DNA of 36,993 nt, from the NCBI GenBank assembly GCA_964458825.1, contig CAYWLE010000001.1, positions 1 to 36,993 of the forward strand, given 5' to 3'. Numbering within the stretch: position 1 is the first letter of the stretch; the number at the start of each line of letters is the position of its first letter. This stretch comes from an uncultured Oscillospiraceae bacterium. GTDB taxonomy: Bacteria; Bacillota; Clostridia; Christensenellales; Aristaeellaceae. This document shows, piece after piece, positions 1-36,993 of the stretch. Both the position numbers and the translations under genes were made by a program. Below the pieces are notes generated by a model. It was not told the DNA's origin, searched no databases, and worked only from the letters and a program-made list of their open reading frames with translations.

Positions 1-1340
1 TTGGGGCGGCGCGTGGTCATCTCGTACCACAGCTTGTGCATGTCCCAGTCCTCGTCGCGGGTGTCCTTGAGCAGCTTGATCCAGAAGTCCGGCAGACCCA
101 TCGATAGCCTGTAGTCAAAGCCCACGCCGCCGCTGCGGATGGGTATCGCCATGCCGGGCATGCCGCTCATTTCCTCAGCGATGGTGATGGCGAAGGGATT
201 CACTGCATGCACCAGCTCGTTTGCCAGCTGGAGATAGGTAATGGCGTCCACATTCGTGTTCAGACCAAAGTATTGGTCGTAGCTTGTGAAGGAGGAGCCA
301 AGCCCGTGATCCTGATAGAGCATGCTGGTCACGCCATCGAAGCGGAAGCCGTCGAAGTGGTATTCGTCCTGCCAAAACTTCAGGTTGCTCAGCAGGAAGT
401 GGATTACCTCATGCTTGCCATAATTGAAGCACATGGTTCCCCATGCGGGATGCCTGCCCCGGTCGCCCTCCATGAAATACTGCTCCTGCGTGCCGTCCAT
501 CTCGTTCAAGCCCTCGCCAACATTTGGGCAGGCGTGGGAATGCACGATGTCCAGCAGCACGAATAGGTTCAGCTGGTGCGCCTTGTTGATGAGGTATTTC
601 AGGTCGTCCGGCTCGCCATACCAAGCCGAGGCTGCAAAGAAATTGGAAACCTGATAGCCAAAGGAGGCGTAGTAGGGATGCTCCAGCACCGCCATAAGCT
701 GCACCGTGTTGTAGCCCAGCTCGGCAATGCGCTGCAAATTGTTGTCTGCAAATTCACGGTAGGAGCCGATGCCCTCCCGCTCCTGCGCCATGCCAATGTG
801 CGCCTCATAGATCACCGGCGTGGTCAGTTTGCGCTTCATATAGCTGCCGTCCGACCAGATAAACCGCCGCTGGGGCGCCCAAATCTGCCCGGCAAAGAGC
901 CGCGTGGATGGATCCTGCACGGCACGGCGGATGTAGGCGGGGATGCGATCGAAAACCTGCTCGCCCCGGCGCACCTGTATCTTCACGCGCTGACCATGCT
1001 GCAAGGCGTCTGCACCCTCCAGCGCGATCTCCCAGTCGCCGCGCTCGTTGATGCGCTTCAGCGGGTGGGACGTGCGATTCCAATCGTTGAAATCGCCGAT
1101 CAGGTTCACCTCGTCCGCGCCGGGCAGCCATTCGCGGTATACCCAGCCCGTCTCCGTGCGGTTAAAGCCATAATACATATATCCGTTGGCGAAGGAGCTT
1201 AGGTCAGCCTTGTCGCCCAGCAGCTTGCGGCGCACATCGCTGTTGCGCTGCATGCGAAGATCGATCTCCTTTGCAAAGGGCTTCAGCCATGGATCGATCG
1301 AAAGAATCTTGTATGCAATCTGTCGTGGTGCCTTTTTCAC
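1..1340 (-). CDS. glgB: 1,4-alpha-glucan branching enzyme (GH13), N-terminal ~446 codons; C-terminus lies beyond the window start
   Basis: Absent from the ORF track because it runs off the window. My reverse-strand translation starts at GTG 1340, with GGAGG about 8 nt upstream. It reads VKKAPRQIAYKILSIDPWLKPF...GWVYREWLPGADEVNLIGDFNDWN...LLDIVHSHA...FDGFRFDGVTSMLY...ITIAEEMSGMPG. These are GH13 conserved regions I-III in a branching-enzyme context. Confidence 0.85.
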   Translation of the reverse strand, partial: MKKAPRQIAYKILSIDPWLKPFAKEIDLRMQRNSDVRRKLLGDKADLSSFANGYMYYGFNRTETGWVYREWLPGADEVNLIGDFNDWNRTSHPLKRINERGDWEIALEGADALQHGQRVKIQVRRGEQVFDRIPAYIRRAVQDPSTRLFAGQIWAPQRRFIWSDGSYMKRKLTTPVIYEAHIGMAQEREGIGSYREFADNNLQRIAELGYNTVQLMAVLEHPYYASFGYQVSNFFAASAWYGEPDDLKYLINKAHQLNLFVLLDIVHSHACPNVGEGLNEMDGTQEQYFMEGDRGRHPAWGTMCFNYGKHEVIHFLLSNLKFWQDEYHFDGFRFDGVTSMLYQDHGLGSSFTSYDQYFGLNTNVDAITYLQLANELVHAVNPFAITIAEEMSGMPGMAIPIRSGGVGFDYRLSMGLPDFWIKLLKDTRDEDWDMHKLWYEMTTRRP

Positions 1341-1480
1341 AAATATACACCTCCATTACTTATTATATCATCCTAGATACAAAAAGCAAAGTTAAATAAA
1401 ACATAATTTTATCCGATGGACTGGGGAATAAAAGCCGCCGCTCGCCATATGAATACATTGCAGGAGGGAGGCAGTCGGCC

Positions 1481-2356
1481 ATGCCAAGCCGGTCAAGTAA
1501 TTTAGCAGCCAAGAGCCTTGCCGCTCTTCTGGAGCCGTGGCTTGCGGAAATGGTTCTTGCGCAGGGGGACAGGCTCTGCGAGCTTCGACTGCGCATTGAC
1601 CAGCCAGCCATGCTCAGGCTCCTCGATGGAAGCCAGCTTTCGGGCGATATCGTGTCCAGGGTAGCGCTGCATGAAACCCTCGCCCGCATGATGGAGGATA
1701 GCCTCTATGCCCGGGAGGAGGAGCTTCGGCAGGGCTACTTCACCATGGGCGGTGGCGTGCGCGTGGGCGTATGCGGCAGCATAAGCGCCCGGAACGGCGC
1801 GGTGCAGGCAATATCCGCCGTGTCCTCCCTCTGCGTGCGCATACCAAGGCAGGTTCTTGGCTGCGGCGAGGCTCTGTGGCGCGGCAAGCCAGAAAGCCTG
1901 CTGATCCTGTCGCCGCCGGGGCTTGGCAAGACAACCATCGCCCGGGATGTCGCCCGCCTTGCCTCGGATGCAGGCTTTAATGTCGCCGTGGCGGATGAGC
2001 GTCGGGAGCTTTCCGCCTGTCGGGAGGGAGTGAGCCAATTCGACCTTGGCTGTCGAACGGATGTGATGGATAACTGTCCCAAGCACATCGCCATCCCCAT
2101 GCTGCTGCGTGCCTGCGCGCCCGAGCTGATCGTGGTGGATGAGATCGGCAGCCCGGCGGATGCAGCTGCGCTGCGGGAAGCCAGCCGCTGCGGCGTGCAG
2201 CTGCTTGCCACCGCCCATGCATCCAGCATCGAGGCAGCCAGCCTGCGCTTTCCAAGCCTCATGGGCAGCGTCTTTACCCGGGCAGCTCTGCTGGGTCCTA
2301 AGCCCGGCAGGCTTGCATCTGTCCATGAGCTTGCCTTGCCCAAACCTGAACCTTGA
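1481..2356 (+). CDS. spoIIIAA: stage III sporulation protein AA (AAA+ ATPase)
   Basis: 291-aa ORF with GGAGGGAGG upstream of the ATG. Walker A is SPPGLGKTT and the Walker B-like motif is LIVVDEIG. It is the first gene of an eight-gene cluster in spoIIIA order. Confidence 0.85.
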   Translation: MPSRSSNLAAKSLAALLEPWLAEMVLAQGDRLCELRLRIDQPAMLRLLDGSQLSGDIVSRVALHETLARMMEDSLYAREEELRQGYFTMGGGVRVGVCGSISARNGAVQAISAVSSLCVRIPRQVLGCGEALWRGKPESLLILSPPGLGKTTIARDVARLASDAGFNVAVADERRELSACREGVSQFDLGCRTDVMDNCPKHIAIPMLLRACAPELIVVDEIGSPADAAALREASRCGVQLLATAHASSIEAASLRFPSLMGSVFTRAALLGPKPGRLASVHELALPKPEP

Positions 2357-2377
2357 TCCAATGAAAGGGAGTGCGCC

Positions 2378-2881
2378 ATGCTCAAGGCTGTTCTGCTTAG
2401 CGTTGTCCTCGCTGCCTGCGCCTGCGGGGGACGGTCGCTCTGCTGCGGAAAGAAGCGCCGCGCAGCCATGCTTGCCGATCTGCTGGCTGGCCTGCGGGTG
2501 CTGCGGCTGCGCATGCTCAATTCCGTGGAACCCATCGGCGTGCTTCTGCGCAGGAGCGATGCCGCGCTGCTTAAGCAGCTGGGCGATAGCCTGCGCGAGG
2601 GTGCGAGCCTTAAAGCCTGCTGGCAGGAGCTTCGGCTCGCCCAAAGCCGTCGCGGCGGCATGCTCGATAGCCTCGCTAGCGATGATATCGCCATATTCGA
2701 TGATCTCCTGCGCCACCTCGGTCAGAGCGGCAGGGAGGAGCAGAGCGAGCTTCTCAGCACCGTTATTGCCCGCATGGAGGAGGCGAGCGCCGCCGCCCAG
2801 AAGCGCTTTCAGGATGCATCCAAGACCTATACCGCGCTGGGCGCGCTCGCGGGCGTGGCTCTGTGCATACTGCTGGTTTGA
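2378..2881 (+). CDS. spoIIIAB: stage III sporulation protein AB
   Basis: 167 aa with an N-terminal TM segment and a helical soluble part. AAAGGGAG RBS. Size and position (second gene) match SpoIIIAB. Confidence 0.7.
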   Translation: MLKAVLLSVVLAACACGGRSLCCGKKRRAAMLADLLAGLRVLRLRMLNSVEPIGVLLRRSDAALLKQLGDSLREGASLKACWQELRLAQSRRGGMLDSLASDDIAIFDDLLRHLGQSGREEQSELLSTVIARMEEASAAAQKRFQDASKTYTALGALAGVALCILLV

Positions 2882-2944
2882 TCGCCATAAGCAGAATCGG
2901 CAAGCAAGCCATAGCAAGCAAAACCTGCCCTGTCGGAGGCAAGC

Positions 2945-3145
2945 ATGGACATCAGCTTCGTATTTCGTATCGGCGCCATCGGCGTGCTCATTACCGTGAT
3001 CTCACAGATACTCAGCCGTGCGGGCAGGGAGGACATCGCCTCCCTCGCCACCCTTGCCGGGCTGATCGTGGTACTTATGATGGTTCTGAACATGCTTGCC
3101 GAGTTCTTTTCCAGCATAAAGGCGATGTTTGATCTCGGTCTGTAG
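2945..3145 (+). CDS. spoIIIAC: stage III sporulation protein AC
   Basis: 66-aa two-TM hairpin protein (FRIGAIGVLITVISQIL...LAGLIVVLMMVLNML). GGAGG RBS. Typical size and position. Confidence 0.75.
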   Translation: MDISFVFRIGAIGVLITVISQILSRAGREDIASLATLAGLIVVLMMVLNMLAEFFSSIKAMFDLGL

Positions 3146-3163
3146 CTCGGGAGGTACCTGCCG

Positions 3164-3550
3164 ATGCATATGCTGCGCATACTTGCCCTCTGCCTGTCTG
3201 CCGCGCTCATTTGTGCAGCCATACGCAGCAGCCATCCACAGGTCGCCATGGCTGTGGCACTTGGCTGTGGCGCGGGGGTCATGCTGCTCTCGCTGGAGGA
3301 TATCTCCGCTCTGGCAAGCCTCCTTGCAAGGCTGGATGACGTCACTGCCCGCGCAGGCATGGATGGTTCGAGGCTCATGCGCATCTGCGGCGTGGCGATG
3401 GTTGCCGAGTTTGCCTCGGATATCTGCCGCGACGCCGGGGAAGCAGCCCTCGCCAGACGCATCGATGTGGGCGTTCGCCTTGGCGTGGCTGCCTCGTCGC
3501 TGCCAGCCGCCCTCAGCCTGATGGAGCGCATTGCGGAGCTGCTGGCATGA
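3164..3550 (+). CDS. spoIIIAD: stage III sporulation protein AD
   Basis: 128-aa polytopic membrane protein with ICGVAMVAEFASDICRDAGEAALA. GGGAGG RBS. Its stop overlaps the next start (ATGA). Confidence 0.75.
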   Translation: MHMLRILALCLSAALICAAIRSSHPQVAMAVALGCGAGVMLLSLEDISALASLLARLDDVTARAGMDGSRLMRICGVAMVAEFASDICRDAGEAALARRIDVGVRLGVAASSLPAALSLMERIAELLA

Positions 3551-4659
3551 TGCTCAGGCGCGCCATACTTGCCCTGCTCCTTCTGCTTGCCCTCGCCGAG
3601 CCAGCCATAGCCGAGGCAGACGTCGCTCAAGCGCCGGAGAGCTACCTTGCCGAGCTCGACCTTGCTCCCATAGAGGATTTTGCTGCCAAACATGCCCCTG
3701 AGCTTGACCTTCGCGCCACGGCGGAGAGCATCCTCAAGGGTGAAGCGGAGCTGGATGGCGTGGCTGAACTGCTGCTGCAAAGGCTTGCCGGGCCAGCAGA
3801 GGAAATCCTCGCCTGCGCCGCAAGAGCCGTCGGCCCCGCCGCTCTGCTGATTCTGCTCAGCTGCACCATGCAGGGCGACAGCGCCCGCCTGCTGCTTCGG
3901 ATCAGCCTGCTTGGCGTGCTTATGGATGCCGCATGCATCTCAATCGATGCAGCTACAGCCTGCCTGCAAACCGCCTCTGGTTTCTCCAATGCCGCCGCGC
4001 CGGCGCTTGCCGCCCTCATGGCAGCCACGGGCATGGGCAATTCCGCTTCCATTATCTCGCCTGCGGCAGCCTTGGCAGGCAGCATCGTGGAAAGGCTGTT
4101 CGTCAGCGTCGGCATGCCTCTGTGCCGCGCCGCCCTATGCACAGCCTGTGCCTCGGGCTTTGGCGATGGTTTGCGTCTGGATCGCCTGACCAAGCTCATC
4201 CGCAGGTGCTGTGCTTGGCTGGTTGGGCTTGGCTTTACCCTCTTTACCGCCCTCATCGCCCTTGAAGGCAGCATGGCGGTCAAGCTGGATGGCTTGTCCC
4301 TGCGCACAGCCAAGTTTGCCGTGGATAGCGCCGCGCCCGTCATCGGCAGCGGCATGAGCGACGCTTGGGAGAGCTACGTCGCCGGTATCTCCGCCGCCCG
4401 CAGTGCCGTGGGGATCAGCGGCATGCTGATGCTGCTCCTTGCCGCCGCCCAGCCCGTGCTCCGCTCACTGGGATCAATGCTGCTGCTCCAGCTCTGCGGC
4501 GCGGCACTGGATATCTTCGGCGAAGAGCATGCCGCCCGCGCCTGCGAGCAGCTCTCAAGCGTTAGCCGAATGACGCTGGAGCTGTCCACCGGAGCCATTG
4601 CCATCGCCATGATCCTCCTCGGGTCGCTGGTCTTCATCGGGCAAAGCATCGCAGGCTGA
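3547..4659 (+). CDS. spoIIIAE: stage III sporulation protein AE
   Basis: 370 aa with a signal-like N-terminus followed by multiple TM segments. Translationally coupled to spoIIIAD. Position matches SpoIIIAE. Confidence 0.75.
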   Translation: MMLRRAILALLLLLALAEPAIAEADVAQAPESYLAELDLAPIEDFAAKHAPELDLRATAESILKGEAELDGVAELLLQRLAGPAEEILACAARAVGPAALLILLSCTMQGDSARLLLRISLLGVLMDAACISIDAATACLQTASGFSNAAAPALAALMAATGMGNSASIISPAAALAGSIVERLFVSVGMPLCRAALCTACASGFGDGLRLDRLTKLIRRCCAWLVGLGFTLFTALIALEGSMAVKLDGLSLRTAKFAVDSAAPVIGSGMSDAWESYVAGISAARSAVGISGMLMLLLAAAQPVLRSLGSMLLLQLCGAALDIFGEEHAARACEQLSSVSRMTLELSTGAIAIAMILLGSLVFIGQSIAG

Positions 4660-4664
4660 GCAAA

Positions 4665-4865
4665 ATGAACGCAAGGGAGGCTTGTCCCGTGGGAGATACC
4701 CTGCTGCTTATCTGCTGCCTGTCGCTCACAGCCGCACTCTGCCGCCTGATTCTTTCGTCAAATCGCAGCTTCCCAGCCGTGCGCATGGCGCTGGGCATAC
4801 AGGCTGTGCTTGCCCTGCTCGAACAGCTTTTGAGCCTGTGGCGGAAGCTGACGGAAGCCCTGTAA
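4665..4865 (+). CDS. spoIIIAF: very short SpoIIIAF-position membrane protein (58-66 aa)
   Basis: Called from its position between AE and AG and its two hydrophobic segments. An in-frame GTG at 4689 has a better RBS (AAGGGAGG, 4673-4680) than ATG 4665. No soluble C-terminal domain is encoded. Confidence 0.45.
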   Translation: MNAREACPVGDTLLLICCLSLTAALCRLILSSNRSFPAVRMALGIQAVLALLEQLLSLWRKLTEAL

Positions 4866-4902
4866 CCAGCCAAACCAACCAAACGAACGAGGGTGAAGCA
4901 GC

Positions 4903-5244
4903 GTGAAGCAATTCTTGAACGCGCTCAGAGCTGCGCGGAAGCTGGAACTATGCATACTTACCCTCGCGCTTGCCGTCGCGCTGCTCCTGCTGGTCAATTC
5001 CGGCGGAATGAACGGGGGAGAGGCGAGCGGCGAGGAGCGGCGCATGCAGCGCATCCTATCCGCCATCGACGGCGCGGGCAGAGTGCGTGTCATGCTCTCC
5101 AGCGATGCAAACGGCGGCTATACCGGCGCGGTGATCGCCGCCTCCGGTGCGAATGAAATTCTGGTTCAGCTGAGGATCCAGAGCGCTGTGCAGACCCTGA
5201 CCGGGCTGGAGCTTGAAAGGATAGATGTCGTTCGCCTCGGCTGA
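4903..5244 (+). CDS. spoIIIAG: stage III sporulation protein AG, minimal form (TM + ring-building-motif-like domain)
   Basis: GTG start with GAGGGTG RBS. N-terminal TM (LCILTLALAVALLLLV). The rest reads EERRMQRILSAIDGAGRVRVMLS...GAVIAASGANEILVQLRIQSAVQTLTGLELERIDVV. This resembles the SpoIIIAG signature (ILS.I.G.G.V.V...GVLVVA.GA). Confidence 0.6.
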   Translation: MKQFLNALRAARKLELCILTLALAVALLLLVNSGGMNGGEASGEERRMQRILSAIDGAGRVRVMLSSDANGGYTGAVIAASGANEILVQLRIQSAVQTLTGLELERIDVVRLG

Positions 5245-5277
5245 CGCAGCCGCAGCAATAAGGTAAAAATAGAATGA

Positions 5278-5784
5278 TTGGAGGGATGCATCATCAGCCT
5301 TGCTAAGCTTAGCTATCGCCTCGTACTATTCGCCGCCCTTCTGGGCACGGGTTTTACCTTGGGCTATGTGCGGGGAGGAGGTGCCGCCATGCCCGTGGCT
5401 GCTTCATCGGTGGAGATACCAGCCAGCCAAGGCAGCGCCGCAGCCTTCCGCACCGAGCGGCAGCAGCTTCGCGCCATGGAGCGCGCCCAGCTAAACGATA
5501 TCATCCATGCCGCCGAAACCGATGAAGGCGTGCTTGCGCTCGCCCAGCGTCGGCTGGTGGATATCTCAAAATCCGAGGAGCAGGAAACCACCCTCGAGGG
5601 TCTGCTTGCTCTGCGGGGCTGGGAGGGCTGCGTCGTCACTGTGCATGAGGGCGGCGTGAACATTCTGGTTCCTGCGGAAATGCTCACCCGCCAGCAGAGC
5701 AGCATCATACTCGACCTTGCCTGCCGGGAAACCGGCGCGCAAGCGGGAAATGTGAAGATCATTCCGATAAATTCAGAGAAATAA
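5278..5784 (+). CDS. spoIIIAH: stage III sporulation protein AH (SpoIIIAH-like)
   Basis: 168 aa with an N-terminal TM. The sequence continues FRTERQQLRAMERAQLNDII...LLALRGWEGCVVTVHEGGVNILV...SSIILDLACRETG. Last gene of the operon. The start (TTG 5278) is uncertain because no clear SD precedes it. Confidence 0.65.
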   Translation: MEGCIISLAKLSYRLVLFAALLGTGFTLGYVRGGGAAMPVAASSVEIPASQGSAAAFRTERQQLRAMERAQLNDIIHAAETDEGVLALAQRRLVDISKSEEQETTLEGLLALRGWEGCVVTVHEGGVNILVPAEMLTRQQSSIILDLACRETGAQAGNVKIIPINSEK

Positions 5785-5787
5785 AGA

Positions 5788-5816
5788 TTGCGCATTGACA
5801 AATGTTCTGCTATAAT
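5788..5816 (+). promoter_or_regulatory. candidate sigma-A promoter for asp23 (TTGCGC-17 nt-TATAAT)
   Basis: TATAAT lies at 5811-5816 and TTGCGC at 5788-5793 with a 17-nt spacer, about 25 nt upstream of the AAGGAGG RBS. Confidence 0.45.
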
Positions 5817-5841
5817 AAAGAGGATAAAGGAGGTCTGAAAA

Positions 5842-6411
5842 ATGAGCGAAAATTATCAGCCCGATGTCAAGCTGGATGAAAATCCCAATGGCACGGTTTC
5901 CTTTGCGACGGACGTCGTAGCAACCATCGCCGGTCTCGCTGCCACCGAGGTGGAGGGCGTTGCCAGCATGTCCAACCAGAACGGCGGCTTTGTCGCGGAT
6001 ATGTTTTCCCGCAAAAGCAGCCGCAACTTCACCAAGGGCGTGCGCATCGATCTTGACGGCAATAAAGTCACCGTGGACGTTACCATCGTCGTGGAATATG
6101 GCTCCCCCGTGCCGGATGTTGCCCACAGCATTCAGGAAAATGTAAAGAAGGCTATCGAAACCATGTCCGGTCTGGATGTGCATGCGGTGGATGTGCATGT
6201 TTCCGGCATCAGCTTTGAGCGTGAGCAACGCGCCACTGCCGAGCTGGACGAGCAGAGAAGAAAGATGCTCGAGGAAGCCGAGCGTGCAGCCGCCTCCAAC
6301 ATTCCCGATGAACCCTCGCCCGTGAACGAGGCTGAGGATGACCTCGACGATGATATCGACCTTGACGACGATATCGCCTCCGAGGACGAAGCTACCGAAG
6401 AAGGGGAATAA
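5842..6411 (+). CDS. asp23: Asp23/Gls24-family alkaline shock protein with acidic C-terminal tail
   Basis: The N-terminus GTVSFATDVVATIAGLAATEVEGVASMS and the segment VTVDVTIVVEYGSPVPDVAHSIQENVKKAIE are typical Asp23 features. Strong AAGGAGG RBS. The tail is DDLDDDIDLDDDIASEDEATEEGE. Confidence 0.85.
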   Translation: MSENYQPDVKLDENPNGTVSFATDVVATIAGLAATEVEGVASMSNQNGGFVADMFSRKSSRNFTKGVRIDLDGNKVTVDVTIVVEYGSPVPDVAHSIQENVKKAIETMSGLDVHAVDVHVSGISFEREQRATAELDEQRRKMLEEAERAAASNIPDEPSPVNEAEDDLDDDIDLDDDIASEDEATEEGE

Positions 6412-6465
6412 GAAGGGGAATAACCAAGGCAATCTTTCCCCTGACCCTGCAAGGAGGGGTATAAT

Positions 6466-7275
6466 ATGAAAATCAGCTTTGGCAAGCGCCTCCTGCTCAT
6501 ACTGCACTGGCTGCTTTCCATCCTTTGCTGCGCCGCGCTGGTTGCGGCGTGCATCTCGCCCCAGCTGGTTGATGCGGCGCGCGCCTCCCTCAACCGCACC
6601 CTCGGCGCGGATATCACCGCGGTGGCGTTCATTGCCGCGCTGTGCATCTATGCGCTGCTGAGCGTACTGAGCGCGCTGCTCCTCTTCTCCAGCAGCGAAA
6701 GGAGAGAGGATCGCGGCTTCATCACCGTGGATTCCAGCGATACCGGTCGCACCCGCATTGCCATCGGCGCTGTGGAGCAGATGATCCGTCAGGCTGTGCG
6801 CGGCGTGGATGGCGTGGCCGATATGAAAACCTCCATCACCAATAATGAGGACGCCATCTCCATCAGCTGTAGCGTGGCTCTCGCCAGCGGCGCACATGTG
6901 CCCACCGTCACCATGAATATGCAGCGCGCCATTCGCAGCTATATCGAGCTGAACTGCGGCGTTGCCGTGCGCGATATCAGCGTCAGCGTCCATACCCTTG
7001 AGGATGGCGAGGGCAGCAAGCATTCCCGCCGCAAGGCTGTGCAGCCCACGCCGGCGGCAGCGCTGTCGACGCCGGAAAACCAGCCCGCCATGCCCTTCTC
7101 CGAGCCTTATATCGAGCCTACCGCGGATCTTCCGGCTGAAGCTCCTGTTGAAGCGGCTGCGGAGGAGGCTGTCGAGGTTTCCTCCGAGGTAGACGAGCTG
7201 CCGGAGCTTCAGCCCATCAGCCTTACCCTCGACCCGCCTGCCGATGTTCAGGAGTCCGAGTCCGAAGGGGAGTAA
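6466..7275 (+). CDS. membrane-anchored Asp23-like protein (AmaP-like) with long Pro/Glu/Ala-rich tail
   Basis: Two N-terminal TM segments are followed by an Asp23-like core (RIAIGAVEQMIRQAVRGVDGVADMKTSI...RDISVSVHTL). About 80 aa of low-complexity tail follow. AAGGAGG RBS. Lies directly downstream of asp23. Confidence 0.6.
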   Translation: MKISFGKRLLLILHWLLSILCCAALVAACISPQLVDAARASLNRTLGADITAVAFIAALCIYALLSVLSALLLFSSSERREDRGFITVDSSDTGRTRIAIGAVEQMIRQAVRGVDGVADMKTSITNNEDAISISCSVALASGAHVPTVTMNMQRAIRSYIELNCGVAVRDISVSVHTLEDGEGSKHSRRKAVQPTPAAALSTPENQPAMPFSEPYIEPTADLPAEAPVEAAAEEAVEVSSEVDELPELQPISLTLDPPADVQESESEGE

Positions 7276-7371
7276 GCCTTCCACCTATGCAGTCCGGCGG
7301 CGATGCATGCCCTGCACCGCCGCGCTGGTTCTGCGCACAAAGCAATATACAGAGAAATTGAGGTATCCACC

Positions 7372-7770
7372 ATGGATAGAAAAATGGCCCGCGCCCACGC
7401 AATGAAGCTGATCTACGAATGGGAAATGGGCGGCGACGGCGGCGAAGATACCCGCATAAACCTGCTGGGCGTAGCGCCCGGCGAAAAGGAAGCTGAATAT
7501 ATGAACCGCATGTTCGAGGGCGTTGTCTTCGAAAAGGACGCTCTGGATGCGCGCATATCCGGCAGCCTGCATGGCTGGACGATCGACCGCCTCTCCAAGG
7601 TGGATCTTGCCATACTCCGCCTCGGCGCCTATGAGCTGAGCCTTGGCGAGGTTCCTGCCGGCGTGGTCATCAACGAAGCTGTGGAGCTGGCAAACCAGTT
7701 TTCCACCGATAAGGCAGGCTCCTTTATAAACGGCGTGCTCGGCCATCTCTCCCGCGAGGAGGAAGCCTGA
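7372..7770 (+). CDS. nusB: transcription antitermination factor NusB
   Basis: Start chosen at ATG 7372 (GAGGT RBS) rather than the track start 7303. Sequence includes ARAHAMKLIYEWEMGG...DLAILRLGAYEL...VVINEAVELANQF...FINGVLG. Confidence 0.85.
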   Translation: MDRKMARAHAMKLIYEWEMGGDGGEDTRINLLGVAPGEKEAEYMNRMFEGVVFEKDALDARISGSLHGWTIDRLSKVDLAILRLGAYELSLGEVPAGVVINEAVELANQFSTDKAGSFINGVLGHLSREEEA

Positions 7771-7797
7771 TCCGCAGCCGCTCTCGCGCCAAACCAA

Positions 7798-7834
7798 GCC
7801 TTTGCTGTCCTCGAAGCGGCAGGGGCTTTCTTTA
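7798..7834 (+). terminator. hairpin + T-rich tract between nusB and xseA (terminator/attenuator candidate)
   Basis: GCCTTTGCTG (7798-7807) pairs with CGGCAGGGGC (7817-7826). This gives 10 bp including 3 G-U pairs. TTTCTTTA follows. Confidence 0.4.
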
Positions 7835-7909
7835 TGGCGGGCTTCACAAAAATATGCCCTCGCCGTGGCTGATCGTATTGAGCAAAAAAACGGCTTCAAG
7901 GATAAACCA

Positions 7910-9196
7910 ATGCAGATGGAGTTTGATCTCACACCCACCCTCAGCGTCGCAGAGCTGAATGAATACGTCCGCAGGCTGCTTGCGGGCGATGTTTTGCTGC
8001 GCAGCGTCAATGTCACCGGCGAGATATCCGGCTATAAGCACCACATCAGCGGCCACCGCTATTTTTCCCTCAAGGATGATAGCGCCCGCGTCCAGTGCGT
8101 CATGTTCCGCCAGAATGGCATGAGCCTGCGCTTCGAACCAGCCGATGGCATGCGCGTCAGCGTCACAGCCTCCGCATCCATCTATCCTCGGGATGGCAGC
8201 TATCAGCTCTATGTTTCCTCCATGGAAAGGCTGGGCGTCGGCGAGCTTTACCGCCGCTTCGAGGCGCTCAAGCAGAAGCTCAGCGCCGAGGGTCTCTTCG
8301 ATCCAGCCATCAAGCAGATAATACCAGCCATGCCCCGCTGCATCGGCATCGCCACCTCCCGCACAGGCGCAGCCCTGCGGGATATGGTTCGCATCGCCAA
8401 GCGCCGCAACCCAAATGTTGCCATCATCGTGGCTCCATGCAGCGTGCAGGGCGCTGCGGCGGCGGGGGAGATCGTGGAAGCCATACAGCGCCTCAATGCC
8501 GATCCACGTCCCGAGGTCATTCTCTGCGGTCGCGGCGGCGGCTCCATCGAGGATCTATGGGCGTTCAACGAGGAGAGGGTGGCGCGAGCCATCGCATCCA
8601 GCCGCCTTCCCGTTATCTCCTGTGTCGGCCATGAAACCGACTTCACCATCGCCGATTTCGTGGCTGATATGCGCGCAGCCACGCCGTCCATGGCGGCGGA
8701 GATCGCCGTGCCGGTGCTCAGCGACCTGCGCGCAGACCTTCAAACCGCCGTACAGCGCCTGCGGGCTGCTCTGGTCAATGGCAATCGCCTGCGCCGTGCG
8801 GAGCTGAACCGCATCTGTACCCGACCGGCGCTCAGCGAACCCGAGCGTCTTCTGCTCACAGCCAGACGCGAGCGCGTGAGCAAGCTCTGGCAGCGCATCG
8901 AGACAGCCGAGATAACCAGACTCGCCAGCCTGCGCAGCCGCCTTGACCGAAGCTCCGCTAAGCTTGAGGCGCTCGACCCCGGCGGCGTGCTCAGGCGCGG
9001 CTATGCTTATGTGAGCGATGATACAGGCATCCTTTCCTGCATTGAAGGCTTCCATGCGGGGGCTAGCGTCACCATCCATATGCATGATGGCACAGCCACC
9101 GCGCAGCTGCTTCGTCGCCGAGCAAAGCCAAAGTCGCGACAGGATAAGAGCAATAACGCCGCAAAACCAGCAGAAACCATAAAAGGCAGTGATTAA
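7910..9196 (+). CDS. xseA: exodeoxyribonuclease VII large subunit
   Basis: Start chosen at ATG 7910 (MQMEFDLTPTLSVAELNEYV). The OB-fold N-terminus contains SGHRYFSLKD. The catalytic region contains GRGGGSIEDLWAFNEE. A basic C-terminal tail is present. Confidence 0.9.
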   Translation: MQMEFDLTPTLSVAELNEYVRRLLAGDVLLRSVNVTGEISGYKHHISGHRYFSLKDDSARVQCVMFRQNGMSLRFEPADGMRVSVTASASIYPRDGSYQLYVSSMERLGVGELYRRFEALKQKLSAEGLFDPAIKQIIPAMPRCIGIATSRTGAALRDMVRIAKRRNPNVAIIVAPCSVQGAAAAGEIVEAIQRLNADPRPEVILCGRGGGSIEDLWAFNEERVARAIASSRLPVISCVGHETDFTIADFVADMRAATPSMAAEIAVPVLSDLRADLQTAVQRLRAALVNGNRLRRAELNRICTRPALSEPERLLLTARRERVSKLWQRIETAEITRLASLRSRLDRSSAKLEALDPGGVLRRGYAYVSDDTGILSCIEGFHAGASVTIHMHDGTATAQLLRRRAKPKSRQDKSNNAAKPAETIKGSD

Positions 9197-9199
9197 ATC

Positions 9200-9421
9200 A
9201 TGGCAAAAAAGCTAAATTTTGAAGATGGCATGCAGGAGCTTGAGCAGCTTGCTCGCTCCCTTGAGTCCGGCGAGATGAGCCTAGAGGCGTCCTTTGCAGC
9301 CTATGAGCGTGCAATGTCGCTGAAGAAGGCGCTGGAAAAGCTGCTGGACGAGGGCGATGAAAAGATACGCCTCCTCACCGCTGCGGGCGAGGAGGAGCTT
9401 GATTCGGAGGATATCAAATGA
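9200..9421 (+). CDS. xseB: exodeoxyribonuclease VII small subunit
   Basis: 73 aa reading FEDGMQELEQLARSLESGEMSLEASFAAYERAMSL. Adjacent to xseA. Confidence 0.85.
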   Translation: MAKKLNFEDGMQELEQLARSLESGEMSLEASFAAYERAMSLKKALEKLLDEGDEKIRLLTAAGEEELDSEDIK

Positions 9422-10323
9422 ACACGCTGAAGGAATATGCTTCTCTGGTGAATGCACGTCTGGAAACCATCTTTCCCAGCCAGATTGAAAACCACTTTGT
9501 CGAGGGCGGTATACCCGAGCTGCTCTCCCGATCCATGAATTATTCTCTCCTCGCCGGGGGCAAGCGCCTGCGCCCGAGCATGCTGCTCGCCGCTGTGGAT
9601 ATGCTCTCGGGGGATGTTCAGGCGGCGCTGGATTATGCCTGCGCCGTGGAGATGATCCATAGCTATTCCCTCATTCATGACGACCTGCCCGGCATGGACG
9701 ACGATACCCTCCGCCGCGGCCGTCCAACCAACCATGTGGTCTTCGGCGTGGGACAGGCGATCCTTGCCGGCGACGGCCTGCTCAATGCCGCCTACGAGCT
9801 GATGTTTGCCGCCGCCCTGCGCCACCCTGCCGGTGCTGAGGCTGCCCTCAGAGCCATTCAGGAGATCGCCACCGGAGCTGGCGTAAGCGGCATGATCGCC
9901 GGTCAGGTGCTGGATCTTTTCTGCGAGCATAACCAGCTTGCCAGCGAGGCTGCCCTCAGCTTCATCCAGCGTGATAAGACGGCGTGCATGTTCATCTATC
10001 CGCTGCGTGCGGCGGGCAGGCTCTGCGGCGCAGATGAGGCGCAGCTTGCCGCCCTCCACCGCTATGGCGAGGCGTTTGGCAGGCTCTTTCAGGCAACCGA
10101 CGACCTGCTGGACGTCACTGGCGACGTTGCCTCCATGGGCAAGACCCTCGGCAAGGATGCCCAGCAGGGCAAGCTCACCATGGTTTCCCTCTATGGCGTG
10201 GAGGGCGCCCGCGCCGCCATTGCCGAGCAGCTTGCCATCGCCAACGAAGCGCTTGCTTCCTTCGGCAGCCAAGCCGGCTTCTTCAGGGAGCTTGTCGCCG
10301 CCATGGTTGACCGCGTCAGCTGA
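9418..10323 (+). CDS. ispA: polyprenyl (farnesyl/geranylgeranyl) diphosphate synthase
   Basis: First Asp-rich motif is LIHDDLPGMDDDTLRRG and the second is FQATDDLLD. ATGA overlap with xseB. Confidence 0.85.
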   Translation: MNTLKEYASLVNARLETIFPSQIENHFVEGGIPELLSRSMNYSLLAGGKRLRPSMLLAAVDMLSGDVQAALDYACAVEMIHSYSLIHDDLPGMDDDTLRRGRPTNHVVFGVGQAILAGDGLLNAAYELMFAAALRHPAGAEAALRAIQEIATGAGVSGMIAGQVLDLFCEHNQLASEAALSFIQRDKTACMFIYPLRAAGRLCGADEAQLAALHRYGEAFGRLFQATDDLLDVTGDVASMGKTLGKDAQQGKLTMVSLYGVEGARAAIAEQLAIANEALASFGSQAGFFRELVAAMVDRVS

Positions 10324-10373
10324 GCCAAGCCGGCGGCACTGCAAAAAACATTGTTCAACAGAGGTCAATACGA

Positions 10374-12299
10374 ATGTTGAAGGAACTTACCGGCCCCGAG
10401 CAGCTCAAAGCCATGTCCATACAGGAGCTGCAAAGCCTCGCGGAGGAGATTCGCCGCGAGCTGATCTCCGCCGTTTCTGAAACCGGCGGTCATCTGGCTT
10501 CTAACCTCGGCATTGTGGAGCTTACCATCGCCATGCACCGCGTATTCAACTGCCCGGAGGATAAATTCATCTTCGATGTGGGTCACCAGAGCTACGTGCA
10601 TAAGATGCTCACCGGCCGCTTCGATCGCCTCCATACCCTCCGCCAGCAGGGCGGCCTGTCCGGCTTTCCCAATCCTGATGAAAGCCCCTGCGATACCTTC
10701 GTCGCCGGCCATGCCTCCACGGCCATCTCCGCCGCGCTGGGCATTGCCCGCACGAGGGATGTTATGGGCGGGGAGAACCGCGTCGTTGCCGTGGTTGGCG
10801 ATGGAGCGCTCACCGGCGGCATGTGCTATGAGGCATTGAATGATGCGGGTCAGTCCGGCACCCCCATGATCGTCATTCTCAATGATAACGAGATGTCCAT
10901 CTCCCGCAATGTCGGCGCTCTCAGCCGCCACCTGAGCGGCATGCGCCAGTCCAAGCGCTATGTTCGCGTCAAGAGCGCCGTCCGCAGCGCCATCGAGTCC
11001 ATACCCGCCATCGGCGGCCCCATGGCAAAGCTGCTCGCACGCCTCAAGGATGCGGTGAAGGCGCTCTTTATCGAGGATCGCTTCTTTGCCGCCCTCGGCT
11101 TTACCTATATCGGCCCCGTCGATGGTCACGATATCAGACAGCTCATCCGCGTATTCAACCGAACCAAGGATGACCGCCGCCCCGTGCTCATCCACGTATG
11201 CACCCAGAAGGGTCGTGGCTACCGCCCCGCCGAGAACCACCCGGATACCTACCATGGCGTGGCTCCCTTTTATATCGAGTCGGGAGCCAGCCGTAGCGCA
11301 GGGGAGGAGGTTTCCTGCGGTCGCATCGTCGCCCGCCAGCTTGCCGAAATGGCGCAGAGCGATATCCGCATCTGTGCCGTGTCCGCAGCCATGCCCATCG
11401 GCACCGGCATGGTGGAGTTCCAGCAGGCGCATCCCGACCGCTTCTTTGATGTGGGCATCGCCGAGGAGCATGCCGTCACCATGGCGGCGGGCATGGCGTC
11501 GGCAGGCATGAAGCCCTATGTCGCCATCTATTCCACCTTCCTCCAGCGCGCATACGATCAGGTTCTCAATGATGTATGCCGCTGCAGCCTGCCCGTCACC
11601 TTCCTGCTGGATCGTGCGGGCTTTGCCGGTCAGGATGGCAAGACCCATCAGGGGCTTTTTGATCTATCCTACCTGCGCAGCATGCCGGGCATGGTGGTCG
11701 CCGCGCCGAGGGACGTGCGCGACCTGAAGAAGCTCATTGATCTCAGCGCCAGCCTCAGCACCCCCATGGCGATACGCTATCCAAGGGACGGCGTGGATCT
11801 CGGCCCCGGTCTTGCCGCCCAGCAGCCCATTGCCCTCGGTCAGTGGGAACTGTTGAGCGATGGCGAGGACGTAATGCTCTACGCCGCAGGTTCAATGGTG
11901 CAGCTCGCCATGCAGACAGCCATCGAGCTGATGGGCAAGGGGATCCGCGCTGGCGTGACCGACGCCCGCTTCATTAAGCCCATGGATGAAGCTCTGCTCT
12001 GCTCCACGGCCAGCCGGGTGAAGCTCGCCGTCACGCTTGAGGAAAATACCCTCTGCGGCGGTCTTGGCGAGGGCGTGGGCAGGCTGCTTGCTGAAAACGG
12101 CATATCCACGCGCCTTGTCAGCATTGGCGCGCCGGATCGCTTCGTTTCCCACGCCACCGTCGCCCAGCAGCGGGAGGACTGCGGCATGAGCGTTTCCGCC
12201 GTCGCCCAGCGCGTGGAGAAGGCTCTGAAGCAGCTTGTTCCAGCAGCCAAACCAGATGAAGCCAGCCAAACCAAAGCAGAAAACGGAGGACAAGCATGA
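10374..12299 (+). CDS. dxs: 1-deoxy-D-xylulose-5-phosphate synthase
   Basis: 641 aa containing GGHLASNLGIVELT, the TPP motif GDGALTGGMCYEALN and IAEEHAVTMAAGMA. Confidence 0.92.
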   Translation: MLKELTGPEQLKAMSIQELQSLAEEIRRELISAVSETGGHLASNLGIVELTIAMHRVFNCPEDKFIFDVGHQSYVHKMLTGRFDRLHTLRQQGGLSGFPNPDESPCDTFVAGHASTAISAALGIARTRDVMGGENRVVAVVGDGALTGGMCYEALNDAGQSGTPMIVILNDNEMSISRNVGALSRHLSGMRQSKRYVRVKSAVRSAIESIPAIGGPMAKLLARLKDAVKALFIEDRFFAALGFTYIGPVDGHDIRQLIRVFNRTKDDRRPVLIHVCTQKGRGYRPAENHPDTYHGVAPFYIESGASRSAGEEVSCGRIVARQLAEMAQSDIRICAVSAAMPIGTGMVEFQQAHPDRFFDVGIAEEHAVTMAAGMASAGMKPYVAIYSTFLQRAYDQVLNDVCRCSLPVTFLLDRAGFAGQDGKTHQGLFDLSYLRSMPGMVVAAPRDVRDLKKLIDLSASLSTPMAIRYPRDGVDLGPGLAAQQPIALGQWELLSDGEDVMLYAAGSMVQLAMQTAIELMGKGIRAGVTDARFIKPMDEALLCSTASRVKLAVTLEENTLCGGLGEGVGRLLAENGISTRLVSIGAPDRFVSHATVAQQREDCGMSVSAVAQRVEKALKQLVPAAKPDEASQTKAENGGQA

Positions 12300-13111
12300 A
12301 GCGCAGGCGTGCCGATACGGCTCTCTACGATGATCTCAACCTTGAATCCATCGCCTTGGCAAAGGCGCTCATCATGGAGGGCAGGGTCATGATCGGCGAC
12401 CGGAAGATACTCAGCCCCGCCGAGTGGGTTAAGGATGGCGAGCAGCTGCGGGTTCGCGGCGCGCTGGATAAGTATGTCAGCCGCGGCGCACACAAGCTCA
12501 GGCGGGCGCTGGAGGTCTTCTCCATCGATCTTGCGGGCAAGACCTGCGTGGATGTGGGCGCGTCCACCGGCGGCTTTACAGACGTCATGCTCCGCGCCGG
12601 AGCCGGGCATGTTTACTGCGTGGATGTGGGCTATAACCTGCTGGATTATAAGATACGCAGCGATCCTCGGGTCACAGCCCTTGAGCGAACCAACGCCCGC
12701 TTTCTGACCGCCGAGCACTTTCCCGTGGCTCCAGAGTTTGGCGCGACGGACGTTTCCTTCATCTCCCTCAAGGCCGTGTTGCCCGCCGTGCTGCCACTGC
12801 TCACTGGCAGGCGGGAGTTCGTGGCACTCATCAAGCCGCAGTTCGAGGCAGCCAAGGAGGATGTGGGGGAGAGGGGCGTGGTCACGGATCGCCGCGTTCA
12901 CCTCAGCGTGCTGATGGATATCCTCTCCTTCGTGCCGAGCACGGGCTTCGTGGCTGCGGGGCTGGATTATTCACCCATCCGCGGCCCCGAGGGCAATATC
13001 GAATTTCTGCTGCACCTGCTGCCCGCCGATGCAGCCGGGAGCCTGAGCCTGCCGCAGCTGGGGGAAGCACAAGTAAATGACATAATTTCGTTGGCTTATG
13101 ACAAAATTTAG
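12296..13111 (+). CDS. tlyA: TlyA-family rRNA 2'-O-methyltransferase (S4 + FtsJ domains)
   Basis: The SAM motif is CVDVGASTGGFTD. YVSRGAHKL and KPQFEA are also present. ATGA overlap with dxs. Confidence 0.85.
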   Translation: MKRRRADTALYDDLNLESIALAKALIMEGRVMIGDRKILSPAEWVKDGEQLRVRGALDKYVSRGAHKLRRALEVFSIDLAGKTCVDVGASTGGFTDVMLRAGAGHVYCVDVGYNLLDYKIRSDPRVTALERTNARFLTAEHFPVAPEFGATDVSFISLKAVLPAVLPLLTGRREFVALIKPQFEAAKEDVGERGVVTDRRVHLSVLMDILSFVPSTGFVAAGLDYSPIRGPEGNIEFLLHLLPADAAGSLSLPQLGEAQVNDIISLAYDKI

Positions 13112-13129
13112 AAATCGTGCTGTTGGGGC

Positions 13130-13157
13130 TTGTAAGTTTGTCGTTCTTTGGTATAGT
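13130..13157 (+). promoter_or_regulatory. candidate sigma-A promoter for nadK-argR-recN (TTGTAA-16 nt-TATAGT)
   Basis: Hexamers lie at 13130-13135 and 13152-13157 in the 72-nt tlyA-nadK spacer. Confidence 0.4.
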
Positions 13158-13183
13158 AGATATATGGACGTGAGGTGATCCGC

Positions 13184-14032
13184 ATGAAATTTCGCCGTGT
13201 TGGCATCGTCTGGAATTCTTCCAAGCGTGTCGGCTACGATATTGCATGCGAGCTGAAGCAACTGCTGGACGAATACAATATATCGATCACAACGGGCGTA
13301 AAGCTTGCCCATGCCCTCGGCAGCCCGGAGCTTGCCGAAGGCAGGCTGGAGGATTGCGACCTGCTGATGGTGCTGGGTGGAGACGGCACCATCCTTTCCG
13401 CATTGGATTATGCCGTTCCCGCAAGCATCCCCATCCTTGGCATCAATTTAGGTCGGCTTGGCTTCCTTACGGAGGTTGACCCAAGCAGCCTGCGGCAGGA
13501 TGTGGTGGATGTGCTTGAGGGGCGCTATAGCCTTGATCCGCGCATCGTAATGCGGCTGGAGGGTTACGACGATCATAGCATATTTGCGCTCAACGAAATC
13601 GTCGTCAGGCGATCCACGCCTGATGTATGCGTTTTGTCCCTTGAGATCGAAGTAAATGGGATCGTGGTGGATCGTGTATCTGGCGATGGCTTGATCGTAG
13701 CCAGCGCCACTGGCTCGACCGCCTATTCCCTGTCTGCCGGCGGGCCCATCATAAGACCCGGTCTGGATTGCTGTGTCATTACGCCGATCTGCCCGCACAC
13801 GATGAATGCCCGTCCGGTGGTCGTATCCTCAAATGATGCGATAACGATTCGTGTGCTGGATGATCGCGGAGGCGCGCATGCGGTGCTGGACGGCCGAAAG
13901 AAGGTCGGCTTTGCGCCGGGTCATCCGGGGGTCACCATCCGTCGATCGGATCTGAAGGCTCAGTTCATTCGCCTTCACGATCGCAATTATTTCAGCTTGC
14001 TGCGGGACAAGCTCTCTGAATGGACACATTGA
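13184..14032 (+). CDS. nadK: NAD kinase
   Basis: Start chosen at ATG 13184 (GAGGTG RBS). Motifs seen are GGDGT, NLGRLGFL and ASATGSTAYSLSAGGPI. Confidence 0.88.
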   Translation: MKFRRVGIVWNSSKRVGYDIACELKQLLDEYNISITTGVKLAHALGSPELAEGRLEDCDLLMVLGGDGTILSALDYAVPASIPILGINLGRLGFLTEVDPSSLRQDVVDVLEGRYSLDPRIVMRLEGYDDHSIFALNEIVVRRSTPDVCVLSLEIEVNGIVVDRVSGDGLIVASATGSTAYSLSAGGPIIRPGLDCCVITPICPHTMNARPVVVSSNDAITIRVLDDRGGAHAVLDGRKKVGFAPGHPGVTIRRSDLKAQFIRLHDRNYFSLLRDKLSEWTH

Positions 14033-14073
14033 AACTCTGCAATTCCCGAGCAGAGCAGGAGGAAGAACCGGAC

Positions 14074-14529
14074 ATGAAAACTGCGCGCCACAACCTGATA
14101 CTGGAAATCATCGAGGATAAAGACATCGAAACGCAAGAAGAGCTTGCCGAAGAGCTCAAGAACCACGGTGTGAAGGTCACGCAGGCCACCGTCTCCCGGG
14201 ATATCAAGGAGCTGCGCCTCCTCAAGGTGCTCTCTGAAAACGGCGGCTATAAGTATGCCACTGTGGAACGGGCGGAAAAGGGGCTCAACGATCGCTTTAT
14301 CCGCATCCTCACCGAGTCCATCATCTCCATGGAATGCGTCGGCAACCTGATGGTTATCAAGACCCTCTCCGCCAGCGCAAATGCAGCCTGCGAGGCCATC
14401 GATTCCATGAAGTGGAATGAGGTTCTCGGCACCATCGCCGGCGATAATACCCTTCTTATCATCGGCCGTTCCCCCGAAGCCATCGATACCATCCAGCAGC
14501 GCTTCAATAGCCTCATCAAGCGCGGCTGA
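14074..14529 (+). CDS. argR: arginine repressor
   Basis: Start chosen at ATG 14074 (AGGAGGAAG RBS). The winged-helix N-terminus reads RHNLILEIIEDKDIETQEELAEELK..VTQATVSRDIKEL. The C-terminus contains GTIAGDNT. Confidence 0.88.
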   Translation: MKTARHNLILEIIEDKDIETQEELAEELKNHGVKVTQATVSRDIKELRLLKVLSENGGYKYATVERAEKGLNDRFIRILTESIISMECVGNLMVIKTLSASANAACEAIDSMKWNEVLGTIAGDNTLLIIGRSPEAIDTIQQRFNSLIKRG

Positions 14530-14604
14530 CCCGGCCTCGGCTAACCACCACCCATAACCAACCACGACTCAGCCATCCCCCCACGGAAGGGGAGGTAGAT
14601 CAGC

Positions 14605-16299
14605 ATGCTTCTGGAACTGACAATCAAAAATATCGCCCTCATTGAATCGCTGCGCATCGAATTTGCTCAGGGATTCAATGTGCTTACGGGTGAAACGGGC
14701 GCGGGCAAGTCCATCGTCGTCGATAGCGTAAACCTTGCCCTCGGCGGTCGGGCAGATCGGGATATGATTCGCACCGGCGCGGATAAGGGCGGCGTGCAGG
14801 CCGTCTTCGATATTGCAGATAACCCGGCCGCCCTCGCCATGGCGGAGGAACTCGGCGTCGATGCAGACGGCGGGCTCGTTTCCGTTACCCGCGAGCTTAG
14901 CCGCAGCGGCCGCAATATCTGCCGCATCTCCGGCGTGTTGCTGCCCCTATCAGCCCTAAAGCAGTTCACTGCCCTTCTCGTGGATGTCCACGGTCAGCAT
15001 GAGCATCAGGCGCTCATGGATCCTAAGCGCCATATGGCGTTCCTCGATGCCTTCGGCGAAGAGCCGCATCGCTCAGCTATCTCCGCCGTCCGCGAGGCGC
15101 ATGCCCAGCGCGCAGCCACAGCCAGCCAGCTCCGCAGGCTCCTTAGGGATGCCTCCGAAAAGGAGCGCCTTATCGATACCCTTCGCTATCAGACACAGGA
15201 GATATCCGCCGCCCGCCTCAAGCCCGGCGAGGAGGAAAAGCTGGAAAAGAAGCTGCGTATGCTGGAAAATGCCGAGCGCGTCCGCACGGGCGTGGAGGAG
15301 GCATATGCCCTCACCTATGGCGGCGGTCGCGGCATGAGCGCTCAGGAGGCGCTCGTCCGTGCCAGCGCAGCCCTCGAAGCCATCTCCAGCCTTGACCCAC
15401 GCTTCCAGAAGCTCGCCGGCGAGCTTAAGTCCCTCTATTATGGCGTGCAGGATGCCGGCGTGCAGCTTCAGGCGCTCAATGAGGAAATGAACTTCGATCC
15501 CCGCCTCATGGATAAGATATCCGAGCGGCTCGACCTCATCTCCCGTCTGGAGCGCAAATATGGCTCCACCGAGGAGGAGGTCATCGCATTCGGCGAGCAG
15601 GCAAAGGCTCGCCTCAGTGAGATCGAAACCGGCGAGGAGCAGATACTTGCCCTCAAGCGGCAGCTCAAGGCGGAGGATAGGGCGCTCAGAGCCGCCTGCG
15701 ATGCGCTCAGCCAATCCAGACATGCCCTCGCCAGCGAGCTGGAGCAGGGCATCCTCGCACAGCTGAGCGACCTCGGCATGGCTCGCACCCGCTTCTCGGT
15801 TAGCTTCGTCCCTCTGGATAAACCAACCGCAGATGGAGCTGAAGCCATTGAGTTCCTCATTGCACCCAACCCCGGCGAACCGCTCAAGCCTCTGGCGTCC
15901 ATCGCCTCCGGCGGCGAGCTTTCCCGCATGATGCTTGCTCTCAAGGCGCTGGCGCTGGATCGCGGCGGCGTGGATTCCATGATCTTCGATGAAATCGATA
16001 CCGGCGTGTCCGGCCGCATGGCGCAGGTCGTGGGGGAGAAGATGCAGCAGATCGCCGCCAAGAAGCAGGTGCTCTGCGTCACCCACCTGCCCCAGATCGC
16101 CGCGCTGGGCGACTGCCACTTCCGCGTGGAAAAGCATACCGATGGCGAGCGCACCCAAACCAACGTGGTTCGGCTCGATCGCGACGGACGCATCCACGAA
16201 TTGTCGCGGCTCGTCGGCGGCGCAGAGGATAGCCAAAGCTCCCTCAGCCATGCCGCCCATATGCTCGATCAGGCACGCCGTCCAGCCAAGCAGAGCTAA
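14605..16299 (+). CDS. recN: DNA repair protein RecN
   Basis: 564 aa with Walker A GETGAGKS, a long coiled-coil middle, the signature SGGELSRMMLALK and Walker B MIFDEIDTGVSG. Confidence 0.92.
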   Translation: MLLELTIKNIALIESLRIEFAQGFNVLTGETGAGKSIVVDSVNLALGGRADRDMIRTGADKGGVQAVFDIADNPAALAMAEELGVDADGGLVSVTRELSRSGRNICRISGVLLPLSALKQFTALLVDVHGQHEHQALMDPKRHMAFLDAFGEEPHRSAISAVREAHAQRAATASQLRRLLRDASEKERLIDTLRYQTQEISAARLKPGEEEKLEKKLRMLENAERVRTGVEEAYALTYGGGRGMSAQEALVRASAALEAISSLDPRFQKLAGELKSLYYGVQDAGVQLQALNEEMNFDPRLMDKISERLDLISRLERKYGSTEEEVIAFGEQAKARLSEIETGEEQILALKRQLKAEDRALRAACDALSQSRHALASELEQGILAQLSDLGMARTRFSVSFVPLDKPTADGAEAIEFLIAPNPGEPLKPLASIASGGELSRMMLALKALALDRGGVDSMIFDEIDTGVSGRMAQVVGEKMQQIAAKKQVLCVTHLPQIAALGDCHFRVEKHTDGERTQTNVVRLDRDGRIHELSRLVGGAEDSQSSLSHAAHMLDQARRPAKQS

Positions 16300-16329
16300 T
16301 AATGTAAATCTGATGTTAATTTAGACAAA

Positions 16330-16366
16330 GACCCGCAGTGCAGCCACGCATTACGGGTCTTTTTTG
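16330..16366 (+). terminator. rho-independent terminator after recN
   Basis: GACCCG (16330-16335) pairs with CGGGTC (16354-16359). TTTTTT follows. Confidence 0.8.
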
Positions 16367-16403
16367 CTGCCTTTTTGCAGCCAAACCACCCATTTAGCTG
16401 CGT

Positions 16404-16424
16404 TTAGACCAACCACAGACCAAT
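16404..16424 (+). repeat. two tandem 11-nt units containing AGACCAA (TTTAGACCAAC CACAGACCAAT)
   Basis: Read directly. The same unit recurs in three tandem copies at 33677-33709. Confidence 0.6.
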
Positions 16425-16707
16425 GTCCCATTTTCATCACATGGCTGAATTTGCGTAAATTTTGTGCATCCTGCTAATATTGTTGAGACATGCACAGCAT
16501 AATGTAATAATTTTGTGGTTCATTAAGCCTATACAAAGCGTTCATCAGTTGATAAAGCTCTTGATTTATAATCCAAGTATATTATGACTAATGTTCGGCT
16601 GATCCAGCGCCTTGATGCAGACCATTTGCAACGAAAAAAACGCTGAAAACCGATCCGAGCGGAGCAAAAAGCCATACAATGACCAATAGAAAGAGCCTAA
16701 AAGCCAA

Positions 16708-18882
16708 ATGAAGAATAGACAAAGCGGCGCTTCGGCAGGAAATTGCCTGCCCAGCAGCCTTCAATATCGTAAGCAGCATAAAGTACTGGAACCTGCGCTG
16801 GTTCTGCTGGCATTCCTGCTGGCGATCGCGGTGGTTCAGCTTTCCATATCGAAGTATTCCGTCAACAGCGCCTATGGTATAGCCCAGCTTGCCGCCCGGC
16901 AGGCAGCCGCCCAGTTCCAGCAGATCATGGAGGGCAGCTTCCGCGAGCTTACCATCGCAGCCGATGCCTTGCAGACTGCCGAGGCAAACCAGACCGCGCC
17001 CGACCTGCGCAGCACCCTGCTGGGCGACCTCGTTGGCGGCACTTCCCTTGAAAATATCGCATTGATCGAGGGAAATACCCTCACCTACGCCAATGGAAGC
17101 ACAGCCGAAACGCAGGAAACAAAGGTTTATATCGTCTATCGCCGCGATGGCGTGAGCGGCAAGATCATTACAGAGGATAGCGGCGCCATCGAGCTTCGCG
17201 TGCCGGTGGATGTGCAGCGCGAGCTGGTTGGCTGGCTGGATTTGGAGAGACTGGATCAGCAGCTGCTCGGCATGCTGGATGGCAGCTATAGCTATGCCCT
17301 CTATAATTCTGCCACCGGAAAATACCTCGTCAACCGCAGCGATTTTGAACAAAAGCGCTATTATGATACCCTGCTTGATATCGATGTGGACGGCAGCGCC
17401 GCCGCCCTTATGACCTCCAGCGAGGCTCAGGCAAGGGTTCGAATCGGCGGCGAGTCGATCTACATTGCCCAGTGCCCCAGCGGCATACAGCCGTGGTGCG
17501 TGGCTCTGATGCTGCCGGAGGAGCTTGCTTCGACGGAAAACAGCCATATCCTGCTGTGGCTGCACGTTGCAAGCGCCGCCTTGCAGCTTGGCTTGCTCGC
17601 TTACGCGGCGGTTTACCTCGTCCGCAGCTGCTCCCGGGAGAAGAAGATCTGGCTCCAGCGGCGTCGGATGGGCGTTGCAATGCTGGATAGGCTCGCCAAC
17701 GATGCCTCTCTGGTGATCTGCGCTTACAGCCGCAGCGAGGATAGGATAAAGGATTTCCACGAGGGCTTCAGGCTCAACGGCTGCGCCGATCATGAGCCGC
17801 CCAAGAGCATAGAGGCGCTTTCCAGCCAGTATGGCATAGCTGAGGATGATGTGGAGCAGCTGCGCGAGAGCCTGCGGGAGTGCCGCAGCGGTCTGTGTTC
17901 GGAGCTGAACCTGAATGCCTCGGCGCAGGATGGCGAGCATCTGCTGCGCATAGAGATGCAGTGCATGGAGGACAGGCAGGACTGCGTGCTGCTTTCCCTG
18001 CGGGATTGCACGCTGGATATGGAGCGTGAGGATGTGCTGCTGGCCGAGGAGAGCTTTCGGCGGCGCATGCAGGGCAAGGCTATGAGCATATGGCAGATCG
18101 ATGTTGCCCGGAATCGCTGGAAGCTGACGGGCGGCAGCGTGCCGGATGCACTGCGCAGGCTGGGCGTCAACGGCGAATGTCGCGATTACATGTGCGACCT
18201 TGCCGGCGCTCTGCGGGAGTACATCGAGGCGAACGACTACGAATGCTGTGCCGAACAGATGAGCGTGGAGGGGCTGAGCAGGCTCATGCGCACCGGCGGT
18301 CACCAGACCACGCTGGAGTGCCGTGCGCATTCCCTAAAGAGCGGCGCTTACGAGTGGCACAGGCTGCTGGTTCGCGTATACAGGCATCCTGAAAAGGGTG
18401 AAATGATCGCCGATCTCTATGTAATGAATGTGGATGCGGAGAAGAATGCCGAGCTGGAGCGGCAGGAGCGCGCCCGCGTGCTTCAGCAGACCCTGACGGC
18501 CATCAGCGGCATCTATAACGGTCTTTACTATGCGGAGCTGGATATGGATAGGTGCTATACGGCAAAGGCCGTTGGCGGCAGCATTTCCAGCCAGCTGAGC
18601 CAGAGCTATCGTGGCATGGTGGACGCCTTCGTGGCTGGCGATGTGCATCCCGAGGACAGGGAAGCGATACGGCAGCTGCTGGATCCCTATCATCTGCGCA
18701 GGCGCATGACGGAAAACTCCCATCTGGTTCGCCATGAATATCGCAGGCGTGTGGGTGAAAATTATGAAACCGCCGCCATCATCGTGCAGGCTGCACGATT
18801 CGAAAATGGCACTGTGCGCGATATCGCCATCGCCATGCGCCGCTATACCGAAAAGGCAGAAAAGGGTAATATGTCGATCTGA
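16708..18882 (+). CDS. membrane sensor protein: TM, ~240-aa Cache-like ectodomain, TM, three PAS-like cytoplasmic modules, no recognisable output domain
   Basis: 724-aa ORF with TM1 ALVLLAFLLAIAVVQL and TM2 ILLWLHVASAALQLGLLAYAAVYLV. The cytoplasmic part has repeated PAS-like ends such as EWHRLLVRVYRHPEKGEMIADLYVMNVDAEK and YETAAIIVQAARFENGTVRDIAIAMRRY. I saw no GGDEF, EAL, HATPase or HTH motifs. The RBS is weak. Confidence 0.7.
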   Translation: MKNRQSGASAGNCLPSSLQYRKQHKVLEPALVLLAFLLAIAVVQLSISKYSVNSAYGIAQLAARQAAAQFQQIMEGSFRELTIAADALQTAEANQTAPDLRSTLLGDLVGGTSLENIALIEGNTLTYANGSTAETQETKVYIVYRRDGVSGKIITEDSGAIELRVPVDVQRELVGWLDLERLDQQLLGMLDGSYSYALYNSATGKYLVNRSDFEQKRYYDTLLDIDVDGSAAALMTSSEAQARVRIGGESIYIAQCPSGIQPWCVALMLPEELASTENSHILLWLHVASAALQLGLLAYAAVYLVRSCSREKKIWLQRRRMGVAMLDRLANDASLVICAYSRSEDRIKDFHEGFRLNGCADHEPPKSIEALSSQYGIAEDDVEQLRESLRECRSGLCSELNLNASAQDGEHLLRIEMQCMEDRQDCVLLSLRDCTLDMEREDVLLAEESFRRRMQGKAMSIWQIDVARNRWKLTGGSVPDALRRLGVNGECRDYMCDLAGALREYIEANDYECCAEQMSVEGLSRLMRTGGHQTTLECRAHSLKSGAYEWHRLLVRVYRHPEKGEMIADLYVMNVDAEKNAELERQERARVLQQTLTAISGIYNGLYYAELDMDRCYTAKAVGGSISSQLSQSYRGMVDAFVAGDVHPEDREAIRQLLDPYHLRRRMTENSHLVRHEYRRRVGENYETAAIIVQAARFENGTVRDIAIAMRRYTEKAEKGNMSI

Positions 18883-18902
18883 CAATTGCACATGTGTGGT
18901 AT

Positions 18903-18939
18903 AAAAAGGAGCTAAACCAATATGGTTTAGCTCCTTTGC
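18903..18939. terminator. bidirectional terminator between the convergent sensor gene and the ECF operon
   Basis: AAAAAGGAGCTAAACC-aatat-GGTTTAGCTCCTTT forms a 12-13 bp perfect stem. A T-run follows on the - strand and a weaker T tract on the + strand. Confidence 0.8.
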
Positions 18940-18944
18940 TGCGC

Positions 18945-19679
18945 CTAGCAGCCATATTTGATCCTGATGCGGTCGAGCTTGCGGCCAAAGGGTCGCGAGA
19001 TGAGGTTCAGGAAAACCACGTTGGATACCGCATAGATAATGGTATAGGGCAGGGCGGTTGCCAGCGCGGCAAGATAGAGGCCGAGGTTGAAGCTGCCGTT
19101 GTACCACGTGACCGTCCAAACATCCATCACGAAGGAGTAAGCTATCCCGGCAAACACGCCGTAGAGGCTCATGACGATACGGCTTTTGCGTATCGGCTTG
19201 GCAAGCAGGCCGGCAAGCAGCCCGATCAGCCCCCACGAAAGCATCTGAAACGGCGTCCAAGGTCCTTGTCCGGCATAGAAATTCGATATCAGCGCCGAGA
19301 GCGCGCCGGTGAGGAAGCCTGCCTCGCCGCCGAGATAAACCGCCGTAATGACGACCACCGCCGTCACCGGCTTGAATGCCGGTATCACGGAGAAAATGAG
19401 CCTGCCAAGCACCGATAGCGCCGTCATTACCGCCACGAGTATCATCCGCCGTGAGCCGGTCTTCCGCCGCTCATAGCCGCAGCAGAAGAGCAGTATGGAC
19501 ATCAGCGTAACCAGCAGCGAGGTGAGGGCGTAGCTCCTGCGTCCCGGGCCCACAGAGAAGCCAAGCACCAAGGCAGGGATCAAAATAAAGGGCAGTATGA
19601 TGCCCAGCGCCCGCCGCAGCCGCTTGCTTCTGATCACGGGCAGGCGAAGCTCTGGCCGATGGAAGGTGATCTGCTTCAT
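18945..19679 (-). CDS. ECF transporter substrate-specific (S) component, predicted corrinoid-specific by context
   Basis: 244 aa with 6-7 TM segments and an S-component-like core (FKPVTAVVVITAVYLGGEAGFLTG...GQGPWTPFQMLSWGLIG). ATGA overlap with the upstream ATPase gene. Confidence 0.65.
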   Translation of the reverse strand: MKQITFHRPELRLPVIRSKRLRRALGIILPFILIPALVLGFSVGPGRRSYALTSLLVTLMSILLFCCGYERRKTGSRRMILVAVMTALSVLGRLIFSVIPAFKPVTAVVVITAVYLGGEAGFLTGALSALISNFYAGQGPWTPFQMLSWGLIGLLAGLLAKPIRKSRIVMSLYGVFAGIAYSFVMDVWTVTWYNGSFNLGLYLAALATALPYTIIYAVSNVVFLNLISRPFGRKLDRIRIKYGC

Positions 19680-21304
19680 CTGTGACCGCCATTTCTGCGG
19701 CAGAGCGCCGCTGCATCCTCCGCCGTGGCTACGCCGGTATACCAGCCGCGACAGATGCGGTTTGCGGAGGTGGTGTAGAAGCTGTTCGCATCAAAGAAGC
19801 TGCGCGGCAGATCCTCCGATACGATCTCACCCCGGAAAAAGAGCGCGCATCGATCGGCACACTTGGCGGCAAACTCCACATCGTGGGTCATGATAAGCAC
19901 GGTAACGCCATCCGCCTTCAGCCGTTGCAGGATATCCAGTACGTGCCTCTGGCTGTGTGCGTCGATGCCCTTGGTTGGCTCGTCCAGCAAAAGCAGCCGG
20001 GGTCTGGATGCAAGCACCTTCGCAAGGGCAACCAGCTGCTGCTCGCCGCCGGAGAGATCATAGGGATGCAGCTCCAGCAGGTGATCTAGGCTATAGGGCA
20101 GGGAGGCAGGGTCGCAGCCAACCTCCTGTAGCTCCTCGCGCACGGTCATCTTCAGGAAAACGGTCTGTACGTCCTGCGGCAGCATGGCAACGCACTCCCG
20201 ATAGAGGGTCTGACCGCGGTATTTCTCTATCCTCTGGCTGAATATGCGCACCGAGCCGCTGTAGGCATGCAGAAGCCCCGCGCAGAGCTTTAGCAGCGTG
20301 GATTTGCCGGATCCATTTGCGCCGAGGAAGCAGAATATCTCCCCGCAGCGCACGCTCAGGCTGAGGTCGCTCAGTACGTCTGGCAGCTCCCGTCCATAGC
20401 GGAAGCATATGTTCTTCAGCTCGAGGGCTACTTCCTTCGGGCGCTGGGGAGCCTCGATGGGCAGGCTGGATACCTTGTTTGCATAACCTTCCCGCACAAA
20501 GCGCCGACCCTCCCGCACGGTAATGGGGCAGGCGCCGCTTCCATCCAGCGAATGGAAGAGCCGAACCGCGCCGGGCATGGCGTCCAGCAGGCTTGGGTTG
20601 CTGCGCAGCCGCTCGCAAGCGGCATGAGGCGGAAGATTAAGGCTGAGGCTGCCGTCTTCCAGAACCAGCACACGGTCTGCCATGGGCAGCGCTTCCTCCA
20701 GCCGATGCTCGATGAGGATAATGGTAAGCCCCATGTCCTGATGGAGCTTGCGAATGGTTGCCAGAAAATCCGAGGCCGCGATGGGGTCGAGCTGGGAGGT
20801 TGGTTCGTCCAGCAGCAGTATGTCCGGCTGGGCAACCATCACGGCAGCAAGGTTCAGCAGCTGCTTCTGACCGCCGGATAGCTGGGAAACATCCCGCTCA
20901 AACCAGTCGGCGATGCCAAAATAGCTCGCCATCTCAGCCACGCGACGGCGGATAACGCTCTGCGGCAGAGCCAGATTTTCCAAGGCGAAGGCAAGCTCGT
21001 GCCAAACCTTGTCGGTCACAAGCTGCTGTTCCGGGCGCTGCATAACGTAGCCAATGCGGGCGGCGGAGATACCCTCGTTCATATCCTCCACAGGCTGACC
21101 AAAGCAGTAAATGCTGCCGCTGCGCTCGCCGAGGGGAGCCAGCTCCCGCTTGAGCATGCGCATGAGGGTGGATTTGCCGGAGCCGGTGGCCCCCATCAGC
21201 ACGATAAAATCGCCCGCCTCAACGCTGAAGCTGACGTGCGATAGTATGTCCCTCTGTGCTGCCGGATAGCGGAAGCTCAGATCTTCGACTTTAAGAATTT
21301 CCAA
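19676..21304 (-). CDS. ecfA: fused tandem ECF/ABC ATPase (EcfA-EcfA')
   Basis: Two NBDs are present. One carries GATGSGKST/LSGGQKQ/LLLDEPTS and the other GANGSGKST/LSGGEQQ/LLLDEPTKG. Start set at TTG 21304 (MEILKVEDLSF, GGAGGAG RBS) instead of the track start 21451, which would overlap ecfT by 175 nt. Confidence 0.88.
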   Translation of the reverse strand: MEILKVEDLSFRYPAAQRDILSHVSFSVEAGDFIVLMGATGSGKSTLMRMLKRELAPLGERSGSIYCFGQPVEDMNEGISAARIGYVMQRPEQQLVTDKVWHELAFALENLALPQSVIRRRVAEMASYFGIADWFERDVSQLSGGQKQLLNLAAVMVAQPDILLLDEPTSQLDPIAASDFLATIRKLHQDMGLTIILIEHRLEEALPMADRVLVLEDGSLSLNLPPHAACERLRSNPSLLDAMPGAVRLFHSLDGSGACPITVREGRRFVREGYANKVSSLPIEAPQRPKEVALELKNICFRYGRELPDVLSDLSLSVRCGEIFCFLGANGSGKSTLLKLCAGLLHAYSGSVRIFSQRIEKYRGQTLYRECVAMLPQDVQTVFLKMTVREELQEVGCDPASLPYSLDHLLELHPYDLSGGEQQLVALAKVLASRPRLLLLDEPTKGIDAHSQRHVLDILQRLKADGVTVLIMTHDVEFAAKCADRCALFFRGEIVSEDLPRSFFDANSFYTTSANRICRGWYTGVATAEDAAALCRRNGGHR

Positions 21305-22155
21305 CGGATCATCTCCTCCACTTCCATTATAACGGGCAAAAGGCTCAGCAGCGCATAGGCGATGGTCGCTGCGATTGCCAGCGGCGTGGGCGCGGGCATG
21401 GCAAAGCTCGGATAATAGCTGCAAGTCAGGCTGCCCGAGGCCGCCGCCCATATGGTGACGCTGGAGAGCAGCAGGCAGAGCAGGCAGGCAAGCCCATCCT
21501 TCATTCGAAAGTGAAAGAGGGCAAAGCGCGTGCGCCTGCCAATGCCGTAGCCGCGGGCGGACATGGAATCAGCGGTAATCACGCCGTTCTCCAGCGCCCA
21601 AGAAACCAGCACAGAGAATATGCGTACCTCGCCGCGAATGCGGTCAATGAGGTTTTCTTCCCGGAACAAGCCGAGCGCCCTCTGCGCATCCCGCACCCGC
21701 TTTGCCTGTTGGCGAAGCAGGGGAATATAGCGCAGGGCAATGGAGAGTATCAGCGTGAGCTTGGGCAGTGCCGAACCAAATACATAGAGCAGCTTGTCGC
21801 TGGTCATGATCTGCTGAAAGGAGCGGAACCAGTAGAGCGCCGATAGCAGCATCAGCCCGAACACAAGCCCGTAGAGCACGGCTTCAAGGGTGATGGGATT
21901 ATCATTCAATATAAAAAGCACGCTGCTGCCCGCATGTGAGAATATGGGGTTGAGCAGCACCGACAAGCCAAATAACATGAGGTAGCCTGCATGCTCCTTC
22001 AGCCGTGTGTCTGGATTGCGCAGCAAATAATAGCTGAGCGCGCCGATGAGGGAGATGAGCAGCATCGCCGGGTTCATCAGGAACATGGCAATGCCCGCCG
22101 TCAGTATCAGCCAAAGAAAGGCGGCGATGGGGTTCAGCTCAGCCAGTGTGTTCAT
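21277..22155 (-). CDS. ecfT: ECF transporter transmembrane (T) component
   Basis: Start set at ATG 22155 (MNTLAELNPIAAFLWLIL), giving an ATGA overlap with the upstream stop. Polytopic membrane protein with CbiQ/EcfT-like ALRYIPLLRQQAKRVRDAQRALG and ADSMSARGYG. Confidence 0.8.
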   Translation of the reverse strand: MNTLAELNPIAAFLWLILTAGIAMFLMNPAMLLISLIGALSYYLLRNPDTRLKEHAGYLMLFGLSVLLNPIFSHAGSSVLFILNDNPITLEAVLYGLVFGLMLLSALYWFRSFQQIMTSDKLLYVFGSALPKLTLILSIALRYIPLLRQQAKRVRDAQRALGLFREENLIDRIRGEVRIFSVLVSWALENGVITADSMSARGYGIGRRTRFALFHFRMKDGLACLLCLLLSSVTIWAAASGSLTCSYYPSFAMPAPTPLAIAATIAYALLSLLPVIMEVEEMIRWKFLKSKI

Positions 22156-23720
22156 TTCAGATCCTCGCCATTTGAAAGTGTGTATTGCCAGAGAACCACG
22201 TCGCCATCCTTGAGCACGCAGCTCTCGCAGCCCACGGAGGGGAAGACTCCGTTTACGGAATACATCCAACCGGACTGGGAGCCAAGGTCAAATTCATAGA
22301 GGTTGGCAATGCCGTTGACATACGCCATGCCCGCCGTGGCTCCGCTGTGCTCCAGCTGGAGATGATGCTCCTTGGCTGCGCGAAGAAGCGCGTCAAGCAC
22401 CGTTTCACCCTCCGCAAAGGGTACGTCGCAGGCGGGCAGGATCACGCCGTCCTCTGGAGTCACGCCGTTTGTACCCCTGCCGGCCACGGTATCGCAGCGT
22501 ATGGCAAGGCTGACTGTGCCGGCTGGGTCGGCTACGGTCTGCGGCGTATAGTAGCTCGAGGTTGGCTGGATATCAATCATGGTCACTGCAGCGGCAAGTA
22601 GCAGGCACACCAGCGCGGTGCTGAGCAGGCGCTTGGCACGGCCGTGCCTTTTTGCAAGCATAAGTATGACGCCGATGATGGCAAGCAGGAGTATGGCTGC
22701 ATATGCCCATAGCTTCCAGCCAAGCTCTGCCTGAAGAGCCACAAGAGCGCTTGCATCGATGCTTTGGGCAGCCACGTCCCGCAGGGCATAGAGCGGCGAT
22801 GCAGCCTCGATGGATGCAAAGGCAGCCAGAGCCTGAACCGTCGCCGTGGCGTTTGCATCTCCACCGAGCTGGTGGGCAAAGGAGCCGTCCGGCAGCCGGT
22901 GGGCAAGTATCGCTTCGGCGATGGTATTGCCGTTCTTTATAAAGCGCTCGTCGGCGCTGGCATCAATGCCGAGGGAGGAGAGGGCGATCAGCACCTGACA
23001 GGCGCTCTCGCAGTTCTCCACGCCGTAGCTGGCATAACCGCCGCTTAGCTTCTGTGCGCCGGAGAGAAAGCCAAGCCCGGATTCGATGGCATCGGCAACC
23101 TCGGCTTGATAAGCGGAACCATCATAGCAGGCAAGCGCCTGCAAGCACATGGCGGTGACGTCTGCATCGGAGTAATTGCCGTTTACAGCCCAGCCGCCGT
23201 CCTCCTTGCGCAGGGCTAGCAGCTGCTCGGCCAGCTTGTCTGCGCTCCAAAGCTCGGACGGAGCGCCCGCATTGAGCAGGTGCAGCCCGTAGATATAGCT
23301 CATGATGCCCATCTGACCCACGGCTGCGTCCACCATATCGGCGGTCACGTATTCCCGTCCGCCGCAGGCGATCAGGGTGAGCATGGCGCGCATGCGGCTG
23401 GATGGATTGCTCAGCTTGCCTTCCTCCAGAGCCTCCCGCAGGGCGCGTGCATAGGCGGCGGAATCAAAATCCACGCCGAGGCGGCTGAGGGCAAAGATAT
23501 AGTGGTCCGCCGAACCGTTGACCTCGGGCGCGAGGATATTATCCACCCAAGCCTGCAAGCTGCGCTCGCCGCGGGCATGGGTGATAACGCCGTCGATGAT
23601 GCTTGCGGCGTCATCGGCGGCGTGGGCAGCGCTCATTGCGGGCAGCGCGGCTGTCAGCAGCGCGCAGGCAAGAACGAGTATCCAATAAAGCTTGTTTTTC
23701 ACTAGAGAGCTGTGCTTCAT
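22152..23720 (-). CDS. secreted alpha/alpha-toroid (prenyltransferase/terpene-cyclase-like repeat) domain + two-TM hairpin + C-terminal DUF4430 (transcobalamin beta-domain-like) protein
   Basis: 522 aa with signal peptide KLYWILVLACALLTAALPAMSAAHA. Repeats include EDGGWAVNGNYSDADVTAMCLQALACY, GGYASYGVENCESACQVLIALSSLGI and LPDGSFAHQLGGDANATATVQALAAF. The TM hairpin is LWAYAAILLLAIIGVILMLA-KRHGRAKR-LLSTALVCLLLAAAVTMI. The C-terminus reads GTVSLAIRCD...ETVLDALLRA...SGWMYSVNGVFPSVGCESCVLKDGDVVLWQY. Confidence 0.7.
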   Translation of the reverse strand: MKHSSLVKNKLYWILVLACALLTAALPAMSAAHAADDAASIIDGVITHARGERSLQAWVDNILAPEVNGSADHYIFALSRLGVDFDSAAYARALREALEEGKLSNPSSRMRAMLTLIACGGREYVTADMVDAAVGQMGIMSYIYGLHLLNAGAPSELWSADKLAEQLLALRKEDGGWAVNGNYSDADVTAMCLQALACYDGSAYQAEVADAIESGLGFLSGAQKLSGGYASYGVENCESACQVLIALSSLGIDASADERFIKNGNTIAEAILAHRLPDGSFAHQLGGDANATATVQALAAFASIEAASPLYALRDVAAQSIDASALVALQAELGWKLWAYAAILLLAIIGVILMLAKRHGRAKRLLSTALVCLLLAAAVTMIDIQPTSSYYTPQTVADPAGTVSLAIRCDTVAGRGTNGVTPEDGVILPACDVPFAEGETVLDALLRAAKEHHLQLEHSGATAGMAYVNGIANLYEFDLGSQSGWMYSVNGVFPSVGCESCVLKDGDVVLWQYTLSNGEDLK

Positions 23721-23771
23721 TGCTTAATCAGGCTTGGTTGCTTGGTTGCTTGTGTTATAGAGGAAGCGGGA

Positions 23772-24443
23772 TCAGCCGATCTCCACGCGGCAAACCGGGG
23801 GAACGAGGATCATGCTGTCGCTGCGGGCGGAAATGACGCAGGAAGCATCCACGCTGAAGCTTACCTTGCCCTCGGCGTCGGTCACGAGGTCGGTATCCAC
23901 GCCGTCAACGGTGATGATCGCGCCCTCGAGGGGATAGGTCAGAGGATTCCAGTTTGCATCGAAGCCATAGGCGGTCAGGGTAAGCTCTGCCTCGCCAGCC
24001 TCGCCGGTGAGGATGCCGCAGTCAAAGAAGCAGTAGGTGTCCGTCCAGCTGGTGAGATCCTGATAGCAGTAAGCATTGATCATGTCGCCGTCCGCCACGG
24101 TATCCGCGAGGGAGAGGGAGGCTACGTTGTTTACATAGTAGCCATAGGAACCGCCGTTCGCCACGCCCCAGAGCTTGCTCAGGCTAAGACCATAATCGGA
24201 ATCCACAGCCTCATAACCCTCGGCAGCGCCGCCGGGATAGGCAGCCTCGTGGGCGAGGCAGAGCGCATCGGAAATGGTGAGCATGCCGTCGCCGTCGGTA
24301 TCGCTCATTTCAACGGGCAGGTAGGCAAGCTGAACGCCGTCGCTTGTGATGCTAACATAGACGGTTTCAGCCATGGCGCAGCCGCCAACGGCCAGCGCCA
24401 GAGCAAGGATGCTCAGGATAATTGCGCGTGCAGTGTTCTTCAT
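23772..24443 (-). CDS. lipoprotein with DUF4430-like domain (with embedded EF-hand/dockerin-type Ca loop) and C-terminal Ig-like domain
   Basis: 223 aa with a lipobox-type signal peptide (ILALALAVGGC). The sequence continues VYVSITSDG...DTDGDGMLTISDAL...GGSYGYYVNNVASLSLADTVADGDMINAYCY. Strong AAGGAGG RBS. First gene after the riboswitch. Confidence 0.65.
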   Translation of the reverse strand: MKNTARAIILSILALALAVGGCAMAETVYVSITSDGVQLAYLPVEMSDTDGDGMLTISDALCLAHEAAYPGGAAEGYEAVDSDYGLSLSKLWGVANGGSYGYYVNNVASLSLADTVADGDMINAYCYQDLTSWTDTYCFFDCGILTGEAGEAELTLTAYGFDANWNPLTYPLEGAIITVDGVDTDLVTDAEGKVSFSVDASCVISARSDSMILVPPVCRVEIG

Positions 24444-24505
24444 GGTTAGGTTCCTCCTTATGCTTGCTTTAGTTGCTTGCTTGAGCCAAAGCCTTGCTCA
24501 GAACA

Positions 24506-24546
24506 AGAAAAAAGCGCCACGCCGCCAAGCAGGCGACGATCAGCGC
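24506..24546 (-). terminator. riboswitch expression-platform terminator
   Basis: The - strand reads GCGCUGAUCGUCGCC-UGCUU-GGCGGCGUGGCGC followed by UUUUUU. It sits between the aptamer and the first RBS. Confidence 0.65.
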
Positions 24547-24599
24547 ACATCTCCGGCAAATACCTCCGCATCAGCCGTGCAAAGGCATATACCAAAGGC

Positions 24600-24775
24600 T
24601 GCGCTTTTCCTGCCCAAAAACGTAAGCCTCAGCCGCGATCAACGCGGCATCTTGCAGCAAAGCGGCAGGCGTCCCGACTCATGCCCCGCTGGGGCATTCA
24701 CGGTAATGGCGGTTGCGACGGTCTCTCACCGTACTTCCCCCGCTCGCTTTGCACAGGCTCAATACAAAAGCCTGC
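24600..24775 (-). promoter_or_regulatory. cobalamin (B12) riboswitch aptamer
   Basis: The - strand contains GGGAAGUACGGUGAGAGACCGU (24718-24739), compared with consensus AGGGAA..GGUG.AA.UCC. GCCAUUACCGUGAAUG follows. A B12-box-like GAGUCGGGACGCCUGCCG lies at 24663-24680, compared with AGUCAGGAUACCUGCC. Order and spacing fit RF00174. Not verified with a covariance model. Confidence 0.7.
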
Positions 24776-24779
24776 ATAA

Positions 24780-24808
24780 ACTCTAGCACATCGCCAATGA
24801 AAAGTCAA
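24780..24808 (-). promoter_or_regulatory. candidate sigma-A promoter of the riboswitch operon (TTGACT-17 nt-TAGAGT)
   Basis: The -35 is at 24803-24808 and the -10 at 24780-24785 on the - strand, immediately upstream of the riboswitch. Confidence 0.5.
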
Positions 24809-24937
24809 TCGCAGGGCAGTTAAGTTTGAAAATGAAATTGTCTGGTTGAAAAAGGCGGAGAGCTGTGTTAAAATAACTGCCAGTGCCGCCAGCGCACGGA
24901 AGAGGAAAAATCAGCAAGGGTTCGTATCTTGCCGAAA

Positions 24938-25690
24938 TCAATTGAAAAGCCTTGCCGGTCGCTGAGGCGTTTTCAGTGAGATGAGCGCCAACAGGATCAG
25001 ACCGAGGCTGAGCGCCAGATGCACAAGACTGCCGCTGAGCAGGTAAAAGATCAGCATCGAGCCGGCCACGAGCAGGCAGCGCGGTGCGTTTCTCCGGCGC
25101 AAGAGCAGGTGCAGTATGCGTGCGGCATGGCGTGTGCGCGGCTGGCTTGGCGCGGCTGGCTGGCTGCGCAGAATATTTGGATGCTCGCAGATGAGCTGGA
25201 CAAGCAGCGGCGCATCGATCACTGCTACCCGCGGAGCCTTCAGTTCGGCGGCGAGGGCGCGGCAGTCGGGACTTGCCTTGCAGCTTGCGCAGACCACCAT
25301 GCGCTCGGCATCCCTGTTCCGCCGCCATAGCTCAAATAGCGCCTCTGGCTGCAAATCGCAGGATGGATGCCTCTGAATGAGCTGCACCCGCCCAACCTCG
25401 CCATAGGCAAGCTTCACCAGCTGCTCGGCAGCGCTGCGGGCGGCGGACTCCTCCATGCAGGCAAGGGTCATGATGCTACCCCGAGCGCTGCGGCGCAGGT
25501 TCCGGCGGCGAAGCAGGGGCAGTCCCTGCACGGCTGCTGCAATGCGGCGAAAAATGCGTCCAAGCAGCACGATGCACAGCATGGCGAGGGCTGCGCTGAG
25601 GATGCGGTTTTTGAAGGTACGCTGAAAGAAAAAGTAAAATGCAGCGGCGAGGAGCAAGTCCAGCGCGGCACGATCAATTTTTTTGCCCAT
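24938..25690 (-). CDS. hypothetical membrane protein (2 TM, ~110-aa basic soluble domain, 2 TM)
   Basis: 250-aa ORF with an AGGGAGG RBS 6 nt upstream of the ATG. TM segments are LLLAAAFYFFF, ILSAALAMLCIVLLG, CLLVAGSMLIFYLL and LALSLGLILLALISL. No family was recognised with confidence. Confidence 0.6.
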   Translation of the reverse strand: MGKKIDRAALDLLLAAAFYFFFQRTFKNRILSAALAMLCIVLLGRIFRRIAAAVQGLPLLRRRNLRRSARGSIMTLACMEESAARSAAEQLVKLAYGEVGRVQLIQRHPSCDLQPEALFELWRRNRDAERMVVCASCKASPDCRALAAELKAPRVAVIDAPLLVQLICEHPNILRSQPAAPSQPRTRHAARILHLLLRRRNAPRCLLVAGSMLIFYLLSGSLVHLALSLGLILLALISLKTPQRPARLFN

Positions 25691-25818
25691 AGAAGCCTCC
25701 CTTTGCAGGTTTTTCAGTAAGTCTTGCCGAAATTAAATAGAATATACAGAAGCCAATTTAGCTTTGGTTCACATTGATGCATTAAGCTATTCTTATCGGA
25801 ATGAAAGAGGTGGTTGCC

Positions 25819-26970
25819 ATGCGGATCGGCATCATGGGCGGAACGCTCGACCCGGTGCATCTGGGTCATCTGGCAATTGCCCGCGCCGCGATGGAGCAGC
25901 TAAAGCTGGATGGCGTGATGCTGCTGCCCGCCGGTGATCCGCCCCACAAGGGAAACCTTGCCCCCAAGGAGGATAGGCTGGAGATGGCTCGTCTGGCTGC
26001 GGCAGAGCTGAACGGCGGCTTTGCCTGTGCGCTGGAAACGAGGCGCTCCGGTACGACCTACACCGTGGATACCCTCACCGAGCTGCGGGAGATGAACCCA
26101 CGCACGCAGTGGTGCTATCTGGTCGGCGCGGACACGCTGAAGGTTATAGATACATGGCGGCGCTTCGACGAGGTTGCCAAGCTGTGTGAGATCGCGGTGC
26201 TTGGCCGCGGCGCTGAACCTGCCGATCAGGCGCTGGCACGGAGCCTTGAGCAGCGCTACGGCGCGCAGATCCGTCTGCTGCCCGTGAGCGGCCCGGAGAT
26301 ATCCTCCACAGAAATCCGCCGCCGGGTGAACCATGGCTTGGATATCGGCGCTCTGGTTCCAGATAGCGTCGCGGCATACATCCGCTCCCATGGGCTCTAC
26401 CTCTGCGGCATGCAGCGAAATGAGCTTATGCAGGAGCTTCAGTCCACCCTTTCGCCGGGCAGGCTCCGACACACGCTTGGCGTGGCGGAAACGGCGCTTC
26501 GGCTGGCGGAGCGCTATGGCGTGGATGCAAAAAAGGCTGAGCTTGCAGCGCTTCTGCACGATTGTGCCAAGCACATGCCCGTCGAGGAGATGCGCGCGCT
26601 GGTAAAGCGGGGCTGCACCGACAGCGATGATGAGGAAATGGCAAACGAGCGGGTGCTGCATGCGCCGGCAGGCATGGTTTGGGCGCGTGAGCGCTTCGGC
26701 GTAAACGACCCGATGATCCTCTCCGCCATCCGCAGGCATACGCTGGGCGACCGGGGCATGAGCCCTCTGGATGCGCTTATCTACACGGCGGACTTTATCG
26801 AACCCAACCGCAAGCCCTTTGACGGGCTGGAGGAGGCACGGGAGCTTGCCGAGCATGATATCTTCGCGGCGGCGAGGCGCTGTGCGGAGCTAACCAACCA
26901 ATTTGTATTGAGCGGAGGCGGGAAGCCGCATCCGAAGACGCAGCTGATGCTGAATAACAGCAGCAAATAG
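25819..26970 (+). CDS. nadD: fusion of nicotinate-nucleotide adenylyltransferase (NadD) and YqeK-type HD phosphohydrolase
   Basis: Start chosen at ATG 25819 (AGAGGTGG RBS). The N-terminal half contains IGIMGGTLDPVHLGHL, the (H/T)xGH nucleotidyltransferase motif. The C-terminal half contains RLRHTLGVAETA...LLHDCAK...HAPAG...IRRHT, matching an HD domain of YqeK type. Confidence 0.85.
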   Translation: MRIGIMGGTLDPVHLGHLAIARAAMEQLKLDGVMLLPAGDPPHKGNLAPKEDRLEMARLAAAELNGGFACALETRRSGTTYTVDTLTELREMNPRTQWCYLVGADTLKVIDTWRRFDEVAKLCEIAVLGRGAEPADQALARSLEQRYGAQIRLLPVSGPEISSTEIRRRVNHGLDIGALVPDSVAAYIRSHGLYLCGMQRNELMQELQSTLSPGRLRHTLGVAETALRLAERYGVDAKKAELAALLHDCAKHMPVEEMRALVKRGCTDSDDEEMANERVLHAPAGMVWARERFGVNDPMILSAIRRHTLGDRGMSPLDALIYTADFIEPNRKPFDGLEEARELAEHDIFAAARRCAELTNQFVLSGGGKPHPKTQLMLNNSSK

Positions 26971-26985
26971 ACAAGGAGGAAGAAA

Positions 26986-27348
26986 ATGATCGATTCCAAG
27001 CAGCTTGTATTGAAGGCAGCAAAGATACTGGATGAAAAGGGTGCAAACGACATCGAGATACTGGAGGTAAGCCACCTGACCTCCATCACCGATTATTTCC
27101 TTATCGCCAACGGCAGAAACGTGCAGGCTGTGCGCACGCTGGCAGAGGATCTGGAGGATAAGCTTGCGGAGGAGGGCATCGAGCCGCGCCGCAAGGAGGG
27201 CGAGCGGGAGAGCAAGTGGATCGTGCTGGACTATGCCCACGTGATCGTGCATATCTTCCATCCCGACGAGCGGAAATACTATAACATCGAAAGGCTCTGG
27301 CAGGATGGAACCAATCAGATTCCCTTCATCCCGCTGGAAGGCAAATAA
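26986..27348 (+). CDS. rsfS: ribosome silencing factor RsfS (iojap)
   Basis: 120 aa reading LTSITDYFLIANGRNVQAVRTLAEDL...WIVLDYAHVIVHIFHPDERKYYNIERLW. Confidence 0.88.
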   Translation: MIDSKQLVLKAAKILDEKGANDIEILEVSHLTSITDYFLIANGRNVQAVRTLAEDLEDKLAEEGIEPRRKEGERESKWIVLDYAHVIVHIFHPDERKYYNIERLWQDGTNQIPFIPLEGK

Positions 27349-27402
27349 ACATATATAAGTATATTAAGGATAGGATCTGTTTCAAACCAAGGAGGCTGCT
27401 AC

Positions 27403-28722
27403 ATGTGCAAGCACGAACACAAAATATTCAATTCCAAATATGAGTGCATGAGCCGCGACGAGCTGATTGCCCACCAGAGCGCCAAGCTGCGCGATGTAGT
27501 GAAGCACGAGTATGAAAATGTGCCGCTCTACCGCGCCAGAATGGATGAAAAGGGCGTCAAGCCCGGCGATATCCGCACCATAGAGGATTTGAGATACCTG
27601 CCCTTCATCGAAAAGACTGACCTGCGCGACGAATTTCCTTATGGCCTGCTTGCTGTGCCGAGGGAGGAGATCGTGCGCATCCATGGCTCCAGCGGAACCA
27701 CCGGCAAGCCCATCGTATCCGGCTATACCCGGGGCGATGTGGAGATATGGAGCGAGATGATGGCGCGCACACTCACCGCTGCGGGCTGCGGGCAGGGCGA
27801 TATCGTGCAGGTTGCCTATGGCTTCGGGCTATTTACCGGCGGCTTCGGTGCCTATCAGGGTGCGGACAGGATCGGTGCCATGGTACTGCCCATGTCCAGT
27901 GGCAATACCCAGCGCCAGATTATGATGATGCACGATATGGGAACCACCATCCTCTGCTGCACGCCCAGCTATGCCACCTTCCTTGGCGAAACCATACGCG
28001 AGATGGGTATGGATCCCAAGAAGGATCTCAAGCTGCGTGCCGGCTGCTTCGGTGCGGAGCCTTGGACGGAGGCAATGCGGCAGAAGATAGAGGAACTGCT
28101 GGGCATAGACGCCTGCGATATCTATGGTCTTACGGAGATATGCGGTCCGGGCGTGGCCTACGAGTGCCTCGCCAAGAATGGCATGCATATCAACGAGGAT
28201 CACGTGATTGCCGAGATACTCGACCCTGCCACCGGCGAGCCGCTGCCCTATGGTCAGGAGGGCGAGCTGGTGTTTACCACCATTACCAAGCGTGGCATGC
28301 CCATGCTGCGCTACCGTACCCACGACCTGTGTACCCTGACGGATGAAAAGTGCGCTTGCGGCAGAACCTTTGCCCGCATGGGTCGCATCACCGGCCGTAC
28401 CGACGATATGCTCATCGTGCGCGGTGTGAACGTATTCCCCAGCCAGATTGAATCCGTACTGGTGAAGACCCATGGCGTGGCTCCCCACTACATGATCTAT
28501 GTGGATCGTGAAAACTCCAGCGATGTTATGGAGATACAGGTGGAGCTGACGGAGGAGATGTTCTCCGATACCGTGGGACAGATCGAGCAGGTGCAGAGAA
28601 GCATCTTCGAGGGCATCAAGTCGGTGGTTGGCGTGGCAACCAAGATCAAGCTGGTTGCTCCGAAATCCCTCCAGCGCTTCGAGGGCAAGGCAAAGCATGT
28701 AGTGGATCGCAGAAAGCTGTAA
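27403..28722 (+). CDS. paaK: phenylacetate-CoA ligase family (aryl/indole-acetate-CoA ligase) adenylating enzyme
   Basis: 439 aa with the AMP-binding P-loop IHGSSGTTGKP, YGLTE and DMLIVRGVNVFPSQIE. Confidence 0.85.
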   Translation: MCKHEHKIFNSKYECMSRDELIAHQSAKLRDVVKHEYENVPLYRARMDEKGVKPGDIRTIEDLRYLPFIEKTDLRDEFPYGLLAVPREEIVRIHGSSGTTGKPIVSGYTRGDVEIWSEMMARTLTAAGCGQGDIVQVAYGFGLFTGGFGAYQGADRIGAMVLPMSSGNTQRQIMMMHDMGTTILCCTPSYATFLGETIREMGMDPKKDLKLRAGCFGAEPWTEAMRQKIEELLGIDACDIYGLTEICGPGVAYECLAKNGMHINEDHVIAEILDPATGEPLPYGQEGELVFTTITKRGMPMLRYRTHDLCTLTDEKCACGRTFARMGRITGRTDDMLIVRGVNVFPSQIESVLVKTHGVAPHYMIYVDRENSSDVMEIQVELTEEMFSDTVGQIEQVQRSIFEGIKSVVGVATKIKLVAPKSLQRFEGKAKHVVDRRKL

Positions 28723-28795
28723 AGAGCGGCACTTGGGAATGAACATGAACAGCATCTAACAAGATACCCGACGGCAGATAGGGAGGCTTACGAAT

Positions 28796-29233
28796 ATGTT
28801 TATCAAGCAGATATCGGTATTTCTGGAAAACCGACCCGGCACCCTGCGCGAAATGACCAGCACGCTCGGCGAGGCGGGCATCGATATTCGGGAACTGAGC
28901 GTTGCAGACACTCAGAACTTCGGCATCGTGCGCATGATCATGCGCTCGGATGTGATCGATCCCACGATGGCTCTTTTGAAGAAGAATGGCTATACCGCGA
29001 GGATCAACCACGTGATCTGTGCGGAAATATCCGATGCACCCGGCGGGCTTACCAAGCTTCTCGGCATAATTGAGGATGCGGGGCTTTCCGTGGAATATAT
29101 GTATGACTTCCGCAGGAATGCCAGAGGCAACGCGTTGATGGTGCTCCGGCTCTCGGAAAACGACCGCGCCTGCAAGGTTCTGCTGGATGCCGGCGTGGTG
29201 GTGTATTCTCAGGAGGAAATTAATAAATACTAA
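28796..29233 (+). CDS. ACT domain-containing protein (tandem ACT), usual partner of PaaK-family ligases
   Basis: 145 aa. MFIKQISVFLENRPGTLREMTSTLGEAGIDIRELSVA forms one ACT unit. A second ACT-like unit reads ICAEISDAPGGLTKLLGIIEDAGLSVEYMY. Confidence 0.7.
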   Translation: MFIKQISVFLENRPGTLREMTSTLGEAGIDIRELSVADTQNFGIVRMIMRSDVIDPTMALLKKNGYTARINHVICAEISDAPGGLTKLLGIIEDAGLSVEYMYDFRRNARGNALMVLRLSENDRACKVLLDAGVVVYSQEEINKY

Positions 29234-29261
29234 ATTGCGGGATCAAGCCTGTGGATGGAGG

Positions 29262-29291
29262 GGGAGAGGCATTGCTCTCCCTCTGTCTTTT
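29262..29291 (+). terminator. rho-independent terminator after the paaK-ACT pair
   Basis: GGGAGAG-gcattg-CTCTCCC forms a 7-bp stem. TCTGTCTTTTG follows. Confidence 0.65.
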
Positions 29292-29331
29292 GCCTGCTAT
29301 TTGCCCGCTATATTGAAAGGATGGATCGATC

Positions 29332-31101
29332 ATGGAAAAGCGCAGATGCGATATGGATGCAGCATACCTTTGGGATCTGACGGCGATATTTGCCGATAAT
29401 GCGCAGTGGGAGGCAGCCTTGACCGACGCTGAGGCGAGGATCGCCGCGCTGGATAGTCTTCCCGGCTCGCTGGGTGCTTCAAGGGAAGCGCTCAAGGCTG
29501 GCTTGGATAAGATATTCGCCGCAGCAGAGCGGCTGGACAAGGTATATACCTATGCCTTCCTCAATTCCTCCGGCGATAATGGCGATCCTGCCGCGCAGGA
29601 GATGCTGGAGCGTGCCACCCGGCTGTATGTGGCGTTTTCCACGGCGACGGCTTTCCTCAGCCCGGAGCTTCTCTCCATCGAAGCAGCCAAGCTGGATCAA
29701 TGGATGGCTGCCGAGGACATGGCTTTCTACCGCCATATGGTTGGCGACGTCTGCCGCAGCCGCAGCCACACCCTGTCCGAGGCGGAGGAGCGCCTGCTCG
29801 CCATGCTGGGCGACGCGGCGCAGACTCCTAAAAAGACCTTCGACCTCTTCGAGAGCGTGGACATGCGCTTCCCCGAGATGAAGGATGGCTCTCCGCTTAC
29901 CCACGCCCTCTTTGGCAGGTATCGTGAGAGCGGCAATGCTGATATCCGCGCCGAGGCATTTGAGAAGTATTTCGGCGAGTATCGGAAGTATATCAATACG
30001 CTGGCGAGCCTCTATTCCGGCAGCGTGAAGCTGGATTGCTTTTATTCTCAGGCGCGCCGCTATCCGAGCGCTCTGGAAGCCGCGCTTCATGCCAATAACA
30101 TACCCACCGAGCTTTACCAGAACCTCATCTCCTGCGTGCGGGAGGGCATACCAGCCATGGACAAGTATCTTCAGCTGCGCAAGAGCCTCACCGGCGCGGA
30201 TAAGCTCCGCCTGTGCGATCTCTATGCGCCGCTGGTGGAGGATGTGGACGCTGCGCTGGATTATGCCGAGGCACAGCAGATGGTTCTGGACGCCCTCAAG
30301 CCCCTCGGAGAGGAATACCAGTCCCTGCTCAGGCGCGCCTTCAGCGAGCGCTGGATCGATGTATATGAGAATAGCGGCAAGACCACCGGCGCCTATTCCT
30401 GCGGCGTGTTCGGCGTGCATCCCTATGTGCTGCTCAATTATAGCGGCGAATATGGCAATGCCTTCACCCTTGCCCATGAGCTTGGTCATGCCATGCATTC
30501 GTGGTTTTCCGATCAGAACCAGCAGTATGTAAACCATGACTATGCCATCTTCGTCGCCGAGGTTGCCTCCACGGTAAACGAAGTGCTGCTGACGAGGCAT
30601 CTGCTCTCCAAGGAGACGGACAAAAAGAAGCGCGCCTATATCCTCAACCACCTGCTGGAGGCATTCCGCACCACCGTATACCGCCAGACCCTCTTTGCTG
30701 AATTTGAGCTGCGCAGCCATGCCATGTATGAGGCTGGCGAGGCTCTGACGGCACAGAGCTTGGATAAGCTCTATCACGAGCTGAACCAGAGCTACTATCC
30801 CGGCGCTGAGGGCACGCCTGAAACCGACAGCGAATGGGCGCGGATCCCCCATTTCTATAATGCCTTCTATGTCTATCAGTATGCCACCGGCTTTTGCAGC
30901 GCGGTTGCCATCGCCGAACGCATACTCAATGGCGGCGGCGCGGCGGATTACCTGCGCTTCCTCACCACCGGCGGCAGCATGTATCCCATCGATGAACTCA
31001 AGCTTGCGGGCGTTGATCTCACCAGCCCCGAGCCCATCCGCAGCGCGCTCAGGCTCTTTGATGCAACCATCGATGATTTCGCCGCCCTCATGCAGGCATA
31101 A
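29332..31101 (+). CDS. pepF: oligoendopeptidase F (M3B metallopeptidase)
   Basis: 589 aa with the zinc motif TLAHELGHAMH and M3B-like flanks (YSGEYGNAF, HFYNAFYVYQYATG). Confidence 0.88.
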   Translation: MEKRRCDMDAAYLWDLTAIFADNAQWEAALTDAEARIAALDSLPGSLGASREALKAGLDKIFAAAERLDKVYTYAFLNSSGDNGDPAAQEMLERATRLYVAFSTATAFLSPELLSIEAAKLDQWMAAEDMAFYRHMVGDVCRSRSHTLSEAEERLLAMLGDAAQTPKKTFDLFESVDMRFPEMKDGSPLTHALFGRYRESGNADIRAEAFEKYFGEYRKYINTLASLYSGSVKLDCFYSQARRYPSALEAALHANNIPTELYQNLISCVREGIPAMDKYLQLRKSLTGADKLRLCDLYAPLVEDVDAALDYAEAQQMVLDALKPLGEEYQSLLRRAFSERWIDVYENSGKTTGAYSCGVFGVHPYVLLNYSGEYGNAFTLAHELGHAMHSWFSDQNQQYVNHDYAIFVAEVASTVNEVLLTRHLLSKETDKKKRAYILNHLLEAFRTTVYRQTLFAEFELRSHAMYEAGEALTAQSLDKLYHELNQSYYPGAEGTPETDSEWARIPHFYNAFYVYQYATGFCSAVAIAERILNGGGAADYLRFLTTGGSMYPIDELKLAGVDLTSPEPIRSALRLFDATIDDFAALMQA

Positions 31102-31128
31102 ACCGGCTGTTTCCTTCAGGAGGATATC

Positions 31129-32100
31129 ATGTGTACCGCAATGAGCTATAAAACGGCTGCCCATTACTTCGGACGCACCTTGGATTATGAGCGCGGCTAT
31201 GGCGAGCAGGTCATTATCACGCCACGCCGTTGTCCGCTGCACTTCCGTCGGATGGATGCTCTGGATAGCCATAGCGCCATCATTGGCATGGCTGTTGCGG
31301 TTGGTGATCAGGCGCTTTATTATGACGCCGCCAACGAGCATGGCCTTGCCATGGCTGGGCTGAACTTTCCCGGCAACGCCTGCTATTATCCCGAGACGGC
31401 GGGGAAGGATAATATCGCTCCCTTCGAGCTCATGCCGTGGGTGCTGGGTCAGTGCAAAAGCACCGCCGAGGCACGCTCCCTGCTGGAGAGGATCAACATC
31501 TGTAATATTGCCTTCAGCAATGAAATGCCGCTCTCGCCGCTGCACTGGATCATCTCCGACGGCTCTGCCTCCATCACCGTGGAAACCCTGCGCGACGGCA
31601 TGAGGATCCATGATAACCCGCTCGGCATACTCACCAATAACCCTCCCTTCGATTACCACATGACCCACCTCTGCGATTTCATGGGCGCTTCCGCCAAGCC
31701 TGTGGAGAACCAGCTTGGCTTGCCAAGCCTCAAGCCCTATAGCCGCGGCATGGGCGGCATGGGTCTGCCGGGCGATTGGTCGTCCGCTTCAAGGTTCGTT
31801 CGGGCAGCTTTCGTCAAGCTCAGCTCCGTCTGCGGCGCGGGGGAGAATGAGAGCGTCAGCCAGTTCTTCCACCTGCTCGGCGCTGTGGAGCATACCCGCG
31901 GCTGCGTGCAGCTGGAGGATGGCTCCTATGAAATCACCCGCTACACCAGCTGCATCAATGCCGATACCGGCGTGTATTACTACAAAACCTATGAAAATAG
32001 CGGCGTCTGCGCTGTGGATATGCATCGCTGCGATTTGGATGGCTCGCATCTCTATGCCTATCCGCTCATCGATGAGATGCAGCCGCACTATCAAAATTGA
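31129..32100 (+). CDS. choloylglycine hydrolase family Ntn-hydrolase (bile salt hydrolase / penicillin V acylase type)
   Basis: Starts MCTAMSYK...HYFGRTLDYE, giving the Cys2 nucleophile and the FGR..D motif. 323 aa. AGGAGGA RBS. Confidence 0.85.
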   Translation: MCTAMSYKTAAHYFGRTLDYERGYGEQVIITPRRCPLHFRRMDALDSHSAIIGMAVAVGDQALYYDAANEHGLAMAGLNFPGNACYYPETAGKDNIAPFELMPWVLGQCKSTAEARSLLERINICNIAFSNEMPLSPLHWIISDGSASITVETLRDGMRIHDNPLGILTNNPPFDYHMTHLCDFMGASAKPVENQLGLPSLKPYSRGMGGMGLPGDWSSASRFVRAAFVKLSSVCGAGENESVSQFFHLLGAVEHTRGCVQLEDGSYEITRYTSCINADTGVYYYKTYENSGVCAVDMHRCDLDGSHLYAYPLIDEMQPHYQN

Positions 32101-32112
32101 GGCAATATATAG

Positions 32113-32146
32113 GAGCCGCCGGTAATGATAATCCGACGGCTCTTTT
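32113..32146. terminator. terminator between the convergent hydrolase and GDPD genes
   Basis: GAGCCGcCGG-taatgataat-CCGaCGGCTC is followed by TTTTG on the + strand. Confidence 0.65.
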
Positions 32147-32156
32147 GCATGCTGCG

Positions 32157-32975
32157 CTATTGTTTTTTGTTCGCTGTGTAATCCGGCACGAAGCCCTCGA
32201 ATATAGGTATCTCGCCAGAGCAGATGGCTTCTGCAAAGCGCTCGGGGGTTCTGATCGTCCAGCATGCCATCGGCGTGCGAAATAGCGCGCGCTGTAAGCT
32301 TGGAACGGGGAAGGCGGCGTCTGCATCATAGGCGACAAAGTCCGGTCGGGCGAGGCTGTTGAGCGCTAGGCTCGCCAGCAGCCAAGCCACAGCCCTTCCG
32401 AAGCTGGGCAGGTACCCCTTCATCTCTGTCACAAGCTGTCCGCGCAGCACAGACCGCGCATGCCTGCGGAACCAGAGCAGGATCAGCGGATTGAAGGACT
32501 CGATCAGGTATCTTCCCCTGTAGCCGCGCAGCAGAGAGAGGGTCTTTTGGCAAAGCTCGGCGTTGCGGCGTCCGTTCTTTAGCTCAATCAGCAGCGGAAC
32601 CCGACCGTTCACAAGCCTCAAAGCCTCCTCAAGGGTGGGAATCCTGCCGCCATGGGGCAGGGAAATGCCGCAAAGCTCCTCCAGATCCACCGCATCCAGC
32701 CTGCGGCTATCGCCTGTCAGGCGAAGCAGGTCGTCATCGTGAAAGACAACCACCGCGCCGTCACGGCTCAGCTGCACGTCCAGCTCGATGCCAAAGCCAG
32801 CTTGGCAGGCTGCCTCAAAGGCGGCAAGGGTGTTTTCGCAGCATGCCTGATCGTGCAGCCCGCGATGGGCAAAGGCAGCGCCGCGCCAGCGGTGCATGGC
32901 TCGCCGCCTGCGCGATGGAGCAAATGTGAATATCGCAGCGGCAGCCAGAACCAGCAAAATGATAAAGCCAAGCAT
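32157..32975 (-). CDS. membrane-anchored glycerophosphodiester phosphodiesterase (GDPD family)
   Basis: Start set at ATG 32975 (GGAGGA RBS), giving MLGFIILLVLAAAAIF (TM). GDPD motifs seen are FAHRGLHD, IELDVQLSRDGAVVVFHDDDL and LIELK. The 449-aa track ORF is a read-through into an upstream pseudogene. Confidence 0.8.
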   Translation of the reverse strand: MLGFIILLVLAAAAIFTFAPSRRRRAMHRWRGAAFAHRGLHDQACCENTLAAFEAACQAGFGIELDVQLSRDGAVVVFHDDDLLRLTGDSRRLDAVDLEELCGISLPHGGRIPTLEEALRLVNGRVPLLIELKNGRRNAELCQKTLSLLRGYRGRYLIESFNPLILLWFRRHARSVLRGQLVTEMKGYLPSFGRAVAWLLASLALNSLARPDFVAYDADAAFPVPSLQRALFRTPMACWTIRTPERFAEAICSGEIPIFEGFVPDYTANKKQ

Positions 32976-33008
32976 GCATTTCCTCCGTGCAGCATCGTGA
33001 TATCTATT

Positions 33009-33036
33009 ATTATAGCGCATGCGGACAGAAAAGCAA
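33009..33036 (-). promoter_or_regulatory. candidate promoter for the GDPD gene (TTGCTT-16 nt-TATAAT)
   Basis: On the - strand the -10 lies at 33009-33014 and the -35 at 33031-33036. Confidence 0.4.
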
Positions 33037-33239
33037 GCATCCTCAAAGGATCCAAAAGAAGCACTCGGCAGATTAAGCGGCTCGCATCCATTTCTCTTTC
33101 CTTTATCTCTTTCCTCTTTTTCCATCAGCCAAGCGCAGTCAGAACCACGAAGCCAAGTATGGTCGGCTGCGTCATGATCGACAGCGTGGAGGAAAGGAAG
33201 CCAGCTTCGCTTGCATCGTGGGAGAAGGCGGACAGCACG

Positions 33240-33643
33240 AAGGGCGGCGGCGACGTTTACATCCATATGGTCGCTGTGGTCGTGGGTGGTCAGCAGGGTG
33301 TCCACATTGCGCAAGGCAAAGGGATCGATCACGCAGGGTACATTGCGCAGGTTCGGCTGGATCTTCTGGCAGCCGATGAAATCAATAATTTCATCGAGGA
33401 GCTTGCCCCCAGCGGCGTTGCCGTGCTGCTGGCAGGCATCGACCGCACGGTATCCGGCACCGCCGCCCTCGCAGGCGCGGTCTGCTGCACAACCATCGTC
33501 AGCCACGGCATTACGCTATCCAGATTTGAGATACCCGCCTTCCTGCTCACGCTGGCAACCCTTGTGAAAAGCAGCCTTGAATTGACAAGCGCCGTCCCAT
33601 GGATTATACTGTTTTTAACCACAGTTTTGCTGCTTTTGCCCAT
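33240..33643 (-). pseudogene. ulaG: frameshifted, truncated remnant of a UlaG-type MBL-fold lactonase
   Basis: One - strand frame reads KIQPNLRNVPCVIDPFALRNVDTLLTTHDHSDHMDVNVAAAL. This closely matches the UlaG segment as I recall it ([42 protein letters not shown]). The upstream part (MGKSSK...VMPWL) lies in another frame, and TAG sits just upstream of GTG 33506. Homology is lost after ~130 codons, whereas an intact UlaG has ~350. Confidence 0.5.
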
Positions 33644-33676
33644 GAAAAAATGGCATTTCCGCCGCAAAAACAACTC

Positions 33677-33709
33677 AAATGACCAACCATAGACCAATCA
33701 CAGACCAAT
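33677..33709 (+). repeat. three tandem 11-nt units (AAATGACCAAC CATAGACCAAT CACAGACCAAT) just upstream of the thioesterase RBS
   Basis: Read directly. The last two units are 10/11 identical. The unit recurs at 16404-16424. Confidence 0.6.
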
Positions 33710-33741
33710 ACAAAACTGGCAATCCAAGGAGAAAAAACAGC

Positions 33742-34389
33742 ATGTCGGAACGCAAAATGAAGCGGGTGCAGGACTCCTATACCACGCAGGTGCAGCTGCT
33801 GACCCAAGGCAACCTGAACGGCTATAACCGCCTCTTTGGAGGTCAACTGATGAGCTGGATGGATATCGTGGCTGGCGTCACGGCACGCCGCCATTCCGAG
33901 CGCAACGTGACCACCGTATCGGTGGAGGAGCTGGTCTTTCGGGCACCTGCCCGGGCGAATGAAACTCTTATGCTCACCGGCCACGTCTGCCATGTGGGCA
34001 AAAGCTCCATGGATGTGTGCGTTAACGTATATGTGGAGGAGCTGAATGGCAGTCGCAAGCTCATCAATACCGCCCACTTCGTCATGGTTGCTCTGGATGA
34101 AAATGAGCTTCCCACGCAGGAGCTGGTCTTTCGGGCACCTGCCCGGGCGAATGAAACTCTTATGCTCACCGGCCACGTCTGCCATGTGGGCAAAAGCTCC
34201 ATGGATGTGTGCGTTAACGTATATGTGGAGGAGCTGAATGGCAGTCGCAAGCTCATCAATACCGCCCACTTCGTCATGGTTGCTCTGGATGAAAATGAGC
34301 TTCCCACGCAGGTACCCGGTCTGCTGATCGAAACAGAGGAGCAGCAGCGCCAGTGGGACGAGGCTGTCCGGCGGAGGATGCGCAAATGA
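33742..34389 (+). CDS. hotdog-fold acyl-CoA thioesterase (YciA/Acot type) carrying an internal 64-aa exact duplication
   Basis: Start chosen at ATG 33742 (AAGGAG RBS). LFGGQLMSWMDIVAG is the YciA-type motif. Residues ELVFRAPARANETLMLTGHVCHVGKSSMDVCVNVYVEELNGSRKLINTAHFVMVALDENELPTQ occur twice in tandem. Confidence 0.8.
   Translation: MSERKMKRVQDSYTTQVQLLTQGNLNGYNRLFGGQLMSWMDIVAGVTARRHSERNVTTVSVEELVFRAPARANETLMLTGHVCHVGKSSMDVCVNVYVEELNGSRKLINTAHFVMVALDENELPTQELVFRAPARANETLMLTGHVCHVGKSSMDVCVNVYVEELNGSRKLINTAHFVMVALDENELPTQVPGLLIETEEQQRQWDEAVRRRMRK
33928..34311 (+). repeat. perfect direct tandem duplication, 2 x 192 bp (33928-34119 and 34120-34311), in frame
   Basis: Base-by-base comparison shows the two copies are identical. 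The unit boundary can slide by 1-2 nt (shared AG before and G after). The repeat is also visible in the - strand track ORFs 33604..34401 and 33843..34487. Confidence 0.95.
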
Positions 34390-35315
34390 AGCTCTTTGCA
34401 CCGGACTACTACGCCGATTTTGCCTGCCTGAAGGGCGCTTGCAGCCATAGCTGCTGCGTTGGCTGGGAGATCGATATAGACGCCCAAAGCCTAGCGCGCT
34501 ACCAACGCCTCTCCGGCGACTTGGGCGTGCGCCTTCGCAATAGCATAGAGCTTGGAGATGCGCCGCACTTTCGGTTGGCGGCGGGGGAGAGATGCCCCTT
34601 TCTCACGGAAAGCTGTCTTTGTGAGCTGATCCTGCGCCTCGGCTCGGACAGCCTATGCCAGATCTGCGCCGACCACCCACGCTATCGCAGCTTCCTTTCC
34701 GACCGGGTGGAGCTCGGGCTTGGCATGTGCTGTGAGGCTGCCTGCCGCCTGATCCTCAGCCATGCGGAGCCTGTGCGCCTGCAAGCCATCGGCGTGGATA
34801 AGCAGCCAGCCGAGCCGCTTTCGGAGGATGAGGAAGAGCTGCTTGCTCTGCGCAGCGAGCTGATCGCCATCATGCAGGAACGCAGCCAGCCCGTGGCAAG
34901 CCGCGTGGAGCATATGCTGGCCGCTGCCGAGCTTCCCTTCAGCTATGAAGCGCCGCGGTGGGCCGCCTTCCTCGAGGGGCTTGAGCGGCTGGATGATGAC
35001 TGGACAGATAGGCTCCATCGCCTGCGCAGCCAGCCAGAGCAGCCGCTGCCCGACGCGCCGTGGCTGGAGCTTGCACTGGAGCAGCTGATGGTGTACCTTT
35101 TGCTGCGTCACCTGCCTGCCGCGCTGGAGGATGGCGACCTTGCCGGACATGTGCTGCTCTGCGCCGTGCTTTGGCATACCATCCGAGCCATGCTTGCCCG
35201 TGAGGAGGCTTGCAGCCTAGACGCCCTTGCCGAGCTTTGCAGGCTTTGCTCCTCAGAGCTTGAATATTCCGATGAAAACATATGCGCCATCCTCGATGCG
35301 CTTCAATCCATTTAA
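34386..35315 (+). CDS. FliB-like Cys-rich protein (putative lysine-N-methylase family)
   Basis: Start chosen at ATG 34386, giving an ATGA overlap with the thioesterase stop. The N-terminus YYADFACLKGACSHSCCVGWEIDID and later CPFLTESCLCEL...CQICADHPR resemble the FliB/YkgJ Cys-cluster architecture. Confidence 0.55.
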   Translation: MKLFAPDYYADFACLKGACSHSCCVGWEIDIDAQSLARYQRLSGDLGVRLRNSIELGDAPHFRLAAGERCPFLTESCLCELILRLGSDSLCQICADHPRYRSFLSDRVELGLGMCCEAACRLILSHAEPVRLQAIGVDKQPAEPLSEDEEELLALRSELIAIMQERSQPVASRVEHMLAAAELPFSYEAPRWAAFLEGLERLDDDWTDRLHRLRSQPEQPLPDAPWLELALEQLMVYLLLRHLPAALEDGDLAGHVLLCAVLWHTIRAMLAREEACSLDALAELCRLCSSELEYSDENICAILDALQSI

Positions 35316-35330
35316 CCAAACAAGCCACGC

Positions 35331-35362
35331 AAAAACCCTCCGCTTGCTCATCAAACGGAGGG
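35331..35362 (-). terminator. terminator of the cysteine desulfidase gene (may also stop the convergent + strand operon)
   Basis: CCCTCCG (35336-35342) pairs with CGGAGGG (35356-35362). On the - strand the hairpin is followed by TTTTT (35331-35335). Confidence 0.7.
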
Positions 35363-35385
35363 TGAATTATGCCAGCCTGTGCGCT

Positions 35386-36678
35386 CTACACATCCTGCTG
35401 GCCGGTCATGATGCGAATGATCTCCCGGTCGGTTTCCCGCATGCCAAAGCGCCCGAGGCGACCGATGTTGTCGATCGTCTTCTCAACGCCCTTGGTCACG
35501 ATGCCCTCGCCGCCGCGGAACTGCTGACCCGAGCGATACATATTCCAGCCAAGTATGCCCGCATCCACCGCCGCAGCGATCTTTGCCGCGCAGGAGGGCT
35601 TTGCGCCGTCGCAGATCATGCCGGAGATGGTTGCCAAGGCGTTTACCAGCGTGTGGGCAACCTCGGCAAAGCCGCCGCCATTGAGCCACGCGATGGCAGC
35701 GCCGGCCGCGCAGCCGGCGCTCACAGCGCCGCAGTAAGCGCTCAGGCGACCGATGCCTGTCTTCATGTGGATGGTCAAAAGGTCGCTCAGCAGCACGGCG
35801 CGCACCATGGTATCCTGATCCACCTTCAGCTCCTTGGCATACTCGATCACCGGCACGGAGGCTGTGATGCCCTGATTGCCGCTGCCGGATACGATGATGA
35901 CCGGCATTTCGCAACCGCTCATCCTTGCATCCGAGCCAGCCGCCGCCATATAGCGCGCTCGCATCTTCACATCGCTTCCGTAGTTATCCCGGAGCACCTT
36001 GCAGATGTTCGCACCCCAGTCGTTCTTCAGACCTTCCTCGGCGATGGCATAGTTATAGTCGATCTGCCGCTCTACCAAGCCGCGCACGTCCTCAAGCGCA
36101 CAGCCCTCGGCAAATTCCACGATGGCTTCCACGCTCATGCTGCTGCGGTCGGTCAGCCCGTCGGCGTTGGCAGCCTCGCTCACCTTGCCGCGGCTCAGCA
36201 GCCTCTCGCCGTTTTTCTCAATGGAAACGATATTGGTATGGTAGTCTGCGATCCGCAGTCTGACCCAGCTTTCTCCGGCGCGCAGGGTGATGATGATGTC
36301 GAATACCACATCTCCCTCTGCGGGAGCCACGCGCACCTCGCGCTGGTTCAGAAAGGCGCGGATATCAGCCTTCTGCTCGTCCGTTACCTCGCTGATGACC
36401 TCAAGTATCCGCTCAGCCCTGCCGGCAACCACGCCAGCGGCGGCAGCAGCCTCAATGCCCCTAAGCCCGCCGGTATTGGGCACAACAACGCTCTTTACGT
36501 TTTTGATGATGTTGCCGCTCGCCTCCACCAGCACGCTCTCCGGCAGGCAGCCGAGTATTTCCCGCGCCTTTGCCGCGCCGTAAGCAATGGCGATCGGCTC
36601 GGTGCAGCCCATGGCGGGCACCAGCTCCTCGCGCAGTATCTGCACAAAATGATGGTAGCGCGGATCCGTTCTCAGCAC
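35386..36678 (-). CDS. cyuA: UPF0597/YhaM-family L-cysteine desulfidase
   Basis: 430 aa with a GTG start and GGGGGTGG RBS. The N-terminus reads FVQILREELVPAMGCTEPIAIAYGAAKA, the family hallmark GCTEPI. GSGNQG and the C-terminal MICDGAKPSCAAK are also present. Confidence 0.8.
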   Translation of the reverse strand: MLRTDPRYHHFVQILREELVPAMGCTEPIAIAYGAAKAREILGCLPESVLVEASGNIIKNVKSVVVPNTGGLRGIEAAAAAGVVAGRAERILEVISEVTDEQKADIRAFLNQREVRVAPAEGDVVFDIIITLRAGESWVRLRIADYHTNIVSIEKNGERLLSRGKVSEAANADGLTDRSSMSVEAIVEFAEGCALEDVRGLVERQIDYNYAIAEEGLKNDWGANICKVLRDNYGSDVKMRARYMAAAGSDARMSGCEMPVIIVSGSGNQGITASVPVIEYAKELKVDQDTMVRAVLLSDLLTIHMKTGIGRLSAYCGAVSAGCAAGAAIAWLNGGGFAEVAHTLVNALATISGMICDGAKPSCAAKIAAAVDAGILGWNMYRSGQQFRGGEGIVTKGVEKTIDNIGRLGRFGMRETDREIIRIMTGQQDV

Positions 36679-36731
36679 GCCCGTCCACCCCCTCTCAAAG
36701 CTTCTGTATTTACAGCAAAAAACCTATTTTC

Positions 36732-36760
36732 ATTTTAACATGCCTGCGCACAAATTACAA
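36732..36760 (-). promoter_or_regulatory. candidate promoter for cyuA (TTGTAA-17 nt-TAAAAT, TGT-extended -10)
   Basis: On the - strand the -35 lies at 36755-36760 and the -10 at 36732-36737. Confidence 0.5.
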
Positions 36761-36789
36761 GCCTGCCCAGCCTTGCAGGCGGAAAAAGC

Positions 36790-36818
36790 TTGACGGCGCG
36801 GCGGTTCTGCACTATAAT
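36790..36818 (+). promoter_or_regulatory. near-consensus sigma-A promoter (TTGACG-17 nt-TATAAT), divergent from cyuA
   Basis: TTGACG lies at 36790-36795 and TATAAT at 36813-36818 with an exact 17-nt spacer. Confidence 0.65.
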
Positions 36819-36824
36819 AGGCTT

Positions 36825-36993
36825 GCAGTCCGGGCGTGTCTGTGGTTGAAAGTCGATGCCAGGCGCGGGCAAAGCGATCCACGTAAACCGGCAAAAGTCC
36901 GGCGAGCATGGCGCGCCTTAGAAGTAAGTCCTGCCGGAAAAAATCTAACCGAGAGGGCCAGTAGTGGGGAGGCGCATTGCCTTAGGAGCGAAC
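36825..36993 (+). ncRNA. unassigned structured RNA or long 5' leader, truncated by the window end
   Basis: At least 165 nt lie downstream of the promoter with no ORF longer than 21 codons and no RBS+start. A strong helix is possible between AGGCGCG (36861-36867) and CGCGCCT (36912-36918). A CCGG-CAAAAGT-CCGG hairpin lies at 36888-36902. GCCTTAG[A/G]AG is repeated at 36915-36924 and 36979-36988. The family was not identified. Confidence 0.45.

Follow-up and report, generated by a model that had tools for sequence, protein, structure and literature searches.

The best-supported explanation of the operon described here is that it serves B12-regulated uptake in a gut Clostridia bacterium, combining an ECF-CbrT-related transporter with two surface proteins. 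Here, we show its gene content, the domain folds of its products and the conservation of both the operon and its riboswitch, starting from one window, the whole stretch of 36,993 nucleotides that was analysed. Probably, the operon encodes a dedicated (group I) ECF-CbrT-type corrinoid importer, repressed by B12 via a compact riboswitch and aided by the two surface proteins.

Operon layout and conservation

The features of the operon are the following:

24780..24808, - strand: sigma-70-type promoter-like site TTGACT-17-TAGAGT (consensus scan, 9/12 matches)
24647..24791, - strand: compact cobalamin-riboswitch aptamer (full-length RF00174 alignment)
~24509..24546, - strand: expression platform, an intrinsic-terminator hairpin followed by U6 (local fold)
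23772..24443, - strand: g1, 223-aa surface protein (AF2 model, Pfam scan of homologs)
22152..23720, - strand: g2, 522-aa membrane-tethered transcobalamin homolog (Pfam, AF2, Foldseek)
21277..22155, - strand: ecfT, CbiQ-family T component, 292 aa (PF02361)
19676..21304, - strand: fused ecfA-ecfA' ATPase, ~542 aa from TTG 21304 (Pfam, NCBIfam)
18945..19679, - strand: CbrT-like S component, 244 aa (PF07155, PF12822, PDB search)
18905..18937, unstranded: perfect 15-bp hairpin between the convergent genes (fold and sequence reading)

The five genes follow each other closely on the - strand in the order g1, g2, ecfT, ecfA-A', S, with ATGA overlaps at the g2/ecfT (22155-22152, -) and ecfAA'/S (19679-19676, -) junctions. 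The ecfA-A' reading frame is open from 21451, and its context GGAGGAG-N8-TTG makes TTG 21304 the likely start, 28 nt before the ecfT stop and thus overlapping the end of that gene. Tight packing, two ATGA junctions and an ATPase start within the end of ecfT had all been described in a first-pass annotation of the window, and all are borne out.

This layout is real and widespread in related Clostridia. The same annotation had called for a survey of co-occurrence. Among 80 related loci of Clostridia, about 70 have the five-gene set and at least 67 have the core of a cobalamin riboswitch on the operon strand, immediately before the operon; g1 adjoins g2 in about 73, and no conserved gene clusters other than those of the five operon genes occur across the loci. 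Two loci (L037, L008) have the riboswitch and g1-g2 only, neighbouring genes beyond being on the opposite strand, and two others (L062, L074) have one riboswitch before g1-g2 and another before ecfT-AA'-S, which links g1-g2 themselves to B12.

After the S gene, a convergent gap of 62 nt holds the 15-bp hairpin (dG -23.1 kcal/mol on the - strand and -25.8 on the + strand; z -6.9 and -6.2). It would terminate the operon and probably also the + strand gene at 16708-18882. Of the bidirectional terminator read earlier, the strong hairpin and its - strand UUUUUAU tail stand, whereas termination in both directions is a tentative reading, as the + strand has only UUU closing the stem.

The two surface proteins

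As judged from its AF2 model (pLDDT 84), g2 is homologous in structure to transcobalamin, haptocorrin and intrinsic factor over its full length. It consists of a signal peptide, an alpha/alpha toroid (~38-305), a TM hairpin with a KR-rich loop (~331-384) and a DUF4430/SLBB beta domain (401-514), and a TM scan places the two-helix membrane hairpin between both domains in all 79 members of the g2 family that the loci contributed. The combination of toroid and DUF4430 assigned at first pass is confirmed: DUF4430 scores 65 bits (E 8.5e-18; Pfam cut-off 23.8), and although the toroid's Pfam matches of 20.5 and 20.0 bits are both under their cut-offs, the g2 family profile matches squalene-hopene cyclases at 1.5e-10. 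Terpene cyclases are closer in sequence to the toroid than transcobalamin is, and Pfam Cobalamin_bind has no match in g2. Structure comparison, also proposed at first pass, gives transcobalamin, haptocorrin and intrinsic factor as the best 15 Foldseek matches (E 1e-8 to 1e-6), in alignments that span both domains (target TM-score 0.44-0.55) and with B12 carriers ranking ahead of cyclases for the whole-protein fold; the beta domain alone reaches a target TM-score of 0.75 against 5no0.

The second protein, g1, carries a signal peptide with a lipobox-like VGGC22, and its AF2 model (pLDDT 89.6) comprises a beta-grasp-like N-terminal domain, whose EF-hand-like DxDGDG loop is invariant, and an all-beta, CarboxypepD_reg-like C-terminal domain. 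Pfam finds CarboxypepD_reg in 23 of 31 g1 homologs, and window g1 itself matches nothing in Pfam or NCBIfam. Most homologs carry a C-terminal anchor of PxTG, TM and basic stretch in place of the lipobox of window g1. The DUF4430-like domain previously ascribed to this lipoprotein is not confirmed: Pfam does not detect it, even when E values up to 5 are allowed in the 31 homologs, and neither do NCBIfam, PDB sequence search or Foldseek. What does fit such a domain is a weak end-to-end profile alignment (E 0.019) and the order of secondary-structure elements. Foldseek, Pfam of the homologs and PDB sequence search provide no assignable ligand-binding fold for g1, and none recognisable as corrinoid-binding. 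Hence, where two transcobalamin-like proteins had been announced, g2 demonstrably is one and g1 is assigned to no family.

Do g1 and g2 capture corrinoids? It is unlikely, in our view, that the ECF-CbrT module imports corrinoids alone while g1 and g2 act on them otherwise than by capture. Such a division would be in line with ECF-CbrT of L. delbrueckii, which functions without an extracytoplasmic partner (PMC5997447), with the stand-alone riboswitch-controlled g1-g2 pairs, with g1, in which Foldseek recognises no corrinoid-binding fold, and with an invariant D185-x-D187-V-T-A in the g2 toroid that aligns with DVDDTA (DXDD) of squalene-hopene cyclase. However, g2 has Val where the DXDD motif has its third Asp, the whole-protein fold favours B12 carriers, and tight linkage with translational coupling (the g2/ecfT ATGA) suggests one machine. 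Other roles suggested for g1 and g2 are discrimination or sequestration of cobamide analogs, a surface store, competition with neighbours, and enzymatic processing in the terpene-cyclase-like toroid. For the importer aided by surface capture, g2 and g1 would each bind corrinoids.

The transporter and its control by B12

The three transporter components named at first pass are each supported by family matches. EcfT exceeds the CbiQ cut-off (PF02361, 35.7 bits against 25), the fused ATPase has two ABC_tran domains (E 2.3e-58) and matches TIGR04520 with 327.9 bits (cut-off 315), and the S component matches PF07155 with 50.5 bits (cut-off 26.7) and PF12822 with 40.1 bits. Two extra N-terminal TM helices (~25-68) precede the CbrT-homologous core of the S component (76-243). 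Its match to 6fnp_A (CbrT) has an E of 8.1e-13 as a single sequence and 4.7e-15 as a family profile, followed among S components by 4hzu_S at 2e-4; at the sequence level, no solved protein other than CbrT, the B12-specific component of ECF-CbrT, is a clear relative.

It is improbable that the operon instead imports heme or another tetrapyrrole, with the transcobalamin-like proteins capturing heme as proposed for Lsa1836-1840 of L. sakei. The parts list there is identical (ECF S, AA' and T with alpha-like and beta-like transcobalamin proteins), and deletion of lsa1836-1840 cut heme accumulation 5- to 8-fold, which complementation restored (bioRxiv 10.1101/864751). Against this, the cobalamin riboswitch precedes the operon in the great majority of loci, and sometimes g1-g2 alone; repression of a heme importer by B12 would be without evident reason, and hemin does not compete with uptake by ECF-CbrT, whose S component is the nearest solved relative of that of the window. 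In addition, the L. sakei S component is without cobalamin-binding residues according to its authors (bioRxiv 10.1101/864751), so that the L. sakei system may be a diverged branch.

What controls the operon? The promoter claimed earlier, TTGACT-17-TAGAGT, is found at 24808..24780 (-), with a TG ahead of the -10 hexamer (extended -10) and directly 5' of the aptamer, and may well drive the operon. The claim of a cobalamin riboswitch is upheld in part. Both motifs, GGGAAGUACGGUGAGAGACCGU and GAGUCGGGACGCCUGCC, lie within the full-length RF00174 alignment at 24647-24791 (-), in which the P6 extension is shrunk to a 9-nt stretch and the conserved core and B12 box are kept, but a local scan yields 26.5 bits (E 9.4e-5), under the Rfam gathering cut-off of 31.5 bits, and RF00174 is not reported in the whole-window scan. 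The riboswitch call rests on comparative evidence. Of 17 loci scanned, 8 have an RF00174 match at gathering score upstream of, and on the same strand as, the homologous operon, and L064 has one too; the core of the window aptamer is common to aptamers of related loci that score 37-103 bits at the same position. An nhmmer profile of this core matches 66 of the 80 loci, always on the operon strand and, except for a second match in L041, 117-1345 nt ahead of the operon's first gene; in six loci with sufficient upstream sequence, the thresholds used brought out no riboswitch. Covariation is seen in the P4 stem across an alignment of related leaders, and in the aptamer helices within the window's own clade. 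These observations support that riboswitch control has been kept across the operon family.

The hairpin with U6 described at first pass is likewise present in the leader (~24546..24509; dG -21.4 kcal/mol, z -3.0), ~65 nt upstream of the start codon of g1, and it also appears when the whole leader is folded. That the leader is a decayed or chance match without a working riboswitch, the operon being constitutive or otherwise controlled, is very improbable: the sub-gathering score, shared by the aptamers of the closest relatives, and several non-canonical pairs marked in P1/P2 would fit, but the local E value of a full-length model match, the common core, the covariation within the clade and the strong terminator downstream all argue against it.

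For the B12-repressed importer, we propose that at low intracellular cobalamin the empty aptamer would prevent the leader terminator and all five genes would be transcribed, while B12 would switch the operon off through riboswitch control of this terminator. Held at the membrane by the TM hairpin in its interdomain linker, g2 may trap corrinoid between the toroid and the beta domain; g1, lipid-anchored here but in most relatives held by an anchor of sortase or TM type, may join in the capture or act as a relay. Corrinoid would then be handed on to the CbrT-like S component, and import would be powered by EcfT and the fused EcfA-A' ATPase. The first-pass annotation had offered a similar capture-and-feed reading, which the conserved riboswitch, the CbrT-like S component and the carrier fold of g2 favour, although g1 is not demonstrably transcobalamin-like and the arrangement had been recognised previously.

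Comparison with known systems

Cobalamin and cobinamide are carried by ECF-CbrT of Lactobacillus delbrueckii (PDB 6FNP; Santos et al, 2018), and hemin is no competitor (PMC5997447). The window S component is homologous along the whole CbrT chain, the T component and two ATPase domains are shared, and the substrates demonstrated for L. delbrueckii imply the same substrate class here. In contrast, the window module is dedicated and lies in one operon (group I) with a fused A-A', whereas L. delbrueckii CbrT shares a general module (group II). The window S component has ~75 extra N-terminal residues that include its two additional TM helices, and the window operon has two extracytoplasmic proteins and a riboswitch, whereas L. 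delbrueckii cbrT belongs to an nrdJ-cbrS-cbrT-pduO cluster (PMC5997447).

Like mammalian transcobalamin, haptocorrin and intrinsic factor (2BB5, 4KKI, 2PMV), g2 has an alpha6/alpha6 toroid and a beta domain. It differs from them in a sequence identity of 10-15%, without a Pfam Cobalamin_bind match, in a toroid nearer by sequence to terpene cyclases, and in being tethered to the membrane by its internal TM hairpin; the mammalian carriers are soluble and use endocytic receptors.

In Bacteroides, BtuG and BtuH are accessory surface proteins that capture cobamides upstream of BtuB, in a TonB-dependent outer-membrane setting. The likeness is one of function only, surface capture of cobamides in a competitive gut by accessory proteins encoded with a transporter (e.g. 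PMC8941943), and the outer-membrane, TonB-dependent context sets BtuG/BtuH apart; no search run on the window operon proteins found similarity to them.

Compared by parts list, L. sakei lsa1836-1840 shares S, fused AA' and T and exported transcobalamin alpha/beta-like proteins with the window operon, and its authors also propose hand-off from an extracellular binder to the S component (bioRxiv 10.1101/864751). L. sakei encodes the alpha-like and beta-like parts as separate proteins, whereas g2 joins them, g1 is additional, and that system is tied to heme uptake on genetic evidence, with no riboswitch mentioned (bioRxiv 10.1101/864751). Its deletion and complementation, for heme, qualify the earlier view that such arrangements had not been characterised experimentally; for corrinoids that view stands, as we found no published report of corrinoid binding by bacterial transcobalamin-like proteins of such operons.

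The system had also been put forward as new, yet the same logic was already predicted from genomes by Burroughs, Balaji, Iyer and Aravind (2007; PMC1796856). This purely computational work dealt with bacterial toroid + SLBB proteins whose operons also encode a further extracellular SLBB paralog together with CbiO/CbiQ products, and proposed that these scavenge B12 or its precursors. Common to both are secretion or surface anchoring of the proteins, another extracellular protein in the operon, an ATPase of CbiO-like type and a membrane protein of CbiQ-like type; the available text mentions neither riboswitch control nor a CbrT-type S component. The TM hairpin parting both domains throughout the g2 family is a difference, as is g1, which by Foldseek, Pfam and profile alignment is not detectably an SLBB paralog. 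The window operon is a further case of the predicted B12-scavenging kind.

Layout and conservation of the operon

On the minus strand, positions 18905-24808 form a single compact transcription unit, in which a promoter-like site, a leader terminator and five packed genes follow one another. This layout, gene overlaps included, had been described accurately in the first-pass annotation, save for the score of the aptamer and the nature of the first gene product. The junctions between g2 and ecfT and between the ATPase and S-component genes are ATGA overlaps, and the end of ecfT is overlapped by about 28 nt by the ATPase gene.

Features of the operon and of one flank
24808..24780, minus strand: promoter-like site TTGACT-17-TAGAGT with a TG extension (sequence scan)
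24647-24791, minus strand: predicted cobalamin aptamer, 145 nt (RF00174 alignment)
about 24546..24509, minus strand: predicted leader terminator, a hairpin of -21.4 kcal/mol followed by U6 (local fold)
between the leader terminator and the g1 start codon at 24443, minus strand: ribosome-binding site AAGGAGG (sequence)
23772-24443, minus strand: g1, first operon gene, for a 223-aa surface protein
22152-23720, minus strand: g2, second operon gene, for a 522-aa protein with a toroid and a DUF4430/SLBB domain
21277-22155, minus strand: ecfT, for a CbiQ-family T component
19676-21304, minus strand, reading frame open from 21451: fused ecfA-ecfA', for the ATPase; likely start TTG behind GGAGGAG
18945-19679, minus strand: gene for the CbrT-like S component
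operon end: perfect 15-bp hairpin filling the 62-nt gap to the convergent gene
31129-32100: choloylglycine (bile-salt) hydrolase family gene

The operon lies between a 724-aa open reading frame that converges on it (16708-18882, plus strand) and a hydrophobic one of 250 aa upstream of its promoter (24938-25690, minus strand), and in Pfam both are without a match at E ≤ 1e-4. Further out, one flank (within 576-16299) holds the spoIIIA genes spoIIIAA/AE, xseA, dxs, a tlyA-like FtsJ gene, nadK (NAD kinase) and recN, and the other (within 25801-32100) holds nadD-HD, a paaK-like (phenylacetate-CoA-ligase-like) gene, pepF and the choloylglycine-hydrolase gene. These Clostridia housekeeping flanks fit the chromosome of a spore-forming gut bacterium.

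How general is this arrangement? A profile search with g2 homologs in a species-representative genome collection found relatives in at least 531 stretches, of which the best 80 were fetched. All 80 loci are from Clostridia MAGs (Oscillospiraceae, Lachnospiraceae, Ruminococcus, Acutalibacteraceae, Aristaeellaceae and others), the closest among them being that of an Aristaeellaceae MAG (L001). In tblastn searches with the five window proteins, the full set occurs in the order g1, g2, T component, fused ATPase and S component in roughly 65-70 of the 80 loci, and in four loci the transporter genes come first and g1-g2 last. Clustering of the open reading frames leaves the five operon genes as the sole clusters conserved across the loci. 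Conserved neighbours for B12-dependent enzymes or corrinoid remodelling were sought in the 80 loci and none was found; only a HNH_repeat protein of about 107 aa recurs (28 of 80), at a variable position near the operon, and its homing-endonuclease-associated repeat (PF18780) is matched at E 2.6e-8 in, for example, L024 (6903-7226).

Cobalamin leader and transporter

A whole-window Rfam scan at the gathering threshold does not report the cobalamin riboswitch family RF00174 (clan CL00101), because the aptamer scores 26.5 bits against a gathering threshold of 31.5 (E 9.4e-5 in a 651-nt local search). The sole gathering-level Rfam match across the window is a raiA RNA motif (RF03072, 118.5 bits, gathering 101.3) at 36829-36993 on the plus strand, its 3' end cut by the window edge. 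The alignment to RF00174 is full-length, with model positions 1-189 all aligned and the P6 extension alone shortened, from 62 model positions to 9 nt. It contains the hallmark core GGGAA..CGGUG..CCG..GC and the B12 box AGUCGGGA..CCUGCC, present in the window aptamer as GGGAAG..CGGUG..CCGUCGC and AGUCGGGACGCCUGCC. The core columns are invariant in nine aptamers compared, eight of them gathering-level, and the window aptamer has the same core. It is positioned in the 5' leader of B12-related genes with the expression platform, hairpin and U6, downstream, and its place ahead of the operon is conserved in orthologous loci.

Among 17 short loci, 8 have a gathering-level RF00174 match (37-103 bits) upstream of the operon and on its strand, and one more came from L064 in a second batch scanned. 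An nhmmer profile of the aptamer core matches 66 of the 80 loci, in every case on the operon strand and, except for a second match in L041, 117-1345 nt ahead of the first operon gene; several of the loci that it does not match have their upstream sequence cut off or hold a solitary g2. Rfam and nhmmer together place a riboswitch core upstream on the operon strand in at least 67 of the 80 related loci. Other aptamers of the window clade are also compact and sub-threshold (L001, 34.1 bits to RF01482 with a gathering threshold of 50; L003, 21.5 bits), and the P4 stem covaries among the window clade and other related leaders (UACGG/CCGUC, ACCGG/CCGGC, GGCGG/CCGCC, UCCGG/CCGGA). From the common core, the upstream conservation in related loci and the P4 covariation we conclude that the window leader most likely carries a genuine compact cobalamin aptamer that is under-scored by the Rfam models. 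The riboswitch originally called here is thus upheld in its full-length match, core and conserved leader position, and falls below the gathering threshold in its score.

B12-dependent regulation of the operon is accordingly a prediction that is well supported by the sequences compared. In L037 and L008 the riboswitch controls g1-g2 only, the next genes being on the opposite strand, and two further loci, L062 (8913-8960 and 11744-11790) and L074 (8826-8871 and 11613-11659), have two riboswitch cores, one before g1-g2 and one before the three transporter genes. Riboswitches on g1-g2 alone tie both surface proteins to B12, beyond their transporter neighbours. Other RNA elements were seen in two related loci: ahead of its operon, L020 has a pair of neighbouring Gut-1 RNA matches (18-101 and 150-231, minus strand), and L006 has a T-box leader (10437-10680, minus strand).

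The complete ECF transporter proposed in the first-pass annotation is confirmed by family models, all of whose cut-offs are passed. EcfT matches PF02361 (CbiQ; 35.7 bits, cut-off 25); the fused ATPase, a single open reading frame with two ABC_tran stretches in Pfam, matches the NCBIfam model TIGR04520, ECF_ATPase_1 (327.9 bits, cut-off 315); and the S component matches PF07155 (50.5 bits, cut-off 26.7) and PF12822 (40.1 bits, cut-off 30.7). The S component is linked to the transporter module in about 64-68 of the 80 loci, in the window through the overlap with the ATPase gene. Its best match in the PDB is 6fnp_A, the B12-specific S component CbrT of Lactobacillus delbrueckii, with E 8.1e-13 for the single sequence and 4.7e-15 for a 27-member family profile, and the alignment pairs query residues 76-243 with chain residues 9-177, the whole chain. 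The next match, 4hzu_S, has E values of 0.11 and 2e-4, respectively, and no other solved S component is among the PDB matches listed. In NCBIfam only riboflavin and folate S-component models match, below threshold, and no curated CbrT model matching the protein was found, the CbrT assignment coming from the PDB comparison alone. By this comparison, the characterized CbrT appears to be closer to the S component than those with another specificity are, and we assign the transporter, at the sequence level, to the group I (dedicated) CbrT-type ECF transporters. SEED presumably has roles for such a system, such as 'additional lipoprotein component of predicted cobalamin ECF transporter'. Ahead of its CbrT-homologous core, the S component has an N-terminal extension of about 75 residues with two predicted transmembrane helices, which is conserved in the family.

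The two surface proteins

The toroid and DUF4430 architecture originally read from the sequence of g2 is corroborated by both family and fold searches. Residues 438-514 match DUF4430 (PF14478) with 65 bits (cut-off 23.8). The toroid matches Pfam prenyltransferase/squalene-cyclase models below threshold (20.5 versus 26.5 bits), and the g2 family profile finds squalene-hopene cyclases in the PDB at 1.5e-10; a single-sequence PDB search gave nothing useful, no transcobalamin-family chain was found in the PDB sequence searches, and the eukaryotic family Cobalamin_bind (PF01122), one of the Pfam families that the first-pass annotation had listed for checking, did not match at E ≤ 0.01. In the AlphaFold model (pLDDT 84), the signal peptide is followed by a helical toroid at residues 38-305 and then by a pair of long helices, 335-356 and 361-381, with a Lys/Arg-rich turn between them; residues 401-514 fold as a beta-grasp domain. 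Foldseek ranks 1-15 in the PDB are all full-length transcobalamin, haptocorrin or intrinsic factor, aligned over both domains (E 9.9e-9 to 1.1e-6), with terpene cyclases next at about 1e-5, and the target TM-score to the beta domain of human transcobalamin (5no0) is 0.75. Exactly two hydrophobic segments separate the toroid from the beta domain in all 79 family members from the loci. Both domains would face outward when the basic loop lies inside the cell. Because of the DUF4430 match, the Foldseek ranks and the two-segment linker, we identify g2, on its predicted structure, as a bacterial transcobalamin homolog that is membrane-tethered by a hairpin in the interdomain linker.

In the toroid, residues 183-190 with the invariant D185-x-D187-V-T189-A align with the DVDDTA (DXDD) catalytic motif of squalene-hopene cyclase; also retained is a QxxDGGW-like repeat. 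This may reflect shared toroid architecture only, or a retained extracytoplasmic acid-base site. An active terpene cyclase is unlikely, given an incomplete DXDD motif, an extracytoplasmic location of the domain, and B12 carriers as the best fold matches of the protein as a whole.

The first surface protein, g1, had been described as a lipoprotein with a DUF4430-like domain. The lipobox-like motif L17-A-V-G-G-C22 is indeed present, and DUF4430 was detected neither in Pfam, NCBIfam or PDB sequence searches, where the window protein has no match at all, nor in a Pfam scan of 31 homologs at E ≤ 5. The AlphaFold model (pLDDT 89.6) has an N-terminal domain of beta-beta-alpha-hairpin-beta...beta order, which fits the transcobalamin-like SLBB clade as presented by Burroughs et al. 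(2007; PMC1796856), and an all-beta C-terminal domain that is CarboxypepD_reg in 23 of the 31 homologs (Pfam). Foldseek with the whole two-domain model returned only weak Ig-like matches, none below E 1e-3. Profile-profile alignment of full-length g1 and g2 is confined to the signal peptides; hhalign of the g1 N-domain with the g2 beta domain runs end to end over 96 columns at 28% identity (E 0.019, probability 2.5%), pairing TISDALCLAHEA with TVLDALLRAAKE and YGYYVNN..DGDMINAY with WMYSVNG..DGDVVLWQY, and reciprocal hmmsearch gave sub-threshold matches located in the right regions. Since neither these values nor Foldseek are significant, a DUF4430-like N-domain is plausible but unproven.

Between strand 2 and helix 1 of this domain lies an invariant loop, D48-x-D50-G-D52-G...D59 (DxDGDGxxTxxD), which resembles an EF-hand/dockerin calcium site; EF-hand Pfam models match several homologs weakly. 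How g1 is anchored at the surface seems clearer from its sequence than its fold assignment. A C-terminal PxTG motif followed by a transmembrane (hydrophobic) stretch and a basic anchor occurs in at least 45 of 73 g1 homologs from the loci. Short forms, including that of the window, are without the PxTG tail, and some have an N-terminal lipobox-like Cys, which a crude pattern scan finds in 8 of the 73. Directly after C22 follows an AxA signal-peptidase-I site (A23-M-A25) that is nearly invariant in the family. Two homologs of about 500 aa (L010, 8508-9998; L022, 4709-6307) have a tandem-duplicated N-terminal domain.

Proposed mechanism and relation to known systems

What does the operon do? We consider it probable that it is B12-repressed and that g2 captures corrinoids, g1 captures or relays them, and the CbrT-like S component with EcfT and EcfA-A' imports them. 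With cobalamin bound, the aptamer would favour the leader terminator, and without it the operon would be transcribed. The g2 protein would hold the corrinoid between toroid and beta domain, as transcobalamin does, and g1 may provide an additional surface capture or relay step, before the S component receives the ligand and EcfT and EcfA-A' power its import. That g1 and g2 handle corrinoids other than by delivery, through selectivity, sequestration or processing, seems unlikely to us. A heme importer is more improbable again; it is suggested by analogy with Lactobacillus sakei, in which a deletion mutant of lsa1836-1840, automatically annotated as cobalamin transport, has a heme-uptake defect (Verplaetse et al., bioRxiv 10.1101/864751), and both the riboswitch conservation and the relationship to CbrT count against it. 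ECF-CbrT of L. delbrueckii transports cobalamin and cobinamide, and hemin is no competitor (Santos et al., 2018; PMC5997447). A non-functional leader, set beside an aptamer core this widely conserved, is the most improbable reading.

In the textbook view, ECF transporters work without separate binding proteins. It is possible, and we advance this tentatively, that ECF-type B12 uptake in gut Clostridia depends on an extracytoplasmic capture relay of g2 and g1 with docking at the S component. Then g2 would be a bacterial transcobalamin whose interdomain hairpin keeps it at the membrane; g1, an unclassified surface protein with a calcium-loop beta-grasp and an Ig-like domain, would bind corrinoids together with g2; and the corrinoid would pass to a CbrT variant whose two extra N-terminal helices dock the g2 hairpin. 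That these two hairpins touch each other is pure speculation. Such a relay would contradict the textbook view, and in the operon family the bacterial lineage that gave animals transcobalamin would have a living representative.

Cobamide acquisition shapes competition in the gut. To our knowledge, it is well worked out there only for Bacteroides (BtuB, BtuG, BtuH) and E. coli BtuBFCD, and ECF-CbrT, from a lactobacillus, is the sole biochemically characterized ECF-type B12 importer for Gram-positive gut bacteria. If g2 and g1 bind corrinoids, a B12-scavenging system would be assigned in a sizeable fraction of gut Clostridia, ECF transport assisted by binding proteins would have a test case, and the conflict between the B12 prediction of 2007 and the heme assignment in L. 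sakei could be settled. The operon family is a clean, testable case for such transport and also for transcobalamin having arisen in bacteria.

The kind of operon is not new. The paper of Burroughs et al. (2007; PMC1796856) describes bacterial proteins that combine a toroid with SLBB and carry a signal peptide or a Gram-positive anchor, and operons with a second extracellular SLBB paralog and CbiO-like and CbiQ-like genes, in genomes usually without B12 biosynthesis; it predicts B12 scavenging and proposes that animal transcobalamin was acquired from a bacterial lineage. CbrT was predicted as a B12 S component by Rodionov et al. (2009), as credited by Santos et al. (PMC5997447), who showed that the L. 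delbrueckii protein binds cobalamin and cobinamide with high affinity and transports them. Because of the 2007 prediction, this B12 transport and the L. sakei genetics, the first-pass view of an uncharacterized arrangement and best candidate for a new system was overstated; what stands of it is that no demonstration of corrinoid binding by such bacterial proteins was found in the full-text literature outside subscription journals. The same literature yielded no description of the transmembrane-hairpin architecture, of the family to which g1 belongs or of the extra N-terminal stretch of the S component. The operon is thus a new member of a kind that genome analysis had already predicted and that has been studied in part. 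It is widespread among gut Clostridia and its annotation is poor, databases naming its proteins only 'DUF4430 domain-containing protein', 'hypothetical protein' and 'ECF transporter S component'. The concept will not surprise a specialist, and none of it is conceptually new.

CbrT of L. delbrueckii is without the two-helix N-terminal extension that the window S component has, and the L. sakei operon lsa1836-1840, a presumed homolog on its authors' description, joins an S component, a fused ATPase and a T component to transcobalamin-like proteins, there a separate alpha-like and a separate beta-like one.

Follow-up and report, generated by a model that had tools for sequence, protein, structure and literature searches.

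The animal B12 carriers transcobalamin (TC), intrinsic factor (IF) and haptocorrin (HC) are secreted proteins in which a toroid is followed, through a flexible soluble linker, by a small beta-grasp (SLBB) domain, and whose partners are the endocytic receptors CD320 or cubilin. They hold a single cobalamin between the two domains, with an affinity in the sub-pM to pM range. Transcobalamin binds cobalamin with sub-picomolar affinity, and its isolated alpha and beta domains assemble only in the presence of cobalamin (PMC5599065). In the 2007 study by Burroughs, Balaji, Iyer and Aravind, bacterial toroid+SLBB proteins from operons with CbiO/CbiQ were predicted to scavenge B12, and animals were proposed to have acquired them by transfer; the cassette given there for the Bacillus cereus group encodes an SLBB+toroid+LPXTG protein, an Ig-like+SLBB protein, CbiQ, CbiO and a TM protein, in this order (PMC1796856). 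Among ECF transporters, CbrT of L. delbrueckii carries out an ATP-dependent import of cobalamin and cobinamide (PMC5997447; PDB 6FNP). A five-gene cluster of L. sakei encodes two exported proteins, one TC alpha-like (Lsa1840) and one TC beta-like (Lsa1839), together with EcfT, EcfA-A' and an S component (bioRxiv 10.1101/864751). In Bacteroides, B12 is captured at the surface by the lipoproteins BtuG, BtuH and BtuJ (PMC8941943, PMC10404256), and in B. thetaiotaomicron DUF4465-containing proteins are among those that bind B12 with high affinity (PMC13398666).

Here we report the analysis of a 36,993-nt stretch of DNA (the window) from an uncultured Oscillospiraceae bacterium, which encodes a 522-residue protein, TC522, combining a toroid, a transmembrane (TM) hairpin and a DUF4430/SLBB domain in one chain. 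We consider it likely that TC522 serves a spore-forming gut clostridium as the extracytoplasmic subunit that captures corrinoids for a dedicated ECF-CbrT-type B12 importer under B12 repression. Its gene belongs to a cassette that runs from a sub-threshold cobalamin riboswitch through P223, TC522, EcfT and a fused EcfA-A' to a CbrT-like S component, with the following features:

24780..24808, minus strand: sigma-70-like promoter TTGACT-17-TAGAGT with a TG extension (consensus scan only)
24647..24791, minus strand: cobalamin riboswitch aptamer, a short form lacking the long peripheral extension (Rfam RF00174)
24508..24546, minus strand: probable intrinsic terminator of the expression platform (read from the sequence)
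23772..24443, minus strand: P223, secreted protein of 223 aa (AF2, Foldseek, signal peptide)
22152..23720, minus strand: TC522, toroid / TM hairpin / DUF4430-SLBB, 522 aa, ATG start (ORF and translation)
21277..22155, minus strand: EcfT/CbiQ-type T component (Pfam CbiQ, E 1e-8)
19676..21451, minus strand: fused EcfA-A' double ATPase, ORF as listed (two Pfam ABC_tran domains)
18945..19679, minus strand: S component, CbrT-like core at aa 76-243 (Pfam ECF-ribofla_trS, ECF_trnsprt)

Of 80 related loci, which come from different species of Clostridia, 58 keep the order P223>TC522>EcfT>EcfAA'>S; P223 stands directly upstream of the TC522 homologue in 75 of the 80, and EcfT downstream of TC522 homologues is likewise conserved. 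CbiQ-like and CbiO-like genes together with a membrane TM protein thus accompany TC522 as they do the proteins in the 2007 neighbourhoods. In the window, the ATG of EcfT overlaps the stop codon of TC522 and the ATG of the S component overlaps that of EcfA-A', in both cases as ATGA. EcfA-A' probably starts at the TTG at 21304, after GGAGGA, and scores 328 bits against the NCBIfam ECF_ATPase_1 cut-off of 315; the cassette thus encodes EcfT and two ECF-type ATPase domains, as ECF-CbrT has them. In PDB, the S component best matches 6fnp_A, its counterpart in ECF-CbrT (E 8.1e-13, the next match being at E 0.11), and no NCBIfam equivalog reaches its cut-off for this protein. EcfT and EcfA/A' are of one type in both systems, and each has an S component of the CbrT kind. 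In the accessible text on L. delbrueckii, CbrT works with a shared (group II) module and no extracytoplasmic binding protein is described (PMC5997447), whereas the module found here is dedicated, has a fused A-A' and is encoded in one operon, with two exported accessory proteins upstream that are translationally coupled. The S component also differs from CbrT in about 70 extra N-terminal residues, which precede the core and contain two hydrophobic segments.

Upstream of the five genes, the RF00174 match at 24647..24791 covers the full model (1-189) and, at 26.5 bits, falls short of the gathering score (31.5), with E 7.9e-5 in a 551-nt search. It has the invariant core GGGAAG..CGGTGA..CCGTCGCAACCGCCATTACCGT and a B12-box-like CATGAGTCGGGACGCCTGCC, both of which recur in riboswitches that score above the threshold and occupy the equivalent place in two related loci, with 52 bits in L025 and 41 bits in L009. 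The promoter lies just upstream of this match, overlapping the 5' end of the riboswitch, a placement consistent with the start of the operon. Downstream, the stem GCGC..GUCGCC-UGCUU-GGCGGC..GCGC, followed by U6, is present in the MFE fold of the leader and is not listed by a simple terminator scan; it would be the expression-platform terminator of the riboswitch. Cobalamin riboswitches at or above the gathering score were found upstream in five of the ten related loci tested, and 60 of the 80 loci have the core motif upstream, on the strand of the genes. Three further loci have under 700 nt of upstream sequence, and about 17 of the 77 with enough sequence show no core by the pattern used, which gave 64 plus-strand and 0 minus-strand matches in 1.02 Mb. 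Judged by these motifs, the TC522 cassette is predicted to belong to the B12 regulon, the riboswitch of the window itself being sub-threshold.

The chain of TC522 is divided as follows:

23619..23720, minus strand: signal peptide, aa 1-34, with a K-rich n-region, hydrophobic core and AHA|AD (hydropathy, charge)
22761..23618, minus strand: alpha6/alpha6 toroid, transcobalamin alpha-domain-like, aa 35-320 (AF2 helices, Foldseek)
22656..22721, minus strand: predicted TM helix 1, outside to inside, aa 334-355 (hydropathy, AF2, homologues)
22632..22655, minus strand: predicted cytoplasmic loop KRHGRAKR, aa 356-363 (aligned-family loop length, charge)
22572..22631, minus strand: predicted TM helix 2, inside to outside, aa 364-383 (hydropathy, AF2, homologues)
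22155..22520, minus strand: DUF4430/SLBB beta-grasp, transcobalamin beta-domain-like, aa 401-522 (Pfam PF14478, Foldseek)

The preliminary description of this DNA had set out the ORF at 22152..23720 (minus strand) with a signal peptide, a toroid, two TM helices, a K/R-rich loop and DUF4430, and we find it as described; the motifs EDGGWAVNG, GGYASYG, LPDGSFAHQ and SGWMYSVNG...LKDGDVVLWQY all occur in the translation. TC522 is not a chance ORF, as the counts of its relatives show: at least 272 homologues in a 90%-clustered collection, 5,210 clusters of 50% identity at E<=1e-30, and members in at least 534 species genomes. Where sources name the family at all, the name is just 'DUF4430 domain-containing protein'. 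Giant secreted multi-toroid relatives without the hairpin also occur.

A Kyte-Doolittle scan found exactly three hydrophobic segments in TC522, at aa ~10-34, 333-360 and 362-388. The first belongs to the signal peptide, which has three K/R among its first 12 residues and is probably cleaved at AHA|AD; among 75 family members, 38 have A at positions -3 and -1 relative to the aligned site. An uncleaved signal peptide would leave the topology of both domains unaltered. Between the other two segments, the residues LAKRHGRAKR include five K/R and zero D/E, and the 15 residues outside each TM helix include no K/R and one or two D/E. Across the 75 aligned members, the loop between the helices is always nine residues long and averages 4.2 K/R and 0.01 D/E, the outer flanks, of 16 residues each, contain 1.1-1.4 K/R and 3.5-3.7 D/E, and the positive-inside rule is obeyed by every loop. 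All 120 homologues among the matches listed have the hairpin, as do 140 of 143 further representatives of 50%-identity clusters, and a conserved D..SA..YY motif follows TM helix 2. Since the K/R loop is fixed at nine residues and the outer flanks are acidic, both soluble domains are predicted to be extracellular, as had been proposed before, on the basis of hydropathy, the positive-inside rule and the conservation of both. With two TM helices within its inter-domain linker, TC522 would thus be an integral membrane protein.

Both soluble domains resemble those of the animal carriers in predicted fold. The AF2 model of TC522 (pLDDT 91, pTM 0.80) shows about 13 helices across aa 38-305 with pLDDT above 90, in agreement with the alpha6/alpha6 toroid expected earlier for the N-terminal domain. 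Its 15 best PDB matches by Foldseek are all transcobalamin, haptocorrin or intrinsic factor (E 4.9e-10 to 1.4e-7, about 500-540 alignment columns, TMt 0.50-0.62), which bears out the proposed two-domain likeness to B12 carriers; the rmsd of 6.8-17 A leaves a holo-TC-like facing of the domains undecided. The isolated TC beta domain 5no0 matches the model with TMt 0.77. Pfam DUF4430 (PF14478) covers aa 438-514 (E 8.5e-18), is matched by 75 of 75 family members, and takes in the C-terminal part of vertebrate TCN proteins as well (PMC4350170). In sequence, the toroid has less in common with the TC alpha domain than with toroids of the cyclase/prenyltransferase and macroglobulin TED types. PF01122 Cobalamin_bind is absent from the TC522 matches at E<=1 and from the 25 families with the most matches among the 75 members, and neither the full-length profile nor that of the C-terminal domain retrieves any TC, IF or HC chain in PDB at E<=10.

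The preliminary description had left open whether TC522 is an evolutionary relative or a convergent analogue of the animal carriers. Kinship, which rests on the fold, the broad Pfam DUF4430 model and the earlier PSI-BLAST work (PMC1796856), is the better supported of the two, but it is remote, with neither a Cobalamin_bind nor a TC profile match. TC522 and the animal proteins are alike in being exported and linked to B12 acquisition and in their N-to-C order of a toroid, then a small beta-grasp domain. They differ in sequence (identity ~10-15%), in the about 75 residues with two TM helices that TC522 has in place of the flexible soluble linker of the secreted carriers, and in the partner, an ECF transporter instead of an endocytic receptor. 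The cobalamin riboswitch and the ECF transporter with an S component closest to CbrT go beyond what had been described before, and strengthen the B12 reading of TC522.

The first gene of the cassette encodes a protein with at least 471 homologues and no Pfam or NCBIfam match. In the AF2 model of P223 (pLDDT 91), an SLBB/TC-beta-like beta-grasp (aa ~27-130) is followed by an Ig-like domain (aa ~136-222). Foldseek matches it to the human TC beta domain 5no0 with probability 0.99, TMt 0.54, 23% identity and E 0.03, and its remaining matches are Ig folds. A domain-level hhalign comparison with the DUF4430 domain of TC522 gave E 0.02-0.05, which is suggestive only, with V.V.I, GD..DaL, YYVN and DGD as common motifs. 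The signal peptides end in AxA|ETVYV in 30 of 46 P223 homologues, and nine of the 46, the protein of the window included, have a lipobox.

The B. cereus group cassette shares with this one its occurrence in Firmicutes, the predicted role in B12 scavenging, a toroid+SLBB surface protein, the T/A-A'/S genes and, if P223 is indeed one, a second SLBB protein with an Ig-like domain. In TC522 the toroid comes first, as in animals, whereas in the B. cereus group the SLBB domain does; the anchor is an internal TM hairpin instead of a C-terminal LPXTG sortase signal; and the gene order, unlike that of the B. cereus group, starts with P223. Bacterial toroid+SLBB relatives of transcobalamin were thus already predicted in 2007, but the hairpin form seems undescribed: 'toroid+TM' has no occurrence in the accessible part of the 2007 supplement, and every toroid+SLBB entry of its part 5 is metazoan (PMC1796856). 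The Btu binders of Bacteroides are analogous, being accessory surface proteins that bind cobamides with high affinity and feed a core transporter in gut bacteria, and their loci, like this cassette with its predicted ones, hold several binders. Their folds, however, are unrelated to TC522, and they sit on a Gram-negative outer membrane and feed the TonB-dependent BtuB, not an ECF transporter.

For the mechanism we infer a membrane-held clamp. Following Sec export, the toroid would sit outside the membrane; with TM helix 1 going inward, the fixed nine-residue K/R loop in the cytoplasm and TM helix 2 going outward, the DUF4430/SLBB domain would also come to lie outside, beside the toroid. By analogy with transcobalamin, the two domains may close round one cobamide, with the hairpin standing in for the flexible linker and holding the clamp at the membrane by the transporter. 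The transporter would then take the ligand via its CbrT-like S component and import it using EcfT and EcfA-A', and P223, secreted and with SLBB-like and Ig-like domains, is probably a second, outer binder.

Several other accounts have to be weighed against this one. The cassette might capture and import haem or another non-corrin tetrapyrrole instead of B12, since corrins and porphyrins are alike in size and shape and the one related cassette studied by experiment points to haem: L. sakei accumulated haem less well once its five-gene cluster was deleted, and regained the ability on complementation (bioRxiv 10.1101/864751). That cluster, like the one studied here, consists of genes for TC-alpha-like and TC-beta-like proteins, EcfT, a fused EcfA-A' and an S component. 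In L. sakei, however, the alpha-like and beta-like parts are on separate proteins, not in one chain, and no riboswitch is reported (bioRxiv 10.1101/864751), whereas a cobalamin riboswitch precedes the cassette in the window (sub-threshold) and in 60 of 80 related loci (core motif). The nearest solved relative of our S component is the B12 transporter CbrT, and that of L. sakei is without cobalamin-binding residues according to its authors (bioRxiv 10.1101/864751), which suggests a diverged sub-family there. Lsa1839, an Ig-like+SLBB lipoprotein in the accessible part of the 2007 supplement (PMC1796856), would therefore be the counterpart of P223, not that of the C-terminal domain of TC522. We regard a haem cassette as decidedly improbable here. 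Still harder to credit is an extracellular class II terpene cyclase or prenyltransferase-type enzyme, or a polyprenyl-lipid binder, with DUF4430 as an accessory domain. Prenyltrans is matched by 63 and SQHop_cyclase_C by 67 of the 75 members, and the family profile aligns with squalene-hopene-type cyclases and drimenyl diphosphate synthase (E 2e-11 to 1e-7), the DxDD motif region included. Yet in TC522 itself both Pfam matches (aa 143-309) fall just under their gathering cut-offs (20.5 and 20 bits), and its toroid, with DGGW repeats, reads DxD[VA]TA where class II cyclases have DxDDTA. The commonest motif variants tabulated, covering 70 of the 75 members, have V, A, T or I in place of the third Asp, and none retains it. 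Furthermore, TC522 has a single toroid where class II cyclases use two, it is exported and co-translated with an ECF-CbrT-type transporter under a B12 riboswitch, and its best structural matches are non-enzymatic B12 carriers, with terpene cyclases ranking later at E about 5e-5.

A further alternative, which we think unlikely, is that the SLBB domain or domains alone bind the corrinoid and TC522 is a tethered two-function protein with no closing clamp, the toroid having a separate role, for example as a docking site for P223, the ECF complex, the cell wall or glycans. Cobalamin is bound by the TC beta domain even in isolation (PMC5599065), many bacterial SLBB proteins in the accessible 2007 data are without a toroid (PMC1796856), the toroid sequence is nearer to cyclase/prenyltransferase and TED-type toroids than to TC alpha, and the giant multi-toroid relatives are secreted without a hairpin. 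On the other hand, the animal carriers, TC522 and the protein of the Bacillus cassette (SLBB+toroid+LPXTG) all join a toroid with SLBB, and three different arrangements of the same pair argue for a joint function. The whole-chain pTM of 0.80 suggests a defined mutual arrangement of the domains, and full-length TC, HC and IF rank above every single-domain match.

A corrinoid-capturing clamp of this kind leads to a bolder reading, possible but doubtful, in which the TC522 family is both the first substrate-binding-protein-like subunit in a vitamin ECF transporter and the closest bacterial counterpart of the TC/IF/HC ancestor. The hairpin would then dock on S or T, and the transporter cycle would part toroid and SLBB, freeing the ligand. 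The toroid-then-SLBB order, a size similar to that of the carriers once the hairpin is subtracted, and the abundance of the family in gut Clostridia may point to such an ancestry; if true, this would show which lineage was the donor in the lateral transfer put forward in 2007.

Gut communities are shaped by rivalry for B12, and TC522, with cassettes of its type in hundreds of gut Clostridia, is a concrete candidate for a Gram-positive surface B12 trap. As a bacterial protein with the domain order of the animal carriers, it may also serve for probing the proposed bacterial origin of transcobalamin.

A compact minus-strand operon of five genes contains, in second place, the gene of TC522, the 522-aa protein with toroid, TM hairpin and DUF4430/SLBB parts; before it stands the gene of a secreted 223-aa protein (P223), and after it come three genes encoding an ECF-type transporter. 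The features of this operon are as follows.

Features of the TC522 operon and its upstream region
24808-24780, minus strand: sigma-70-like promoter
24791-24647, minus strand: match to the cobalamin riboswitch RF00174 (26.5 bits against a gathering score of 31.5, E 7.9e-5)
24546-24508, minus strand: probable terminator
24443-23772, minus strand: P223
23720-22152, minus strand: TC522, 522 aa
from 22155, minus strand: EcfT, whose ATG overlaps the TC522 stop codon as ATGA
21451-19676, minus strand: fused EcfA-A' (ORF as listed; the TTG at 21304 is the probable start)
19679-18945, minus strand: S component, again with an ATGA overlap

Cobalamin riboswitches above the Rfam gathering score were detected upstream in 5 of the 10 related loci tested, and the sub-threshold element of the window aligns with the short variants among them, with which it has the invariant core and the B12 box in common. 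Of 80 related loci from other Clostridia species, 60 have a core pattern on the gene strand upstream of the cassette, and three more have less than 700 nt of upstream sequence; within 1.02 Mb this pattern gave 64 matches on the plus strand and none on the minus strand. Together, the riboswitch and the upstream core across loci place the cassette within the predicted B12 regulon. The order P223, TC522, EcfT, EcfAA', S is kept in 58/80 loci, and the P223 gene adjoins the TC522 homologue in 75/80. Another order, EcfT, EcfAA', S, P223, TC522, occurs in L006, L015, L064 and L079, where EcfT has the riboswitch core upstream of it. A second core, lying between EcfT and the TC522 homologue, is present in two loci (L066, at about 5935 and 8766; L078, at about 5846 and 8636), which suggests that the binder and transporter genes are regulated separately there. 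In L013, L027 and L031, and also in L008, L035 and L065, no ECF genes adjoin the binder genes, which may or may not be accompanied by a P223 homologue. In the first three, the flanking genes checked are unrelated ones, among them those for polysaccharide deacetylase, PfkB kinase and GNAT, and include no other transporter type; such stand-alone binders may work with a transporter whose genes lie at another site.

Among solved structures, the S component is closest to CbrT of the Lactobacillus delbrueckii B12 transporter (6fnp_A, E 8.1e-13), which imports cobalamin and cobinamide (PMC5997447). The match to the 182-aa CbrT chain spans only aa 76-243 of the 244-aa protein, and the approximately 70 additional N-terminal residues contain two hydrophobic segments (aa 25-43 and 50-68). 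This extension is probably conserved, because tblastn matches in related loci mostly cover 200-238 of the 244 aa, and it could be where the TC522 hairpin docks. Directly 3' of the S-component gene, L020 has a group II intron (D1-D4 domains; 11831..12120, plus strand) and L022 a Clostridiales-1 sRNA (11884..12050, plus strand).

Convergent with the operon end lies a 724-aa ORF (16708..18882, plus strand). Its hydrophobic stretches lie close to the N-terminus and at about aa 290, and its C-terminal region is long; leaving noise aside, it matches no Pfam family at E<=0.1 and is a possible sensor-like membrane protein. Upstream of the riboswitch, a 250-aa membrane-protein ORF without a Pfam family (24938..25690, minus strand) has upstream counterparts at 42-45% identity in L003 and L004 only, both of them close loci, and probably lies outside the cassette. 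Four other stretches of the window (1481..5784, 7802..16299, 25801..26970 and 31129..32100, all plus strand) encode spoIIIAA/AE/AH, xseA, dxs, an FtsJ-type methyltransferase, NAD kinase, recN, a NadD-HD fusion and a choloylglycine (bile salt) hydrolase-family gene. These genes point to a member of the Clostridia that forms spores and probably lives in the gut. The GC content is about 59%, and a raiA RNA motif (RF03072, 118.5 bits; 36829..36993, plus strand) is interrupted by the 3' end of the window.

The TC522 gene is real and very widespread. At least 272 homologues remain at 90% clustering, at least 534 species-representative genomes contain relatives, and the family profile matches 5,210 clusters at 50% identity (E<=1e-30). 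Among the matches listed, all relatives belong to Clostridia, mostly gut or rumen MAGs, and the closest species-representative homologue is from an Aristaeellaceae MAG (48% identity). The TM hairpin is found in 120/120 homologues among the matches listed and in 140 of another 143 cluster representatives. The remaining three (P0274, 2179 aa; P0295, 1873 aa; P0300, 1733 aa) are secreted proteins with an N-terminal signal segment that match the family profile at E of about 1e-180, each in 4-6 stretches, the best of them in the toroid part.

A preliminary description of TC522 had proposed a signal peptide, an alpha/alpha toroid at the N-terminus, a two-helix hairpin with a basic loop and a C-terminal DUF4430 domain, with both soluble domains outside the cell. 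Every sequence motif that it cited is present in the translation, and the architecture was borne out computationally. The hydropathy scan gave exactly three hydrophobic segments, at aa about 10-34, about 333-360 and about 362-388; the first resembles a signal peptide, being preceded by three K/R and ending in AHA↓AD, and KRHGRAKR lies between the other two. The Pfam match to DUF4430 covers aa 438-514 (E 8.5e-18), and there are sub-threshold matches to Prenyltrans and SQHop_cyclase_C over aa 143-309. In an alignment of 75 family members (36-89% identity to TC522), the inter-helix loop is 9 residues long in all 75, with a mean of 4.2 K/R and essentially no D/E, and acidic residues predominate in the 16-residue flank on the outer side of each helix (3.5-3.7 D/E versus 1.1-1.4 K/R). 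By the positive-inside rule, the loop is thus predicted to be cytoplasmic and both domains to lie outside, with or without cleavage of the signal peptide. A conserved D..SA..YY motif directly follows TM2.

The AlphaFold2 model built from this alignment (pLDDT 91, pTM 0.80) comprises about 13 helices as far as aa 305, in agreement with the proposed toroid, followed by long helices at 335-356 and 361-381 and a beta-rich domain. Comparison with transcobalamin (TC) structures had been suggested in the same description: the top 15 PDB matches in Foldseek are transcobalamin, haptocorrin and intrinsic-factor chains (E 4.9e-10 to 1.4e-7, target-normalised TM 0.50-0.62, 10-15% identity, about 500-540 columns), followed by terpene cyclases at E of about 5e-5, and the isolated TC beta domain matches with a TMt of 0.77. 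The mutual orientation of the toroid and DUF4430 domains, and with it the closed 'clamp', is an inference, for which we count the high pTM as indirect support only. At the sequence level, the relation to the animal carriers is remote. Direct searches with whole TC522 and its C-terminal domain gave zero matches among PDB chains; the family profile found cyclase-type toroids only (squalene-hopene-type cyclases, E 2e-11) and no TC chain, and the C-terminal-domain profile gave no relevant PDB match and did not reach TC beta. In Pfam, the cyclase model is matched by 67/75 members, the prenyltransferase toroid model by 63/75 and Cobalamin_bind by none of the 75. Simple sequence comparison therefore did not yield the transcobalamin link here, which rests on the fold, on published PSI-BLAST work and on the broad DUF4430 model, which also spans the C-terminus of vertebrate transcobalamin-type proteins (PMC4350170).

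P223 has at least 471 homologues and no family match in Pfam or NCBIfam. Its model (pLDDT 91) shows a beta-grasp followed by an Ig-like domain, the former resembling 5no0, the TC beta domain, with a probability of 0.99, a TMt of 0.54 and 23% identity, though at E 0.03. Domain-level hhalign against the TC522 DUF4430 domain was suggestive, with the characteristic motifs aligned, but not significant (E 0.02-0.05), and whole-length hhalign of the two families aligned the signal peptides alone. P223 is a probable divergent SLBB protein; most of its homologues carry an SPase-I site, AxA↓ETVYV, and lack a lipobox.

Alpha/alpha toroid fusions, a second paralogous SLBB protein and CbiO/CbiQ-like operons were described by Burroughs, Balaji, Iyer and Aravind in 2007, who predicted B12 scavenging for these SLBB proteins, proposed lateral transfer of a toroid+SLBB version to animals and cited a Desulfotomaculum protein of 1,174 aa whose toroid is N-terminal (PMC1796856). 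The portion of their supplement covered includes a Bacillus cassette (SLBB+toroid+LPXTG, Ig-like+SLBB, CbiQ, CbiO, TM protein) and contains no occurrence of 'toroid+TM'; within that portion, the toroid+SLBB entries of part 5 are metazoan without exception (PMC1796856). Proteins resembling TC alpha and beta were recognised in an ECF-like operon of L. sakei by Verplaetse et al. (bioRxiv 10.1101/864751). One conjecture considered was that the hairpin arose when a toroid protein anchored at its C-terminus became fused to the signal peptide of an SLBB protein encoded downstream, L. sakei representing the split state. L. sakei is not a simple split version of the hairpin protein, because its Lsa1839, an Ig-like+SLBB lipoprotein in the covered portion of the supplement (PMC1796856), is the equivalent of P223. 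Bacteroides BtuH was dropped as a DUF4430 protein; the BtuH paper mentions neither 'DUF4430' nor 'transcobalamin', and B12 binding in B. thetaiotaomicron has been tied to DUF4465 proteins (PMC13398666).

Among the alternatives to a B12 clamp, an enzymatic toroid is highly improbable: the class II cyclase motif DxDDTA reads DxD[VA]TA in the family, and the third Asp of DxDD is absent from all tabulated variants (70/75 members), which argues against catalysis. The L. sakei operon has been tied by experiment to haem uptake (bioRxiv 10.1101/864751); haem or another tetrapyrrole as the TC522 ligand, set beside the predicted B12 regulon and the CbrT-like S component, seems quite unlikely. Independent roles for the toroid and the DUF4430 domain are somewhat less improbable, though still unlikely.

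TC522 would be a corrinoid clamp tethered to the membrane and working for a dedicated ECF-CbrT importer, its hairpin keeping the ligand-loaded clamp at the membrane surface beside the S component. The two domains of human TC, alpha and beta, expressed separately, assemble only with cobalamin and share a very small interface (PMC5599065), so two domains kept close by a membrane hairpin could act alike. P223 may be an outer, lower-affinity binder; a further role of the hairpin, in linking the opening of the clamp to the transport cycle, is speculative. Full-text searches of the literature on DUF4430, bacterial transcobalamin-like proteins and CbrT gave no description of the hairpin form or of the family's biochemistry. 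Systems of this type have been known since 2007 through comparative genomics, and what is new here is the internal TM hairpin together with a domain order like that of the animal carriers, in a protein whose interpretation as a B12 clamp is supported as far as computation can go.
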